DNA of 64,000 nt from Burkholderiales bacterium (GCA_050248795.1 JBFWRS010000001.1:11587-75586), one strand, 5' to 3'; shown: positions 1 to 64,000, numbered from the stretch's first letter. Notes: generated by a model from the sequence alone, not told the origin. Numbers and translations: made by a program.

Positions 1-914
1 GCCGCGATGGCCGCGAGGAAGGCGAGGAACTGCTCGCGCGCCATTCGGGCGACGCCGACAAGCCGAGGATACTTTCCACCTTCAACGAGCCGATCTCGGA
101 CTGGCTGTCGTTCTACTGCTTCACCTATTTCACCGATCGGGATGGCAAGTACCAGTTGAAGAGCCTTGCCGAGTCCGCGTTCGACCCGCTGTCGCGCACC
201 TGCAGGTTCATGCTCACCGAGGAAGCGCACCACATGTTCGTCGGCGAAACCGGCATCGGTCGCGTCGTCAGGCGCACGCTGGAAGCGATGAACGAACTGG
301 GCACCGACGACATCGCCGCGCTGCGCCGTGCGGGCGTGGTGGACCTGCCGCTGCTGCAGAAGTACCTGAACTTCTGGTGCTCGTCGTCGCTGGACCTGTT
401 CGGCAACGAGATTTCGTCCAACTCGGCATCCAACTTCGCCAACGGGCTGAAGGGCCGGCCCGACGAGGAGAGCTACCAGGACCACGTGCTGCGCGAAGCG
501 CAGTTCCGCATGGACACGCCGGAGGGCGCGCAGGAAGTACCGATGCTGAACGCGCTGAACGAAGTGATGCGCGAGTCCTACCTCAAGGACTGCGAGATCG
601 GGCTGCGACGCTGGAACCGCGCCATCGAACGCGCCGGGCATGCCGACCTGAAGCTCACGCTGCCTTCCAGCCGGTTCCGCCGCAGCATCGGCACCTGGGT
701 GAACCAGCCGGTGGATCCGTCAGGCAGGATGCTGTCGCGCGAGGAATACGCGGCACGGCTTGGCGACTGGGTCCCGAACGAGGTGGACCGCGCATACGTG
801 CGCTCGCTGATGCAGCGCGTCGCGGAGCCCGGAAAAGTCGCCGGCTGGGTCGCGCCGCCCGATCGCGGCATCAACAACCTGCCGGTAGACTACGAGTATG
901 TGAAGCTGCACTAG
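1..914 (+). CDS. boxB: benzoyl-CoA 2,3-epoxidase (oxygenase) subunit BoxB, C-terminal part; 5' end lies outside the window
   Basis: Frame of ORF 156..914 stays open to the window edge. The translation ...FTYFTDRDGKYQLKSLAESAFDPLSRTCRFMLTEEAHHMFVGETG... includes the EExH di-iron helix, and the overall wording is what I recognise from BoxB. Confidence 0.75.
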   Translation, partial: RDGREEGEELLARHSGDADKPRILSTFNEPISDWLSFYCFTYFTDRDGKYQLKSLAESAFDPLSRTCRFMLTEEAHHMFVGETGIGRVVRRTLEAMNELGTDDIAALRRAGVVDLPLLQKYLNFWCSSSLDLFGNEISSNSASNFANGLKGRPDEESYQDHVLREAQFRMDTPEGAQEVPMLNALNEVMRESYLKDCEIGLRRWNRAIERAGHADLKLTLPSSRFRRSIGTWVNQPVDPSGRMLSREEYAARLGDWVPNEVDRAYVRSLMQRVAEPGKVAGWVAPPDRGINNLPVDYEYVKLH

Positions 915-942
915 CCCGGCGCCACACGCTCAAGGAGGGGGA

Positions 943-2679
943 ATGGCCGCGCTGCACTCTGACCTGCGCTTCGCACCCGCGCGCGTCGATGTCGAGAAAC
1001 GCGCCGACGGAGCGCTGCTGCTGCGCTCCCCGCACGCCCTGGGCGGGCATGCCCGCTGCATCGGCGAATGGCTGGAGCACTGGGCGGACAAGGCGCCGGA
1101 CCGCGTGTTCCTCGCCGAGCGCGCGGGTGATGCCTGGCGCGAAGTCAGCTACCGCGACGCGCTGGATGCCGCACGCCGCATAGGCCAGTCGCTGCTCGAG
1201 CGCGGCCTCGGGCAGGATCGGCCGGTGGCAGTGCTGTCGGACAACGGCGTCGACCATGCCCTGCTGATGCTCGGTGCGATGCACGCCGGGGTCGCCTACG
1301 CGCCGGTTTCGCCGGCGTACTCGCTGATGAGCCAGGACCACGCCAAGCTCAGGCACATCTTCGAGTTGCTGCGCCCCGGTCTGGTCTACGTCTCCGACCC
1401 CGCCCGTTTCGCGCCGGCGCTCGCCGCGGTGAAGGCCACGCCGGTGCCGATCGCTGAACTGCTCGCCGCCACGCCGGACGACCGGATTGCCGACGCCTAT
1501 GCCCGGGTCACGCCCGACAGCATCGCCAAGATCCTGTTCACTTCCGGCTCCACCGGCATGCCCAAGGGCGTGATCAATACCCACCGCATGCTCTGTGCCA
1601 ACCAGGAGATGCTGGCGGTCGGCTGGCCCTGGGTGGCGGACAAGCCGCCCGTGCTCGTCGACTGGCTGCCGTGGAACCATACCTTCGGCGGCAACCACGA
1701 CTTCAACCTGGTGCTGCGCAATGGCGGCACGCTGTACGTGGACGGCGGCAAGCCGATGCCCGGCCTGATCGAGACCACGGTCAGGAACCTGAAGGAAGTC
1801 TCGCCCACCCAGTACTACAACGTGCCGCGCGGCTTCGACCTGCTGATGCCTTACCTAGAGAGCGACGCGGAACTGCGGCAGAGCTTCTTCCGCAGGCTCG
1901 ACATCGTGTTCTACGCCGGGGCGGCGCTGCCGCAGAACCTGTGGGAGCGCTTCGAGAAGCTGGTGGTCGCGGAAAAAGGCGGCAAGCTGGCGATGCTGTC
2001 CGCGTGGGGATCGACCGAGACCTCGCCGCTCGCCACGCAGGTGCACTTCCCCATCCAGCGCGCCGGCATCATCGGCCTGCCGGTCGCCGGCTGCGAGCTG
2101 AAGCTGGTGCCTACGGGAGGCAAGCTCGAGGTACGCGTGAAGGGACCCCACGTCACGCCCGGGTACTGGAAGCGCGACGATCTCACCCGCGCGGCCTTCG
2201 ACGAAGAAGGCTACTACCTCATCGGTGACGCGGTGAAGTTCGCCGACCCGGCGGATCCGGCGCAGGGCATCGTCTTCGACGGACGCGTCGCCGAGGATTT
2301 CAAGCTCAGCACCGGAACCTGGGTAAGCGTCGGCACGGTGCGCGTCAACCTGATCGCGGCCGGCAACCCGCTGATCCAGGACGCCGTGATCACCGGCCAC
2401 GACCGCAACGACATCGGCGCGCTGGTCTTCCTCAGCGCAGCGGCGAAGGACCTGCCGCGCGACGAGATCCGCGCCAGGCTGCAGCAGGCGCTCGCCGCCA
2501 CGGCGGGCGCGGGCAGTTCCACGCACCCGACGCGCCTGCTGGTGCTTGATTCTCCGCCCTCGATCGACGCCGGCGAGATCACCGACAAGGGCTACATCAA
2601 CCAGCGCGCGGTGCTGGAGAACCGCGCGGCACTGGTGGAAAAGCTCCATGCCGGCGAAGCCGGTGTGCTATTTCCTTGA
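943..2679 (+). CDS. AMP-dependent acyl-CoA synthetase/ligase (feruloyl-CoA-synthase-like)
   Basis: 578-aa ORF starting 28 nt after the boxB stop. AMP-binding signature [11 protein letters not shown] and a later GYWKRDD motif. Confidence 0.85.
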
Positions 2680-3552
2680 GCCCATCAGGATTACCGCGCC
2701 GATGACGATGAAGGCCCCGAGCACCTGCAGCGGCTTCACGCTCTGCCCCAGGATCGCCCAGCCCATGAACAGCAGCGCGATCGGCTCGAAGTTGAGTGCG
2801 GCGGTATAGCGCGACACGCCCGGCATCGGCTGCACCGTGAACACCGCGGTAAGCGCCAGTCCGTACAGCAGGCTCATCAGTGCAAGGCTCGCCCAGCCCG
2901 TGGTGCTCGCGGGCAGCGAGAAGCTCACGCCCCCAAGCGCCGCGGCAAGCATCACCACGGCGGTCACGCTGACGGTGAGGAAAGTCCGCATGCGCCCGTC
3001 CACGTCCTGCAGCCAGCGGCCGGTTAGATAGAGCGCGAGCGCATAGGACACCGCGGCCCCGAGGCCGAATGTCACGCCGACGCCGATGTCCTGCCAGCGT
3101 CCGGCAAGATCGGCGCCCACCAGGTCCAGCGCGAGGCCGAGCCCGAACAGCGCGAGGAACATCGCGGCGACGATGCGCGCGCTCGGCCGCTTGCCGTCCA
3201 GCACCCACGCCAGGATCGCGAGCAGCACCGGGAAGGCATTGAACGCGAGCAGCGCCAGCGCGACCGGAATCCGCGCCACCGCGGAGAAGATGCAGAAACT
3301 CTGCGCGCAGATGAGCAGCCCGATGACAAGGCCGCGTGCCAGGGTGCCTCCGCGCAGCGACATCCTGACGCCGCCCAGGCGCATCAGCATGAACAGCAGC
3401 ACCGCCGTGACGCCCGCCCTGGCGAAGACCGCGGTCGCGACGCTCGCGCCATGTTCGAAGCTGATGCGCGCGGCGATATGGTTGGCGCCGAACACCGTGG
3501 CGATGACGAGCAATATCAGTACTGCGGTTCGCGGCGACAGCGTTGATTTCAT
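2668..3552 (-). CDS. DMT-superfamily (EamA-like) transporter
   Basis: 294 aa, almost entirely hydrophobic helices arranged as two similar halves. This is typical EamA/RhaT wording. Confidence 0.8.
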   Translation of the reverse strand: MKSTLSPRTAVLILLVIATVFGANHIAARISFEHGASVATAVFARAGVTAVLLFMLMRLGGVRMSLRGGTLARGLVIGLLICAQSFCIFSAVARIPVALALLAFNAFPVLLAILAWVLDGKRPSARIVAAMFLALFGLGLALDLVGADLAGRWQDIGVGVTFGLGAAVSYALALYLTGRWLQDVDGRMRTFLTVSVTAVVMLAAALGGVSFSLPASTTGWASLALMSLLYGLALTAVFTVQPMPGVSRYTAALNFEPIALLFMGWAILGQSVKPLQVLGAFIVIGAVILMGSRK

Positions 3553-3577
3553 CCGTCGATTCTGTCAGATTGGGGCC

Positions 3578-4174
3578 ATGGAAAACCTTGCCCGATTCAG
3601 GAGTTTCATTCAGGACGTGACGCGCCTTGCCGAGCGCCACGGTGGCGACGAGCCCCGCATGCTGGACGAAGGCGCGCGACTGCTCTCGTCGCTCGTGTCT
3701 ACGGACGACTGGCTGCCGGACGCCTTCGCCGTGCCGTCCGACGAGTCCTATCGCCAGTACCTGCTGTACTGCGACCCGCTGGAGCGCTTCTCTGCGGTGA
3801 GCTTCGTCTGGCAGCCCGGACAGAAGACGCCGGTGCACGACCACACCGTCTGGGGCCTGGTCGGCGTGATGCGCGGCGCGGAACTCTGCCAGGAATACGC
3901 CGATGCGGTCGCGGGCAAGCCGATGAACCAGACCGGCGAGCACCTGGTGAATCCGGGCGACGTGGACCGCGTATCGCCACGCATCGGCGACATTCATGTG
4001 GTGTCGAACGTCGGCGCGAAGACCGCCGTCAGCATCCATGTCTACGGCGGCAACATCGGCGCGGTGCGCCGCCACGTCTTCGATGCCGCCAGCGGGGCAC
4101 CCAGGGAATTCATCTCGGGCTACCACAACAGCGTGCTGCCCAATCCCTGGGACCGTTCGAAGGAATCCCGCTAG
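3578..4174 (+). CDS. cysteine-dioxygenase-like cupin protein
   Basis: Internal ATG at 3578 within track ORF 3086..4174; the upstream part of that ORF is antisense to the DMT gene. Motifs VWQPGQKTPVHDHTVWGLVGVMRG and IGDIHVVSN are typical of bacterial CDO-type cupins. Confidence 0.7.
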   Translation: MENLARFRSFIQDVTRLAERHGGDEPRMLDEGARLLSSLVSTDDWLPDAFAVPSDESYRQYLLYCDPLERFSAVSFVWQPGQKTPVHDHTVWGLVGVMRGAELCQEYADAVAGKPMNQTGEHLVNPGDVDRVSPRIGDIHVVSNVGAKTAVSIHVYGGNIGAVRRHVFDAASGAPREFISGYHNSVLPNPWDRSKESR

Positions 4175-4219
4175 AAAGGGCCGCGGCGCAGCGGTACGCA
4201 GCCAGCGGCGCGTGCCCGG

Positions 4220-4876
4220 CTACCTGGCGCCGCGCGACCTCAGCATCGCCGCCAGCGGCTGGTTGCGCGCCGCTTCGGCCATCGCCAGCGCGGTCACGCC
4301 GCTGGCGCTCTGCGCATTCACGTCGGCGCCGGCATCGATCAGAAGCTCGGCCACTTCCACGCGCGCGTAGAGCGCTGCGGTGTGCAGCGGCGTCGTACCC
4401 ATCCGCGTCCTGCTGTTGACGTCCGCACCGCGCGACAACAGCAGATCGATCATCGGCATGCGGCCCCGCATCACCGCGTAGTGCAGCACCGACGCGCCGG
4501 CACCCGGATCCTTCGCCTCGATGTCTGCGCCCTGCTCGATCAGCTTCAGGGCGGCGGTGTAGTCGCCCTTGGCGATGAATTCGTGCAGGCTGCCGGAGGT
4601 CGCCCGGGCGGAAGGCGAAGGCTTCACCGGCTGCGCCTGCACCTCTGCCCGCTCGGACGGGACAGTTCGCGTCTCCACCGGCGCCGGCGCCGCCGGAGGC
4701 GCGGGCTCGGCGGCAGGCGCCGGCTCCTCGGTGAATATGCGGTTGAAGAATCCGCGCAGCCGATCGAGTACGCCCGGTTCCTGCGCCGCCTGGGCGAAAG
4801 CGGGTGCGGCCACCGACACCGACAATGCCACCGCAATCAGTCGCAGAAAACCCATGCCGCCTCCCGCGGTCATCAT
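4220..4876 (-). CDS. secreted ankyrin-repeat protein
   Basis: C-terminal part of track ORF 4220..6118. Signal-like MGFLRLIAVALSVSVAAPAFAQ, a Pro/Ala-rich linker, then ankyrin repeats (SVLHYAVMRGRMPMIDLLLSRGADVNSRTRMGTTPLHTAA...). Start could be 4876, 4873 or 4855. Confidence 0.8.
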   Translation of the reverse strand: MMTAGGGMGFLRLIAVALSVSVAAPAFAQAAQEPGVLDRLRGFFNRIFTEEPAPAAEPAPPAAPAPVETRTVPSERAEVQAQPVKPSPSARATSGSLHEFIAKGDYTAALKLIEQGADIEAKDPGAGASVLHYAVMRGRMPMIDLLLSRGADVNSRTRMGTTPLHTAALYARVEVAELLIDAGADVNAQSASGVTALAMAEAARNQPLAAMLRSRGAR

Positions 4877-6066
4877 ACCGCCCTGCGTCGGGCGGCGCCC
4901 AGCAGCGCGGCGAGCATCAACGCCGCCACCAGCCAACCCAGGTGCGGCAGCCACGGCAGCAACGCCTTTGCCGGCGCTTGCGCGGCGACGCCTGTCGCGA
5001 ACGCGCCCACGCGCAGGAAGGCTGCAAGCGCCAGTACCGCGAACATGCTGCCGAGCAGCGCGCCCTCGCGTCGCGACCTGCCGAATGCAATCGCCGCCGA
5101 ATAGCTCGCCATGCTCATCGCGCCCCAGCACCCGCCGGCAAGGAACTGCGCGGTGCTCAATGCAGCCAATCCTGGCGCGAGCACGCTCGCCAGCGTGGCG
5201 ATCGCCCCCAGCGCGGCCGCCGCAGTCATTACCGCCACCGGCCCGTGCCGCGCGACCAGCCCGGACGCGGGAAACATCATGACGTTGAAGCCGATCCAGA
5301 ATATCGGCATCAGGTAGGGCAGTTCCGCAGGCGAGGCATAGCGCAGGTACTGGCCGGCGGAATTGAGCGCGAAATGGACCTGGAAGCCGAGCGCCATCAG
5401 CACCAGCGCGGCGAAGAACACGTACACCAGCCTGCGTCCCTCGGCCGAATCGAAGTCGAACGGCGGCTCCGATTCGCCGGCCGGCTGCGGCGCCGCGCCG
5501 GCGAGCCTGCGCTCGACCCACACCAGGCCTCCGACCGTGGCGAGCAGCGTCAGGCTGGACAATGCGAACGGAATGCGCGGGTCGATGTTGCGCAGCGTCA
5601 CCCCGAGGTAGGGACCGATCGCACCCGCAATCGCGGTGCCGGTCAGCACCAATGCCGACAGCCGCGGCACGCTGGGCCTGGCGGCGTAACGTCCTAGCAG
5701 CGCCCAGGTCGGCGAGCGCAGCGCGGAGGATGTCACCGCCCAGACCGCGATCAGCGCGAGCAGCACTGCAGGCGAGCCGCCGGCGAACGGCAGCACGAAG
5801 AAGGCTGCGCACGACACCGCGGTGACTGCCAGGATCCAGCCGCCGATGCGCGCGAGCCCGCGGCGCACGCGGTCCACCCAGAACCCGGTTAGCACGTCGG
5901 CGAGCGCGAACACCAGCTGGTCGGCGACGATGATCCAGGGCACCCATTCCTTCGCGATGCCTGCCTTCGCCGCCAGTTGCGGCAGGTAGATGACGTAGAT
6001 GGTCCAGGTCGTCGCGAACAGGAACTGGACAACGCCGAGGTAGATCGCGGCCGAGCGCGGCACCAT
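4873..6066 (-). CDS. MFS transporter
   Basis: 397 aa with about 12 hydrophobic segments and MFS-like loop motifs. Confidence 0.8.
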   Translation of the reverse strand: MVPRSAAIYLGVVQFLFATTWTIYVIYLPQLAAKAGIAKEWVPWIIVADQLVFALADVLTGFWVDRVRRGLARIGGWILAVTAVSCAAFFVLPFAGGSPAVLLALIAVWAVTSSALRSPTWALLGRYAARPSVPRLSALVLTGTAIAGAIGPYLGVTLRNIDPRIPFALSSLTLLATVGGLVWVERRLAGAAPQPAGESEPPFDFDSAEGRRLVYVFFAALVLMALGFQVHFALNSAGQYLRYASPAELPYLMPIFWIGFNVMMFPASGLVARHGPVAVMTAAAALGAIATLASVLAPGLAALSTAQFLAGGCWGAMSMASYSAAIAFGRSRREGALLGSMFAVLALAAFLRVGAFATGVAAQAPAKALLPWLPHLGWLVAALMLAALLGAARRRAV

Positions 6067-6071
6067 CCCGG

Positions 6072-6467
6072 TCAGGGCTTGAACTGCGGATCCACCGGAA
6101 AGCGCAGGCCGTTGGCAAGGCGGTTGGTCTCGTTGGCGAGGCCCACCACAGCCATCAGCTCCATGAACATGGCGTCGCTCATGCCTTTCCTGCGCGCCGA
6201 GGCCGTGTGCGAATACGTGCAGTACTCGCAGTTGTTGGTCGCGCTTACCGCGACGTAGACCATCTCCTTCACCAGCGGGTCGAGCGCACCCGGCGCCATC
6301 ACCTGCCTGACGTGGTCCCAGGTGCGCCTCAGCATCGCCGGATCATTCGCCAGCGCCTTCCAGAAGTTGTTGACCCAGTCCGTGTTCCGGGCCTGCATGA
6401 TCTCGTCGTAGACCGCGCGCACTTCGGGCGGCGCCTCGGCATACTCCACCAGTTTCACCAGCGACAT
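6072..6467 (-). CDS. carboxymuconolactone decarboxylase (AhpD-like) family protein
   Basis: 131 aa with the family redox motif NNCEYCTYSH (CxxC...H). Confidence 0.85.
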   Translation of the reverse strand: MSLVKLVEYAEAPPEVRAVYDEIMQARNTDWVNNFWKALANDPAMLRRTWDHVRQVMAPGALDPLVKEMVYVAVSATNNCEYCTYSHTASARRKGMSDAMFMELMAVVGLANETNRLANGLRFPVDPQFKP

Positions 6468-6499
6468 GGGATTTTCCTCCGTTGGGTAATAATAGCGCC

Positions 6500-6970
6500 A
6501 TGCTGCTGAAAGGCTCCTGCCACTGCGGGGCGGTGCGCTTCAGTCTGAAGTCCTCGACGCCCTGCCCGTACATGCATTGCTACTGCTCGATCTGCCGCAA
6601 GACAGCAGGGGGCGGCGGGTGCGCGATCAACATCATGGGCGACGCTCGGACCCTCAAGGTATGGGGAAGCAGCAACGTCGCGACGTACCGGGCGAGAATC
6701 GACGGCAAGCGCTCGCCCGCGCGGCGGAACTTCTGCCGCAAGTGCGGGTCAGCTTTGTGGGTAAGCGATCCGCGCTGGGCACAGTGGGTGTATCCGTTCG
6801 CCTCGGCCATCGATACCAGCCTGCCGGTGCCGCGCGAGCGCCAGCACATCTTCCTCGGCTCGAAGCCGGCCTGGGTGAAGCTGGCCGCAGGCGCGAAGGA
6901 CAGGCGGTTTCGCGCCTACCCGCGCGAATCCATCGCCGACTGGCACGAGAAGAGAGGTTTGCTGAAATGA
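6500..6970 (+). CDS. GFA (glutathione-dependent formaldehyde-activating-like) family zinc protein
   Basis: Starts [14 protein letters not shown], followed by CYCSICRK and CRKCGS cysteine clusters. ATG at 6500. Confidence 0.75.
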
Positions 6971-7509
6971 AGTTCCTGTTCGACCTGTTTCCGGTAATCC
7001 TCTTCTTCGCCGCGTTCAAGGTATGGGACATCTACGTCGCCACCGCGGTCGCGATAGCGGCCACCTTCGCACAGGTGGGCTGGCTCAAGCTGAGGAAGCG
7101 CCGGGTCGAGCCGATGCTGTGGGCGACGCTCGCCATCATCGTCGTGTTCGGCGGCGCGACGCTGTTGCTCCGCGACGAGCTGTTCATCAAGTGGAAGCCG
7201 ACCGTGCTGTACTGGCTCTTTGCCGCGGTGCTGGCCGTCGCGATGCTGGCGTGGAAGAAGAACCTGATCCGCAGCATGCTCGGGGCGCAGCTCAAGGTGC
7301 CGGAGCATGTCTGGACGACCCTGCTGTGGAGCTGGACCGGGTTCTTCGTCGCGATGGGCGTGCTGAACCTCGTCGTCGCGTTCAACTTCTCCACCGACCT
7401 GTGGGTCAGCTTCAAGCTCTTCGGCGGCATGGGGCTGATGCTTGCGTTCGTCATCGCGCAGGCGCTTTACATGTCGCGCTATATCGAAGAGGAAGGCAGC
7501 AAGCCATGA
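6967..7509 (+). CDS. yciB: intracellular septation protein A (YciB/IspZ)
   Basis: Starts [33 protein letters not shown], with 5 hydrophobic helices. ATGA overlap with the upstream stop. Confidence 0.85.
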
Positions 7510-7778
7510 ACTACGATGCCCGCATCCGCGAACGGCTGTCCGTGCTGGCGCCGCTCAGGCTGGAGCTTATCGACGAAAGCGAGAAGCACCGTGGTCATGC
7601 CGGCTGGAAGGAAGGCGGCGGCACGCACTGGCAGCTCGCCATCGTCGCCGCCGCATTCGACGGCAAGCCTACCGTCGCACGGCACCGCATGATCTACCAG
7701 GCGCTCGGCGATCTGATGGACACGCCGATCCACGCGCTTTCCATCCGCGCGCTGGCGCCCGGGGAAAACGGCGCATAA
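7506..7778 (+). CDS. BolA family protein
   Basis: 90 aa with [15 protein letters not shown]...[27 protein letters not shown], typical BolA wording. ATGA overlap with yciB. Confidence 0.85.
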
Positions 7779-7822
7779 TGCCGCCCGCATTCAACCCGCG
7801 CAGTAAAATCGAAAGGACAGTA

Positions 7823-8650
7823 ATGAAGCTCTCCCACCTTGCCCTGGCCGTTGCGCTCTGCCTGCCGCTGGCGGCAACCGCGCAGCCGACGCTGCCGACC
7901 AAGGCGCCCGCCAGACCCGCGGCCCCCACGGTGAAGGATCCGGTCGCGACCGTGAACGGCGTGGCGATCCCGAAGGCGCGCTCGGATGCGCTGGTGCGCC
8001 AGCAGGCGCAGCGCGGGCAGGCCGACTCCGCGGACCTGCGCGGCGCGGTCCGCGAGGAACTCATCAATCGCGAGATCCTCGCGCAGGAAGCCGCGCGCGC
8101 CGGCATCAGCAAGCGGCCGGAAGTCCAGGCGCAGATCGACGCCGTGCGCCAGGAGATCGTCGTCGGCACCTTCGTGAACGACTGGCTGCGCAAGAACCCG
8201 GTCACCGATGCCGAGGTGCAGAGCGAGTATGAACGCGTCAAAGGCGCCTCCGGCGACAGGGAATACAAGGCCAGGCACATCCTGGTGAAATCCGAAGACC
8301 AGGCGAAGTCGCTGATCGCCGACCTGAAGAAGGGCTCGAAATTCGAGGACCTCGCGAAGCAGCACTCCGAGGACACCGGGTCGAAGCCGCGCGGCGGCGA
8401 CCTCGACTGGAACGTGCCCGGCACCTTCGTCAAGGAGTTCGCCGAAGCGCTGGTAAAACTCGAGAAAGGCAAGGTCACCGAGGCACCGGTGAAGTCGCAG
8501 TACGGCTTTCATGTGATCCGGCTGGATGACGTGCGTCAGGCGCAGTTCCCGCCGCTGGCGCAGGTGAAGGGACAGATCCAGAAGCAGATCCAGCAGCAGA
8601 AGCTGCAGGCCTACGTCACCCAACTGCGCGCCAAGGCAAAAGTCGAGTAA
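7823..8650 (+). CDS. periplasmic PpiC/parvulin-type peptidyl-prolyl isomerase
   Basis: Signal peptide MKLSHLALAVALCLPLAATAQ and a parvulin core YKARHILVKSEDQAKSLI...FEDLAKQHSED...GGDLDW...SQYGFHVIRL. Confidence 0.85.
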   Translation: MKLSHLALAVALCLPLAATAQPTLPTKAPARPAAPTVKDPVATVNGVAIPKARSDALVRQQAQRGQADSADLRGAVREELINREILAQEAARAGISKRPEVQAQIDAVRQEIVVGTFVNDWLRKNPVTDAEVQSEYERVKGASGDREYKARHILVKSEDQAKSLIADLKKGSKFEDLAKQHSEDTGSKPRGGDLDWNVPGTFVKEFAEALVKLEKGKVTEAPVKSQYGFHVIRLDDVRQAQFPPLAQVKGQIQKQIQQQKLQAYVTQLRAKAKVE

Positions 8651-8688
8651 GTCAGCGGCAAGGCAGGCGGCGCCGGGAAGGAGCATTC

Positions 8689-9090
8689 ATGGCAATTCCC
8701 TGGCTGGTGGTACTGCAGAATGTGCCCTGGGCGGAAGTAGTGAAGAACGCGCCCAAGGTAGCCGATGGGGCGAAGAAGCTGTGGAACGCGGTCGGCAGGA
8801 AGTCGCCGATCGAAGAGCCGGCGCAGGCCGCGACAGCCGCCGATGCCACTGCCGAGGCGCAGAGCGTCCCTGCGCTCTTCGCCCGTGTCGCCGCGCTGGA
8901 GTCGTCCATGGCCAAGCTGCACGAACAGATGCTGGCCTCCTCGGAACTGATCAAGAGCCTGGCCGACCAGAACACGCAACTGGTTGCGCGCATCGAGGCC
9001 AATCGCACCCGGGTCGCCTGGCTGACCGCCGCCACCGTGGTGTTCGCGCTCCTGGCCATCCTCGGCCTTGGCCTGGCGCTGCTGCGCTGA
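8689..9090 (+). CDS. hypothetical protein with coiled-coil and C-terminal membrane anchor
   Basis: 133-aa ORF with plausible codon usage and a C-terminal hydrophobic WLTAATVVFALLAILGLGLALL. I recognise no family. Confidence 0.5.
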   Translation: MAIPWLVVLQNVPWAEVVKNAPKVADGAKKLWNAVGRKSPIEEPAQAATAADATAEAQSVPALFARVAALESSMAKLHEQMLASSELIKSLADQNTQLVARIEANRTRVAWLTAATVVFALLAILGLGLALLR

Positions 9091-9136
9091 GGTTGGCCCG
9101 GGGTATGCTGTAAGGAATGCCTGCCGGACCCGACCC

Positions 9137-9730
9137 ATGGCCATGATGAGAACGCTCCTGCTCGCCTCGCTGCTCGCCTTCGCCTCGGGCAGCGCATTCC
9201 CCCAGGCCACGGCCAAGGCAACCTTCGCCGGCGGCTGCTTCTGGTGCGTGGAGGAAGCCTTCGACAAGGTGCCTGGTGTGGTCGCCACCACCTCCGGCTA
9301 TATCGGCGGCAAGAAGGACAACCCGACCTACGAACAGGTGTCGACCGGGCGCACCGGGCACACCGAGGCGGTCGAGGTGGTGTTCGATGCGAAGAAAGTC
9401 AGCTACGAGCAACTGCTCGAGGTGTTCTGGAAGAACCACGACCCGACCTTCCTCGATCGCCAGTTCTGCGACCTCGGCGACCAGTACCGGCCGTCGATCT
9501 TCTGGCACGACGAGGCGCAGCGAAAGCTCGCGGAGGCGTCCAAGGCGCGCGTGGAGAAGACGAAGAAATTCAGCCGCAAGGTGGTGACCCCGATCGTCCA
9601 GGCGACGAAGTTCTGGCCCGCGGAGGAATACCATCAGGACTACCACCTGAAGAATCCAGCGCGCTACAAGTTCTACGCGGTGAACTGCGGCCGCTACTCG
9701 CGGCTCGCGGACCTGTGGGGCAAGAACTAG
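9137..9730 (+). CDS. msrA: peptide-methionine (S)-S-oxide reductase MsrA (secreted form)
   Basis: Signal peptide followed by the catalytic GGCFWCVE motif and GHTEAVEVVFD. Confidence 0.9.
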   Translation: MAMMRTLLLASLLAFASGSAFPQATAKATFAGGCFWCVEEAFDKVPGVVATTSGYIGGKKDNPTYEQVSTGRTGHTEAVEVVFDAKKVSYEQLLEVFWKNHDPTFLDRQFCDLGDQYRPSIFWHDEAQRKLAEASKARVEKTKKFSRKVVTPIVQATKFWPAEEYHQDYHLKNPARYKFYAVNCGRYSRLADLWGKN

Positions 9731-9739
9731 GCGGCCTGG

Positions 9740-10732
9740 CTAATCGGCGTAGCGCCCCAGCCTGACCATCGTGGTGCCGGGCTTGAGGTGGATCAGGGAC
9801 GGCATCACCATCACGCATTCGTCGTAAGGCGTCGACCACACCACGTCGCCGTCGGTGGCGACGACCGAACCCGCCTTCGGTATCACCTCCAGCCCTGCCC
9901 AGGGCCTGGCGAAGCGGAAGTCCATGGTCTTCGCAACCACCGCTTCGGTAACGCGAATGACGCGCTGGGGCGTCACCGGCTCCAGCCGCAACCTCGACTG
10001 TGCCCAGGACTCATCGACCGCGCCGGTGACCGCAAGGAACCGCAGCGCGGTGTCGATCGCGACGTCGGCGGAGCGCCTCTCCCAGTGGTGACCGCACTCG
10101 ATCAGCACTGCCCTCTTCGGGCTGCCGGGATCGCCGAAGCCGCCGCGCTCGATCATGCGCAGGCCGGCGGGATGCCCGGTGTCCAGCAGCAGCGCACGCG
10201 GCACGCCGATCTGGCGGGCGAACGCCGCGTTCTTGTCCACGGTGCCGCAGACCATGATCGGCTCGCACGGTTCGTGCATCGAGTGCAGATCCAGCAGCAG
10301 GTCGGCAGCATCGACGAACGGCCGCAGTTGCCTGGCGCGACGCAGCTCGACCGAGTCGCGCGGCCCGTCGAGCACCGTGTCTGACCAGACGCGATTGTAG
10401 TCCTCGTCGACATAGCGCGAGCGGTCGGGATCGTCGTAGTCGAAGCGCTCGAACGCAGCAATGTTGGCGAAGCTGAGTGTCAGCTTTCCCTGCCGGGGCG
10501 TGACGCCCTCGCGCATCAGGTAATCGATCGCGATGGCGCCGCAGATTTCGTTGCCGTGCGTCAATGCCTGGATCATCACGTTCGGCCCGGGCTTGCCCGA
10601 GTCGAGCACGTGCACGTAGTCCACGCCGGTGTTTCCCGCCTTGTAGGGCGCGATGTCCGGCGGGCTCAGTTCGATCCTGTACTGGGTGGACACGGCGTTC
10701 TCGCTCGATCGGGAGGCGGAAGAATAGCCCAA
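9740..10732 (-). CDS. succinylglutamate desuccinylase/aspartoacylase (M14-like) family zinc hydrolase
   Basis: [10 protein letters not shown] (HxxE zinc ligands) and LDLHSMHEP. Confidence 0.75.
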
Positions 10733-10771
10733 CTCGGCTATAGTGCTCGCCGGTCAAACGGAGGGTTCGCC

Positions 10772-11524
10772 ATGGCAAACAGGGTCGCAATCATCACCGG
10801 AGCGGGATCAGGCATCGGACGCGCGACGGCGCTCGCATTCCTCAAGGACGGCTGGTGCGTAGGCCTTGCGGGCCGGCGCGCCGAGGAGCTGGCGAAGACC
10901 AAGACGCAGGCCGGCGCGGACGGCGAGCGCGCGCTCGCGGTGCCCACCGACGTGGGCAACCCGGCGGCGGTGAAGAACCTGTTCGCGAAGACGGTCGAGG
11001 CCTTCGGCAGGCTGGATTTCCTCTTCAACAACGCCGGCATGGGCACGCCTGCGATCCCGCTGGAAGACCTGACCTACGAGCAGTGGAGCGCGGTGGTGGC
11101 AGCCAATCTCACCGGGCCGTTCCTGTGCACCCAGGAAGCCTTCCGCATCATGAAGGCGCAGTCGCCGCGCGGCGGGCGCATCGTCAACAACGGCTCCATC
11201 TCCGCGCACGCGCCGCGTCCGTTCTCGTCGCCCTACACCTCGACCAAGCACGCGATGAGCGGGCTTACCAAGTCGATCGCGCTGGACGGCCGCGCCCATG
11301 ACATTGCCGGCGGCCAGATCGACATCGGCAACGCCATCACAGAGATGACCGAGCGCATGACCAAGGGCGTGCCGCAGCCGAACGGCTCGACCCTGGTGGA
11401 GCCGCGCATGGACGTGAACCACGTTGCGCAGGCGGTGCTGCAGATGGCGAACCTGCCGCTGGAATCGAACATCCTCTTCATGACCATCATGGCCACGAAG
11501 ATGCCGTTCGTCGGCAGAGGCTGA
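10772..11524 (+). CDS. short-chain dehydrogenase/reductase (SDR)
   Basis: [10 protein letters not shown] cofactor motif, NNAG, and the YTSTKHA (YxxxK) catalytic motif. ATG at 10772 inside track ORF 10556..11524. Confidence 0.85.
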
Positions 11525-11553
11525 GCGCCTAACGAAGGCACCCAGGGGGTACG

Positions 11554-11602
11554 GGGGATTCGGGAGGGCCCCGCTGCTTTTGCGGAAGGGGCCCGAATCC
11601 CC
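11554..11602. terminator. imperfect long hairpin between convergent genes (possible bidirectional terminator)
   Basis: GGGGATTCGGG (11554-11564) is the reverse complement of CCCGAATCCCC (11592-11602). Inner CCCC/GGGG pairs are also possible, and the loop contains a T-run. Confidence 0.4.
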
Positions 11603-11605
11603 TGT

Positions 11606-12400
11606 TCAAGTCTTCGGCGGACCGGCGGTGCCGAGGCCGGTGCGGGTGGCCTCGGTGTCGATGATCGTCGTCGCCGCGACGTTCGCGATATTGAGGCCGG
11701 GGCCAAGCGCGGAGAACAGCGCCTTTTTCATGTCCTCGATGTCGCAGCTGCGTACGTCGCTGATCCACGGCCCGGGCAGCTCGATCATCACGCGGGACAT
11801 GTCCAGCGACTTCACCAGCAGGTCGACGGTGCGCTTGTGCAGCTTGCCGTTGCGGACCAGCTCCGCCGCCTCGACCAGCACCAGTGAGGCGCCGGCGGCA
11901 AAGCAGTCCTCGGCCTGCTTCACCAGCAGCGAGGGGTTGCTCAGCGTTTCCTTCGAGCCCACTTCGCCGTAGACCTCGAGCCCCGCCGCCACGGCGTTGC
12001 GGATCTGGCCGCGGCGCTGCGTCGGCGTAAGCGGCACGACGTTGTCGGAGATCTCGATCGCGGCAAAGCCGAGGGCGCGCGCCTCCTTGTAGTAGGCCGG
12101 CAGCGCCTTCGCTCCGAGCATCGCGAACACGTACTCGTGGAACTGGCCGCCGAGAAAGGGCTGGATGCGGTTCTTCCTGTACATGCGCAGCTTCGCCACC
12201 AGCTGCTCGCGCGGGTACAGGCGCGCAGTGCCGGTCTTGATCTTCGCCAGGTCGATGTACGCACCGGCGAGTGCGACGAGATCCTTCGCCGCGCCCAGCG
12301 GCATGCCGTCGTCGATCACCATGGTGCGCCCGGTCGTGCGCGGCTTCTTCAGCGGACGCCCCGCGGGCATGGGGACAAAATGAAATGGCGGCTTACGCAT
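11606..12400 (-). CDS. (2R)-phospho-3-sulfolactate synthase (ComA) family protein
   Basis: 264 aa with YIDLAKIKTGTARLY...FLGGQFHEY...AIEISDN, which resembles the ComA family aldolase-type TIM barrel. Confidence 0.75.
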   Translation of the reverse strand: MRKPPFHFVPMPAGRPLKKPRTTGRTMVIDDGMPLGAAKDLVALAGAYIDLAKIKTGTARLYPREQLVAKLRMYRKNRIQPFLGGQFHEYVFAMLGAKALPAYYKEARALGFAAIEISDNVVPLTPTQRRGQIRNAVAAGLEVYGEVGSKETLSNPSLLVKQAEDCFAAGASLVLVEAAELVRNGKLHKRTVDLLVKSLDMSRVMIELPGPWISDVRSCDIEDMKKALFSALGPGLNIANVAATTIIDTEATRTGLGTAGPPKT

Positions 12401-12446
12401 TGACCCTCCTGTTGAGCATAATGCTAGCAGTCAAAGTGGAGAAAAA

Positions 12447-13895
12447 ATGGCAAAAGCGCGAAACGTCCTGGTCATCATGTCCGACGAGCACAACCCGAGG
12501 GTACTCGGCTGCGCAGGGCATCCGGTGATCCACACGCCGCACCTCGACGCGCTCGCCGCGCGCGGCACGATGTTCTCCTCTGCCTACACCACCAGTCCGG
12601 TGTGCATCCCGGCGCGCGCGGGCTTCGCCTGCGGCAAGTACATCCACCAGATCGGCTACTGGGACAATGCCGACGCCTACGATGGCGCAACGCCGTCCTG
12701 GCATCACATGCTGCGCGACAGCGGGCACCGCACGGTGTCGATCGGCAAGCTCCACTTCCGCGCGCCGGGCGAGGACCACGGATTTTCGGAAGAGCAGATC
12801 CCGATGCACATCTACGAGGCCAAGGGCGACCTGCTCGGGCTGATCCGCGACGACATGCCCAGGCGCGGCAACTCGAAGAAGATGGCCGCGATGGCCGGGC
12901 CCGGCGAATCGACCTACACCTTCTACGACAAGGACATCTGCTCGCGCGCGCAGGTCTGGCTGCACGAGGAGGCGACCAAGCCCGGCGACAAGCCCTGGGT
13001 GCTGTTCGTCTCCTTCGTCGCACCGCACTTCCCGCTCACCGCGCCGCCGGAGCACTACTACCGCTACTGGAACCGGGAACTGCCGATGCCGCTGCTGTAC
13101 GCGCGCGAGCACCGGCCCCGGCACCCTTACCTGGAGGAGTACGGCCGGACCTTCTGTTACGACGATTTCTTCGAGTCCGAGGCGGACGTAAAGCGCGCGC
13201 TGTCGGGCTACTTCGGGCTGGTGTCCTACCTCGACGAGCACGTCGGCAAGGTGCTGACGGCGCTGGAGGAAACCGGGCTCGCGCGCGACACGGTGGTGAT
13301 GTACACCAGCGACCATGGCGACAACCTCGGCGCGCGCGGACTGTGGGGCAAGTCGACCATGTACGAGCAGATCGCCGGCGTGCCGATGATCCTCGCCGGT
13401 CCGGACATCCCGCGCGGCCGCAGGGTCGACACCCCGGTCAGCCACGTCGATGCGCTGCCCACCATCCTGGAGGCCGCGGGAGAGCAGGTGCCGCCCGGCT
13501 TCCCCGGCGTATCGCTGCACGCCATCGCGCACGGCGCCACGCCCGAGCGCACGGTGCTGTCCGAGTATCACGGCATGGGTTCGTCCACCGCCGCCTTCGC
13601 CATCCGCGTCGGCAAGTGGAAGTACGTGCACTACGCCAAGTACCCGCCGCAGCTGTTCGACCTCGAGGACGATCCGGACGAGATCCACGACCTCGCCGCG
13701 GATCCCGGCCATGCCACGACGCTGGAGGACTGCCGCAGGAAGCTCTACGCGATGCTGGACCCCGAGGAAGTGGATCGGCGCGCGAAGGCGCGGCAGGCCG
13801 AGCTGCTGGCCGCGAACGGCGGCCGCGAGGCGGTGATCAAGCGCGGCGACTTCGGCTTCACCCCGGCGCCGGGCACCGTGGCGGACTTCAAGTAG
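12447..13895 (+). CDS. sulfatase (formylglycine-dependent, choline/aryl-sulfatase-like)
   Basis: N-terminal NVLVIMSDEH and the sulfatase signature SPVCIPARAG (CxPxR). No signal peptide seen. Confidence 0.85.
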   Translation: MAKARNVLVIMSDEHNPRVLGCAGHPVIHTPHLDALAARGTMFSSAYTTSPVCIPARAGFACGKYIHQIGYWDNADAYDGATPSWHHMLRDSGHRTVSIGKLHFRAPGEDHGFSEEQIPMHIYEAKGDLLGLIRDDMPRRGNSKKMAAMAGPGESTYTFYDKDICSRAQVWLHEEATKPGDKPWVLFVSFVAPHFPLTAPPEHYYRYWNRELPMPLLYAREHRPRHPYLEEYGRTFCYDDFFESEADVKRALSGYFGLVSYLDEHVGKVLTALEETGLARDTVVMYTSDHGDNLGARGLWGKSTMYEQIAGVPMILAGPDIPRGRRVDTPVSHVDALPTILEAAGEQVPPGFPGVSLHAIAHGATPERTVLSEYHGMGSSTAAFAIRVGKWKYVHYAKYPPQLFDLEDDPDEIHDLAADPGHATTLEDCRRKLYAMLDPEEVDRRAKARQAELLAANGGREAVIKRGDFGFTPAPGTVADFK

Positions 13896-13901
13896 CCGCG
13901 G

Positions 13902-14096
13902 CTACTCGCTTTCCTCGATCCACATCATCTGGATCGCCTCGAGGATCTTCTCGCCCGAGTGGTTCGGGTCATCGTCGAATCCGGGCAGCGCCAGCACCCA
14001 CTGGCGCAGGTCGGTAAAGCGCACAGTCTTCGGATCGACGTCGGGATGCGCCTCGGTGAGCGCGATCGCGATGTCGCGCGAGTCGGTCCATTTCAT
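13902..14096 (-). CDS. iscX: Fe-S assembly protein IscX
   Basis: 64 aa, [38 protein letters not shown] overlap with the fdx stop. Confidence 0.9.
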
Positions 14097-14434
14097 GAGT
14101 TCAGCTCGCGGGCGTGGTTGATGGTGTACTTGGGGATCTCGATGACGAGGTCCTTGTCCGCCATTCTTGCCTGGCAGGAAAGCCGGGAGTTCGCTTCCAG
14201 CCCCCAGGCCTTGTCCAGCATGTCCTCTTCCTTTTCCTCCGCCTCGGCGAGCGAGTCGAAGCCTTCGCGCACGACGACATGGCAGGTGGTGCACGCGCAG
14301 GACTTCTCGCAGGCATGCTCGATGGCGATTCCGTGTTCCAGCAGCGCGTCGCACAGCGACCCGCCCGCAGGCACCTCGAACTCCGCCCCCTGCGGGCACA
14401 GCTGCTGATGCGGCAGTACCTTGAGCTTCGGCAT
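14093..14434 (-). CDS. fdx: ISC-system [2Fe-2S] ferredoxin
   Basis: MPKLKVLPH...[14 protein letters not shown]...SRLSCQ cysteine pattern, in isc context. Confidence 0.95.
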
Positions 14435-14436
14435 GC

Positions 14437-16305
<1,869 letters not shown>

Positions 16306-16329
16306 GATGCTCCTATGGGTGGAACGCAC

Positions 16330-16857
16330 TCATGCGCCAGCCTCGATCTCGTCGTGCATGGCGTCTATCTCGTCCTCGAGGCGTTCGAGAAACTTCAGCT
16401 TGCGCACCAGGCCGCTGGCGCCAGCGTAGTCGTGCTCGCGGTCTATCAGCGCGCCCACGTCGGCCTCGATGCCGCGCCGCAGCACGGCGAGTTCGGCACG
16501 CAGCGCATCGAGCGCTGCGGCGTCCTTCTTCGCCGCCGCCTCCTCGAGGCTCTCGCGCAACTCCATTTGCTGCACAAGGAACTCGCCCGGCATCGCGGTA
16601 TTGGTCTCGAAACCCACGTCCACCCCATTCAGCTCGAGCAGGTACTTCGCGCGCGCAAGCGGGTCCTTCAGCGTCCGATAGGCCTCGTTCGCCCGCGTGG
16701 TCCACTGCATCGCCGCGCGCCTGTCGGCGTCGCCGGCGCTGGCGTGGCGATCCGGGTGGACCTGCGCCTGGATCTCGCGGTATGCGCGCTCCAGCAACTG
16801 GGCGTCGAGCGCGAAGGCCGGCTCGAGGCCGAAGAGTTCAAAGTGGTTCCGCATCAC
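16330..16857 (-). CDS. hscB: co-chaperone HscB
   Basis: J-domain with HPD (NHFELFGLEP...QVHPDR), in isc context. Confidence 0.95.
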   Translation of the reverse strand: MMRNHFELFGLEPAFALDAQLLERAYREIQAQVHPDRHASAGDADRRAAMQWTTRANEAYRTLKDPLARAKYLLELNGVDVGFETNTAMPGEFLVQQMELRESLEEAAAKKDAAALDALRAELAVLRRGIEADVGALIDREHDYAGASGLVRKLKFLERLEDEIDAMHDEIEAGA

Positions 16858-16933
16858 CGTTGCAGCGACGTCTCACGCGCCTCCGCATGCGCATCCCGCA
16901 TGTCGGCCGGCAGCGCGAGCGTCGTGCAATCTG

Positions 16934-17257
16934 CTAGACGTTGAAGCTTTCCCCGCAGCCGCACTCGTCCTTCACGTTGGGGTTGCGGAACTTGAAACCC
17001 TCGTTCAGCCCTTCGCGGGTGTAGTCGAGCTCGGTGCCATCTATGTACGGCAGGCTCTTCGGGTCCACCAGCACCCGCACGCCGTGGCTCTCGAACTGCA
17101 CGTCCTCGGGCGACGCCTGGTCGGCAAACTCGAGCTTGTAGGCAAGTCCCGAGCATCCGGTCGTGCGCACGCCCAGGCGCAGGCCGTAGCCCTTGCCGCG
17201 CTTCTGCATGAAGCCCTGGACGTGGTTGGCGGCCTTCTCGGTAAGCGTGATCGACAT
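16934..17257 (-). CDS. iscA: Fe-S cluster assembly protein IscA
   Basis: 107 aa with GCSGLAY...CGCGESF. Confidence 0.95.
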
Positions 17258-17262
17258 GGCTT

Positions 17263-17673
17263 TCAGGCCGCCTCTGTTTCAGCCTTCTGCGGCGCGCCGT
17301 GCTTCTTGCGGTAGTCCTCGACCGCGGCCTTGATGGCGTCCTCCGCGAGGATGGAGCAGTGGATCTTCACCGGCGGCAGCGCGAGTTCCTCGGCGATCTG
17401 CGTGTTCTTGATCGTCGCCGCCTCGTCCAGCGTCTTGCCCTTGACCCATTCGGTCACCAGCGAGGACGATGCGATCGCCGAGCCGCAGCCATAGGTCTTG
17501 AAGCGCGCGTCCTCGATGACGCCGTCAGGCCCCACCTTGATCTGAAGTTTCATCACGTCGCCGCAGGCCGGGGCGCCGACCATGCCGGTGCCCACGGACT
17601 CGTCGCCCTTTTCGAAGGCGCCGACGTTGCGCGGATTTTCGTAGTGATCGATGACCTTGTCGCTGTATGCCAT
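17263..17673 (-). CDS. iscU: Fe-S cluster scaffold IscU
   Basis: [18 protein letters not shown]...[11 protein letters not shown]...[11 protein letters not shown]...LPPVKIHCS. Confidence 0.95.
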
Positions 17674-17683
17674 TTTCAGTACC

Positions 17684-18901
17684 TCAATGTGCGGCCCACT
17701 GGACCGAGTTCAAGTCTACGCCATCCTTGTACATTTCCCAGAGCGGCGACATCTCGCGCAGCTTGCCCACCTTCGACTTCACGTGATCGATGGTGTAGGC
17801 GACCTCTTCCTCGGTGGTAAAGCGCCCGAGCGTGAAGCGGATCGAGGAATGCGCGAGTTCGTCCGAGCGCCCCAGCGCGCGCAGCACGTACGAGGGCTCG
17901 AGCGAAGCCGAGGTGCACGCCGAGCCCGAGGACACCGCGATGTCCTTGACTGCCATGATCAGCGACTCGCCCTCGACGAAGTTGAAGCTGACGTTCAGGT
18001 TGTGCGGCACGCGCCGCTCGAGGTCGCCGTTGACGAACACCTCTTCCATCTGCTGCAGGCCGCCGAGCAGCTTCCCGCGCAGCATCCTGATGCGCTCGTT
18101 CTCCACCGCCATCTCGAGCCTCGCCAGTCGGAACGCCTCGCCCATGCCGGCGATCTGGTGCGTCGCCAGCGTCCCGGAACGAAAGCCCCTCTCGTGGCCG
18201 CCGCCGTGAATCTGCGCTTCCAGCCGCACGCGCGGCTTCCTGCGCACGTACAGCGCGCCCACGCCCTTGGGGCCGTAGGTCTTGTGCGCCGAGAACGACA
18301 TCAGGTCCACCTTCAGCGCGGCGAGGTCTATGGCGACCTTGCCCGTGGCCTGCGCGCTGTCGACGTGGAAGATGATCCCTTTCGAACGGCAGATCTCCGC
18401 CATCGCGGGGATGTCCTGGATGACGCCGATTTCGTTGTTCACGTACACCACCGAGGCAAGGATGGTGTCGGGGCGCAGCGCCGCCTTGAACCGGTCCAGG
18501 TCGACAATGCCGTCGGCGTCCACGTCGAGGTAAGTCGCCTCGAAGCCGCGCCGTTCCAGCTCCCGTACCGTGTCCAGCGTCGCCTTGTGCTCGGTCTTCA
18601 CCGTGACGATGTGCCTGCCCTTGGACTTGTAGAACTCCGCTGCACCCTTCAGCGCCAGGTTGATCGACTCGGTGGCGCCGGAGGTCCAGACGATCTCCTT
18701 CGCGTCGCAGTTCACCAGCCGCGCGACGTTCTCGCGCGCCTCCTCCACCGCTTCCTCGGCCTTCCAGCCGAATACGTGCGAGCGGCTCGCGGGATTGCCG
18801 AAATCCTCGCGGATGTACTGGATCATCTTGTCGGCGACACGCGGGTCTACCGGCGTGGTGGCCGAGTAATCCAGATAGATCGGCAGCTTCAGCGCGCTCA
18901 T
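17684..18901 (-). CDS. iscS: cysteine desulfurase IscS
   Basis: Starts at ATG 18901 ([22 protein letters not shown]). Contains the PLP-lysine region [12 protein letters not shown] and the active-site loop SSGSACTS. The track ORF runs further upstream into iscR. Confidence 0.95.
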
Positions 18902-19377
18902 ACCGCTTCCGCCAGTTCGGGATTCTGCGATGACTTGCTCGCGCGCAGGTCCACCAGCACGGCAACCTGCTTGCCGCTCTGGTGCGCGACCAGGTCGGCC
19001 AGCGTCACCGACGCAAGGTACTCGTAGATCTTCTCGTTCAGCCGCGTCCACAGGTCATGCGTCATGCAGCGCTTGTCGTCGTGGCAGTTCTCCTTGCCGC
19101 CACAACTGGTGGCATCCAGCGGCTCGTCCACGGCGACGATGATTTCGGCGACGGAAATGTCCTGCGCGGCCATGGCGAGGTTGTACCCGCCTCCTGGCCC
19201 GCGCACGCTGTTCACCAGCTTGCGGCGGCGCAGCTTGCCGAACAGTTGCTCGAGGTACGACAGCGAGATCCGCTGCCTTTCGCTGATCCCGGCGAGCGTC
19301 ACCGGCCCGCGCGACTGCCGCATGGCCACGTCCACCATCGCCGTCACTGCGAACCGTCCTTTTGTCGTCAGCCTCAT
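18898..19377 (-). CDS. iscR: Fe-S cluster assembly transcriptional regulator IscR (Rrf2 family)
   Basis: [18 protein letters not shown]... wHTH, cluster-ligand cysteines in [19 protein letters not shown]. 4-nt overlap with the iscS start. Confidence 0.95.
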
Positions 19378-19390
19378 GCAGACTCCCTCA

Positions 19391-19415
19391 ATACCCGATT
19401 AACGGGCTCAACTAT
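19391..19415. promoter_or_regulatory. candidate type-1 IscR box upstream of iscR
   Basis: ATACCCGATTAACGGGCTCAACTAT. Its half-sites ATACCCGATT and ATAGTTGAGC (reverse complement) match the remembered half-site ATASYYGACT at about 9/10 and 8/10. It lies 14 nt upstream of the iscR start codon in a low-GC 86-bp intergenic region. Confidence 0.4.
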
Positions 19416-19463
19416 AACAAAGACCCACGGAAAACGTCAACTATTCAAGCCATTGATTAAAAG

Positions 19464-20165
19464 CTATTTCACCACGCGAAGCGGGCTGGATTCGCGCTCC
19501 GACTCGAGCCGGGACAGCTTCTCGCTGAGCGCCGCGAGCGCATGTTCCAGCTCCTGTGAATGCGCCACCAGCGACTGGATCGCCTTGGCATATGGATCGT
19601 CCTGCCCCTGCACGACCGCATAGGCGGCGAAGCGTTCGGCCTGGGTAGCGCCGCCCTCGACGATGCGGCCCGGAATGCCCACCACGGTGGCGCCCGCCGG
19701 GACTTCCTTCACCACGACCGCGTTCGACCCGATCTTCGCGCCCGCGCCGACATTGAAGCCGCCCAGCACCTTAGCGCCCGCACCGACGACGACGCCGGCG
19801 CCGAGCGTCGGATGGCGCTTGGTGCCCCGATACAGCGACGTGCCGCCCAGCGTCACGCCCTGGTAGATGGTGGCGCCGTCGCCGACCTCGGCGGTTTCGC
19901 CTATCACCACGCCCATACCGTGATCGATGAACACGCGCCGGCCGATCACCGCCCCGGGATGGATCTCGATGCCGGTGAGCCAGCGGCCGAACTGGGAGAT
20001 GACCCGGCCCAGCCAGCGCAATCGCCGCCGCCAGAACCAGTGCGCGAACTTGTGCACGTAAATGGCGTGCAAGCCCGGGTAGCAGGTCAGCACCTCGAAG
20101 GCGGAACGTGCCGCGGGGTCGCGCGCCATGATGCTGGCAATGTCTTCGCGCAGGCGCCTGAACAT
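19464..20165 (-). CDS. cysE: serine O-acetyltransferase
   Basis: [28 protein letters not shown] followed by hexapeptide repeats [32 protein letters not shown]. Confidence 0.9.
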
Positions 20166-20203
20166 GCTTGAATTCTAATTTACCCGACGAATGTGATCAA
20201 CTA

Positions 20204-20926
20204 TTATTTCCCCTTTCTGGTCAATGACTTGAGCAGCCCACGCAGAATGTTCACCTCTTCGCGCTCGAGCGCTGCGCGCGAGAACATGCGGCGAAAACGC
20301 TCGCGCAGGCGCTTGGGTTCGGCAGGGTCGAAAAACCCGCTGTCGGCGGCGACCTGCTCGAGGTGCGCGTACAAGCCCTCGAGGTCCTCGACCGTCGCGG
20401 GCTTCTCCTCACGCGGCGGCGGCACCTTCCCCTCCCCGGCGGCGCAGCGCAGTTCGTAGGCCACCACCTGCACCGCCTGCGCGAGGTTCAGGGAGGTGTA
20501 CGCGGGATCGGCCGGAATGTGCACCAGTACCTGGCAGGCGAGCAGTTCCTCGTTGGTCAGGCCCGCAGTCTCGTTGCCGAACACAAACGCGATCGGCCCG
20601 GCCTGCGCGCGCGACAAGGCCGGCGCGGCCGCTTCGCGCACGGACTTCACCTCCAGCGACCACTCGCGCGGGCGTGCCGTGAGTCCGTACGCGGCTGCGC
20701 AGTCGCCTATCGCCTCGACCAGCGTTCCATGAATGCGCGCCGCGTGCAGCACATCCACGGCGCTGCTCGCCAGCCACTCCGCCTCCGGTGCCGGATAGCG
20801 CTCAGGCGCCACGAGCCGCAGGTCGGCAAGCCCCATGTTCTTCATCGCCCGTGCGGCCGATCCGATGTTTCCCGGATGGCTGGGCCGGCACAGCACTACG
20901 CGCACGCGTTCCAGTATCGATGGCAT
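20204..20926 (-). CDS. trmJ: tRNA (cytidine/uridine-2'-O-)-methyltransferase TrmJ (SpoU class)
   Basis: [25 protein letters not shown]...[10 protein letters not shown]...[16 protein letters not shown]. Conserved position next to suhB/cysE. Confidence 0.85.
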
Positions 20927-20964
20927 GCGCGCAGTGTACCCAGAGTAGAATGCGCGCCTCCCAT

Positions 20965-21744
20965 ATGCATCCAGTCCTCAATATCGCCGTAAAGGCCGCG
21001 CGGCGCGCGGGCGCCGTGATCGCGCGCGCGTCGATGGACGGCACCGCGCTGGAAGTGCACTCGAAGCGCGCGAACGATTTCGTCACCCAGGTGGACAAGG
21101 CAGCAGAGGCCGCCGCGATCGACATCATCCGCAAGGCATACCCGGATCACGGCATCCTCGCCGAGGAATCCGGCGAGAGCGCCGATGCGTCCAGGGCGGA
21201 GTACCTGTGGATCATCGATCCGCTGGATGGCACCACCAATTTCATCCACGGCTTTCCGCAGTACTGCGTGTCGATCGGCGTGCAGCATCGCGGCGTAATG
21301 ATCCAGGCGGTGGTGTACGACCCGAACAAGAACGAACTCTTCACCGCGACCCGCGGGCGCGGCGCGTTCCTCAACGACCGGCGGATCCGCGTCACGCGCT
21401 GCATCCGGCTCGCCGACGCGCTGGTTGCCACCGGATTCCCGTTCAAGGAACTGTCGCGCATCGACCGCTACATGGCGCAGCTACGCACCGTGATGACCTC
21501 GTCGGCAGGCATGCGCCGCGCAGGTTCCGCGGCGCTGGACCTCGCCTACGTTGCCGCCGGGCGCTTCGACGCGTTCTGGGAACTGGGACTGTCCAAATGG
21601 GACATGGCGGCGGGATCGCTGCTCATCACTGAAGCCGGCGGCCTGGTCGCCGACCCGCAGGGCGGGCAGGAGTTCATGGAATCCGGCGACATCGTCGCCG
21701 GCACGCCCAAGGTATTCGCACAGTTGCTGGAGGCGCTGAAATGA
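20965..21744 (+). CDS. suhB: inositol monophosphatase family protein SuhB
   Basis: [16 protein letters not shown]...LAEESG...[12 protein letters not shown]...[13 protein letters not shown] at 20965 within track ORF 20788..21744. Confidence 0.9.
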
Positions 21745-22019
21745 AGCTGCGCATCATGGTTCTCGCTGCCGCGCTGCTGCTCGCGGCCTGCGGCTCGAAG
21801 CTGAGCGAGGAGAACTTCGCCAAGGTGAAGGAAGGCATGAGCGAGCAGGAAGTCATCGCCATACTCGGCACGCCTGCCGAAACGAACAGCGTGCAGATCC
21901 TCGCCGTGTCCGGCACCTCGTCGACCTGGAAGGACGACACTGCGACGGTGTCGATCCAGTTCGTCAACGGCCAGGTACGGCTGAAGTCCTACTCGAAAGC
22001 GCGGGCCGCCGCTAAGTAG
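21741..22019 (+). CDS. small lipoprotein (BamE/SmpA-OmlA-like fold likely)
   Basis: Lipobox LLLAACG and [16 protein letters not shown] wording. ATGA overlap with suhB. Confidence 0.65.
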
Positions 22020-22560
22020 CGTCGATGCCGCGCCGTTCGCGCATCGCGCGACCGACGACGGCGAGTTCCGCGTCGGTCAGCAGGCGCGCCGCCATCGGCA
22101 GCAGCTCGCTTTCCTCGCGCGCGATGTGGCGCTCGTAGAGCCCCGCCAGCGCCGCCACGTCCTCCTGCGGCAGGGACACCGGGTTTCCGGCGGCAATCTG
22201 CGCGAGCGGCCCTCGCACCCGCGCCCACAGGATCTCCAGTTCGCGATGCTCAGCGCTGAGCGCCGCGGTGAGCTCGCGGATGCACACCGCGTCCGAGCCG
22301 GCCATCGCCTCGATGAGCGCGGGGAACAGATCCTCTTCCTCGTCCGCGTGATGCTGCGCGCCGGAGGTATCGAAGTAGCGCATCACGCGCGCCGCCGCCG
22401 CGCGCGCTTCGTCGTCGGCGCCATGCGCGGCAACGTGCGGCACCAGCCGTCGCAGCGTCGCGCACTGGCGTTCGACGCGGCCATGGCAGGCAGCAAGCAT
22501 TTCCAGCGGCGCTTCCGGGCCGGCCGCGGGCGTAGGGAATCCGGGAAAATCGTCGCTCAT
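22012..22560 (-). CDS. hemerythrin-domain protein
   Basis: Starts at ATG 22560 (MSDDFPG...). Contains LAACHGRVE...HHADEEEDLFPAL...HIAREESELLP (HHE cation-binding type). Confidence 0.7.
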   Translation of the reverse strand: MSDDFPGFPTPAAGPEAPLEMLAACHGRVERQCATLRRLVPHVAAHGADDEARAAAARVMRYFDTSGAQHHADEEEDLFPALIEAMAGSDAVCIRELTAALSAEHRELEILWARVRGPLAQIAAGNPVSLPQEDVAALAGLYERHIAREESELLPMAARLLTDAELAVVGRAMRERRGIDAT

Positions 22561-22666
22561 CTGCCTGGATCGCCTGTCGTGCCCCGCCGGAAGCATCACG
22601 TGTATCGGAGTGTAAATCATGTAAAACCGCTCGACGTTCGATTGTCGCGTGCGTCAAATAGGCATC

Positions 22667-23143
22667 ATGAAAAACATCGCGAAATCCAAGGCAGCACTGG
22701 CGCTGGTCGCGACAGCCGCGATCGGCTTGTGCATCCCCGCGTACGCGGCGCCGCCGGCAAAGTATCGCCATGGCGGGCAACAGGTGCAGCACTCGCACCG
22801 TGCGCCCGCGCATCGGGCGCCGCAGCGGCACCCGCGCCATGATCGGGATGGCGGTTCCGGGCTCGGCGTGCTGCTCGGCATCGCCGCGCTGGGCGCGCTG
22901 ATCATCGCCTCGCAGGCGGATGACGAGCCCGTGCCGGCGCCGGCGTATGGACCGCAATACGGACCCCGATATGCGCCGCAATCGGTCCCGCCGGCGGTCT
23001 ACGGCCCGACCGCCCCGCCGCCGCCTGTCGTGGAGCAGCGACTGCCCGCAGGCTACTGGTACTACTGCGCCGAGGCCAACGCCTACTATCCACAGATACA
23101 GCACTGCGACGGCGGCTGGCAGCAGGTCGCGCCGAACCGCTGA
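22667..23143 (+). CDS. secreted Pro/His-rich hypothetical protein with C-terminal YWYYC...YYP...C.GGW motif
   Basis: Signal peptide MKNIAKSKAALALVATAAIGLCIPAYA, one internal hydrophobic helix, and a Cys-pair C-terminal motif that I have seen in betaproteobacterial hypotheticals. Confidence 0.55.
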   Translation: MKNIAKSKAALALVATAAIGLCIPAYAAPPAKYRHGGQQVQHSHRAPAHRAPQRHPRHDRDGGSGLGVLLGIAALGALIIASQADDEPVPAPAYGPQYGPRYAPQSVPPAVYGPTAPPPPVVEQRLPAGYWYYCAEANAYYPQIQHCDGGWQQVAPNR

Positions 23144-23162
23144 CGCCTCTGGCACGCCACCG

Positions 23163-23196
23163 CCTGCGCTTGGTGCGAAAGCGCACCAAGCGCAGG
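23163..23196 (+). terminator. perfect 15-bp stem / 4-nt loop hairpin after 22667..23143
   Basis: CCTGCGCTTGGTGCG-AAAG-CGCACCAAGCGCAGG. It is followed by a pyrimidine-rich stretch (ttcctttcc) rather than a clean U-tract. Confidence 0.45.
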
Positions 23197-23260
23197 AACT
23201 GCTTCCTTTCCCGCCTGTCTGCCAGCAGCACAATCGACCTTTGACCGGGAAGGAAGGAAC

Positions 23261-24607
23261 ATGGCCTACGGCATGTACCTCGTGGTGGCGCCGGGCGCGG
23301 CGCTGGATGAGCTCGCCGACAACATACGTGATCGCATAGGCGGCGCTTCGGGCGACCCGCTGGCGGCAGTGGGCGCCAATCGCGGCCTGGTGCCCGCCGC
23401 GGTCGCGCAGGCACTCGCGGACGCGCAGCCCGGCACGTCGGTTACTGACCAGTTGATGACGCTGGGCGCCGAAAGCGCCGAGCCGGTGACCACCGCGCGC
23501 GCCGCTGAACTGATGCGCTCGCGCGAGCCCACCGAGCTGGCGCTCGAGCGTGGCGACGGCAGCGCCGCGCTGGTCAGGAACGGCATCGACTGGCACCTGG
23601 CGAGAACCAGACTCGCCGACGCATGGAGCCTGGTGGGAGGGCGCGACCACATCGACTGGGAAGGCATCCTCGTCGGCCAGATCGACACCGGCTTCACGCA
23701 GCACCCGGCGCTTGGTTTCGTCAACGGCACGCCGGCGTGGATCGACAGCGACCGCGACGCCAATTACTTCTACGCCGAGACCTGGCCGGAACCCGGTTCG
23801 CACGAAGCACCCGCACCCATGGATTCGGCGCTGGATCCGCTCACCGGCCCGAACGGCGGCCACGGCACGCGCACCGCGACGGTGCTGGCGGGACACGACC
23901 CGGCGCAGAGCTACTACGGCGCCGCGCCCAGGGTCCCGGTGCTGCCGGTGAGGCTGTCCAACTGCATCGAGATCGGCACCGACATCGCCGGCCTGCACGA
24001 GGCGATCGCGCACCTGATCGACATCGGCGGCTGCGACGTCATCACCATGAGCATGGGCACTGCGCCGGGCGGCATGATGCCCGAGGCGCGCCGCGAACTG
24101 CGTCGCGCCTACGACAACGGCATCATCGTCTGCTGCGCGGCAGGCAACTACGCGCCCTTCGTCGTCGTGCCTGCGCGTGAGCGCTACACCATCGCCGTTG
24201 CGGGCAGCGCGCCGAACGACGAGCCCTGGAGCGGCTCGAGCTGCGGCCCGCAGGTGGACATATCCGCACCCGCCTGGCCGATCCGTCGCGGCAACGCGCA
24301 CCGCAACCGCGATGCGCCGCCGACCTACGACTACGGCTACGGCGACGGCACCTCCTTCGCCACGCCGCAGGTCGCCGCCGCAGCGGCGCTGTGGCTAGCG
24401 CGCCACCGCGGCCGCCTGCGCAGCAAGTACCCGCAGAACTGGATGCGCGTGGAAGCTTTCAAGCGGCTGCTGAAGCGCACCGCCGACACCGTCGGCGGCG
24501 CCTGGGACACGGAAAGCCACGGTGCCGGCATCCTCGATGCGCGTGCACTGCTCGAAGCTTCCTTGCCAAATGCAAATACCCTGGAACGCGAGGAAGACCA
24601 GGCCTGA
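23261..24607 (+). CDS. S8 (subtilisin-like) serine peptidase without recognisable signal peptide
   Basis: Catalytic triad contexts VGQIDTGF (Asp), GHGTRTATVLAG (His) and GDGTSFATPQVAAAAAL (Ser). About 130-aa N-terminal extension of unknown type. Confidence 0.85.
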   Translation: MAYGMYLVVAPGAALDELADNIRDRIGGASGDPLAAVGANRGLVPAAVAQALADAQPGTSVTDQLMTLGAESAEPVTTARAAELMRSREPTELALERGDGSAALVRNGIDWHLARTRLADAWSLVGGRDHIDWEGILVGQIDTGFTQHPALGFVNGTPAWIDSDRDANYFYAETWPEPGSHEAPAPMDSALDPLTGPNGGHGTRTATVLAGHDPAQSYYGAAPRVPVLPVRLSNCIEIGTDIAGLHEAIAHLIDIGGCDVITMSMGTAPGGMMPEARRELRRAYDNGIIVCCAAGNYAPFVVVPARERYTIAVAGSAPNDEPWSGSSCGPQVDISAPAWPIRRGNAHRNRDAPPTYDYGYGDGTSFATPQVAAAAALWLARHRGRLRSKYPQNWMRVEAFKRLLKRTADTVGGAWDTESHGAGILDARALLEASLPNANTLEREEDQA

Positions 24608-24692
24608 ACATTGAAACAGGGGCTGGCGCCCGGCCGCCGTTAGGCGTGAAATCCGGATTCGCCGGACGCCCCGGCAGACCGGAGACGCACAG

Positions 24693-25844
24693 ATGATCGA
24701 AGCCCCAGCCGACTTCCTCGACCCACGGCACTACGCCGGCGTGAGGAAGCCCCTGCTCGAAGCCGGGACGATGCCGGTCTGGACCTACACCTCGGACGCC
24801 TTCTACCGGCGCGAAGTCGAGCGCATCTTCATGAAGGTGTGGAACTTCCTCGGCCGCGCCGAGCAGGTGCCCAATCCCGGCGACTACTTTGCCGCCAACT
24901 TCGCCGGCGTGCCCATCATCGTGGTGCGCGGCGAGGACGGCCAGGTACGCGCCTTCGCCAACACCTGCAGGCATCGCGGCTCTGAACTGCTCGAAGGCAA
25001 GGGCAACTGCCGCGCCATCGTCTGCCCGTACCACAGCTGGACCTACGCGCTGGACGGGCGCCTGGTCGGCGCGCCGGAGATGGGCAAGACCGATGGCTTC
25101 AGGAACGAGGAGAACGGCCTCGTTCCGGTGCGCCTGGAAACCTGGGAAGGCTTCATCTTCGTCTGCTTCGATCCGAAGGCCGCACCGCTGTCTGCCTATC
25201 TGGGTGGCCTCGGCGACAAAGTGGCGCCCTACCGGCTTGGCGACATGGTGCTCGCGCGGCGTCGCGAGTACGTCATGGACTGCAACTGGAAGCTCTTCGT
25301 CGAGAACGCGAAAGAGTCGTACCACATCGCCACGGTGCACAAGAGCACCATCAACAAGTACGCGTCGGCCCGCACCGCCGGCTACTGGGTGGAGGAAGCA
25401 AAGGGCGAGTACTGCGTCACTTTCGCGCAGCACGAGGGCAGCATGGCGCTGCTGCAGGGCGACGCCGGCTTTCCGGTGATGGAGTCGCTCGCCGGGCTGC
25501 GCGAAGCGGGCGGCACCTGCGCGCCGCTGATCTATCCGAGCACCTACCTCGCCTGCACCATCGACTGCGCGTGGTACCTGGAACTGCACCCCATGGGCCC
25601 CGGCCGCACCAAGCTGATCCACGGCGCGCTGTTTCCGAAAGACCGCCTCGCGCGCGCGGATTTCGACGCCATCGCGGCCAACTACTACAAGCGCTGGGAC
25701 ATCACCATCGACGAGGACATCGTCGCCTCCGACCGCCAGCAGCGCGGCCTCAGTTCGCCCTTCGCCCTCCCCGGCCGCTTTTCGCACCGCGAGCCGCTGG
25801 TGCACGAAATAGACAACTGGGTCCTTAACCGCGTACTGGACTGA
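24693..25844 (+). CDS. Rieske [2Fe-2S] aromatic-ring-hydroxylating oxygenase, alpha subunit-like
   Basis: Rieske motif CRHRGSELL...CPYHSWTY and a C-terminal catalytic domain with NWKLFVEN...SYH. Confidence 0.85.
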   Translation: MIEAPADFLDPRHYAGVRKPLLEAGTMPVWTYTSDAFYRREVERIFMKVWNFLGRAEQVPNPGDYFAANFAGVPIIVVRGEDGQVRAFANTCRHRGSELLEGKGNCRAIVCPYHSWTYALDGRLVGAPEMGKTDGFRNEENGLVPVRLETWEGFIFVCFDPKAAPLSAYLGGLGDKVAPYRLGDMVLARRREYVMDCNWKLFVENAKESYHIATVHKSTINKYASARTAGYWVEEAKGEYCVTFAQHEGSMALLQGDAGFPVMESLAGLREAGGTCAPLIYPSTYLACTIDCAWYLELHPMGPGRTKLIHGALFPKDRLARADFDAIAANYYKRWDITIDEDIVASDRQQRGLSSPFALPGRFSHREPLVHEIDNWVLNRVLD

Positions 25845-25944
25845 ACGTGCCCCGGATTGCACGCGAAGTGACAAAACGCACCTGAAGCGGAACTGGTTCA
25901 CGGCTTGCGTCTTGCCAGATCGCCGCGCGAGGCGTTAGAAGGGG

Positions 25945-27525
25945 GTGCCACCACCCGACAAGGAGTCTCCGATCGACCAACGTGCGCAGCAGCAGGTGGG
26001 CGACCCGCTCAAGCAGGCGGCGCTGTACAGGACGCTGCTCGGCGTTGACGATGCGCTGATCGGCGCGCACGACGAGGTCGCGATGCTGCAGCGGGTGTGC
26101 GACACCGCGTTCGCCGCGCAAGCCTTTGCCGCCGCATGGGCCAGCCTGAGCCATCCCGCCAGCGGCATCTTCGAGCCTGTCGCGTTCCCCCACAGCCTGG
26201 CGCCGTTCCGGCAACTGGTGCGCTCGCTGCTGCTGGCGTCGAACAGCCGCGACTACTCGCCGACGCGGCACGCGCTGGATTCCGGCGAGGCAAAGTTCGT
26301 GGAGCGCATGCGCGAACTGCCGTGGCCAGCGGCAGCGAAGCCGCTGATCGCGATGTTCGGCATTGGCGGCGTGGCTGCTCTGCCATTGCGCCGCAACGGC
26401 AAGGTCGTCGGCGCGCTCACGCTGTACGTGGCCGAGCCGGACTATTTCGATGCCGACACCCGCCGCGCGCTGGTCTCGATCTCGCGGCGCATCGGGTCCG
26501 CGCTGGACGCGATAGACGCCAACCGCCAGCTGCATCAGGCACTGGCCCGGTTGAGCGCCCGCGAAGCGCAGTTCCGCGCGCTGGTCGAGCAGTCGCTCAC
26601 CGGCATCTACATGATCGAGGGCGCGCGTTTCAGCTATGTGAATCCGCGCCTGTGCGAAATCCTCGGCTATTCCGCCGAAGCGCTGCTGCAGATGGGACCG
26701 CACGATGTGACACTGGAGGAAGACCGCGCGCTGGTGGACACCCAACTGCGCCGCAGGCAGGCGGGCGAACTGGCCGCAGCGCGCTACGAGTTCCGCGTCC
26801 GGCGGCCGAGCGGAGAGATCCGCCACGTCGGCGTGCACGGCTCGGTAGCGGAGATCGACGGACGCCGCGTGATCATCGGCGTGCTGCAGGACATCACCGC
26901 CCGGGTGCAGGCGGAACTACTCGCCAACACGCAGATCGCCCGGCTTGGAAACGCCATGCGCGGTACTGTCGGCGCAGTGTCCCGCATGGTCGAGCTGCGC
27001 GACCCGTACACCGCCGGCCACGAAAGCCGCGTCGCGGCCTTGATGCGCGAGATCGGCCGCACGATGGACTACGCACCGGACCGGCGAGAAGGACTGGAAG
27101 TGATCGGCGGCCTGCACGACATCGGCAAGATCGCGGTGCCCGCCGAGATCCTGGTCAAGCCTTCGAAGCTCACTGGCGCCGAGTTCGACCTGATCAGGGA
27201 GCATCCGCTCCGCGGCTACGAGATCCTCGCCGGCCTGGAGTTTCCCTGGCCGGCGGCGCAAGCAACGCTGCAGCACCACGAACGCATCGACGGCAGCGGC
27301 TACCCGCATGGCCTGAAGGGGACAGACATCCTGCCCGAGGCGCGCGTGCTGGCGGTCGCGGATACGGTCGAGGCAATGGCCTCGCACCGCCCATATCGCG
27401 CCGGCCTTGGCATCGACGCCGCACTCGCCGAGATCGAGCGCGGCCGCGGCAGCGCCTACGATGCAGATGTCGCCGATGCCTGTCTTGCGCTGTTCGGCGA
27501 GAAGGGCTATCGACTCCCGGCCTGA
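25945..27525 (+). CDS. GAF-PAS-HD-GYP signalling protein (c-di-GMP phosphodiesterase type)
   Basis: PAS-like FRALVEQSLTGIYMIEG... then HD-GYP: HESRVAAL...GGLHDIGK...HHERIDGSGYPHGL. Confidence 0.8.
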   Translation: MPPPDKESPIDQRAQQQVGDPLKQAALYRTLLGVDDALIGAHDEVAMLQRVCDTAFAAQAFAAAWASLSHPASGIFEPVAFPHSLAPFRQLVRSLLLASNSRDYSPTRHALDSGEAKFVERMRELPWPAAAKPLIAMFGIGGVAALPLRRNGKVVGALTLYVAEPDYFDADTRRALVSISRRIGSALDAIDANRQLHQALARLSAREAQFRALVEQSLTGIYMIEGARFSYVNPRLCEILGYSAEALLQMGPHDVTLEEDRALVDTQLRRRQAGELAAARYEFRVRRPSGEIRHVGVHGSVAEIDGRRVIIGVLQDITARVQAELLANTQIARLGNAMRGTVGAVSRMVELRDPYTAGHESRVAALMREIGRTMDYAPDRREGLEVIGGLHDIGKIAVPAEILVKPSKLTGAEFDLIREHPLRGYEILAGLEFPWPAAQATLQHHERIDGSGYPHGLKGTDILPEARVLAVADTVEAMASHRPYRAGLGIDAALAEIERGRGSAYDADVADACLALFGEKGYRLPA

Positions 27526-28811
27526 GCCGACACATCGGCCCGGCTGGCCAGGATCGGCGGCGAGCCGTTCAACTTTTCGATGGCGAAGCCGGCCGCGGCC
27601 TGGTAGGTCTGCATGAACGCATTGCGCTCGGCGAGCGGGATGACGCTTTCGATGTCGTCGAACACGCCGCCGCAGCGCTCGTCCAGCAGGTTGAGCAGGC
27701 CGAACGGCCCCGCGCCGCGATTACGCAGCACCACGGCCGAGATGTCCTTGCACAGTTTCGCGTCGTAGGCCTGCAGCGCGGCGGGCGTGATGCCGTGCTC
27801 CAGCAGCGCCACGCCGAGCACCCGCGCGTCGATGACCGCCTGGCTGGCGCCGTTGGAGCCGGTGGGGTACATCACGTGGGCGGCGTCGCCGAGCAGCGCC
27901 ACGCGCCCGTCCACCCAGGTCGGCACCGGATCGCGGTCGATCATCGGATACTCGTACACGTCGGCGGCGCCGCGCAGCATGGCGGGAACGTCGAGCCAGT
28001 CGTATGTCCAGCGCTCGAAATGGTGGACAAAATCCTCGTGCCGCACCTTCTTGTTCCAGTCGCCCTCCGGCAGGCCGCCGGTGTTGTCGACCGTGATCTC
28101 GGCGATCCAGTTGATGTCGGAGAGGCCGCTCGCGGGATCGGCGCGCGAAATCGGATAGAACACCACACGATGCCGGTGGGTGCCGAAGCCGACGAACGAG
28201 GCGCCGGTGCGGATCGGCACGCCGCGGGTGACGCCGCGCCACATGATCGCGCCACCCCACTGGATCGGCGGCTGTTGCGGGTGCATCTGCGCGCGCACCG
28301 CGGAATGCAGCCCGTCTGCGCCGATCAGCAGCGACCCGGCGATTTCCTGCCGCTCTCCCGTGCGCGACTCCACCAGCGCGCTCACGCCCTTGCCGTCCGC
28401 GTGCTTGCGATAGCCGGTCACGCGCAGCCCCGTACGGATCGCGTCCGCGCCCAGCCTCTCGCGCGCCGCCTCGTAGAGCAGCATCTGCAACCCGCCGCGA
28501 TGCACCGAATACTGTGGCCAGTGGTAGCCCGCCTTGAGGCCGCGGGGCTCGGCGTAAACGTCCTTGCCGTTCAGCCCGACGAGCGCCCACTCCTGGGTCT
28601 GGATGCCGATGCCATCGAGCGCGTCCGCGCCGAACCCCATCTCGTACAGTTCGCGCACCGCGTTGGGCTGCACGTTGATGCCCACGCCCAGCGGCTTCAG
28701 CGTCGCTACCGACTCCAGCACCAGGCACGGCACGCCGATCTCGTGCAGCGTCAACGCGGTGGCGAGGCCGCCGATGCCGGCGCCGGCGACCAAGACAGGG
28801 GCTTGTCTCAT
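27507..28811 (-). CDS. FAD-dependent aromatic monooxygenase (salicylate/3-hydroxybenzoate hydroxylase-like)
   Basis: Starts at ATG 28811 (MRQAPVLVAGAGIGGLA). Contains LIGADGLHSAVR and LLGDAAHVMYPTGSNGASQA. Confidence 0.85.
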   Translation of the reverse strand: MRQAPVLVAGAGIGGLATALTLHEIGVPCLVLESVATLKPLGVGINVQPNAVRELYEMGFGADALDGIGIQTQEWALVGLNGKDVYAEPRGLKAGYHWPQYSVHRGGLQMLLYEAARERLGADAIRTGLRVTGYRKHADGKGVSALVESRTGERQEIAGSLLIGADGLHSAVRAQMHPQQPPIQWGGAIMWRGVTRGVPIRTGASFVGFGTHRHRVVFYPISRADPASGLSDINWIAEITVDNTGGLPEGDWNKKVRHEDFVHHFERWTYDWLDVPAMLRGAADVYEYPMIDRDPVPTWVDGRVALLGDAAHVMYPTGSNGASQAVIDARVLGVALLEHGITPAALQAYDAKLCKDISAVVLRNRGAGPFGLLNLLDERCGGVFDDIESVIPLAERNAFMQTYQAAAGFAIEKLNGSPPILASRADVSAQAGSR

Positions 28812-28922
28812 CGCCGGCAATGCGTGCGCCTGCGTACCCCGGGCTGCGCGCGGCGCGCGGATCGACGCGCCAGACGCGCAAGGGTGTTCATCGGGCTGCA
28901 GCAACGGATGGATGGCGCGGGC

Positions 28923-29822
28923 ATGTCGTTCGCGAAACCGGTGTTCATGAAGACCACAATATACGGCGAACTCGTGTCAACATCGCAGTCGAACATGACA
29001 CCGATCCGCGCTTGGCTGATGCAGGCCGCGCAGCGCATCGACGCAGCACTCGGCCCGGCGCGCGTCGCGCGCAGCGCGCTTCCGCCGGTGATGAATGACC
29101 CGGGCAAGGAAGGCGAGTTCTGCGCCGTGCAGCTCGACGACGGCAGCGTCGGCCTCGCGTTCGCGATCCTGCAGGACACGCTCCCGACGCTGCACGCGCG
29201 CCTGCCGCCCGGCGTGCTCGCCGGACGCTCCGCGCTGGAGCTCGTGCGCGGCTACGCGTCCGGCGACCTCGCCGCCCGCACCATCGGCCTCGCAACCATC
29301 AACGCCCTCGCCCGCCGCCTCTACGACCGCGCAGGCTTCGTCCCCGGGGATTCCGCCGACTCCTTCTCCGTCACGCTCGCCCGTGGCGACCGCCTCGGCC
29401 TCATCGGGCACTTCCGGCCGCTCATCAGGGAGGCCCGCACCCTCGGCATCCCGGTCACGGTCCTGGAGCTGCGCGCCGAACTCGTCCGCGAAGAACCCGG
29501 GCTCTCGGTCACCCTCGACCCCGCGCGGCTCGCCGCCTGCAACAAGATCGTCTCGACCAGCACCCTCCTGCTCAACGACAGCTTCGAAGCGGTGCGCGTG
29601 CTCTGGAAGAACGCCCAGGAGGTGGCCATCGTCGGCCCTTCCGCCTGCGGCCCGCCCGATCCGCTGTTCGCCGCCGGCGTCTCGGCCGTCGGAACTACCT
29701 GGGTCAGCAATGCCGAAGCGCTTCTCGCGCACGTCGTCGCGGGCGAGAAGTGGGGCGACTCGGCCCGGAAAGTGACTTTCACGCCAGCACGGTATCCGGG
29801 GCTGGACGCGCTGCTCCGCTAG
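28923..29822 (+). CDS. DUF364/DUF4213-type Rossmann-like protein (putative chelatase-like)
   Basis: Real 3' part of the 1241-aa track ORF. Contains LGLIGHFRPL...VTVLELR...IVSTSTLLLN...AIVGPSA...G..W. Start uncertain: 28923, 28947 or later. Confidence 0.55.
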   Translation: MSFAKPVFMKTTIYGELVSTSQSNMTPIRAWLMQAAQRIDAALGPARVARSALPPVMNDPGKEGEFCAVQLDDGSVGLAFAILQDTLPTLHARLPPGVLAGRSALELVRGYASGDLAARTIGLATINALARRLYDRAGFVPGDSADSFSVTLARGDRLGLIGHFRPLIREARTLGIPVTVLELRAELVREEPGLSVTLDPARLAACNKIVSTSTLLLNDSFEAVRVLWKNAQEVAIVGPSACGPPDPLFAAGVSAVGTTWVSNAEALLAHVVAGEKWGDSARKVTFTPARYPGLDALLR

Positions 29823-30039
29823 CTGCGCAAGCATCGGGGCGCGTCTCCCGGGAGATGCCCGCGGGTTCGCGCTACACGCTGGCGGCATCGCATGCATGCC
29901 GCATGGCGGTTCCCGCGCCTGCGGCGCCACCAGCGCATCGCCCGCATACAGGCGCGACTCGAGATTGGCGACGGTCCTGCCCCGATTCCGAGTGGCGAGG
30001 CATTAGAATGCAACGCCCGAACCTTGGAGGAGACCGTCC

Positions 30040-30594
30040 ATGCCAAGAGTCAGCGAAATCGACGACGACGCCGGGGACCTGGTTCTCGCCGAGTTGTTCG
30101 CCAGGGAGCGCGCTTCCTTTGGCGAACTGCTCAACTCGACGCGCGTGATGGCCCATTGCCCGGCGATCTTGCGCGCCGCCAAGCAGCTCGGCGCCGCTAT
30201 CGCGGAATCGGGCCGGCTGCCGAAGGGCCTGGTTGCGCTGGTGTCGCTGCGCGTCGCGGCGATCAACGGCTGCCCGTTCTGAGTCGACATCAACTCCGTC
30301 CGTGTGGCGGAGGTCGAGGGCGGCGCGGCGAAGCTCGCCGAGCTCCCCGCGTGGCGCGAGAGCGGTGCGTTCAGCGAGCTCGAGCGAGCGGCGCTCGAGT
30401 GCGCCGAGCGCATGACCTATACCGGCCAGCGGGTCGACGACGCGCTGTTCGCGCGCTTGCGAGCGCTGCTGGACGACCCGGAGATCGTCGAGCTGGCGGC
30501 CGCAATCGCGCTGGAGAATTTCCGCAGCAAGCTCAACTCCGCGCTAGGCGTGGAGGCGCAGGGCTTTTGCCTGCTGCCGCGGCGCGAGCGATGA
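30040..30594 (+). CDS. AhpD/carboxymuconolactone-decarboxylase family protein, probable selenoprotein (Sec at 30280-30282)
   Basis: Track ORFs 30040..30282 and 30304..30594 are in the same frame. The TGA replaces the second Cys of the family CxxC (INGCPF-TGA-VDIN), and the downstream part (AWRESGAFSELERAALECAERMT) continues the same fold. Confidence 0.7.
30284..30317 (+). promoter_or_regulatory. SECIS-like hairpin immediately 3' of the in-frame UGA
   Basis: UCGAC (30284-88) pairs with GUCGA (30313-17), followed by a 5-nt bulge. CUCCGUC (30294-300) pairs with GGCGGAG (30306-12). The loop CGUGU (30301-05) contains GU and starts 19 nt after the UGA. Confidence 0.6.
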
Positions 30595-31456
30595 GCCCGC
30601 GGAGGTGGCCGCTGTCCTGCGGCTGCTTGGCGACATGCCGCAGCCCGGTCAGCGCGGGCATGAGCAGCTTAGGATCGGCGTCCTCCGCGTAGACTGCGTA
30701 GGCTGGATAAAGGAACTCCGGGGCGCCCCGCACGAGCTTCAGCTTGCCCGTACGCAGATAGGGCGCGGCGGCGTGCTGGCGGAAGTAGCCTGAGCCGCCC
30801 GCGCGCAGGATGTACTGCAGGCCGAGCGGACCGAGATCCACGTAGGTGCCGGGACTGGAGAGTTCGGGGTAGGTGAGATTGTGCTGCGTGGCGAACTCCG
30901 GGCCCCAGTCCACGTAGATGTAGTCGCCGCCACGCACCGCCTTGCCGCGGGTGGTGACGAGGAGCAGCTTCTCTTTCATCAGCAGCTCCACTTTCAACCC
31001 GGGCCGCTGCTGCGGCGTGTACAGCACGCCGATATCGACGATGCCTGCCCCGACCTGGTCCATGAGCTGCTGCGGCAGCGCGACGCGGGCGCGCACGGCG
31101 AGCTCGGGCACCGAGCGCCTCATCCACACCATCCACTCGAGCAGCAGGGGATCCCACAGGCTGAGCTCGCCAGCCACTGCGATGACCGCGCGCCGCCCGT
31201 GCGGCACCGCGACCTGGTGGCGCGCGCGCTCCCAGAGCTGCACCAGCGAGGGGGCAAAGCGCAGGAACTCCTCGCCCGCCGCGGTGAGCGCAGCGCCGGA
31301 CTTGCTGCGCTCGAACAGCTTGCGCCCGAGAAGCGATTCGAGCTTGCGCACGCGCACGCTCACGGCAGTCTGCGTGACGTGCAGGCGCTCTGCGGCGCGG
31401 ATGAAGCTGCCGCTGCCGACGATCTCCAGAAAGGTGCGGGCGAGGGCGATCTCCAT
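30533..31456 (-). CDS. LysR-family transcriptional regulator
   Basis: N-terminal HTH MEIALARTFLEIVGSGSFIRAAERLHVTQTAVSVRVRKLE plus a LysR substrate-binding domain. Divergent from sodB. Confidence 0.9.
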   Translation of the reverse strand: MEIALARTFLEIVGSGSFIRAAERLHVTQTAVSVRVRKLESLLGRKLFERSKSGAALTAAGEEFLRFAPSLVQLWERARHQVAVPHGRRAVIAVAGELSLWDPLLLEWMVWMRRSVPELAVRARVALPQQLMDQVGAGIVDIGVLYTPQQRPGLKVELLMKEKLLLVTTRGKAVRGGDYIYVDWGPEFATQHNLTYPELSSPGTYVDLGPLGLQYILRAGGSGYFRQHAAAPYLRTGKLKLVRGAPEFLYPAYAVYAEDADPKLLMPALTGLRHVAKQPQDSGHLRGLIARAAAAGKSPAPPRLARS

Positions 31457-31579
31457 GCTGGTCCTCCGTTCGGACTTATATAACCGATAGTTTACTTAAA
31501 CAAGATTTAGTTTCGTTTTACTTCACAAAGCACTGAGGCCATGATCGACGGCACTAGAACCGACGCGCCTGGAGAGCCC

Positions 31580-32212
31580 ATGCCACTGACCTTGCCTTCA
31601 CTGCCCTACGAGCACGCCGCACTCGCGCCGTTCATGTCGGACGCAACGCTCAAGCTGCACCACGGCGTGCACCACGCCGGCTACGTGGATCGGGTGAACG
31701 CGCTCGCCCGCGGCACCGCGCTGGCGGACTTGCCGTTGCGCTCGATCGTCGAGCGCAGCGCGCGCGACCCGGCGGCGCGTGGCCTGTTCAACAGCGCGGC
31801 GCAGGCCTGGAATCACGACTTCTTCTGGCGCTCGCTGCGCCCCGCCGGGGAGCGGTCAGCGGTGCCTGCGCGCCTGGCGGCGCGCATCGCGAAGGATTTC
31901 GGCGGCCAGGAGCGTCTGATCGCGCTGCTCAAGAGCACGGCGCTCTCGGTCTTCGGCAGCGGCTGGGTGTGGCTGATCGAGCGCGACGGGCGCCTGCGCG
32001 TCGAAGCGACGGCGAACGCCGACGGCCCGATCGTGTCCGGCGGCGTACCCGGCCTCGTGATCGACGTCTGGGAGCACGCGTACTACCTCGACTACCAGGC
32101 TCGGCGCGCGGACTACGTCTCCGCGGTGATCGAGCACCTGCTCGACTGGGATTTCGCCGAGCGCAACCTGTTCGCCAACCAGCGGGAACGAGGCCATGAG
32201 GCCAACGTGTGA
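31580..32212 (+). CDS. sodB: Fe/Mn superoxide dismutase
   Basis: LPSLPYEHAALAPFMS...LHHGVHHAGYV...WNHDFFW...DVWEHAYYLDYQ. ATG at 31580. Confidence 0.9.
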   Translation: MPLTLPSLPYEHAALAPFMSDATLKLHHGVHHAGYVDRVNALARGTALADLPLRSIVERSARDPAARGLFNSAAQAWNHDFFWRSLRPAGERSAVPARLAARIAKDFGGQERLIALLKSTALSVFGSGWVWLIERDGRLRVEATANADGPIVSGGVPGLVIDVWEHAYYLDYQARRADYVSAVIEHLLDWDFAERNLFANQRERGHEANV

Positions 32213-32586
32213 AGCGTGGCTCGCCCAAGCGGGTACAGGTCAAGTCCGTCGCCGTGCGCGCGGAACCGCAGGACGGCATGCGGGTCCTGGTGGAGCGGCG
32301 CTGGCCGCGCGGGGCGTACCGACAGGGTGCAGCCATCGACCTGTGGCTGCGGGATGCCGCGCCGAGCCCCGCGCTGTCCCTGTGGTACCGCCGCTACCCG
32401 CGACGCTGGAAGCGCTTCCGCCATTGCTATTGGGCGGAGCTCGCGAGGCGGCCGCGCATCGTGCACCTGCTCGAGGATCTGCGGCGGCGCACTCCCGTGA
32501 CACTGCTATTTGGCGCGCAGGACGATTCGCGCAACCACGCGGAACTGCTGCGCGAGTTCATTGACCGTAAAGGAGATCTGCCATGA
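32209..32586 (+). CDS. DUF488 family protein
   Basis: VLVERRWPRG...DLWLRDAAPSPAL..W......W..F...Y..EL......LLFGA.D...NHA. GTGA overlap with the sodB stop. Confidence 0.7.
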   Translation: MKRGSPKRVQVKSVAVRAEPQDGMRVLVERRWPRGAYRQGAAIDLWLRDAAPSPALSLWYRRYPRRWKRFRHCYWAELARRPRIVHLLEDLRRRTPVTLLFGAQDDSRNHAELLREFIDRKGDLP

Positions 32587-33281
32587 AAGCCAGAGACATC
32601 ATGACTTCGCCGGTGATCACCGTCGCGCCCGAGACCACTGTGAAAGAGGTCGCGACGCTGCTCTACGAGTGCCGCATCGGCGCGCTGCCAGTCGTGCAGG
32701 ACGGAAGCGTGGTCGGGATCGTGAGCGAGTCAGACCTGCTACGCCGCCACGAGATCGGCACCGATCGCTTCGAGCGTGCCGGATCGTGGTGGCTGTGCCT
32801 GTTCGGGACGGACGGGTCCCTGCATGACTACGTGCGCTCCCATGCGCGCTTCGCGCGCGACGTGATGACACGCGGGGTGGTGACCGTCACGCCCGATACG
32901 TCGCTCGCGGAGACCGCGCAGTTGCTCGAAGGCCGCAGGATTGGTCGCGTGCCTGTCGTGGACGCCGGCAAGCTCATCGGCATTGTGAGCCGCGCAAACC
33001 TGGTCCAGGCGCTCGCGGCGCGCGCGCCCGCGCCCGCCGAGCCGCAAGCCGTGGATGACGAGAGCATCCGGCGCGCACTGCTCGAGGAGCTGGAGCGTCA
33101 GACGTGGTGGCGCATCGATCGCGCGGCCGTGCTGGTCACCAACGGCGTGGTGCAATTCCAGGGCATGGTTGACACCGACGCCGGCCGTCCGGCCGCGCGC
33201 GTGGCGGCCGAGAATATCCCCGGCGTGCGCGCCGTGGAGGATCACCGTTTCCTCAGCTCGAACGCGCCCACGATGACATGA
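32583..33281 (+). CDS. CBS-pair plus BON domain protein
   Basis: Two CBS motifs (ARDIMTSPVITV...GALPVV, ARDVMTRGVVTV...GRVPVV) and a C-terminal BON-like VVQFQGMVD...AAENIPGVRAVED. ATGA overlap upstream. Confidence 0.8.
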   Translation: MKARDIMTSPVITVAPETTVKEVATLLYECRIGALPVVQDGSVVGIVSESDLLRRHEIGTDRFERAGSWWLCLFGTDGSLHDYVRSHARFARDVMTRGVVTVTPDTSLAETAQLLEGRRIGRVPVVDAGKLIGIVSRANLVQALAARAPAPAEPQAVDDESIRRALLEELERQTWWRIDRAAVLVTNGVVQFQGMVDTDAGRPAARVAAENIPGVRAVEDHRFLSSNAPTMT

Positions 33282-33324
33282 GCGCGAGCGGCCTTTCCTC
33301 AACGTCATCCCCAAGGAGACAGTC

Positions 33325-33897
33325 ATGCATTCGTTCCTGACCATCGCCGATCCCCACGCAGCGCGCAGGATGTTTCTTGCGCGCTCGGGCCTCGTCCTTT
33401 CGGGCGCGGCCGTCGCGCTGCTCGCCGGCCGCGACGCGCTCGCCGCGCGCAGCGGCGCCGGCCGCGCCGACGACGTGCGAATCCTGAACACCGCGCTCGG
33501 CGCGGAGCACGAGGCGGTGGCCGCCTACCAGCTCGGCGCCGAGAGCGGCCTGCTGGAGAAGCCGGCGCTCTCGCTCGCGCTGCAATTCCAGGGCCACCAC
33601 AAGGAGCACGTCGAGCTGCTCGCGCAGACCGTGCGCAAGCTCGGCGGCAGCGCGGTGTCGGCGCGCTCCAAGTACGATTTCCCCGCGCACCAGCTGAAGA
33701 CCCAGGCCGATGTGCTGCGCTTCGCGGCGCAGCTCGAGCGCGGCGCGGTAAGCGCGTACCTCGGCGCGGTTCCCCTGTTCGGCAACCGCGACCTCGCCAA
33801 GGCCGCGGCGAGCATCCTCGGCGACGAAGCGATGCACTGGGCGGTCCTGCGCAACGCGCTAGGCGAGGACCCTGTTCCGGTCGCGTTCGTGTCGTGA
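33325..33897 (+). CDS. Tat-signal ferritin-like domain protein
   Basis: Twin-arginine-like ARRMFLARSGLVLSGAAVALLAG, then ferritin-like helices LNTALGAEHEAVAAY, QGHHKEHV, ERGAVSAY and GDEAMHWAVL. Confidence 0.65.
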   Translation: MHSFLTIADPHAARRMFLARSGLVLSGAAVALLAGRDALAARSGAGRADDVRILNTALGAEHEAVAAYQLGAESGLLEKPALSLALQFQGHHKEHVELLAQTVRKLGGSAVSARSKYDFPAHQLKTQADVLRFAAQLERGAVSAYLGAVPLFGNRDLAKAAASILGDEAMHWAVLRNALGEDPVPVAFVS

Positions 33898-34277
33898 CTG
33901 CGGCGCCGCTTGCGCTCGCCGTGGTCCTGGCGCTCGCCGCGCTGCCCGCGGCGGGGGACGAGGCGCGCGGCGAGCAGGTGTACGCGCGCTGCCTCGCCTG
34001 CCACGCGCTCGCCTATGACCGGGTCGGGCCGCGCCACTGCGGCCTGATCGGCCGGCGCGCCGGCACGGTCCCGGGGTTCGCGTACTCGGAGGCGATGCGG
34101 CAGTCGGGAATCGTGTGGAGCGCGAAGACGATGGATCGCTTCCTGGCCGATCCGTCGGGTGTGGTACCCGGTACGACGATGACCTACGCGGGAGTCCCGG
34201 ATGCACGCGATCGCGCCGATCTGATCGCGTACCTTGCGCGCGCGGGTCGTTCCCCCGAATGCAGCGCGTCGCGATGA
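33894..34277 (+). CDS. class I c-type cytochrome
   Basis: Signal peptide, heme site CLACH, distal Met region GTTMTY. GTGA overlap with the ferritin-like gene. Confidence 0.8.
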   Translation: MTAAPLALAVVLALAALPAAGDEARGEQVYARCLACHALAYDRVGPRHCGLIGRRAGTVPGFAYSEAMRQSGIVWSAKTMDRFLADPSGVVPGTTMTYAGVPDARDRADLIAYLARAGRSPECSASR

Positions 34278-34289
34278 TGGTGCCGTGAC

Positions 34290-34643
34290 GTGATCCACAT
34301 CAAGCGCACCTACGAGCCGCGGGAGAAATCTGACGGGCGCCGCATTCTGGTGGAGCGGCTGTGGCCGCGCGGCATGAGGAAGGAGGCCCTTGCGGCCGAC
34401 GCCTGGGCGAAGGACGTCGCTCCCAGCACCAAGCTGCGCAAGTGGTTCGGGCACCGGGGGGAGCGATGGGCCGAGTTCAGGCGCCGATACCGTACCGAGC
34501 TGGACACGGTTCCCGCCGCGTGGGCGCCGATTCTGGAGGCGGCTGCGCGGGGACGCGTGACGCTGCTCTACAGCGCGCGCGATACCGTTCACAATTGCGC
34601 CGTCGTGCTGCAGGAGTACCTCGGCGAAAGGGCGAAGCGATGA
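34290..34643 (+). CDS. DUF488 family protein (second copy)
   Basis: GTG start. IHIKRTYEP....DG.RILVERLWPRG...AWAKDVAPS..LRKWF.H....W.EF...Y..EL. Confidence 0.75.
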   Translation: MIHIKRTYEPREKSDGRRILVERLWPRGMRKEALAADAWAKDVAPSTKLRKWFGHRGERWAEFRRRYRTELDTVPAAWAPILEAAARGRVTLLYSARDTVHNCAVVLQEYLGERAKR

Positions 34644-34951
34644 CCACGCACCCGGCTGACGTTTCGATCGTCGGCGGCGCACCGAAGCCTGCTGCCCCGA
34701 GCCTTCTCGAGAAGGTTCTGCGCAGCCTCTCCGTGATCACCATGCTGCTGACCGTGCCGCAGGTGCTGGCGGTGTGGGTCGGACCGCATCCCGGCGGCGT
34801 CTCGCTCGTATCCTGGGTCGCGTACCTGGTCGCCGCGTGCCTGTGGTTCGTCTACGGGCTGCAGAGGCGCGACAAGACGATCTACCTCGCCTGCGTCGGC
34901 TGGGTCGTGCTGGATGCGGCGATCGTGGCCGGCGTGATCGTGCGCACCTGA
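34640..34951 (+). CDS. small 3-TM membrane protein, PQ-loop/SemiSWEET-like
   Basis: 103 aa with three hydrophobic segments. The first carries the motif LLTVPQVLAVW. ATGA overlap upstream. Confidence 0.45.
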   Translation: MTTHPADVSIVGGAPKPAAPSLLEKVLRSLSVITMLLTVPQVLAVWVGPHPGGVSLVSWVAYLVAACLWFVYGLQRRDKTIYLACVGWVVLDAAIVAGVIVRT

Positions 34952-34991
34952 AACCGGCGCAACTTCTGGCTTGGCGCGAGGTCATTCAAGT

Positions 34992-35663
34992 ATGGTAAGT
35001 GCTTCTATCGCCTTAGAGGAAGACCCGTCGCGCACTCCAGTGATGCTGTCGCTCCCCGTGCGTGCGCGGCTGCTCGACGCCCTCCTAGCGGGAGGAATCG
35101 GCCTGGCGCACGAATGCGGCGGCAAGCTGGCCTGCGCGACCTGCAGGGTCATCGTGCGCGAAGGCAGCGCCCATCTGGAGCCGGCGAGCGAAGACGAGCT
35201 GGACATGCTGGACGCCGCGGGCGTTCTGGCTCCGCAAGCACGCCTCGCATGCCAGGCGATCGGCCTTGGCGGCGACGTGGTGATCGAGATCCCGCTGATC
35301 GAAGCGGCGCCGCCCGTCGCGATCGCCGCGGGACCCGCGCTTCCCGTTGCGCTCACCGAGCACGCGGCGAGGCACATCGCGTCGCAGCTCGCGAGCCGGC
35401 CGGCTGGGGCCGCCGTGCGCCTCGGCGTCTCGCCCGCGGGCTGCTCGGGTTTCCGCTACCGCCTCGAGTTCGCCGACGCGATCCGCGAGAACGACGTGGT
35501 CTTCGAGAGCCGCGGCGTGCGCATCGCGGTCGAGTCCTCCAGCCTGCCGCACGTGCAGGGGACGAGGCTCGACCTGGTGCGGGAAGGGCTCGCCCGGCGC
35601 CTTCGCTTCGACAACCCGAACGTGCGCAGCACCTGCGGGTGCGGCGAGAGCTTCGGGGTATGA
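34992..35663 (+). CDS. fusion protein: [2Fe-2S] ferredoxin (Fdx/adrenodoxin type) N-terminal domain + IscA/HesB A-type carrier C-terminal domain
   Basis: The N-terminal half has ECGGKLACATCRV...RLACQ (4 Cys ligand pattern of Fdx-type ferredoxins). The C-terminal half has LTEHAARHI...GCSGFRY...CGCGESFGV. Compare iscA and fdx in the same window. Start is ATG 34992 or TTG 34971. Confidence 0.75.
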   Translation: MVSASIALEEDPSRTPVMLSLPVRARLLDALLAGGIGLAHECGGKLACATCRVIVREGSAHLEPASEDELDMLDAAGVLAPQARLACQAIGLGGDVVIEIPLIEAAPPVAIAAGPALPVALTEHAARHIASQLASRPAGAAVRLGVSPAGCSGFRYRLEFADAIRENDVVFESRGVRIAVESSSLPHVQGTRLDLVREGLARRLRFDNPNVRSTCGCGESFGV

Positions 35664-35664
35664 C

Positions 35665-35877
35665 ATGCAGGACGTCGAGCGCTTTCGCATCGGATTCCTC
35701 GTGACGCGCGACGGCGAGGCGGCGGCTGCGGCCTGGGTGCGGCGCACGCTCGCGATCTATCGGCGCGCGGTTCTCGACCCGAAGCATTTCGCGAGCAAGC
35801 CCGACTACCGGCACCTGTTCCTCGCCTCCTGCGCGGAGTTCAGGCGCTGGCTCGCCAAGCGGACGCTCCCGTGCTGA
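35665..35877 (+). CDS. small hypothetical protein
   Basis: 70 aa, starting 1 nt after the fusion-gene stop. Real 3' part of track ORF 35347..35877. No family recognised. Confidence 0.4.
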   Translation: MQDVERFRIGFLVTRDGEAAAAAWVRRTLAIYRRAVLDPKHFASKPDYRHLFLASCAEFRRWLAKRTLPC

Positions 35878-36026
35878 GCCAGGACGAAAAGCTGGACGAG
35901 GCGCTGAAGGACACGTTTCCTGCGAGCGACGCCTTCTACCTCGCACCGGATGACACGCGCGCAGCCGTGAGCGGGCAAGCGAGTACCCCGGGGCCATGCA
36001 TCGCACCCGCCGACCAATCAGGATGA
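35871..36026 (+). CDS. very small hypothetical protein (51 aa) with DEALKDTFPASDA motif
   Basis: Not in the track because it is under 60 aa. The GTG start overlaps the upstream stop by 7 nt. The motif resembles small conserved proteobacterial proteins that I recall only loosely. Confidence 0.3.
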   Translation: MLSQDEKLDEALKDTFPASDAFYLAPDDTRAAVSGQASTPGPCIAPADQSG

Positions 36027-36121
36027 AGCAGTCGCCGGACTCCGGTTTTGACGTAGCTCAATGTACCCTCGCGTTCACGGGATACCATTGCGAAACAGCG
36101 TTTTCAGCATAGGAGGATCCC

Positions 36122-36574
36122 GTGACAGTCGCCATCCCGCTCCCTCTCAAGAAGGAGCACAACGAACTCCACGAGGAGCTCGTACGTGCTACGAAGGAGC
36201 CCGGCGCGGTAGGCGAGGCCGCGAAGAAGGTCGCGCGCCTCCTCCATCCCCACTTCGTATCCGAGGAAGAATATGCCCTTCCGCCGCTCGGGCTGCTGGC
36301 GGCCGTCGCGCGCGGCGAGACGCCGGCTGAAGCCGGGCAAGGGCTTGCTATGGCCGAACGGCTTCGCAAGGAGTTGCCGCGGATGCTCCAGGAACACGGC
36401 GCAATCGTCGAGGCGCTCGCGGAGTTGAGCGAGGCCGCGCAGCGCGAGAGCAAAGCCTGGGTCGTGCGCTTCGCGGAGAATCTCACGCTGCATGCCCAGA
36501 CCGAGGAGGAAGTCCTCTACCCAGCGACGCTGGTTCTCGGAGAGATCCTTCGGCGCCGAGGCGTCAAAGGCTGA
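36122..36574 (+). CDS. hemerythrin-like (HHE-type) domain protein
   Basis: LKKEHNELHEEL...LLHPHFVSEEEYALPPLG...LQEHGAIVEAL...LHAQTEEEVLYPA. Confidence 0.6.
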   Translation: MTVAIPLPLKKEHNELHEELVRATKEPGAVGEAAKKVARLLHPHFVSEEEYALPPLGLLAAVARGETPAEAGQGLAMAERLRKELPRMLQEHGAIVEALAELSEAAQRESKAWVVRFAENLTLHAQTEEEVLYPATLVLGEILRRRGVKG

Positions 36575-36877
36575 CTGCGTCTTTCGGTGCCCCGGCAGGC
36601 GCCGCGGTGTCACATCGTTCCGTCGGGTGATCGCGGGGTCAGGTCTCGATTCACGGGCGAGGAGCCCGGCAAGCTGTGTCGCCTACCGCATACGCCGCCT
36701 GGCGCTCGGCCGCCCGCTCGCGCGCCGACCTGCGCGTGGTGGCGACAAACGAAGACCTACTTGCCCGTGGAGGAGCACCGGACACGCAATCCGGGCACCT
36801 GAGCGTCGCCACGCTCCCCCCCCGGGCGCATGTCGGCGATAATCGCCGAGGTCAGGGGCGTAGGCTTCCCCGGTGCA

Positions 36878-36937
36878 GGTGGCAGTGTAGGTCGTCGCGA
36901 CATCGAGCCTCCCGAGGTGTCGACCTACACCGCCACC
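36878..36937. repeat. 17-bp near-perfect inverted repeat with 26-nt spacer
   Basis: GGTGGCAGTGTAGGTCG (36878-36894) versus the reverse complement of CGACCTACACCGCCACC (36921-36937) matches at 16 of 17 positions. The right arm contains the 12-mer GACCTACACCGC. Confidence 0.85.
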
Positions 36938-37134
36938 GACACTGAAGAGCCCGACAAGGACTTGCAAGGTCTTGCCCAGACATGCCCGGATAAGCGGTCC
37001 GTGAAGGCCTGATTCCTTTGGAACGACAAAACCTCAAAGCGCAGAACGGCAGCGCCGACAAGACCCTGGGTCAGGTCGGAATCTCTGCCCACACTCCGGT
37101 GATGCAGCAGCGTTTTTTCCCTATGAGAATTGGC

Positions 37135-37170
37135 GTAGGTTTGGGTGACCTACACCGCGACCTACACCGC
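37135..37170. repeat. short hairpin plus perfect tandem 12-mer (GACCTACACCGC x2)
   Basis: GTAGGT (37135-40) N7 ACCTAC (37148-53), then GACCTACACCGC at 37147-37158 and again at 37159-37170. Confidence 0.85.
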
Positions 37171-37323
37171 TAATACTTGTCCAGTCTTGAACATCACGCG
37201 GTAACCATGCCTCCGCGCAGCGGCCGCAATCGGCCAGAAGCAGTCGTTCGCTGCCAAAATGATGCTTTGCGTCAGCACTTTCACCTCGTGCGCTTTGTTT
37301 ACGCAGGCCCGGATTTCGTAGGC

Positions 37324-39340
37324 CTACACCTTAAGTAGTTCATCGCATTGCCGGGTGATGTGTTCCGGCACTGAATCGAATCGGCGCGGATTCAACTGCA
37401 TGATGTATTCGTTCTCCACGTGGTAAGTCTCGTTGATATATTTCTTCACCAAGTCGTTATCCGGCACATCTGGTGTAACGATTCGGAATAGCTGCAACTT
37501 CTCATACCGATTCTTCGTCGCTTTATAGGCCGCGAGCATCTGTGCCTCATCTTTGACTCGGGCCAAGAGCTGAGCGTAGTCGAACGTCGACAACTTTTCC
37601 TTAATCCGCGCGGTGGCCTTTTCAATTTCCGCCGCCGTCATCGCTGTCCCGTCAGCTCTGGTCGGTAGTTCGCGCTTATGTAGAAGGCTCGACAGTAGGT
37701 TGTACTCATCTCCCTTATCGTCAGCGATTTCGTAGTTTCGCCGCAGATACACCAATTGGATGATCGGTTCGTTTACGGCCTGGAGATTCTCGCTGCAGAT
37801 CTGGCCGAACGACACGATATCGACCTTCGTAACAGGTAGCTCGGCTATGTGCCCGCTCTGCGCGGTTAGAAACGACGCGAGCGGCATGGGCTGGAAGCTG
37901 GCTCCGACGGTCTTGACTAGATCAATTACCGGCTCAATGTCGTGTGTAAGCATCAAGGCAGTGCGACCCTGAAAGCTATCCTTGCCTCGGAACAGCGTAG
38001 TCAAGATCGCGAATTTCTTGGTCTTATCAAATGACGAAATCGGATCGTCTAGAACGACTAAGTCGGGATTCTTCGTAAGGCAGTCGTACATGAAGAGGAC
38101 GAGCGCGAAAGCGTTCTTTTCGCCATAGCTGAGATGTGCCCCGCCGTTTTCTATGTAGTTGGCGAAATCCTCATGCTTGAGCTTCATCTTGTACGTCACA
38201 CCATCCAACTGAATATCGACCGCGTATCGGTAGCCAGCATTTCGCAGAAAGGTGTTTATCTCGGCTTTGTACTTGCCGATTGTTTTCTCAATAGCATGCT
38301 TCTGTTTGTTCACCTCCCCTTGTAGCTGTCCGGCCTTTGCCAGGACCTTATCCAAGCATTTGTTCACCTCATCCACTATCTTGCGGGTCGATTCCGCGTT
38401 GACGTGATGGAGAAGCGAGAGGTCTATTTTCATGTCGGAAAGAATCTGTTGAGCCTCTTGGACTTTCTCTATCTCACGCAAATAGAAGAACGAAATGCCC
38501 TTGGCACTACCTAGTTTTCCGCGCAGCGTATCCGTCTGGGCCTTGATCTCCTTCAGGTAGTTGATGGCCTCTGCGCTTGGTGCCTGGTGATGCCGCAAGA
38601 TCTCTTCTAGCTTCTTCAAAGTTTCGGCGCTGAAGTAAGTTCCTAAGCGCGAGACAATGCCCTGCAGCGCCACGAGATGTTCTATTGCTTTAGCGTCATA
38701 CTCGTCAGCGACGGCGAGGATGGTGTCCTTCTTATCGGCGGTAGGAGCCGTACAGAACGGACAGTTGTCCGACAGACCTAAGAACTCCTTACCTTGAAGC
38801 TGCCACTTAATCCACTGTATATTTGTGGGACTCTTAATGAAGTCGCTATAGCCCGTTAGCTTCTCTGGGACGTGCTCTAGTTTGTTTCCCTTAGCTAGTC
38901 CACGCGCAATTCGTCCGGACTTCGCATAGCCAGATTGCGACTTGCCAAAGCTCTCACTTAATGCAAGCAAGTCATTTATTACGCGATCAATGTCTTCATT
39001 CTTGCGAAAGATCTGCTGGATATCTTCAACCATTCCTTCGATCTCTTTCATCTTCGTGTCGTAATCGGCGTTGCGGACGAAGATGTCGAAGCTGTTCTTT
39101 ACGAGTTCATCCGGTTGAAAGACGAACTGGCTTATATAGCCTTCGTTGAACGTCGCCACCGACTTGAAGCCATCCGCCCCTTGTACTTGGGGTTGTTTGT
39201 CTGCTGATTTGTCGCCGCGAAATTTGAACGGCTGAAGTTCGGCCAGCTTCGCGCCTCCGCCTTCGGCGTTCAAGGCGATCGCTTTGGCAATCGTGCTCTT
39301 TCCCACACCATTCGGGCCGTACTTGACATTAAGTCGCCCC
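37324..39340 (-). pseudogene. 5'-truncated AAA_13-type (RloC/PrrC-like, Rad50-like) ABC ATPase, cut by the IS3 element
   Basis: In-frame codons GRLNVKYGPNGVGKST (Walker A) run directly into the IS end at 39341 with no N-terminus left. A CPFC zinc-hook-like motif sits in a long coiled-coil insert. Also present: LSYGEKNAF signature, LVVLDDPISSFD Walker B and MLTHD H-loop. GC is clearly lower than the surroundings. Confidence 0.75.
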
Positions 39341-39406
39341 TGAGCTGCCCGGCTTTTTCTGTACCAGGTTGAGTGTTGTAGTGTTCAACGTGGAAGGAGA
39401 AGGCGC

Positions 39407-39685
39407 ATGGCGAATAAAAAGTATAGCCCGGAGCAGGCGGTGGCGAGGCTTCGGCAGATCGAAGTGCTGCAGGCAGGGGGCAAGTCGATTCCGGCGGCAT
39501 GCAAGGAAGCGGGGATCACGGATGTCACGTACTACCGCTGGAGGAAGGAGTACGGCGGGCTGAAGGTGGACCAGGCCAGGAAGTTGAAGGACCTGGAGCG
39601 CGAGAACCAGCGGCTTAAAAAGTTGGTGGCGGACCTGTCGCTGGAGAAGGCGATCCTGAAGGACGTGGCCGAGGGAAACTTCTGA
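39407..39685 (+). CDS. IS3 transposase OrfA (HTH + leucine zipper)
   Basis: 92 aa with ...[57 protein letters not shown]. Confidence 0.9.
39673..39679 (+). promoter_or_regulatory. -1 programmed ribosomal frameshift heptamer G GGA AAC
   Basis: X XXY YYZ pattern in the orfA frame, 4 nt before the orfA stop. The orfB frame is open from here. Confidence 0.6.
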
Positions 39686-40545
39686 GCCCCGAGCGGCGGC
39701 GCAAAGCCGTCGCGCATGCTCGGGGCAAGTACGGTGTGTCGGAGAGGAAGGCCTGTGCGGTGCTCGCGCAGCCCAGAGGCACGCAGCGCTACGTGCCGAC
39801 GGTGCGAGCCGACGAGGACCTGCTCACGCAGGCGATCGTGCGCTTGGCGTGCCAGTACGGGCGCTACGGCTACCGGATGGTCGCCGGGATGCTCAGGTAC
39901 GGCGGCTGGCGGGTGGGCGAGGAGCGGGTACACCGGATCTGGAGGAAGGAAGGGCTGAAGGTGCCCAGGAAGCAAAAGCCCCGCGGGCGGCTGTGGCTGA
40001 ACGATGGCAGCTGCATACGGCTGAGAGCCGAGCGGGCGAACCACGTGTGGAGCTACGACTTCGTGACGACCTGGACGCACGACGGGCGGGTGCTGAGGCT
40101 CTTGACGCTGATCGACGAGTACACGCGCGAGTGCCTGGCGATCATGGTGGCAAGGAGCATCGGCGCGCAGCAGGTGATCGAGCTGCTGGCCGAGGTGATG
40201 TTGCGCAGGGGAATCCCGGAACACATCCGCTCGGACAACGGGCCGGAGTTCACCGCCAAGGTGCTGCGGCAGTGGTTGGGGCAGATCGGCGCGAACACGC
40301 TTTACATCGCGCCGGGCAGCCCGTGGGAGAACGGCTACTGCGAGAGCTTCAACGGCACGCTGAGGGATGAGCTGCTGAACGGGGAGATCTTCTACAGCCT
40401 TAACGAGGCGCGGATCGTGATCGAGCGCTGGCGGCGCGAGTACAACGAGGTGAGGCCGCACAGCTCGCTGGGCTACAGGCCGCCGGCGCCGGCGGCCTGT
40501 AGCCACTACCCCGCTGCGCTCGATGAGCCGCAGGCTATGCAGTAA
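39673..40545 (+). CDS. IS3 transposase OrfB frame (DDE integrase core), expressed as an OrfAB fusion by -1 frameshift
   Basis: The -1 frame reads ...[30 protein letters not shown]... Later come WSYDFV (D), IRSDNGPEF (D) and [16 protein letters not shown] (E). Confidence 0.85.
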
Positions 40546-40583
40546 AGTATCAATGGGACTGGTACAAAAAACCTAGCAGTTCA

Positions 40584-40871
40584 GATCTGCAAGCTGCCCT
40601 TGCGCTCCGGGATGTAGACCTGCGACACCAGGTCGTCCGGCGCGACCTTGGCGCCGGTTGCTGCGAGCGTCGTGGCGAGCGCCGCCGGTCCGCATTGATA
40701 CTCCACCTGGGGGAAAAACGGCACCTCCGTAAGCTCGACGCGCTCCGGCAGGCCTTGCGGCAAGCCCTCGCGCAACTCCGCGGTTTGGGGCCAAAGGCTG
40801 GCGCAACCAGACACCGCGAGTGCACAGAGACAAGCAAAAGCAATTGTTCCGAGCCTGGATTTCATACGCAC
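40584..40871 (-). pseudogene. 3'-truncated C39-like (PA2778-family) cysteine peptidase lipoprotein, N-terminal 96 codons only
   Basis: Lipobox ALAVSGCAS and the peptidase motif VPFFPQVEYQCGPAALATTL. The reading frame ends in a TGA supplied by the IS right end (40581-83). Confidence 0.6.
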
Positions 40872-40932
40872 TCCGCTTTCGTCACTGCGAACAACCCGTC
40901 AACGCCGACCGGGCGGAAGAAAAGCTCGAGCA

Positions 40933-41286
40933 TCAGTTCACGGGCTCGATGCTCATTACGGTGAACGCCCCGCCGATGACATCAACGTGGAATCTCACCT
41001 TGTCGCCCGGCTTGACTCTCTCAATGAGGGCGGGATCCCCGACCTGGAAGCCCATCGTCATCGGCGGCATGCCGAGGTTGTGGAGCGGGCCGTGGCTGAT
41101 GGTGAGCGCATTGGAGCGCCTGTCCACCGACAGCACCACGCCGTCGGCAAGCGCGCTCGGGTCTCCCGCGTGGCTCGCGTGGCCGCCCGAAGGCGCTTCG
41201 CCCGGGGGCCTGGGGGCACTGGGAAGAGAAAACCAGGCGAAAGCGCCCACCGCCAGGACGAATGCCGCGACGAACAGCTTCTTCAT
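40933..41286 (-). CDS. CusF-like periplasmic copper-binding protein (copy 1)
   Basis: Signal peptide and HGPLHNLGMPPMTMGFQV...GDKVRF...GGAFTV. Confidence 0.8.
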   Translation of the reverse strand: MKKLFVAAFVLAVGAFAWFSLPSAPRPPGEAPSGGHASHAGDPSALADGVVLSVDRRSNALTISHGPLHNLGMPPMTMGFQVGDPALIERVKPGDKVRFHVDVIGGAFTVMSIEPVN

Positions 41287-41348
41287 CGGCGCTTGACCGG
41301 TACTTCTGCTGCTGCCAGTACGCGGCTGCTTCCTGCCATTGCCGCGCC

Positions 41349-41681
41349 CTACTTCGCCGGCTCGAGCTTGGTGATCGTGAACGCGCCGCCGACCTTGTCG
41401 GCCTGGAACTTCACCTTGTCGCCCGCCTTGACCTGGTCGAGCATCGCCGGGTCCTTGACCTGGAACACCATGGTCATGGGCGGCATGTCGAGGTTTGCGA
41501 GCGGGCCGTGCTTTATGGTGATCTTCTTGGCGTCCTTGTCGACCTTGCGCACCTCGCCTTCGCTCAGCGCAGCATCCGCCTGCGCCAAGGCAACGCCCGG
41601 CTTATGGTGCGCCTCCTCGGCATGGGCGAGCGGCGCGAGCAGCGCGCCGGCAAGCAGTACTGCGGAAAAGGTCTTCATCAT
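41349..41681 (-). CDS. CusF-like periplasmic copper-binding protein (copy 2)
   Basis: Signal peptide and HGPLANLDMPPMTMVFQV...GDKVKF...GGAFTI. ATGA overlap with the upstream Ldt stop. Confidence 0.8.
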   Translation of the reverse strand: MMKTFSAVLLAGALLAPLAHAEEAHHKPGVALAQADAALSEGEVRKVDKDAKKITIKHGPLANLDMPPMTMVFQVKDPAMLDQVKAGDKVKFQADKVGGAFTITKLEPAK

Positions 41682-42919
41682 GATCCTGCTCCTTTGGTTG
41701 TGACTGCGGATTTGAAGGACTCCGGCAGGCGCAGCTTCTGCCCGCCGAGCGTATTCTCGTAAGCGATCTTCCAGCGACCGCCCTCCTCGACCCAGTACTG
41801 GCGCTTGCGCGCGCGCTGCGAGAGGTTGCTCGAGCGGTAGTCCTGGTCGAAGGTGACCTCGATGACTTCATCCTGTCCTGCCGAGCGCAGCACGCTTACG
41901 TTGGACAGGCCGACCTTGATCCACTTCTTGCCCGCGTTCACCCTGCGCTTGTGCGCGCTCCAGGCGGCGAGATCCATCGCGCCGGCACGGAAGTCGCGCG
42001 CATAGTGAGCGAGGTATCTTTCCGCATCGCGGCTTTCCCAGTCGCTGCGCCAGGCCTCGAGCTGGCGCATGAAGCGCTCGCGCTCGGCGCGCAATTCCCC
42101 GGGCGTCACCCAGTCGACGCGCTCGGCGATCACCACCGGGGTGGCCCCCGGCTGCACCCGCTTCGCGAGCTCGGCGATCTCGTCGTTGGCGAGCGCGATG
42201 CAGCCGTCGCTCGAGCGCGGCGCGCGCGCGTAGTTCTCCCGCGGCACGCCGTGCAGCCAGATGCCGTAACCGGTCTTGCCGGCACGCCGGTCCCAGTCGT
42301 TCGGATAGTTGATCGGAAAGGCGCCCCAGCCGTACAGGTCGGGGAGCTTCGCACCCGGAATCATCGAGGTGACGTGATAGACGCCGAGCGGCGTCTTCTG
42401 GTCGCCTTCGCGAAGCTTGTCGATGCCCTGCTTGCCGAGCGTGCTGTAGTAGTCGGCGACCAGGCGCGGCTCGCCGCGGTCGTTCTCGTAGACATAGACC
42501 CTCGAGCGGCTCGCGTCGACGATGATCGCGTGCGCCTGGCCCGGGGCGAGAACCAGGAGATGCCGCGGGACGGTACCCGGAGGCGGCGCCTCGCGCGCCG
42601 CCTGAAGCCGCGCCCGCGCCTCGGCCCGCAGGTCCTCCAGCCTCCCAGTCGCCGCATGCCCCGTGTTGCCCAATACTTTGAGGGGCTGCGCGCGAGCCAG
42701 CATCAGATCGCCGCGCACGAGATGCGCCAGGCGGAAGTTGGGATGACGCTGGATCAGGCGATCGAGGCCATCGATGGCGTCACTCAGGCGCCCCTCGGCG
42801 ACGGTTGCAACAACCCGCCGCAACTGCGCCTCTGCCGATTCGGCGAGCGCAGCCGGCGCCGCAGCGGCCATCACGCCCGCCGAGACGCCGCAGAGCAGCA
42901 GTGCCGGCGCGAATCTCAC
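41678..42919 (-). CDS. L,D-transpeptidase (YkuD) family protein
   Basis: GTG start at 42919 gives the signal peptide VRFAPALLLCGVSAGVMAAAAPAALA. Catalytic region GIWLHGVP...RSSDGCIALAN. GTGA overlap with the cupredoxin stop. Confidence 0.8.
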   Translation of the reverse strand: MRFAPALLLCGVSAGVMAAAAPAALAESAEAQLRRVVATVAEGRLSDAIDGLDRLIQRHPNFRLAHLVRGDLMLARAQPLKVLGNTGHAATGRLEDLRAEARARLQAAREAPPPGTVPRHLLVLAPGQAHAIIVDASRSRVYVYENDRGEPRLVADYYSTLGKQGIDKLREGDQKTPLGVYHVTSMIPGAKLPDLYGWGAFPINYPNDWDRRAGKTGYGIWLHGVPRENYARAPRSSDGCIALANDEIAELAKRVQPGATPVVIAERVDWVTPGELRAERERFMRQLEAWRSDWESRDAERYLAHYARDFRAGAMDLAAWSAHKRRVNAGKKWIKVGLSNVSVLRSAGQDEVIEVTFDQDYRSSNLSQRARKRQYWVEEGGRWKIAYENTLGGQKLRLPESFKSAVTTKGAGS

Positions 42920-43479
42920 TTGACCGTGATCTTCGCGATCATGCCCGCCTCCATGTGGCCCGGGATCAGACAGGCGTAATTGAACTCCCCGGCCTGGGTG
43001 AACTGCCACACGATCTCCCCCTCCTTGCCCGGCGCGACATGCGACATGTACGCCTCCTCATGCTCCATGGTGGGGAACTTGCGCATCAGCTCGGCGTGCT
43101 CCTTCAGCTGCTTCATGCTGCCAATCACCATCTCGTGCATCACCTTGCCGTCGTTGCGCACGATGAACCGCACCGTTTCGCCCTTCTTCACCACGATGTC
43201 CGCCGGCATGCTGTGCGGAGGGTTGCCCATGCGCGCGTCGGTGGTGCGCCCAGGCGCCACGGCCGCGACAAAACGCATCGTGTCGTGCATCCCTACGCGG
43301 ATGGTGCGGTCGACTTTCTTGGGGTTGCCGGCGCGGCCGAACGGTGTTTCCTCGGCCTTCGAATAGTCGACGGCCTTGGGCTTGGTGTGCCCGCTGTCGC
43401 CATGCCCGAAGGCGGCGGGAGCGAGCGACATCAGGGAGGTGGCCACCAGGGCGGCCAGAACGGGTCTTGCATAGTGCAT
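42916..43479 (-). CDS. periplasmic cupredoxin (CopI-like copper-tolerance protein)
   Basis: Signal peptide, His-rich N-terminus (GHGDSGH) and type-1 Cu ligands ...HEMVI...YACLIPGHMEAGM. Confidence 0.75.
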   Translation of the reverse strand: MHYARPVLAALVATSLMSLAPAAFGHGDSGHTKPKAVDYSKAEETPFGRAGNPKKVDRTIRVGMHDTMRFVAAVAPGRTTDARMGNPPHSMPADIVVKKGETVRFIVRNDGKVMHEMVIGSMKQLKEHAELMRKFPTMEHEEAYMSHVAPGKEGEIVWQFTQAGEFNYACLIPGHMEAGMIAKITVK

Positions 43480-43528
43480 TGCACTGCTCCTTTTCAGAAG
43501 GTAAACAACAAATCAACGCTGGACTTCA

Positions 43529-44905
43529 TCAATGGCCGGCATGACCTGTCGGCTTCCTCGCTTGCAGAATCGGCGCCTGCCGCCCCGCTGCTGCAGGCTG
43601 CTTGCGGGCGGCGGGCGGCGCTTCCCCCTGCCACTCGTAGGCGACGGTGCCGGCGGGATGCTTGTACCAGCCGGGATCCTTGTAATCGTTGCGGGCGAGC
43701 CCCTCGCGCACCTTGACCACCGTGAACATGCCGCCCATTTCAATGGCGCCGAAAGGGCCGCTGCCGGTCATCATGGGCAGCGTGTTGTCGGGCAGCGGCA
43801 TCTCCATCTCGCCCATGTCGGCCATGCCGCGCTCGCCCATCACCATGTAGTCGGGCACCAGGCGGCCGATCTTCTCGACGATCCCGCGATGATCCACGCC
43901 GATCATGGTCGGCACGTCGTGGCCCATGGCGTTCATCACGTGGTGCGACTTGTGGCAATGGAACGCCCAGTCGCCCGGGTTGTCGGCGACGAACTCGATG
44001 GCGCGGATCGAGCCCACCGGGAGATCGATGGTGGTTTCGGGCCAGCGGGCCGACTTCGGTACCCAGCCGCCATCGGTGCACGCGACGCCGAAGTTGTGGC
44101 CGTGGATGTGGATCGGGTGGTTGGTCATGGTGAGGTTGGCGATGCGGATGCGCACGCGATCGTCCTTGCGGACCGGCAGATGGTCGATGCCGGGAAAGAC
44201 GCGGCTGTTCCAGGTCCAGAGATTGAAGTTCAGCATCTCCGCGACCTTCGGCGTGTAGGCGCCCGGCTCGATCTCGTAGGCCGCCATGACGAAGGCGAAA
44301 TCGCGATCGACCGGCGCGAACTTCGCGTCGCGCGGATGCACGATGAGCGAGCCCATCATGCCCATCGCCATCTGCACCATCTCGTCGGCGTGCGGGTGGT
44401 ACATGAAGGTGCCCGAGTGCTTCATCTCGAACTCGTAGACGAAAGTCTTGCCGACGGGGATGTGCGGCTGCGTCAGGCCGCCGACGCCGTCCATGCCGTT
44501 CGGCAGCAGGATGCCGTGCCAGTGGATGGTGGTGTGCTCGGGAAGCTTGTTGGTGACGAAGATCCTCACCTTGTCGCCCTCGACGCATTCGATGGTCGGC
44601 CCCGGCGACTGGCCGTTGTAGCCCCACAGATGCGCCGTCATGCCCGGCGCAAGCTGCCGGCGCACCGGCTCGGCGACGAGGTGGAATTCCTTCCAGCCGT
44701 TGTTCATGCGCCAGGGCAGCGACCAGCCGTTCAGCGTTACCACCGGGTTGTACGACCGGCCGGTGCTCGGGAAGAGCGGCGGCGCCATCTCCGCGCTTTC
44801 GCGAATGGGCGCCTCCGGGAGCGACGCCGCGCCCGCGCGCGAGACAAGCGCGGCCCCGAAGAAGCCCGCCGCCGATGTCCTCAGGAATTGCCTTCTGGAA
44901 CTCAT
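43529..44905 (-). CDS. Tat-exported multicopper oxidase (CopA family)
   Basis: Twin-arginine MSSRRQFLRTSAAG. Cu sites TIHWHG, HPHADEM, HPIHIHGH and HCHKSHHVMNAM. Confidence 0.9.
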   Translation of the reverse strand: MSSRRQFLRTSAAGFFGAALVSRAGAASLPEAPIRESAEMAPPLFPSTGRSYNPVVTLNGWSLPWRMNNGWKEFHLVAEPVRRQLAPGMTAHLWGYNGQSPGPTIECVEGDKVRIFVTNKLPEHTTIHWHGILLPNGMDGVGGLTQPHIPVGKTFVYEFEMKHSGTFMYHPHADEMVQMAMGMMGSLIVHPRDAKFAPVDRDFAFVMAAYEIEPGAYTPKVAEMLNFNLWTWNSRVFPGIDHLPVRKDDRVRIRIANLTMTNHPIHIHGHNFGVACTDGGWVPKSARWPETTIDLPVGSIRAIEFVADNPGDWAFHCHKSHHVMNAMGHDVPTMIGVDHRGIVEKIGRLVPDYMVMGERGMADMGEMEMPLPDNTLPMMTGSGPFGAIEMGGMFTVVKVREGLARNDYKDPGWYKHPAGTVAYEWQGEAPPAARKQPAAAGRQAPILQARKPTGHAGH

Positions 44906-44906
44906 G

Positions 44907-46304
44907 TCAGTGTCCTCCTCCGGAGGGCGCCGCGGCGGGCGCGGCGCTCCTCGTCGTTTGCATGGCCCCGGGCGAGCGGCCGGTCAGCGCCATCTGGAAG
45001 TCCGATTCCGCCATCCAGAAGTCGCGCAAGGTCTCGATGTAGGCGTTCACCGCGGCGACCTGCTCGCGCGAATCGGCGAGCAGCTCGAACACGCTGGCAA
45101 GCATGCCGTTGTAGCGCAGCACCATCTCTTCCGAGATGCGCTTTCGGAGCGGCACGATCTCGTCGCGGTAGTGCTGCGCCACGTCGAAATTGGTGCGGTA
45201 AGCCGTGTACGCGTCGCGCACTTCCGAGCGCGCCTGGATCGCCGCCTCGGCCACGCGATTGACCGACTGCATGTACAGCCGCTCCGCCCGCGCGGTGCGC
45301 GCAGTGCCGAAGTCGAAGATGGGAATCCCGATTTCGACCTCCCAGCCGCGCTGGTTCTCCTGCCCGGTCTCGCTGTTGTTGATGAGGCCGAACTCGAGCA
45401 GGCTGACAAAGCGGGTGGCCTTGGTGAGCCCGAGCGAGCGCGCCAGCGCCTCGGTGTCGCGCCGCGCCGCCTGGACGTCCAGGCGCTGTGCGAGCGCCTG
45501 CGCCTCCAGATCCGGTCCGAACTCCCGCGGCGCCTGCGGCAGCTCCGGCAGGCGCCCCGGAAGCTGGAACGCGAGATCATCGCCCCACAGGCCCATGAGC
45601 CGCGCGAGCCGCTCCCGCGCGCTCGCTGCCGCCTGCCGCGCGCGGGCGAGCTGCGCAGTGGCTTCGGCGTAGAAGGCCTGCTCTCGCGCGAGCCCGAGCT
45701 TCGGCACGTTGCCGACCGCGGCCATGCGCCGCGCGAGCTCGGCGCTCGCTTCAGCGGCCTCCTTGACCTGCTCCGCGTACCTGGCGCTCTCTGCGGCTGA
45801 AACCGCCGTGAACCAGGCCTTGCGCGTCTCGAGGGCCACACGCAGGCCCTCCGAGGCCGCGCGGCTCTTCGCCGCAGCGAAGCGCGCTTCCTCGCCGCGC
45901 ACCGAGAGCGGGATGGTGAGGAGCCCGAGCACATCGAAGAACACGCTGCGCTCGCGCTCGATTTCGTCGCCGCGGCGCAGCCTGGCGAAGGAGAACGTCG
46001 GTCCGCGCCAGCGGCTCGCCTGCACCAGGTCGGCCTCGGCGATGCCGACTTCGGCGTACCCGGCCTGCAGGCCCGGGTTGTTGAGCAGCGCCACCTGGAC
46101 CGCTTCCTGGGGCCCGAGGGGCTTTGCGAGCAGCTCCTTCAGGCGCCCCCGCACCGTATTGGCTTCGTCTTCCGAGCGCACCCATTTGGTCTCAACGCCG
46201 GCCCGCTCCTGGACGGCCTTCTCCACGTCGGAAAATCCGGCGTCCTCGCTCAGGCTGGCGCATCCGCCGAGCAACACGATCGCCCCCACGACAAGGCGTC
46301 TCAT
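44907..46304 (-). CDS. TolC-family outer-membrane efflux lipoprotein
   Basis: Lipobox VLLGGCAS, two long coiled-coil repeats, 465 aa. Confidence 0.85.
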   Translation of the reverse strand: MRRLVVGAIVLLGGCASLSEDAGFSDVEKAVQERAGVETKWVRSEDEANTVRGRLKELLAKPLGPQEAVQVALLNNPGLQAGYAEVGIAEADLVQASRWRGPTFSFARLRRGDEIERERSVFFDVLGLLTIPLSVRGEEARFAAAKSRAASEGLRVALETRKAWFTAVSAAESARYAEQVKEAAEASAELARRMAAVGNVPKLGLAREQAFYAEATAQLARARQAAASARERLARLMGLWGDDLAFQLPGRLPELPQAPREFGPDLEAQALAQRLDVQAARRDTEALARSLGLTKATRFVSLLEFGLINNSETGQENQRGWEVEIGIPIFDFGTARTARAERLYMQSVNRVAEAAIQARSEVRDAYTAYRTNFDVAQHYRDEIVPLRKRISEEMVLRYNGMLASVFELLADSREQVAAVNAYIETLRDFWMAESDFQMALTGRSPGAMQTTRSAAPAAAPSGGGH

Positions 46305-46621
46305 CGGTGATGCCCTCCATGTCCACCGGCGGGCGGCTGCTGCGCGGGCGCCGTTTCAGGCTTCGCCGCGGGCTTCGTACTCCCGGACTCGGGTTTCGCC
46401 CCCTGTCCCCTGTGGCCACCCAGGTCCCTGGCCTGGTCGTTCATTTCGCGCCACTTCTCGATCTCCGGCTCGCGAAACGGCTGATACTCGGTGAACGCGG
46501 AGCGGTATTGCACCGCCGGCACACGCGCCTGCGCGTCGGACGGATCGCGCCGCACGTCGCTCTGCGCGGCGGCGCTCCCGCCGACGCACAGCAGGAACGT
46601 GCTCAAAATCACTCTTTGCAT
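46301..46621 (-). CDS. small secreted protein with His-rich C-terminus
   Basis: Starts at ATG 46621 (MQRVILSTFLLCVGGSAAAQ) and ends ...GGHGGHHR. 4-nt overlap with the TolC start. Confidence 0.5.
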   Translation of the reverse strand: MQRVILSTFLLCVGGSAAAQSDVRRDPSDAQARVPAVQYRSAFTEYQPFREPEIEKWREMNDQARDLGGHRGQGAKPESGSTKPAAKPETAPAQQPPAGGHGGHHR

Positions 46622-46715
46622 GGCTCTCCCGAAAGTCACAATCTCAGCTTGCGCGTGCGTTGATGCGGCACGCGCGGGCACGGCGCGCGGTCAGCGCGCC
46701 ACGAGCGTCTAGGAC

Positions 46716-47078
46716 TTAGAGAGCGAGAGGAGGACGGTCGAGGCTGTCGGGAAGAATCCCGGCGACACCCTCGGCGTGGTGCGGCTGGACTGCAAGGCCC
46801 GGAACAACAGGCACAACTAGAGGCGCCGATGAAGCGATCGAGCCGGCACCGCAGCACGCCACGCACGGTCCGCAATGCGCGCCGCCGGAATGGGCGTCGC
46901 CGTCGCCGGAATCTGTCTCCGCGATGGCCGCTGGTACGTGGTCGTGATCGGCAAGCTGACCTGGAGCGTCATGGTGGCCGAACGCCATGCAGATGCCCGA
47001 GCTCACCGCCGCCATGCCCTGTACAGGCACGGCGAAGGCGATCATCAACATCAGCAGAAAACGCTTGATCTGGATCAT
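46716..47078 (-). CDS. small secreted His/Cys-rich protein (DUF2946-like)
   Basis: Signal MIQIKRFLLMLMIAFAVPVQGMAA, then HHDAPG..DHDH and CGPCVACC. Confidence 0.5.
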   Translation of the reverse strand: MIQIKRFLLMLMIAFAVPVQGMAAVSSGICMAFGHHDAPGQLADHDHVPAAIAETDSGDGDAHSGGAHCGPCVACCGAGSIASSAPLVVPVVPGLAVQPHHAEGVAGILPDSLDRPPLAL

Positions 47079-47734
47079 GGCGCGGGCGAATCCTAGCACG
47101 GCTCAGGAACGCCTATTCGTTACCGATTGTTTCCGGACTCCGTCCGTTCGGCAGAGTTCCCTGGCGCCCCCATGCCGGACCAAAAATGTCACACGCCGCC
47201 TCCGCCCTCCCGTACGTGGAGGTAGATACCCACTACGGTCAGCGGCCGGCGCACCCGGCGCCTGAGCCGGGTCACGGCTGCCGCAGCCGCGGAAACGACG
47301 TCAGCGCCGGCGGCCTGTGTGCGCCAGATCGACAGCGTGTTGCTGCGGCTGGTGCGATAGGAAACGATGCAGCGGTAGCGCATCCAGGGTCCACTTGTTT
47401 TTCGGCGCGGCAGAGCATTGTAGTGTCGAGGTACAGGCCGTGGCCTACGGCGAAGGGCCGCATGTCGGCCGCCGGCTCAGTGATGCCCTTGGTGGACAAG
47501 AGATGCGGCATCACGCCGGCGTACATTACCAGCCAGTGCTCTTCGAGCTTGAGGCGCACCTCCTCGCGTCGCTCGCGTAGACGAGGTGCGGCCATGCCGC
47601 CGTCCTGTTCATCGACCGTCACATCGGCCGCGCTGGAATCCTTGATACACCGGCTCGAACTGGCGCCAGCAGGTCATGTCATCGCCGGGTACATGGGAAT
47701 TCGAGCGGGCTGCCACCGCTCGCCACCCTCATCT

Positions 47735-48862
47735 CTAAGCGTAGAGATGCCGCCGGAGGCGCCCTAGCCCGAGCAGCATGAGAACGCCACCGATTGCTGC
47801 AAGGGCTGCAAACTGCGGCCAGAGGGCTTCGAGCCCCACGCCCTTCAGGATCACGCCGAGCGCGATCTCCATGTAGTGGCGTACCGGGCTCGCCAGGGAG
47901 AGAACCTGCAGCGGCTGCGCCATGGTGTCGATCGGCACTACGGTTCCGGAAAGGAACATCATGGGAAAGAGCACGAAAAAGCCGATCAGCAGCGCCTGCT
48001 GCAGCGTGCGGGCGAAGGTCGAGATGAGGATGCCGATAGCGAGGCAGGCGGCTAGCGCCAGCGCCGAGGCAAGGACGAAGAGCGCGATGCTGCCCCGGAA
48101 AGGCACGCCGAACCAGGCCAGCACGCCGAGGCTCGGCCCGAGGGAGAGCATGCCGATCGTGAAAGGCGGCAGCATCTTGGCGGCCACTACCTCGCTGCGC
48201 CTGAGCGGGGTGAGCATGAGCTGCTCGGCGGTGCCGGTCTCCTTCTCGCGCACCATGCTCGCCGCGCTCGCCACCACGCCAACCACCAGCGCAGCCGCGA
48301 CGATCATGGAAATGGCCATGAAGTAGCGGAAATCGAGCGCCGGGTTGTACCAGACACGCGTGCGCAGCTCGACCTGAGGCAAGCGCACTGCCACGCCCGC
48401 GGCGCCGAGCTGCTCCCGCGCAAGCTCGTGCCCGAGCCGGGCGACGATGGAACTGGCATAGCCGCGCGCCACGTTCGCAGTGTTGGAATTGACTCCGGAG
48501 AGCACGAGCTGCAGCTCGCCGCCGTTACCTGCCGATACGGCGCGCGCGAAGCCGGGCGGGATTACGAGCGCGAGGTCGACGCGGCCGGCGTCGAGCACCC
48601 GGTCGATCTCGCGCGCGTCCTGGAGGGACGTCAAGCTGCCGAAATACTCGGTCGCCGTGAAGCGCTCGATCACGCGCTGGCTGAGCTGCGTGCGATCCTG
48701 GTCGTACACCGCGAGCCGCAGGTTCCTCACGTCGAAGCTGAGCGCGTACGTGCACACGATCACTTCCGCGGTGTACAGCCAGAGGACGAGCGCCATCAGC
48801 ATCCGGTCGCGCAGGAACTGCCGGAATTCCTTCGCCGCGGCGGCCGCGAGCCTTCCGCTCAT
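47735..48862 (-). CDS. ABC-2 type exporter permease (second permease)
   Basis: Begins MSGRLAAAAAKEFRQFLRDRML, has a large periplasmic loop, then 5 TM with REKETGTAEQL. ATGA overlap with the upstream permease. Confidence 0.85.
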   Translation of the reverse strand: MSGRLAAAAAKEFRQFLRDRMLMALVLWLYTAEVIVCTYALSFDVRNLRLAVYDQDRTQLSQRVIERFTATEYFGSLTSLQDAREIDRVLDAGRVDLALVIPPGFARAVSAGNGGELQLVLSGVNSNTANVARGYASSIVARLGHELAREQLGAAGVAVRLPQVELRTRVWYNPALDFRYFMAISMIVAAALVVGVVASAASMVREKETGTAEQLMLTPLRRSEVVAAKMLPPFTIGMLSLGPSLGVLAWFGVPFRGSIALFVLASALALAACLAIGILISTFARTLQQALLIGFFVLFPMMFLSGTVVPIDTMAQPLQVLSLASPVRHYMEIALGVILKGVGLEALWPQFAALAAIGGVLMLLGLGRLRRHLYA

Positions 48863-49975
48863 GCCACCTTCTTGCGCAGCCGCAGGCTGGCGATGCCGAC
48901 AAGGATCGCTGCATAAAGCGCCAGCAGCGCGAGGTTGCCGGCGAGGTACTCGATGCCTGCACCCTTGAGAAAGATGTCCCGGCTCACGTCGTTGAAGTAG
49001 CGCGCGGAAGAAGTACGTGTAAAGCTGCAGCACGTAGGGCATGGTGAGGATGGGGAACAGGAAGCCCGAGAATAGGAACGAAGGCATGAGCGTGGCGATG
49101 AAGGAAAGGAACACCGCCGCCACCTGGGTGCGGACCATGGTCGAGATGAACACGCCCAGCCCCACCGTGACGAACACGTAGAGCGCGGAGGCACCCAGGA
49201 GCAGCCCGAGGCTGCCCCTGAATGGAATGTCGAACCACAACGTGCCCGCGGCGAGAATGAGCAGCATCTCGACGAAAGCGATCGCGGCGTAAGGGACGAT
49301 CTTGCCGATGATGAAGAGCGGCGGCGTGAGCGGCGAGACGTAGATCTGCTCGATGGTGCCGCGCTCCTTCTCGCGCACGATCGAGAGCGCCGTGAGCATC
49401 GGCGGAAACGCCATCAGCAGCACCGCGAACAGGCCGGGCACGATGTAATTCACGCTTCTCATCGGCGCGTTGTACCAGACGCGCGCGGACAGCCGGAGCG
49501 TTGCCGGCATCGCGAGCCCCGCCTGGCTGGCGCGGCTTTCGGCAAGACGCATCGCATGGCGGTCGACGACGGCGGCGGCGTAGTTCGCGACGATGAGGGC
49601 GGTGGCGGAGAACGACCCGTCGACGATGGCCTGCACCGCCACGGTGTCGCCGGCGGCGACGCGGCGCGAGAAGCCGGGCGGGATCGCCAGTACCACGGTT
49701 GCCTCGCCGCGATCGAGCGCTCGATCGACCTCGAGCGGCGAGGCGAGGTCGGCGCGCAGGCTGAAGTAGCCGCTCGCGGTGAACGCCTCGACGAGGCGCG
49801 CGCTCTCCTGGCTGCGGTCCTGGTCGTAGACCGCGAGCGGCGTGTCCTCCACGTCGAGCGAGATGCCGTAGCCGAAGATGAACAGCATCACGAGCGGCAG
49901 GAACACTGCGACAGCGAGCGTGATCGGGTCGCGCACAAGCTCGGTAAATTCCTTGCGCAGGAGCGCGGCGAGCAT
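48859..49975 (-). pseudogene. ABC-2 type exporter permease (first permease) with disrupted frame near 49006
   Basis: MLAALLRKEFTELVRDPI...REKERGTIEQI...YVLQLYTYFF, then the frame changes to ARYFNDVSRDIFLKGAG...RLRKKVA. The span is 1117 nt, not a multiple of 3. Confidence 0.75.
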
Positions 49976-51450
49976 CACGACGCCTCCAGCAGGCGGAAGA
50001 ACACTTCCTCGAGCGGCACGCCGCCGTGCGCGGAGCGCAGCCGCTGGGGCGTATCGAGCGCGAGGAGGCGTCCGCGGTCGATAAAGGCGACCCGGTCGCA
50101 GCCTTCGGCCTCGCGCAGGTAGTGCGTGGTAACGAGGACCGCCGTGCCGCTTCGCGCGATGGCGGCGACCAGCGTCCAGAAGGCGCGGCGAGATGCGGGG
50201 TCGACCCCGGCCGTGGGCTCGTCGAGGAAGAGCACCTGCGGCTGGTGCAGCAGCGCGCAGCCGAGCGCGAGGCGCTGGCGCAGCGCCCCCGAGAGGCTGC
50301 GCGTGAGCATGCCTTCGCTCCCCTGGAGCCCGGCGGCGGCGAGCACCCACCGCGCGCGCTCCTCGATCTCGCCCCTGTCCAGGCCGTATGCCCCACCGAA
50401 GAAGGCGATGTTCTCGCGCACGGTGAGATCGAGGTAGAGCGAGAACTTCTGCGACATGTAACCGATGCGCCCCCGCACCGCTTCGGCCTGCCGGACGACG
50501 TCGATGCCGGCGACGCGCACCTCGCCCGCGCTCGGCTCGAGGATCCCGCACAGCATGCGGATCGTCGTGCTCTTGCCCGAGCCGTTGGGTCCGAGCAGCC
50601 CGAACACTTCGCCGCGGCGTACTTCGAAGGAAATGCCGTCGACCGCCTTGAAGCTGCCGAAGGATCGCGCGAGGCCGCGCACCGCGATCGCGTCGCCGGT
50701 GACGGTCCGTGAGGGGAAAGACACGACGGCCGCCGGCGCTCGGGCAGGCAGCATGGCGGCGAGCGCCGCCTCGAGATCGGCGCCGAACGCCGCCGGGCGA
50801 TCGCAGGCGATCATCCGCCCGGCGTCGAAGAATGCCACCCGGTCGCAGCGCTCGGCCTCGTCGATGTAGGAGGTGGCAATCACCACGGTCTTCTCCGCGG
50901 TGCGGGACTCCTCGAGGATGCGCCACAGCTCGCGGCGCGAGCGCGGATCGACGCCCAGCGTCGGCTCGTCGAGCACCAGGATGTCGGGCTCATGGATCAG
51001 GCTGCAGCACAGCGCGAGCTTCTTCTGCATCCCGCCCGAGAGATCGCGGGCGAGCCGCCGCAGGAACGCCGACAGGCCGGCAAAGCGCATCAGACGCGCG
51101 ATGCGTGCCTGCGCCGCGGGTCCGGGCACCCGGTGCAGGGCGGCAAAAAAGCGCAGGTTCTCCTCCACCGTGAGGTCCCCATAGAGCGAGTAGGCCTGCG
51201 ACATGTAGCCGAGCTGCGCGGTGATGCGAGCGGCGTCCTTCACGCTGTCGAGTCCCGCCACGCTCACCCGGCCTTCGGTCGGATCGAGGATCGCGCACAG
51301 CGACTGCATGAGGGTGGTCTTCCCCGAGCCGTCGGCGCCAACTACGGCGAACATCTCGCCGCGGCGCACCTTCAGTGTCACTCCACGCAGCGCCCAGCGC
51401 TCGCCGAAGCGCCGAGAGAGGCCGTTCACGACGATGACATCGTTGCTCAC
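49975..51450 (-). CDS. ABC transporter ATP-binding protein with two fused ATPase domains (YbhF-like)
   Basis: GTG start at 51450 (GTGA overlap with the HlyD stop). Walker A GADGSGKTT and GPNGSGKST; signatures LSGGMQKKL and LSGALRQRL. Confidence 0.9.
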   Translation of the reverse strand: MSNDVIVVNGLSRRFGERWALRGVTLKVRRGEMFAVVGADGSGKTTLMQSLCAILDPTEGRVSVAGLDSVKDAARITAQLGYMSQAYSLYGDLTVEENLRFFAALHRVPGPAAQARIARLMRFAGLSAFLRRLARDLSGGMQKKLALCCSLIHEPDILVLDEPTLGVDPRSRRELWRILEESRTAEKTVVIATSYIDEAERCDRVAFFDAGRMIACDRPAAFGADLEAALAAMLPARAPAAVVSFPSRTVTGDAIAVRGLARSFGSFKAVDGISFEVRRGEVFGLLGPNGSGKSTTIRMLCGILEPSAGEVRVAGIDVVRQAEAVRGRIGYMSQKFSLYLDLTVRENIAFFGGAYGLDRGEIEERARWVLAAAGLQGSEGMLTRSLSGALRQRLALGCALLHQPQVLFLDEPTAGVDPASRRAFWTLVAAIARSGTAVLVTTHYLREAEGCDRVAFIDRGRLLALDTPQRLRSAHGGVPLEEVFFRLLEAS

Positions 51451-52573
51451 CAGGCCGCGTCGTCCTGCCACTTGATGTGTACGTCGGCAGGCATGCCGGG
51501 CTTGAGGTAGCCCTCGGGATTGTCGATGCGCACCTTGACGCCGAAGACGAGCTTCTCGCGCTCGTCCTGCATGTGCACTTCCTTCGGCGTAAATTCGGCC
51601 TGCTGCGCCACTTCGACCACCCGGCCGGCAAAGAAGCGTCCCGGGAATGCGTCCACATGGATGCGCACCGGGTTGCCCAGGCGCAGCTTTCCGAGGTCCT
51701 TCTGCGCCACATAGACCCTCACGAACAGCTCCTCGAGATCGATGAGGGTGGCGATGGGTCTTCCCGGCGCCGCAAGCTCGCCGGGCTCGGCGAGGCGGCT
51801 GACCAGCGTGCCCTCGGAGGGGGCAACCAGGCGCGCATCGCGCAACGCCACCTCGACCTCGTCGGCCCGCGCGCGCGCGGCGTTGAGCTGGGCGGCGAGC
51901 GCGGCCCGCTCCGCCTGCAGCCTGCGCTCGTCCTTTTCCCGTACCGCGACTTCGCCGCTCGCCGCACCCGCCCGCTGCGCCGCCGCCCGCGCCTCCTCGC
52001 GCGCGCGCAGCGCGGCCTCGAGCCGCGCCGCCGATGTGCGGTTGCGCGCACGCACCTCGTCCATGTAGCTCTCGCTGACGAATCCTTCGCGACCGAGCTT
52101 CTCGAAGCGCTCGAGCGCCGCGCGATCCTGGCGCTGCTGCGCCTGCGCGACGAGCACTTCGGCCTCGGCTCGCTTGAGCGCCTCCTCGGCCTGGTGCACG
52201 CCGTGGGCGAGCGTGCCGCGCGTCACCTCCGTCCCAGGCGCGCCTGCTCGATCGCGGTGTCGATTCGGGCGATCTGCGCCTCGGCCGCCTCGGCGAGGGC
52301 TTTGGCCTGCGCCAGGCGCGCCTCGATGTCGGCCGCGCCGATCTGGGCGACGAGGTCACCCTTCGCCACTTGGGCGCCCTCGCGCACCGCGACGACTTCC
52401 ACGATGCCGCCGTTCTTCGCGCTTACCGTGACTTCAGTACCGCGCACCTGGCCGTTGGCCTGGAGGATGCCCGACGGCGGCCTCGGCCAGAGCCAGGCGA
52501 TGGCGGTCCCCACGAGCGCCGCCACGGCCAGCGCAAGCGCTGCGGCGGCAAGATATCGGCGCTCAATGCGCAT
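51447..52573 (-). pseudogene. HlyD-family membrane fusion protein split into two ORFs at 52223-52226
   Basis: The N-terminal ORF (TM, lipoyl half, coiled coil) ends ...AIEQARLGRR-TGA. The second ORF starts at an overlapping GTG (VTRGTLAHGVHQAEEAL...) and carries the rest of the hairpin plus the beta-barrel. Total span is 1127 nt, not a multiple of 3. Confidence 0.7.
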
Positions 52574-52916
52574 CCGCGCCCTCGGCGGCCTTGACCTTGA
52601 GCTTCAAGCCCGTAATCCCCACGACGAGCGCCTCCTCCCCGAGGGCCAGCCGCTTTCCGAGCATCTCGGCCGACCAGAGCTCGCCGTGAACGAGCAGTCT
52701 TGCGCTCCCGCCGTCGAGCTCGACCACCCGTCCGTGCTCGCCGATCATGCCCTCCGCTCCGGTCATGGCCGGCCTTCGCGCCGTCCTGACAGCGAGCACA
52801 TAGATCCAAAGGACGAGCGCCACGGCAAGCCCGTAGATCGGCAGGGCCACCGAGAGCGGCAGGAGCCACAACACGGGCAAGGCGATGACCGGCAAGAATA
52901 GCAGGACGTGGCACAT
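52563..52916 (-). CDS. NfeD-like membrane protein (TM + C-terminal OB domain)
   Basis: Starts at ATG 52916: MCHVLLFLPVIALPVLWLLPLSVALPIYGLAVALVLW... then EGMIGEHGRVVEL...LLVHGELWSAE. Confidence 0.6.
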   Translation of the reverse strand: MCHVLLFLPVIALPVLWLLPLSVALPIYGLAVALVLWIYVLAVRTARRPAMTGAEGMIGEHGRVVELDGGSARLLVHGELWSAEMLGKRLALGEEALVVGITGLKLKVKAAEGADAH

Positions 52917-52972
52917 GGCCGGTCGATCGTGCCGGGCGGCTCTAGCTCGAGTTAGGAAACATGGCCTTGAAG

Positions 52973-53227
52973 CTAGTGGCCGATGCGCCGGTTTTCGTTC
53001 TGGCTGTTGCTGTGGCGCGTTCTGAGCTGGTTCTCCCAGCTCTCGTGGTCGCCCTTTTCCCAGCCGCTCGAGCCGTACGCCGATGGGGCGTTTTCCCACG
53101 GCTGGGTGTCGGGCTTGCCGCGGTACTTGCCGTCCTTGTACAGCGCCGTCTGCTCGCGCTCGCCGCAGCCCGCAACGCCGACTGCGAGTAGCGCCGCCGC
53201 AATGGCCAAGCTAGATAAGCGTTTCAT
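52973..53227 (-). CDS. small lipoprotein
   Basis: Starts at ATG 53227. Lipobox AVGVAGCG. 84 aa with Trp/Glu-rich repeats (PWENAP, GWEKGDHESWEN). Confidence 0.5.
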   Translation of the reverse strand: MKRLSSLAIAAALLAVGVAGCGEREQTALYKDGKYRGKPDTQPWENAPSAYGSSGWEKGDHESWENQLRTRHSNSQNENRRIGH

Positions 53228-53616
53228 TCGAGCCTCCATCGGAAGGTGCGCGGTTTCGCCTCGCCCGGGCGGCTGATGCGCAGCTCGAGGGCCTGCGGCC
53301 GCGGCTCGATGGCATTGAACCTGAGCACGCCGCTGCGGTGGTGGCCTCCCGGCGCGGCGCCGTCCCAGGCGAGCGCCTTGAACTCGTTGCCGCGATCGTC
53401 CACCAGCACCGCGCTGCCCGCCAGGTCGTCCGAGAGATCCTGGCTGTGCGTGTCGAGCACGATGGAAAAGTCCCATGTCTTCGCGCCCGCAACGAGCTTG
53501 GCGGGCGTGACGGCAACCGTCACGCCGCCGGCGGAGTTCTTCTGCGCGGCGAGCTGCGCGGCGGCGTTGAACGCAAGCAGCGTTGCCGCTACGAGCCAGA
53601 GAAGTCGATAAGTCAT
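53224..53616 (-). CDS. secreted hypothetical protein (beta-rich)
   Basis: Starts at ATG 53616. Signal MTYRLLWLVAATLLAFNAAAQ. 130 aa. ATGA overlap with the downstream lipoprotein gene. Confidence 0.5.
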   Translation of the reverse strand: MTYRLLWLVAATLLAFNAAAQLAAQKNSAGGVTVAVTPAKLVAGAKTWDFSIVLDTHSQDLSDDLAGSAVLVDDRGNEFKALAWDGAAPGGHHRSGVLRFNAIEPRPQALELRISRPGEAKPRTFRWRLE

Positions 53617-53767
53617 TGCAGTCCTTTCTTCGATCGGTTCAGTCAATCCCGGGGCGATCTGTCGGTCGGCTCGCCTATCCCCTTCCGCCGCGTGAAGACG
53701 GCTACCAAAATTGCGGCGCAGATCACGAGAACCAGCAAACCCCAGTTGCTCGCAAGCCAGTCCATCC

Positions 53768-55615
53768 TCATGCCGCCTTTGGCAGGCCGGATGGCTGCGC
53801 CGCGTTCGCAAGCTGCGCGACGATGCTTGCGACGTCCGGCTCGGTCAGCGTCTCGCGCTCGAGGAGTCGTGCCGCCGCGCTTTCCAGCGTTTCCCGATGG
53901 TGCGTGAGAAGCTCCAGCGCACGCTTGAAGGCGGAGGCGACGATCTCGGTCACGGCCTTGTCGATGGCTTGCGCGGTGTGCTCGCTGTAGCTGCGCGGGG
54001 CGGTGTAGCCGGGCACCTGCAGCAGCGGCGAGGCTTCCTGCTCGAGCGAGAGGTTGGCGAGGGACGGGTGCATGCCGTAGCGCGTCACGATGGAGCGCGC
54101 GATGTCCGAGACCTTGGCGAGATCGTCTGCGGCGCCGGTCGAGACCCGGCCGAATACGAGCTGCTCCGCGGCGCGGCCGCCGAGCAGCACCGCCATCTTG
54201 TTCTCCAGCTCCTCGCGGGTCATGAGGAAGCGGTCCTCGGTCGGGCGCTGGATGGTGTAGCCGAGCGCGCCGATGCCGCGCGGGATGATGGAGACCTTGT
54301 GCACCGGATCGCTGCCCGGCAGGGTCATCGCCACCAGCGCGTGGCCCATCTCGTGATAGGCGACCGTGCGGCGCTCCATGGGGTTCAGGATGCGGCTCTT
54401 CTTCTCAAGTCCGGCGACGATGCGCTCCACCGCCATGGTGAAGTCGTCGAGCGTGACCGCATCGCTGCCCCGGCGCGTGGCGACGAGCGCCGCCTCGTTC
54501 ACCAGGTTGGCGAGATCGGCGCCCGAGAACCCGGGTGTCAGCGCTGCAATGCTGGCGAGCTCCACGCCGGGCGCAAGCCGGATCTTCTTGATGTGCACCT
54601 CCAGGATCTGCACGCGTCCGGACTTGTCCGGCCGGTCGACCAGCACCTGGCGGTCGAAGCGCCCGGCGCGCAGCAGGGCTGGATCGAGCACTTCGGGCCG
54701 GTTCGTGGCCGCCAGAAGCACCAGCCCGGTGGAGGGATCGAAGCCGTCCAGCTCGGCGAGGAGCTGGTTGAGCGTCTGCTCCTTCTCGTCGTGCCCGCCC
54801 GTGATACCGAAGCTGCCGCGTGCGCGTCCGAGCGCATCGAGCTCGTCGATGAAGATGATGGCAGGGGCCTTCTGCCGTGCCTGCTCGAAGAGGTCGCGCA
54901 CTCTCGCCGCGCCGACGCCGACGAACATCTCGACGAATTCAGAGCCCGAAATCGAGAAGAAGGGGACGCCCGCCTCGCCCGCCACCGCCCTCGCGAGCAG
55001 CGTCTTGCCGGTGCCCGGTGGGCCGACAAGGAGCACGCCCTTTGGCAGCCGGCCGCCGAGCCGCCCGTAGCGCCCGGGATCCTTCAGGAATCCCACCACC
55101 TCGCGCAGCTCGTCCTTCGCCTCGTCGACGCCTGCCACGTCGGCGAAGGTGACCTTGGTGTCGGTCTCGACGTAGACCTTCGCCTTGCTCTTGCCGATCG
55201 ACATCATCCCGCCCAGCCCGCCGTGCTGGCCCATCACGCGCTTGGCGAGGAACATCCAGATGCCGAAAAAGATCAGCGCCGGCAGCACCCAGCCGAGAAC
55301 GTCCCGCAGGAACGTGTTCTCCACGACACCGGTGAACTTGATGTCGTACTGCGAGAGGTCCTTGGCCAGCTCGGGGTCGACGCGTGTCGTGACGATGCGG
55401 GTGCGCCCGTCGGTGGTGGGTTTCTTGAGCTTGCCTTGGATGAGATTGTTCGAAATGGCGATCTCCTCCAGCTCGCCGTTCTTCAGGTGGTGCTGGAATT
55501 CGCTGTAGGGAATCGTCTGCACCTGGTTCATGTTGACCCAGGCGTCGCGCAGCAGGACCACCGCGGTCAGGGCGATCACCAGGTACCAGAGGTTGAACTT
55601 GGTCTGCTTTTCCAT
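53768..55615 (-). CDS. ftsH: ATP-dependent zinc metalloprotease FtsH (island-borne paralog)
   Basis: Two N-terminal TM segments, AAA+ Walker [21 protein letters not shown], and the zinc site [11 protein letters not shown] at 55615. Confidence 0.9.
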
Positions 55616-55743
55616 CTTCGCAGCGTGACACCGGCGGGCAAGGCAGGGTTGATCAAGGTCAAATTCGGGCGCCATAGCCGCCGGCGCGGCGCCCGAAACG
55701 CCGGAAAGGGGGTTACGGCACCACGCTCATGGCTGCGCTCTCG

Positions 55744-55995
55744 CTAGGAGCAGCAGCAACCGCTCTTCTTTGTCGTCGTGCCGGCGGCGGCTCCGGCCTC
55801 CGCGACGGCCGCGGGATAGCCGGCGTCGTCCAGGGCCCGGATCAGCGCCTGCGCCGGCGCGCCGCTTTCGACACGCACGCGCTTATTCTGGAGGTCGACA
55901 TCGACGTTGGCAGCGGCGTCGACAGATTTCACCGCGCGCGTCACGGCGCCGACGCAATGGCCGCACGTCATGTCCTTCACATTCAGCTCGATCAT
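55744..55995 (-). CDS. heavy-metal-associated (HMA) domain metallochaperone with Cys-rich tail
   Basis: MIELNVKDMTCGHCVGAV, with a C-terminus ending ...KKSGCCCS. ATG at 55995. Confidence 0.8.
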   Translation of the reverse strand: MIELNVKDMTCGHCVGAVTRAVKSVDAAANVDVDLQNKRVRVESGAPAQALIRALDDAGYPAAVAEAGAAAGTTTKKSGCCCS

Positions 55996-56121
55996 GGAAA
56001 TCTCCTTTTGAAGTGCATTCCACACAAGGAGGACTCTGCAGCCTCCCATAGTGGGAGGGTCAAGCGCTTGACACAGATCAAAAGGAGCCCGCCCGGCGCC
56101 GGGCGTCGGCGGGAAACGGCT

Positions 56122-56523
56122 TCAGCGCCAGGCTTGCTCGGCGCCGCCGCTCGTACGCGCTGTTCCGAGCGCTCGCCCGGCACCGGACGTCATGGAAGCC
56201 ATGCGGCGGCATGCCTCGGCGCACCGCCGGCACGCCTCGGCGCATTCGCGGCAGTGCTGCATCTTGCCGTGCTTGTCGCATTCGTCGGCGCACGCGTCGC
56301 ATACTTTGGCGCAGGTCTCGCAGACGGCCGCCGCAAGCTCGCTTCCGCGCCCCATGTAGCCGGCTGCAAGGCGACACATTTCGGCGCAGTCGATATCCAG
56401 CTGGATGCAGCGGGCCAGCATCTTGACGTCGCTTTCCCGAAGACAGGCGGCCGCGCAGTGGTCGCAGGCGGTGGCACAGGCATAGCAGGCATCGATGCAG
56501 GACTTCATCTGGTCATGGGGCAT
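56122..56523 (-). CDS. four-helix-bundle Cys-rich copper-binding protein (Csp/DUF326-like), no signal peptide
   Basis: Repeated CxxxC/CxxC on helices: CIDACYACATACDHCAAAC...CAEMC...CETCAKVCDACADEC...CRECAEACRRCAEAC. Confidence 0.8.
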   Translation of the reverse strand: MPHDQMKSCIDACYACATACDHCAAACLRESDVKMLARCIQLDIDCAEMCRLAAGYMGRGSELAAAVCETCAKVCDACADECDKHGKMQHCRECAEACRRCAEACRRMASMTSGAGRALGTARTSGGAEQAWR

Positions 56524-56804
56524 GGATCACTCCTTCTGGGCGGGCGCAGGGGCAAAGTCATCGCGGCGCCGCAGGCTCAGCCCGCATACAGGCTCAACGG
56601 CACGCCGTCCGGACCGCACTCGCTCACGGCACACTCTTCCGACTTCCGTGCCAGCAGAACCGGCGAGGATCGCCTGGACGCCAATCGTCGTCGCACCGCG
56701 ACGGCGGCAGCGAGGACGACCAGTCCGAGAGCGAGCAGGGTCCTGGAGCTCATGCCCGGGTGCCGCAAGTCGTGTGCCGTTGGCGGGCGCGCCGGAAGAG
56801 CGGG

Positions 56805-57203
56805 TCAAGCCTCATCGGCTCCCGAGGAGAGACTTTCGATGATCGGGCACCCGCGCCCTTGCCTTCCCGTCCGGCATGCGCGGATCAGCTTGGCGAGCGC
56901 GGCCTGAATCCGGCGCAGGTCAGAGATCTTGCTGTCCACGAGCCGCTTCTTCTGCTCGGCGAAGGTCCGTGTTTCCATGCAGTGCTCGCCCACCGACAGA
57001 TCGAGCAACAGTCTCACCTCGTCGAGCGCAAAGCCGAGCCCCTGGGCGCGCTTGATGAAGCGCAGCCGGTCCGCCGCCTCCGGGCCGTAGCGGCGCACCG
57101 AGCCGTGCGCGCGGGCGGGCCTGGGCATCAAGCCGAGGCGCTGGTAATAGCGGATGGTTTCCACATGCACGCCCGTCTGCTCGGCGAGCGCGCCTATCTT
57201 CAT
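56805..57203 (-). CDS. merR: MerR, Hg(II)-responsive transcriptional regulator
   Basis: MKIGALAEQTGVHVETIRYYQRLGL...GSVRRYG. Metal-ligand cysteines at ...GEHC... and ...CRTGRQGRGCPII. Divergent from merT. Confidence 0.85.
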   Translation of the reverse strand: MKIGALAEQTGVHVETIRYYQRLGLMPRPARAHGSVRRYGPEAADRLRFIKRAQGLGFALDEVRLLLDLSVGEHCMETRTFAEQKKRLVDSKISDLRRIQAALAKLIRACRTGRQGRGCPIIESLSSGADEA

Positions 57204-57239
57204 GTCCTGCGCTTTCTGCTGCGGCATGGGAAAGAGGCC

Positions 57240-57270
57240 TTGATTCCGTAGCTGACTACGGGAATAAGCT
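57240..57270 (+). promoter_or_regulatory. mer operator/promoter: -35 TTGATT, 19-bp spacer with dyad CCGTAG-N4-CTACGG, -10 TAAGCT
   Basis: TTGATTCCGTAGCTGACTACGGGAATAAGCT closely parallels the Tn501/Tn21 PmerT architecture (TTGACT-ccgtac...gtacgg-TAAGGT with a 19-bp spacer). Confidence 0.8.
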
Positions 57271-57276
57271 TACCGC

Positions 57277-57678
57277 GTGGAGAAGTCGTTCCGGCAAACC
57301 GCGTCTTTCGCAGCTGAGGAAGCGAGTACCGCTACGGCCAAGAGCGAGTCCGTGGCGCTTACGGCAGGTGGGCTCGCCGCCCTGCTCTCCGGCGCCTGCT
57401 GCGTTGCCCCGTTCCTTCTGGTCAGCGCAGGTCTCGGTGGCGCCTGGCTCGCGAACCTGCAGTTGCTCGAGCCTTATCAGCCCCTGTTCACCGGCATTGC
57501 GCTCGCCGCGCTCGGGTTCGCCGGCTGGCGCATCTACCGCCCCGCCACCGATTGCGGCCCTGGCGAGGCATGCGCCGTGCCGCGACTTCGGCGCAGCTTG
57601 CGCGTCGCGTTCTGGGCTGTCGCGGCACTCCTTGTCGCGATGCTCGGCTTCCCTTATCTCGCGCCGCTGCTTTACTGA
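57277..57678 (+). CDS. merT: mercuric ion transporter MerT
   Basis: GGLAALLSGACCVAPFLLVSAGLGGAW...LEPYQPLF...CGPGEAC. The start is uncertain: GTG 57277 abuts the predicted -10, and GTG 57352 is an alternative. Confidence 0.8.
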   Translation: MEKSFRQTASFAAEEASTATAKSESVALTAGGLAALLSGACCVAPFLLVSAGLGGAWLANLQLLEPYQPLFTGIALAALGFAGWRIYRPATDCGPGEACAVPRLRRSLRVAFWAVAALLVAMLGFPYLAPLLY

Positions 57679-57690
57679 GAGAACATCACG

Positions 57691-57969
57691 ATGAAGATGC
57701 TTCGCGCCGCAATCCTGCTCGCCCTGCTTGCCTCGCCGACCGCCTTCGCCGAAACGAAAACCGTCACGCTTTCGGTGCCGGGCATGAACTGCGACCTCTG
57801 CCCGCTCACCATCAAAAAGGCGATCTCCAGGGTTCCGGGAGTCGCCAGTGTGGAGGCAAGCTACGAGAAGAAGCAGGCCGTCGTGACCTTCGACGACAGC
57901 AAGACGTCGGTCGAGGCGCTCATGAGGGCGACGGCGAATGTCGGCTATCCGTCGACCGTGAGACCATGA
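57691..57969 (+). CDS. merP: periplasmic mercury-binding protein MerP
   Basis: Signal peptide and HMA fold with GMNCDLCP (a variant of GMTCxxC). Confidence 0.8.
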   Translation: MKMLRAAILLALLASPTAFAETKTVTLSVPGMNCDLCPLTIKKAISRVPGVASVEASYEKKQAVVTFDDSKTSVEALMRATANVGYPSTVRP

Positions 57970-58178
57970 CGTCACCGGTTCTCGAGTCCATCCTGACGTG
58001 CCCGAAGTGCGGCATCGCGAAGCAGGAGGCGATGCCGACTGACGCCTGCCAGTTCTACTACGAGTGCACGAGCTGCGGCGCACTGCTGCGGCCCAATCCA
58101 GGGGACTGCTGCGTTTTCTGCTCCTTCGGCTCGGTGAAGTGCCCGCCGATCCAGGCGCAGCGCTCCTGCTGCAGCTAG
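57966..58178 (+). CDS. GDCCVxC-domain small Cys-rich protein
   Basis: 70 aa: CPKCG...CQFYYECTSCGALLRPNPGDCCVFCSFGSVKCPP. ATGA overlap with merP. Real 3' part of track ORF 57552..58178. Confidence 0.75.
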   Translation: MTSPVLESILTCPKCGIAKQEAMPTDACQFYYECTSCGALLRPNPGDCCVFCSFGSVKCPPIQAQRSCCS

Positions 58179-58199
58179 CGCTTCGGCCTGGACAGGACA

Positions 58200-59543
58200 A
58201 TGGTGAAGGCCTTCGATCTCATTGTCATCGGAACCGGGACCGCCGCTGCCACGGCCGCACACCGCTGCGCCAACGCGGGCTGGCGGGTGGCAGTGATCGA
58301 TCATCTGCCCTACGGTGGCACCTGCGCCTTGCGCGGCTGCGATCCCAAGAAGGTGCTCGTCGGCGTCGCCGAAGCGCTGGATCAAGCGCGCCGCATGAAC
58401 GGCAGGGGACTGAGCGGCGAGCCGTCGATCGACTGGCGGGCGTTGATGGCCTTCAAGAGAAGCTTCACCGAGCCGGTTCCGGAAAACATGGAGCAGAGCT
58501 TCCGTGAGAAGGGCATCGCGACCTACCACGGCCGGGCGCGCTTTGCCGGCCCGCGCACGGTAGAGGTGGGCGAAACTCTCGAGGGACGTTTCGTGCTCAT
58601 CGCCACCGGCGCCGAGCCCGTCAAGCTCGGCATTCCGGGCGAAGAGCATCTCGCCACGAGCACCCAGTTTCTGGAACTGGAGGAGTTGCCAAGGCGCATC
58701 GTGCTCGTCGGCGGAGGCTATATCGCCGCCGAGTTCTCGCACATCGCGGCACGGGCAGGAGCCGCGGTCACGATCCTGCAGCGTGGAGAGAGGATGCTGA
58801 AGCCCTTCGACGCCGACGTCGTCGCCTGGCTCACCGAGAAATCGCGCGAAATCGACATCGACATCCGCCTGAAGACAACCGTTCAGCGCATCGAAAAGAC
58901 CTCCCGTGGGCTTGTGGTCCAGACGGTAGCGGACGGAAAGCCGGAATCGTTCACCGCCGACCTGGTCGTGCATGCCGCCGGCCGCGTTCCCGATCTCGAT
59001 TCCCTGGATCTGAAGACGGCGGGCGTCGAAGCCACGCAAGGCCGGCTCGAGCTCAACGACTATCTGCAAAGCGTTTCCAACCCCGCCGTGTACGCGGCCG
59101 GCGATGCCGCAGCCAAGGGACCGCCGCTCACGCCCGTCTCCGCGCACGACGGGCGCGTTGCATCGGCGAACATGCTGAAGGGCAATCATCGAAAGCCCAA
59201 CTATCTCGGCGTGCCGAGCGTCGCCTTCACCATTCCTCCCATCGCCGCCGTCGGCCTGACGGAAGAGGCGGCGCGGGCGCAAGGGCTCAAGTTCCAGGCG
59301 CGCGCGCAGAAGGCTTCGAGCTGGTACACCGCGCGGCGCGTCGCCGAGCCGGCCTACGGGTTGAAGGTGCTCGTCGAAGACGGCACGGACCGCATCCTCG
59401 GCGCTCACCTCGTCGGGCCGCATGCAGACGAAGTGATCAACATCTTCGCCTTCGCGATCCGTTCAGGGCATACAGCCGGGGACCTCCAAGACACGATGTT
59501 CGCCTACCCCACCGGCGCCTCGGACATCGGATATCTGCTATGA
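58200..59543 (+). CDS. class-I pyridine nucleotide-disulfide oxidoreductase in the MerA position (short, MerA-like but lacking NmerA and the C-terminal Cys pair)
   Basis: GTGTAA FAD motif, redox-active GGTCALRGCDPKK, second dinucleotide fold VGGGYIAAEF. The C-terminal interface motif reads FAYPTGASD (Tyr where GR/LipDH have His). Only 3 Cys in total. Confidence 0.7.
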   Translation: MVKAFDLIVIGTGTAAATAAHRCANAGWRVAVIDHLPYGGTCALRGCDPKKVLVGVAEALDQARRMNGRGLSGEPSIDWRALMAFKRSFTEPVPENMEQSFREKGIATYHGRARFAGPRTVEVGETLEGRFVLIATGAEPVKLGIPGEEHLATSTQFLELEELPRRIVLVGGGYIAAEFSHIAARAGAAVTILQRGERMLKPFDADVVAWLTEKSREIDIDIRLKTTVQRIEKTSRGLVVQTVADGKPESFTADLVVHAAGRVPDLDSLDLKTAGVEATQGRLELNDYLQSVSNPAVYAAGDAAAKGPPLTPVSAHDGRVASANMLKGNHRKPNYLGVPSVAFTIPPIAAVGLTEEAARAQGLKFQARAQKASSWYTARRVAEPAYGLKVLVEDGTDRILGAHLVGPHADEVINIFAFAIRSGHTAGDLQDTMFAYPTGASDIGYLL

Positions 59544-59630
59544 GCGCGCGCCGTTCCTTGCCGGCCATGCATCCCTTAAGTTCTCGGCAGCAGTAGCGCC
59601 CGCTGGCACGCGACTTGCCCTGCGAGCCTC

Positions 59631-59936
59631 ATGCAGCCCACAACGCCAGGTCCGGTGGCCTGTCCGGTCGACGCCACCATCCAAGAGGCGGCACGCCTCA
59701 TGGCGGAGCACGACCGCACGGAACTGCCCGTCGTCGATGCTGATTCCAAGCCCATCGGCGTCATCAGCGAGCGCGACATTACCCGCAGGGCGGTAGCCGC
59801 CGGCAAGGTGCCGATCACATCCGTACGGCAGGTGATGTCGCCCTCCCCCGCCCCCGCTGGCGGCGCGCCCAACCCTGCTGTCGACGACGACGAGGGCGCC
59901 TGCTGTGGGATGCTTTCCGGGCGCCGCGGCCCATGA
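59631..59936 (+). CDS. short CBS-domain protein (atypical, possibly degenerate)
   Basis: CPVDATIQEAARLMAEHDRTELPVVD...IGVISERDI is one good CBS motif. The second motif is compressed (VRQVMSPSPAPAGG...AVDDDEGACCGMLS). ATGA overlap with the next gene. Confidence 0.5.
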   Translation: MQPTTPGPVACPVDATIQEAARLMAEHDRTELPVVDADSKPIGVISERDITRRAVAAGKVPITSVRQVMSPSPAPAGGAPNPAVDDDEGACCGMLSGRRGP

Positions 59937-61370
59937 AGCACGGCAACGCCGGCGTGGCCGGGCACGACCACGGGCAGATGCTGCGGGACGAGCATCTCTC
60001 CACGCTGTGGCCGCACTACGCAAATCTGCTGCTCGGGCTGTGGCTCGTGACGAGCCCGTTCGCCTTCGGCTACCTCGGCGAGTTCGTGCCCGACGAGAAT
60101 CTGCTGCGCGTCATGCGGGAGCGCGGCCTGCCGTCCTTCGAGTGGCGCAACCTCGCCATGACCTGGAGCGACGTGGCGAGCCTGAGCGCTTATCGTGCTC
60201 TTCAGCGCGCTCGCCGCCTCGCCCTCGCGGCGCTACCCATGGTCACAGTGGGCCTGCGCGGTGGTGGGTTTCTGGCTGCTCTTCGCGCCGCTCGTGTTCT
60301 GGACGCCGCTGCCGGTGGCTTACGCGAACGACACCATCATCGGCGCGCTGGTGATCGCTTTCGCCGTTCTCATTCCGATGATGCCGGGAATGAGCATGGC
60401 CGGCATGATGGGCGGCCCCGATCTTCCGCCGGGCTGGGCCTATACGCCCTCGAGCTGGCTGCAGCGGCTGCCGATCGCCGTGCTCGCCGTGGTCGGCATT
60501 CTCATCGCGCGCTACCTCACCGCCTACCAGCTCGGCCACACCGACCGCGCGTGGGATCCGTTCTTCGGCGACGGCACCGAGACCATCATCACCTCCGACG
60601 TGTCGCGCGCCTTCCCCATCCCGGATGCGGGCCTCGGCACGGTGGCCTACATCATGGAGCTCCTTATGGCGGTGATGGGCGACAAGCGCCGCTGGCGCAC
60701 CATGCCGTGGATGGTGCTCGGCTTTTTCGTGCTGGTCGTGCCGCTGGGCGGGGTGAGCATCGGCTTCATCATCATCCAGCCCATCATCATCGGCACCTGG
60801 TGCACGCTCTGCCTCATCCAAGCGCTCGCCATGGCGGTGATGATCCCCTACTCGCTCGACGAGTTCGTCGCCATGGGGCAGTTCATGCTGGACGCGCGGC
60901 GCAAGGGCAAGCCGCTCTGGCGGATCTTGTGGATGGGCGACGCGATGGAGGGCGGCAGGGAGGACCCGGCCAAGGAGTTCCGCGGCGCCCCGCGCGAGAT
61001 GTGGCGGGAGGCGGTGCGGGGGGTGAACGTGCCCGTGGCGCTCGCGCTCAGTATCGCGCTCGGCGTGTGGCTGATGTTCACGCGGCTCGTCTTCGGCAAC
61101 TCGGGCGCGATGGCGAACAGCGACCACCTGGTGGGCGCGCTGGTCGTCACGTTCGCCATCATTGCCTGGGCGGAAGTGGCTCGGCCGGTGCGCTTCATCA
61201 ACATCCCCTTTGGCCTGTGGCTGGTCGCCGCGCCGTGGCTGCTCGACGGCGCAGGCTCGGCGCTCGCCGCTGCCAACAGCGTCGTGTCCGGCGTCCTGCT
61301 CATCGCGCTCTCTCTGCCGCGCGGGCCGGTGCGCGATTCGTACGCCGGCTGGGACCACTATATCTTTTAG
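59933..61370 (+). pseudogene. SPW-repeat / vitamin K epoxide reductase (VKOR) family membrane protein with frame disruption near 60183-60195
   Basis: Frame 1 reads MKHGNAGVAGHDHG...LLLGLWLVTSPFAFGY...MTWSDVAS, then continues in another frame as ALIVLFSALAAS...FWLLFAPLVFW...GTWCTLCLIQ (VKOR CxxC). The span is 1438 nt, not a multiple of 3. Confidence 0.7.
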
Positions 61371-62380
61371 GAGGGACGGCCGCGGCGCAGGGCGAGCAGC
61401 GCCGCCCCGCCGAGCGCCGCGGCGAGCGCCGCCGTCTTGAGCGGATTCAGCCGGGCCCGCGTATAAGCGCTGCGCTCGAACACGTGCATGTCGGAGATGC
61501 CGCTGCGCTCCTCGCCGTCGTGGTCTGGGCGATAGAGATTGTTCTCCTCGCGCGGGCGGGCGGGCTGCCTGGTCCGCTGGAAGTACGGCATGGTCCAGCG
61601 CATGCCAAGGTCCGTCAGCCGCGGAAACAGCATGCCGAAGGTCGAGATCAGGCGTCCGCCGCCGCCCACGACGATGTCGCGCACGCGATACTCGGCCGCG
61701 TAGAGGATGGCATCAGCGACCAGCTCGGGCGCATAGACCGGCGGCGGGTTCTTCGGCTGCACGTCGAGGTAGTTCTTCGCGTGGCGCATGTACGGGGTAT
61801 CGATGGCGCTCGGCTTGATGAGCGAGACGGAGATCGGCAGCCGGTCGGTCTCGATCTCCATGCGCAGCGCGTCGGTGAATCCCTTGACGGCGTGCTTCGA
61901 GGCCGAATAGACGCCCTGAATGGGGATCACCCGGTCGGAAAGCACGCTGCCCACGTTCACGATGGCACCGCCGCGCTCGGCCAGATGCTGCGCGGCAACG
62001 CGCGAGCCGTTGACCACGCCCCAGTAGTTCGTCTCGAAGAGCCGCCGCTGGTCCTCGAGCGTCACCTCGAGCACCTTGCCATAGATGGAGACTGCGGCGC
62101 CGTTCACCCAGGTGTCGAAACCGCCATAGCGCTCCACCGCGATCTGCGCCGCCCGCTGTAAATCCGGCTCGACGGCCACGTCGGCTACCGCGTAGCTCGC
62201 TTCGCCGCCGCGGGCAAGGATGTCGTCGCAGATCTCGCGCAGGGCTTCTTCGTTGCGCGATACCAGCAGCACCTTTGCGCCGCGGCCGGCGGCCTTGCGC
62301 GCCGCCACGAGGTTGATGCCGCTCGACGCACCGGTGATGACGATGACCTGGTTCTTGAGGGGCTTGAGCTGGGTTCGCAT
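61367..62380 (-). CDS. SDR-family oxidoreductase with C-terminal membrane anchor
   Basis: Starts at ATG 62380 (MRTQLKPLKNQVIVITGASSGIN). Contains YSASKHAV (YxxxK) and a C-terminal hydrophobic LKTAALAAALGGAALLAL. Confidence 0.85.
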   Translation of the reverse strand: MRTQLKPLKNQVIVITGASSGINLVAARKAAGRGAKVLLVSRNEEALREICDDILARGGEASYAVADVAVEPDLQRAAQIAVERYGGFDTWVNGAAVSIYGKVLEVTLEDQRRLFETNYWGVVNGSRVAAQHLAERGGAIVNVGSVLSDRVIPIQGVYSASKHAVKGFTDALRMEIETDRLPISVSLIKPSAIDTPYMRHAKNYLDVQPKNPPPVYAPELVADAILYAAEYRVRDIVVGGGGRLISTFGMLFPRLTDLGMRWTMPYFQRTRQPARPREENNLYRPDHDGEERSGISDMHVFERSAYTRARLNPLKTAALAAALGGAALLALRRGRPS

Positions 62381-62482
62381 GGCCGCAACCGCGCAAGCGG
62401 CGTGCCGGCTAGAACAGCACGGCGACTCGGGCACGTCTCCTGCTGATACCCAGGTCGGGAGCTTGAGGTCCTCAACATTGGA

Positions 62483-63103
62483 GTGGATCAGGTGGCGGAC
62501 AGGCACGAAAGACCGGTCGGGCGCGGCAAAAGGCCCGGCATCCTCGGAGGAGCGGCAGGCGCGCTGGGGGTCGCCGTGCTGCTGGGCATCATAGGCTTGA
62601 TCGTCGTCTACAGCGGCGCCTATAACGTGGCGGCGACGGAGGACCACGCCTCGTTCGTCCGCTGGGCATTCGACACGACGTTTCAGAACTCCGTCGCGCG
62701 CCGCGCGCCGGAGCCGGAACAACCCTTGGCGATCACGCAGGAGGCGCTCGCAGCCGGCGCAAGCGCCTACAAGTCGACCTGCCAGCACTGCCACGCCGGC
62801 CCGGGCGCGGAGCGGGCCTCGTGGGCAAGCGGCATGCGGCCGCGGCCGCCGCACCTTGCCGAGGCGGCGGCGCGCTGGGAGATCTCCGAGGTGTTCTGGA
62901 TCGCGAAGCACGGCGTGAAGATGACCGGCATGCCGGCGTTCGGCCCGACGCACGACGACCGCACGTTGTGGAGCATTGCCGCGTTCGTCAAGCAGCTGCC
63001 GGCGATGACGCCGCAGGAATACGCGGCGCTCGGCGACCAGGCCGGGCACGGCAGCTCCGCCGGCGGATCGAGTGCGAGCCATGACGGGAAGGCGCGTCCA
63101 TGA
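62483..63103 (+). CDS. membrane-anchored c-type cytochrome
   Basis: N-terminal TM GALGVAVLLGIIGLIVVY, heme site CQHCH, distal GVKMTGMPAF. Confidence 0.8.
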   Translation: MDQVADRHERPVGRGKRPGILGGAAGALGVAVLLGIIGLIVVYSGAYNVAATEDHASFVRWAFDTTFQNSVARRAPEPEQPLAITQEALAAGASAYKSTCQHCHAGPGAERASWASGMRPRPPHLAEAAARWEISEVFWIAKHGVKMTGMPAFGPTHDDRTLWSIAAFVKQLPAMTPQEYAALGDQAGHGSSAGGSSASHDGKARP

Positions 63104-63555
63104 GCATGTCCTACTGGCGCTTCGCGGCGATGATCGCAACCTCGACCGTCGTCATGTACGGGCTCATGTATCTGAACACCTACGCCTACGAGCACGTGTT
63201 CTGGAGCGAGACCCGTGCGTGGATGGCGCTCGTGATGGGCGCGACGATGTCGGTCATCATGCTCGGCTACATGCTCGGCATGTACAAGAAGACGTCCCTG
63301 AACCTCGCGATCTTCGGCGGCTCGATCGCCGTCTTCGCGCTCGCGCTATGGCTCGTGCGAAGCCAGGCCACGGTGGACGACGTCGATTACATGCGCGCGA
63401 TGATTCCCCACCACTCGATCGCGATACTGACGAGCGAGCGCGCCCAGATTTCGGACACGCGCGTGCGCAAGCTCTCCAGGGAGATCATCGAGGCGCAGGA
63501 GCGCGAGATCGCCGAGATGAAGTACCTCGTGCGCGACCTGGAGGCGCGCGACTGA
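63100..63555 (+). CDS. DUF305-family membrane protein
   Basis: Three TM segments, then YMRAMIPHHSIAILTSE...IIEAQEREIAEM, typical DUF305 wording. ATGA overlap upstream. Confidence 0.75.
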   Translation: MSMSYWRFAAMIATSTVVMYGLMYLNTYAYEHVFWSETRAWMALVMGATMSVIMLGYMLGMYKKTSLNLAIFGGSIAVFALALWLVRSQATVDDVDYMRAMIPHHSIAILTSERAQISDTRVRKLSREIIEAQEREIAEMKYLVRDLEARD

Positions 63556-64000
63556 TGCGCTGGCGTCCCTGGCTGGCCATTGGGCTGCTCGCGGGATGCA
63601 CGCAGGCCGATGCGCCGGATGATGATCTGCAGGCGATTCACCCGCCTGAAATCGCGCGCATCGCGTCCGCCGGCGAAGCGCTTGCCGGCGCGCACGTCCC
63701 GACGCTCGATCCGAGCACGCTGAACGACGCCGAGATTGCCAAGTCGCTCAAAGAAGGCCCGCGCTGCGATTTTCGCTACACCACGGCGGGCGCGCCGGTC
63801 CTCGCCGTCCGCATGGAACCGAAGGGCGCGGCGGTCTCCGCCATCGTCAAGCTGAACGGCCACCTCGTCCCGCTCGAGCCCGCCCGCATCGAGTCCAGCT
63901 CGGGGCCGGGCGACCGGCTGCTGATCGTCTCGGAACCGGTTCGTATCGTGGTCCAGCCCGATCCCGCGGCGCCCAAGAGCGCACGCCCCGGCATTCAGCG
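63555..64000 (+). CDS. hypothetical lipoprotein, 3' end outside the window
   Basis: ATG 63555 overlaps the DUF305 stop. Lipobox LLAGCTQ. The frame is open to the window edge. Not listed in the track because it has no stop. Confidence 0.5.
   Translation, partial: MRWRPWLAIGLLAGCTQADAPDDDLQAIHPPEIARIASAGEALAGAHVPTLDPSTLNDAEIAKSLKEGPRCDFRYTTAGAPVLAVRMEPKGAAVSAIVKLNGHLVPLEPARIESSSGPGDRLLIVSEPVRIVVQPDPAAPKSARPGIQ

Follow-up and report, generated by a model that had tools for sequence, protein, structure and literature searches.

Organisation and regulation of the locus

The window analysed here is a 64-kb stretch of Burkholderiales bacterium DNA, and coordinates are counted from its first letter. 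The locus opens with merR (56805..57227, minus strand), which is divergent from the operon and encodes a 140-aa Hg(II)-responsive activator of the MerR family, recognised by TIGR02051 and by the Pfam models MerR_1 and MerR-DNA-bind. The TIGR02051 score (144.3 bits) falls marginally below the cut-off of 150.85. Alignment with MerR proteins annotated as Hg(II)-responsive shows Cys83, Cys118 and Cys127 to be invariant, and we take them to match the Hg(II)-binding triad of Tn501 MerR (Cys82, Cys117 and Cys126). Next to merR lies a merOP element (57240..57270, plus strand) made up of a -35 hexamer TTGATT (57240-57245), the dyad CCGTAG-N4-CTACGG (57246-57261) and a -10 hexamer TAAGCT (57265-57270), as a preliminary description of this DNA had reported. 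The full element reads TTGATT-CCGTAG-CTGA-CTACGG-GAA-TAAGCT, giving a 19-bp spacer. It is the sole match to a Tn501-style merOP pattern in the window (0/100 shuffles matched and 0 matches were expected by chance) and can be aligned with the merOP of Polaromonas and Acinetobacter mer operons. A standard sigma-70 scan, which considers spacers of 16-18 nt only, returned no promoter-like site in 56700-59800.

The annotated GTG start of merT (57277..57678, plus strand), which encodes an inner-membrane Hg(II) importer, abuts the -10 hexamer, and the true start is therefore uncertain. MerT scores 134.5 bits with PF02411 (cut-off 32.9) and 137.1 bits with NF010314, below the cut-off of 150. It contains Cys41/Cys42 (a CC pair in TM1) and Cys93/Cys99 (loop), spaced as in Tn501 MerT. 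The following gene, merP (57691..57969, plus strand), encodes a periplasmic Hg(II)-binding protein with a signal peptide and the metal site GMNCDLC (TIGR02052, 116.8 bits, cut-off 92.55); both genes, and this variant site, had been recognised beforehand. The merP stop codon (TGA, 57967-57969) overlaps the ATG at 57966 of a gene for a 70-aa GDCCVxC-domain protein (57966..58178, plus strand; NF041374, 106.4 bits, cut-off 40), so that the ATGA overlap previously noted is indeed present. A short flavoprotein disulfide reductase of the GbsMerA family (447 aa; 58200..59543, plus strand) starts 21 nt past the GDCCVxC stop codon.

All five mer ORFs are intact and closely spaced, with a complete merOP. 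The Cys triad, the divergent promoter with its 19-bp spacer and the operator dyad that characterise a MerR/merOP regulatory unit are all found here, and the operon is very probably responsive to Hg. The preliminary description had proposed a MerR-controlled mer operon with the gene set merR / merT-merP-GDCCVxC-flavoenzyme; the merOP and the conserved MerR triad support such control, and each gene was recovered where it had been placed.

Two further genes on the plus strand may or may not belong to the operon. A single-CBS-domain ORF (59631..59936; PF00571, 53.5 bits) starts 88 nt after the reductase stop codon (intervening sequence 59544-59630). No terminator-like site was picked up between them in a simple scan, and the CBS ORF was not found beside the enzyme in the other loci compared. 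It is followed by a gene for an SPW-VKOR-SPW membrane thiol oxidoreductase (59933..61370; PF07884, PF03779) that is apparently frameshifted near 60175-60195; an intact homologue, 60% identical, adjoins a GDCCVxC-reductase pair in Pelagibacterium. The operon as a whole is embedded in a copper island encoding CopZ, a Csp-like protein, a multicopper oxidase and an outer-membrane efflux protein.

The GDCCVxC protein

The 11 cysteines of the GDCCVxC protein are laid out as CxxC...CxxC, then GDCCVFC, then Cys59 and finally a C-terminal CC tail (SCCS), and no signal peptide or membrane segment was detected in its 70 residues. Its score, its GDCCVxC motif and its conserved Cys set place it in NCBIfam NF041374. 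Cysteines 12, 15, 28, 34, 48, 49, 52 and 59 are invariant in an alignment of 24 sequences (A1), and cysteines 34, 37, 48, 59, 68 and 69 are at least 90% conserved in one of 109 sequences (A2). The CC tail was present in 14/15 GDCCVxC proteins linked to the enzyme and in 59/71 that were unlinked. Pfam gave no match, with weak zinc-ribbon and rubredoxin-like signals, and an HMA fold was not seen by sequence. An AF2 model was of too low confidence for use (pLDDT 54) and so lends no structural support to a hand-off of Hg(II) to the reductase. Natural fusions join GDCCVxC to a MerC-like transporter or to an HMA domain, and the GDCCVxC domain therefore appears to sit at the cytosolic exit of Hg uptake; no fusion to a reductase occurred among the best 150 of 2989 representatives. 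The GDCCVxC name was not found in any paper of the literature searched. We consider it reasonably likely that the protein is a cytosolic Hg(II) carrier.

The short flavoenzyme belongs to the GbsMerA family

The 447-aa class-I oxidoreductase had been predicted from the preliminary description as a short MerA-like enzyme, and its reported features were all upheld. It contains GGTCALRGCDPKK, ends in ...FAYPTGASDIGYLL and has exactly three cysteines (C23, C42 and C47). Neither an HMA/NmerA domain nor a C-terminal extension with vicinal cysteines was found by Pfam or alignment. The redox CxxxxC (Cys42/Cys47) aligns with Cys136/Cys141 of the 561-aa Tn501-type MerA. Tyr436 aligns with Tyr535 of the same protein, a position occupied by His in E. 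coli Gor, Lpd and RclA, which agrees with Tyr being a MerA-like trait. The redox cysteines, together with Asp48, Tyr436 and Ser441, are invariant in 33 family members, and the family carries GGTCALRGCDPKK and YPxxxSD as invariant motifs. The enzyme scores below every NCBIfam cut-off, and no other class-I flavoprotein disulfide reductase or MerA-like gene is present elsewhere in the 64-kb window.

A search of the PDB returned 8K40 as the best match (421.5 bits, full length), followed by glutathione reductase (GR; 220.3) and MerA (212). 8K40 and 8K41 are structures of GbsMerA, the short mercuric reductase of Gelidibacter salicanalis PAMC21136 (Pardhe et al., Sci Rep 2023, PMC10587081). In a small neighbour-joining tree the short enzymes were monophyletic (100% bootstrap) and lay outside canonical MerA, grouping with E. 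coli Gor in 91% and with MerA in 0.5% of 200 bootstraps. The window enzyme is thus a member of a known short mercuric reductase family and not an orphan. The reading of it as a short MerA-like enzyme within a MerR-controlled mer operon therefore stands, but not as a one-off, the family being large and spread over several phyla. Although it falls on the GR side of the tree, it is not a glutathione reductase: this identity was rejected since Y...S replaces H...E (HxxxxE) and the scores with PRK06116 (316.2 against 480) and TIGR01424 (288 against 606) are below the cut-offs.

The enzyme was also compared with canonical MerA as defined by Boyd & Barkay 2012 and Christakis et al. 2021 (PMC8261052), for which the diagnostic positions are the redox CxxxxC (RC607 Cys207/212, Tn501 Cys136/141), the vicinal pair (RC607 628/629, Tn501 558/559) and two tyrosines (RC607 264, Tn501 194; RC607 605, Tn501 535). 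The redox pair (Cys42, Cys47) and the tyrosine at Tn501 535 (Tyr436) are present. The protein ends ...SDIGYLL and leaves alignment gaps at 558/559, and Glu aligns at Tn501 194 in a region of uncertain alignment, for which the GbsMerA structure paper gives Val (PMC10587081). The TIGR02053 score (310.2, cut-off 454.45) and the clade placement likewise lie outside canonical MerA.

GbsMerA, which lacks NmerA and the C-terminal Cys pair, oxidises NADPH in an Hg(II)-dependent manner, with the highest activity on HgCl2; a Y437F mutant was dead, and E. coli carrying GbsMerA with no added partner protein showed raised HgCl2 tolerance (PMC10587081). NADPH was also oxidised with GSSG and Ag+ at 20-50% of the Hg rate, Cu activity being trivial (PMC10587081). 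These assays read NADPH oxidation and not Hg(0) release (PMC10587081), and by our arithmetic on the published figures the specific activity seems higher than the assay as described would allow. By analogy with this 42%-identical enzyme, its window counterpart probably uses NADPH to convert Hg(II) to Hg(0).

Genomic context of the enzyme and of GDCCVxC genes

Among 27 loci centred on the short enzyme, 10 contained GDCCVxC only, 12 contained canonical MerA only, 5 contained neither and none contained both. Canonical MerA thus adjoins the enzyme in 12 loci, and the enzyme is therefore not simply a MerA replacement. Five of the 27 were not mer loci, being copper islands or carbohydrate/redox clusters. 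Conversely, the short enzyme occurred in 4 of 27 well-flanked loci centred on GDCCVxC and canonical MerA in none, while a reductase of any kind was found in 10/80 GDCCVxC loci. The recurrent GDCCVxC architecture is merR/merT-merP-GDCCVxC without a reductase, as in Tn5563-type units on clinical plasmids. No residue column separated GDCCVxC-linked from MerA-linked enzymes among the family members compared.

Adjacency of GDCCVxC and reductase, in either gene order, was found in Bacteroidota (Gelidibacter L095, Hymenobacter L092), in Alphaproteobacteria (L008, L090, L106, L108) and in metagenome contigs or MAGs (L001, L099, L012); the pairing extends from Bacteroidota to Alpha- and Betaproteobacteria. 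The 68-aa "hypothetical protein" encoded after GbsmerA is itself a GDCCVxC protein. The five mer genes recur in unchanged order, at 81-86% protein identity and with conserved cysteines, in L001 and L099, a merC-like gene being inserted between GDCCVxC and reductase. L099, the closest long relative (86% identity), reads merR/merT-merP-GDCCVxC-merC-reductase-merB, and the Jiella locus L090 reads merB-merT-merP-merF-like ORF-GDCCVxC-reductase. The product of MerB is Hg(II), and at neither of these loci did the sequence examined contain a reductase other than the short enzyme. A MerR-regulated unit of Pelagibacterium contains GDCCVxC and reductase with no transporter. Adjacency recurs across phyla and GDCCVxC never shares a locus with MerA (0/27), but most GDCCVxC loci lack a reductase.

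Proposed function and alternatives

On balance, we favour the locus being a mercury-detoxification operon of the GbsMerA type that would be induced by Hg(II), with GDCCVxC as the likely mercury carrier. From established MerR biology, MerR at the 19-bp-spacer merOP would turn on merT-merP-GDCCVxC-reductase with Hg(II). MerP and MerT, by homology, would carry Hg(II) across the inner membrane, and the cytosolic 11-Cys GDCCVxC protein may then receive it from the transporter. If the biochemistry of GbsMerA applies, NADPH-driven reduction of Hg(II) to Hg(0) by the short flavoenzyme would take place at Cys42/Cys47, with Tyr436' and Asp48 replacing elements of the site in canonical MerA. We are least sure of the last step, in which GDCCVxC may deliver Hg(II) straight into the open active-site channel of the reductase, its C-terminal CC tail serving as the trans equivalent of the MerA C-terminal Cys pair and NmerA. 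Such two-protein reduction, in which GDCCVxC collects Hg(II) from MerT and inserts its CC tail into the channel of a tail-less reductase, is offered tentatively. That the enzyme is the in vivo Hg(II) reductase of this operon is probable; a direct hand-off from GDCCVxC is a good deal less so.

The enzyme could instead act as an accessory redox enzyme of metal-stress islands and not as an Hg(II) reductase, which we regard as rather unlikely. Its substrate might then be a low-molecular-weight thiol disulfide, the oxidised form of GDCCVxC or of some other protein thiol, or a different soft metal, for instance Ag(I), or Cu(II) as in the annotation of E. coli RclA; imported Hg would in that case be buffered on GDCCVxC and reduced elsewhere or not at all. 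The complete canonical MerA beside the enzyme in 12/27 loci, the copper or other non-mer setting in 5/27 and the copper island around the window operon all fit such a role, as do the identical invariant active-site residues in all contexts. The tree position, closer to GR than to MerA (91%), the similar scores with GR and MerA models (316 and 310 bits) and the use of GSSG and Ag+ by GbsMerA (PMC10587081) point the same way. However, Tyr...Ser stands where disulfide reductases have their His-Glu pair, the Tyr being common to MerA, and GbsMerA prefers Hg(II), with trivial activity on Cu (PMC10587081). Moreover, the gene is under the control of a MerR/merOP with an Hg-specific Cys triad, and in the merB operons no other reductase was found in the sequence examined. 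Importing Hg(II) normally does harm when no reductase accompanies it, as in merT/merP constructs, and this also speaks against an accessory role. Still less probable, to the point of being very remote, is a locus without coherent function, brought together by chance or left by decay as a defective mer remnant of the Tn5563 kind. Units of the type merR-merT-merP-GDCCVxC, as in Tn5563, have been called defective mer loci (PMC4785139), and the neighbouring SPW-VKOR gene is frameshifted; against this, the mer ORFs and merOP are complete and closely spaced, and the same order is kept, cysteines included, in L001 and L099.

If the enzyme is indeed an Hg(II) reductase, it may be self-sufficient by the GbsMerA Tyr437'/Asp47 route, with GDCCVxC partnering the uptake proteins only; this is possible, and we hold it with the same reserve as a hand-off. 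GDCCVxC would then perhaps be a cytosolic Hg(II) sink or a relay to general thiols, its adjacency to the reductase reflecting a shared operon type. GbsMerA shows activity by itself and protects E. coli in the absence of GDCCVxC or transporters (PMC10587081), most GDCCVxC loci have merT/merP and no reductase, the fusions found involve the MerC-like transporter and HMA and not the reductase, and GDCCVxC proteins unlinked to the enzyme have the CC tail as often as linked ones. Nevertheless, canonical MerA requires its C-terminal Cys pair to bring Hg to the active site (PMC10587081). The GDCCVxC and reductase genes are also tightly adjacent, often a few nt apart or overlapping, despite flips in order across phyla; the Pelagibacterium unit pairs them with no transporter, and no locus in our sample has both GDCCVxC and canonical MerA. 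The MerA C-terminal Cys pair is needed for thiol-ligated Hg(II) but is not known to be required for HgX2 with small ligands, so that an HgCl2 assay run without a partner may be a poor guide to conditions in the cell.

Delivery in trans by GDCCVxC, suggested in the preliminary description, is plausible on circumstantial grounds and is put forward with caution. It gains support from the cross-phylum adjacency, the exclusivity of GDCCVxC and MerA in the sample and the conserved CC tail, and is weakened because most GDCCVxC genes have no nearby reductase, 12/27 enzyme loci have MerA without GDCCVxC, 5/27 are not mer and GbsMerA is active without a partner. If true, it would explain why GDCCVxC and canonical MerA do not co-occur in the sample, and the published GbsMerA mechanism would be missing its physiological partner. 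New here are the identification of the GbsmerA neighbour as GDCCVxC, the partition of the 27 loci, the two merB operons and the CC tail as a usual feature of GDCCVxC proteins.

Comparison with known systems

NmerA and the C-terminal tail of MerA are Hg(II)-delivery modules that act in cis. The GDCCVxC protein is comparable in being a small cytosolic protein rich in Cys that is found where canonical MerA is absent, and like the MerA tail (...SCCAG) it has a vicinal CC a few residues from the C-terminus. It differs in being a separate polypeptide with no HMA fold by sequence, and in occurring usually with transporters and without a reductase.

The window enzyme shares with canonical MerA (Tn501/Tn21, Bacillus RC607) the class-I FAD/NAD(P)H disulfide-reductase fold, the redox CxxxxC, the Tyr at position 535 and a place as last or near-last gene of a MerR-merT-merP operon. 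It differs in lacking Cys558/559 and NmerA, in having Asp for Val after the second redox Cys and Ser instead of Glu five residues past the Tyr, and in being only ~30% identical. GR (E. coli Gor; PRK06116) is similar in length and domain order and provides the top-scoring NCBIfam model, but identity with Gor is again ~30% and the catalytic His-Glu pair is missing. E. coli RclA, annotated as a cupric reductase of reactive-chlorine stress, is also a short class-I enzyme with no C-terminal Cys pair and a link to metal or oxidative stress, and the authors of the GbsMerA study placed their enzyme nearest to it (PMC10587081). RclA nevertheless has His-Glu, is ~30% identical and falls outside the short-enzyme family in our tree, with MerA in 45% of bootstraps.

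The closest parallel is GbsMerA. The two enzymes are 42% identical, ~448 aa long and in the same clade (100% bootstrap), and both have CxxxxC followed by Asp, Tyr and Ser replacing the His-Glu pair, and neither NmerA nor the C-terminal Cys pair; Cys41/Cys46/Asp47 and Tyr437/Ser442 of GbsMerA correspond to C42/C47/D48 and Y436/S441. Each is the product of a mer operon that also supplies MerT/MerP functions, and in each operon the reductase gene has a GDCCVxC gene as its neighbour. By homology and clade, signature residues and operon context the window enzyme is therefore of the GbsMerA type. The Gelidibacter operon, arsR-merTP-GbsmerA-GDCCVxC, has ArsR where the window has MerR/merOP and a MerTP fusion where the window has separate MerT and MerP, and its GDCCVxC gene lies downstream of the reductase, whereas that of the window lies upstream.

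Organisation and regulation of the operon

The operon consists of merR on the minus strand (56805-57227) and, on the plus strand, merT (57277-57678), merP (57691-57969), a gene for a 70-aa GDCCVxC protein (57966-58178) and a gene for a 447-aa flavoenzyme (58200-59543). Profile matches were above cut-off for merT (PF02411, 134.5 bits, cut-off 32.9), merP (TIGR02052, 116.8 bits, cut-off 92.55) and the GDCCVxC protein (NF041374, 106.4 bits, cut-off 40). MerR scored marginally below its own (TIGR02051, 144.3 bits, cut-off 150.85); when it is aligned with annotated Hg(II)-responsive MerRs, its Cys83, Cys118 and Cys127 prove invariant. The flavoenzyme, hereafter the short enzyme, has a Pyr_redox_2 plus Pyr_redox_dim architecture. 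The merP stop codon is overlapped by the ATG of the 70-aa ORF, as ATGA, and 21 nt separate the stop codon of that ORF from the start of the 447-aa ORF. This layout had been described from the sequence beforehand and was recovered here from the ORF list, the raw sequence and the profile searches.

The MerR-type operator/promoter that had also been described is present at 57240-57270 (TTGATT-N19-TAAGCT; dyad CCGTAG-N4-CTACGG). No other site in the window fits a Tn501-style merOP pattern, and none of 100 shuffles produced one. The site lines up base for base with the merOPs of Polaromonas and Acinetobacter mer operons. A sigma-70 scan restricted to spacers of 16-18 nt found no promoter-like site in the operon region, which fits the 19-bp spacer of merOP. 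The GTG start of merT (57277) lies only 6 nt past the -10 hexamer (57265-57279 stretch), so that the message would be leaderless or near-leaderless, or else translation would begin later (GTG at 57352). The merT start is arranged in the same way in the compared locus L099; in another, L001 (594-680), the same GTG-GAC-AAG N-terminus of merT is preceded by some 34 additional bases that include an AAGGAA Shine-Dalgarno.

Relationships of the short enzyme

The short enzyme reached no cut-off among the curated NCBIfam models, scoring 316 bits against glutathione reductase (PRK06116, cut-off 480), 310 bits against MerA (TIGR02053, cut-off 454) and 295 bits against lipoamide dehydrogenase (TIGR01350, cut-off 409). 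In a search of solved structures, the best match by a wide margin was to GbsMerA (8K40/8K41, 421.5 bits, full length), followed by a glutathione reductase (220 bits) and Lysinibacillus MerA (212 bits). The key residues of GbsMerA are all kept, as Cys42, Cys47, Asp48, Tyr436 and Ser441 of the window enzyme. GbsMerA, from Gelidibacter salicanalis, has neither NmerA nor a C-terminal Cys-Cys; its NADPH oxidation is best with HgCl2, lower with Ag+ and GSSG and trivial with Cu, its activity is abolished by the Y437F mutation, and it raises the HgCl2 tolerance of E. coli in a disc assay (PMC10587081).

The short enzyme was then aligned with Tn501-type and alphaproteobacterial MerAs and with E. coli Gor, Lpd and RclA. 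Tyr436 falls in the column of MerA Tyr535, which is His in Gor, Lpd and RclA, in agreement with the earlier suggestion that this Tyr is a MerA-like trait. The column of MerA Tyr194 is Glu, and the C-terminal extension that bears Cys558/559 is missing; the count of 3 Cys in the whole enzyme, with no vicinal pair at its C-terminus, likewise held. The short family lacks the His-Glu pair of disulfide reductases, and its GGTCALRGCDPKK loop and YPxxxSD do not vary (33/33 sequences). Among these 33 sequences, no residue column separated GDCCVxC-linked from MerA-linked enzymes at the 80%/80% level.

Clade support was taken from explicit bipartition counts over 200 NJ bootstraps. The short enzymes, including GbsMerA, formed a clade in 100% of these, and six canonical MerAs formed a separate clade, also in 100%. 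With small outgroup sampling, the short family joined Gor in 91% and MerA in 0.5%. In this small tree, the phylogeny called for by the preliminary description places the enzyme outside the MerA clade and on the Gor side; scores and the loss of the His-Glu pair set it apart from glutathione reductase. Scores, the missing pair and the tree together rule out glutathione reductase, lipoamide dehydrogenase and RclA. In the searchable literature a single paper names GbsMerA; another, on rhizobial merA1/merA2, apparently does not concern this family. The family is large, with at least 8000 candidates in each of two homology searches, and full-length relatives among those matches come from Burkholderiales and Casimicrobiaceae MAGs and many Flavobacteriaceae. 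Plasmid records matching the short enzyme numbered 141 at E<=1e-60, of which 117 were below 60% identity and include more distant flavoenzymes.

The GDCCVxC protein

The GDCCVxC protein contains 11 Cys in 70 aa and has neither signal peptide nor membrane segment. A Pfam search returned no family, and no paper naming "GDCCVxC" was found in the searchable literature. Homologues are strongly conserved (2481 clusters at 90% identity; 2989 representatives at 50% identity) and are carried by 352 plasmids. No variation was seen at C12, C15, C28, C34, C48, C49, C52 or C59 across 24 aligned sequences, and conservation is at least 90% at C34, C37, C48, C59, C68 and C69 across an alignment of 109. Weak zinc-ribbon and rubredoxin-like signals come from the N-terminal CxxC...CxxC; an AF2 model built from the 24-sequence alignment was too poor for use (pLDDT 54, pTM 0.37). 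A vicinal Cys pair lies a few residues from the C-terminus (...RSCCS in the window, ...KNCC in Gelidibacter) and resembles the MerA tail ...SCCAG. This tail is found in 14/15 enzyme-linked and 59/71 unlinked GDCCVxC proteins.

Natural fusions were found among the homologues. Two (P0417 and P0490) carry a MerC-like membrane protein with a CC motif followed by GDCCVxC, one (P0484) a cytosolic HMA domain followed by GDCCVxC, and P0426 is a tandem repeat of two divergent copies. A Rosetta-stone search for GDCCVxC-reductase fusions found none in the best 150 of the 2989 representatives, nor among the best 120 enzyme matches per search, whose lengths were 398-456 aa.

Gene neighbourhoods

Eighty metagenome loci centred on GDCCVxC were compared, 27 of which had at least 1.5 kb on both sides. 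The recurrent architecture among the 80 was merR/merT-merP-GDCCVxC with no reductase; the well-flanked loci held merT in 16/27, the short enzyme in 4/27 and canonical MerA in 0/27. The many clinical plasmid copies are of the same reductase-less unit, truncated by a Tn3-family transposase in the manner of Tn5563. On p30860-KPC (L006) and some 200 similar plasmids, IncP-6-type and other, from clinical Pseudomonas, Klebsiella, Aeromonas and Enterobacter, merR-(merT)-merP-GDCCVxC without a reductase ends at a Tn3-family transposase gene, like the defective mer loci of the Tn5563 type.

The enzyme-centred sample comprised 26 loci (genomes, plasmids, metagenome contigs and exact-protein look-ups) and the window, 27 in all. 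The short enzyme neighboured GDCCVxC only in 10 loci, canonical MerA only in 12, neither in 5 (copper-resistance islands, a GH15/second-reductase cluster and others) and both in 0. The chance of this zero overlap is about 4e-4 (hypergeometric), for loci that are not phylogenetically independent. The two kinds of context are interleaved in the smaller enzyme tree. The co-occurrence proposed earlier as a check is found at 10/27 enzyme loci, and is not general from the side of GDCCVxC, most of whose loci are reductase-less.

Where the two genes are paired, they are usually separated by a few nt or overlap, and their order varies. Adjacent pairs occur in Bacteroidota (Gelidibacter, Hymenobacter), Alphaproteobacteria (Jiella, Pelagibacterium, Croceicoccus and a Beijerinckiaceae strain) and in metagenome contigs and MAGs of uncertain taxonomy. 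In the published operon, GbsmerA is directly followed by the gene of a 68-aa "hypothetical protein", which belongs to the GDCCVxC proteins. In L099, whose enzyme is 86% identical to that of the window, the order is merR/merT-merP-GDCCVxC-merC-enzyme-merB, and in Jiella (L090) it is merB-merT-merP-merF-like ORF-GDCCVxC-enzyme; in both of these merB operons the short enzyme is the only reductase found in the available locus sequence. A canonical merA was looked for elsewhere in the 64-kb window and is absent.

In 12 loci without GDCCVxC (L002, L003, L005, L089, L091, L093, L094, L104, L105, L107, L109 and L111), a complete canonical merA lies directly next to the short enzyme, on one side or the other. 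Polaromonas pH6NP1 and Phaeobacter pP66_b are examples of operons that hold both reductases. In three of the 12 loci, the canonical MerA is of an NmerA-less, alphaproteobacterial type (L005 3596-5020, L093 6409-7860, L094 3176-4588) and opens with an N-terminal vicinal Cys motif (MSQCCETQ, MDQTVTKDDCCT and MKDCCTPKG, respectively), which may be a minimal stand-in for NmerA. The enzyme adjoins a glycoside hydrolase family 15 gene on pMR68 (L007 6001-9622), in Halomonas (L107 4403-7347) and in the Stutzerimonas plasmid match H52; on pMR68, a non-mer context, it also adjoins a 52%-identical paralogue, with Phe for Tyr, and a glucose 1-dehydrogenase. Two copper-resistance islands without mer genes (L100 and L101) hold further homologues, with 70% identity to the window enzyme, one island with RND/CusF, an outer-membrane efflux protein, a multicopper oxidase and CopB, the other with CopC and CopD.

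Surroundings of the operon in the window

The mer operon closes a metal-stress island (stretch 39407-56523). The island starts after an apparent two-ORF transposase (39407-40545, identified from translated ORFs only) and contains genes for an L,D-transpeptidase, a multicopper oxidase (43529-44905), an outer-membrane efflux protein, a large ABC-2 permease, FtsH (53768-55675), a CopZ-like protein ending ...SGCCCS (55744-56049) and a Cys-rich DUF326/Csp1-like protein (56122-56523). Just past the reductase gene is a single-CBS-domain ORF (59631-59936) with an acidic, Cys-containing tail (...DDDEGACCGMLSGRRGP); none was seen beside the short enzyme in the other compared loci. Downstream, an SPW-VKOR-SPW membrane thiol-oxidoreductase gene (59933-61370) appears to be broken by a frameshift near 60175-60195, the ORF from 59933 reading ...AMTWSDVASLSAYRA and the VKOR frame beginning at 60195. 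An intact homologue in Pelagibacterium (L008 1624-4164), 60% identical and with a fused epimerase-like N-terminus, directly adjoins the merR-like/GDCCVxC/reductase unit. An hscA-hscB-iscA-iscU-iscS-like block (14437-19051, from ORF translations only) points to a chromosomal, not a plasmid, origin of the window. GC content is 66.9%.

Discussion

Regulatory anatomy, transport-gene identity, membership of the GbsMerA family and neighbourhood statistics are matters of observation, and with these in hand we lean slightly towards a GbsMerA-type mercury operon in which the GDCCVxC protein is a cytosolic carrier of Hg(II). Hg(II) would induce the operon through MerR and be imported by MerP and MerT; the cytosolic GDCCVxC protein would receive it, and the short enzyme would reduce it with NADPH. 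Fusion of GDCCVxC to a transporter supports the receiving step, and its exclusivity with canonical MerA suggests that it performs a task that canonical MerA manages unaided. The obvious candidate for a trans version of Cys558/559 is the C-terminal CC tail. A direct hand-off from this protein to the short enzyme is a tentative proposal that we would sooner doubt than assert. The preliminary interpretation is partly supported: the short enzyme has the MerA-type Tyr and lies in a mer operon, and it falls outside the MerA clade and below the MerA cut-off.

The short enzyme could instead be self-sufficient, with GDCCVxC serving the transporters only. GDCCVxC is mostly found without any reductase and GbsMerA needs no partner in vitro, its authors proposing that Tyr437' and Asp47 stand in for the missing delivery cysteines (PMC10587081). 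However, GbsMerA was assayed with HgCl2 without thiols, and the readout was NADPH oxidation only, Hg(0) formation being unmeasured; a specific activity of 474.7 umol/min/mg is given in Table 1 for 12.8 ug enzyme, 100 uM NADPH and 3 min (PMC10587081). With these amounts, turnover would be far too fast for a 3-minute trace and the units are therefore doubtful. According to older MerA literature, thiol-free HgCl2 makes the C-terminal cysteines dispensable even for canonical MerA, and the published GbsMerA data may therefore not reflect the in-vivo route. We hold self-sufficiency of the enzyme, with GDCCVxC serving only the transporters, to be rather improbable. An accessory, non-Hg role would fit the many short enzymes that lie beside a full MerA or outside mer operons; we consider it unlikely.

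Judging by the searchable literature, the GDCCVxC partner beside GbsMerA, its conservation across phyla and its exclusivity with canonical MerA appear to be new, and they make it directly testable how a tail-less MerA obtains thiol-bound Hg(II). Were GDCCVxC the mercury donor, this would explain that supply to a MerA without delivery cysteines, and would give a function to a widespread, uncharacterised Cys-rich and sometimes selenocysteine-containing domain that is also present on clinical KPC plasmids, in Tn5563-type units. Mercury-resistance surveys define MerA by the C-terminal Cys pair (PMC8261052), and so leave out the whole short family, although in many mer operons of soil, marine and polar bacteria no other reductase was found. 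Should Hg(II) be reduced in vivo by the short enzyme, gene-based figures underestimate microbial mercury reduction. Its occurrence alongside a complete canonical MerA merits a study of its own.

Compared with canonical MerA, the window enzyme differs in the C-terminal Cys pair, Tyr194, model score and clade, whereas it has every feature of the GbsMerA type. Therefore, the operon is a MerR-regulated, and probably betaproteobacterial, member of the known but barely studied GbsMerA kind.
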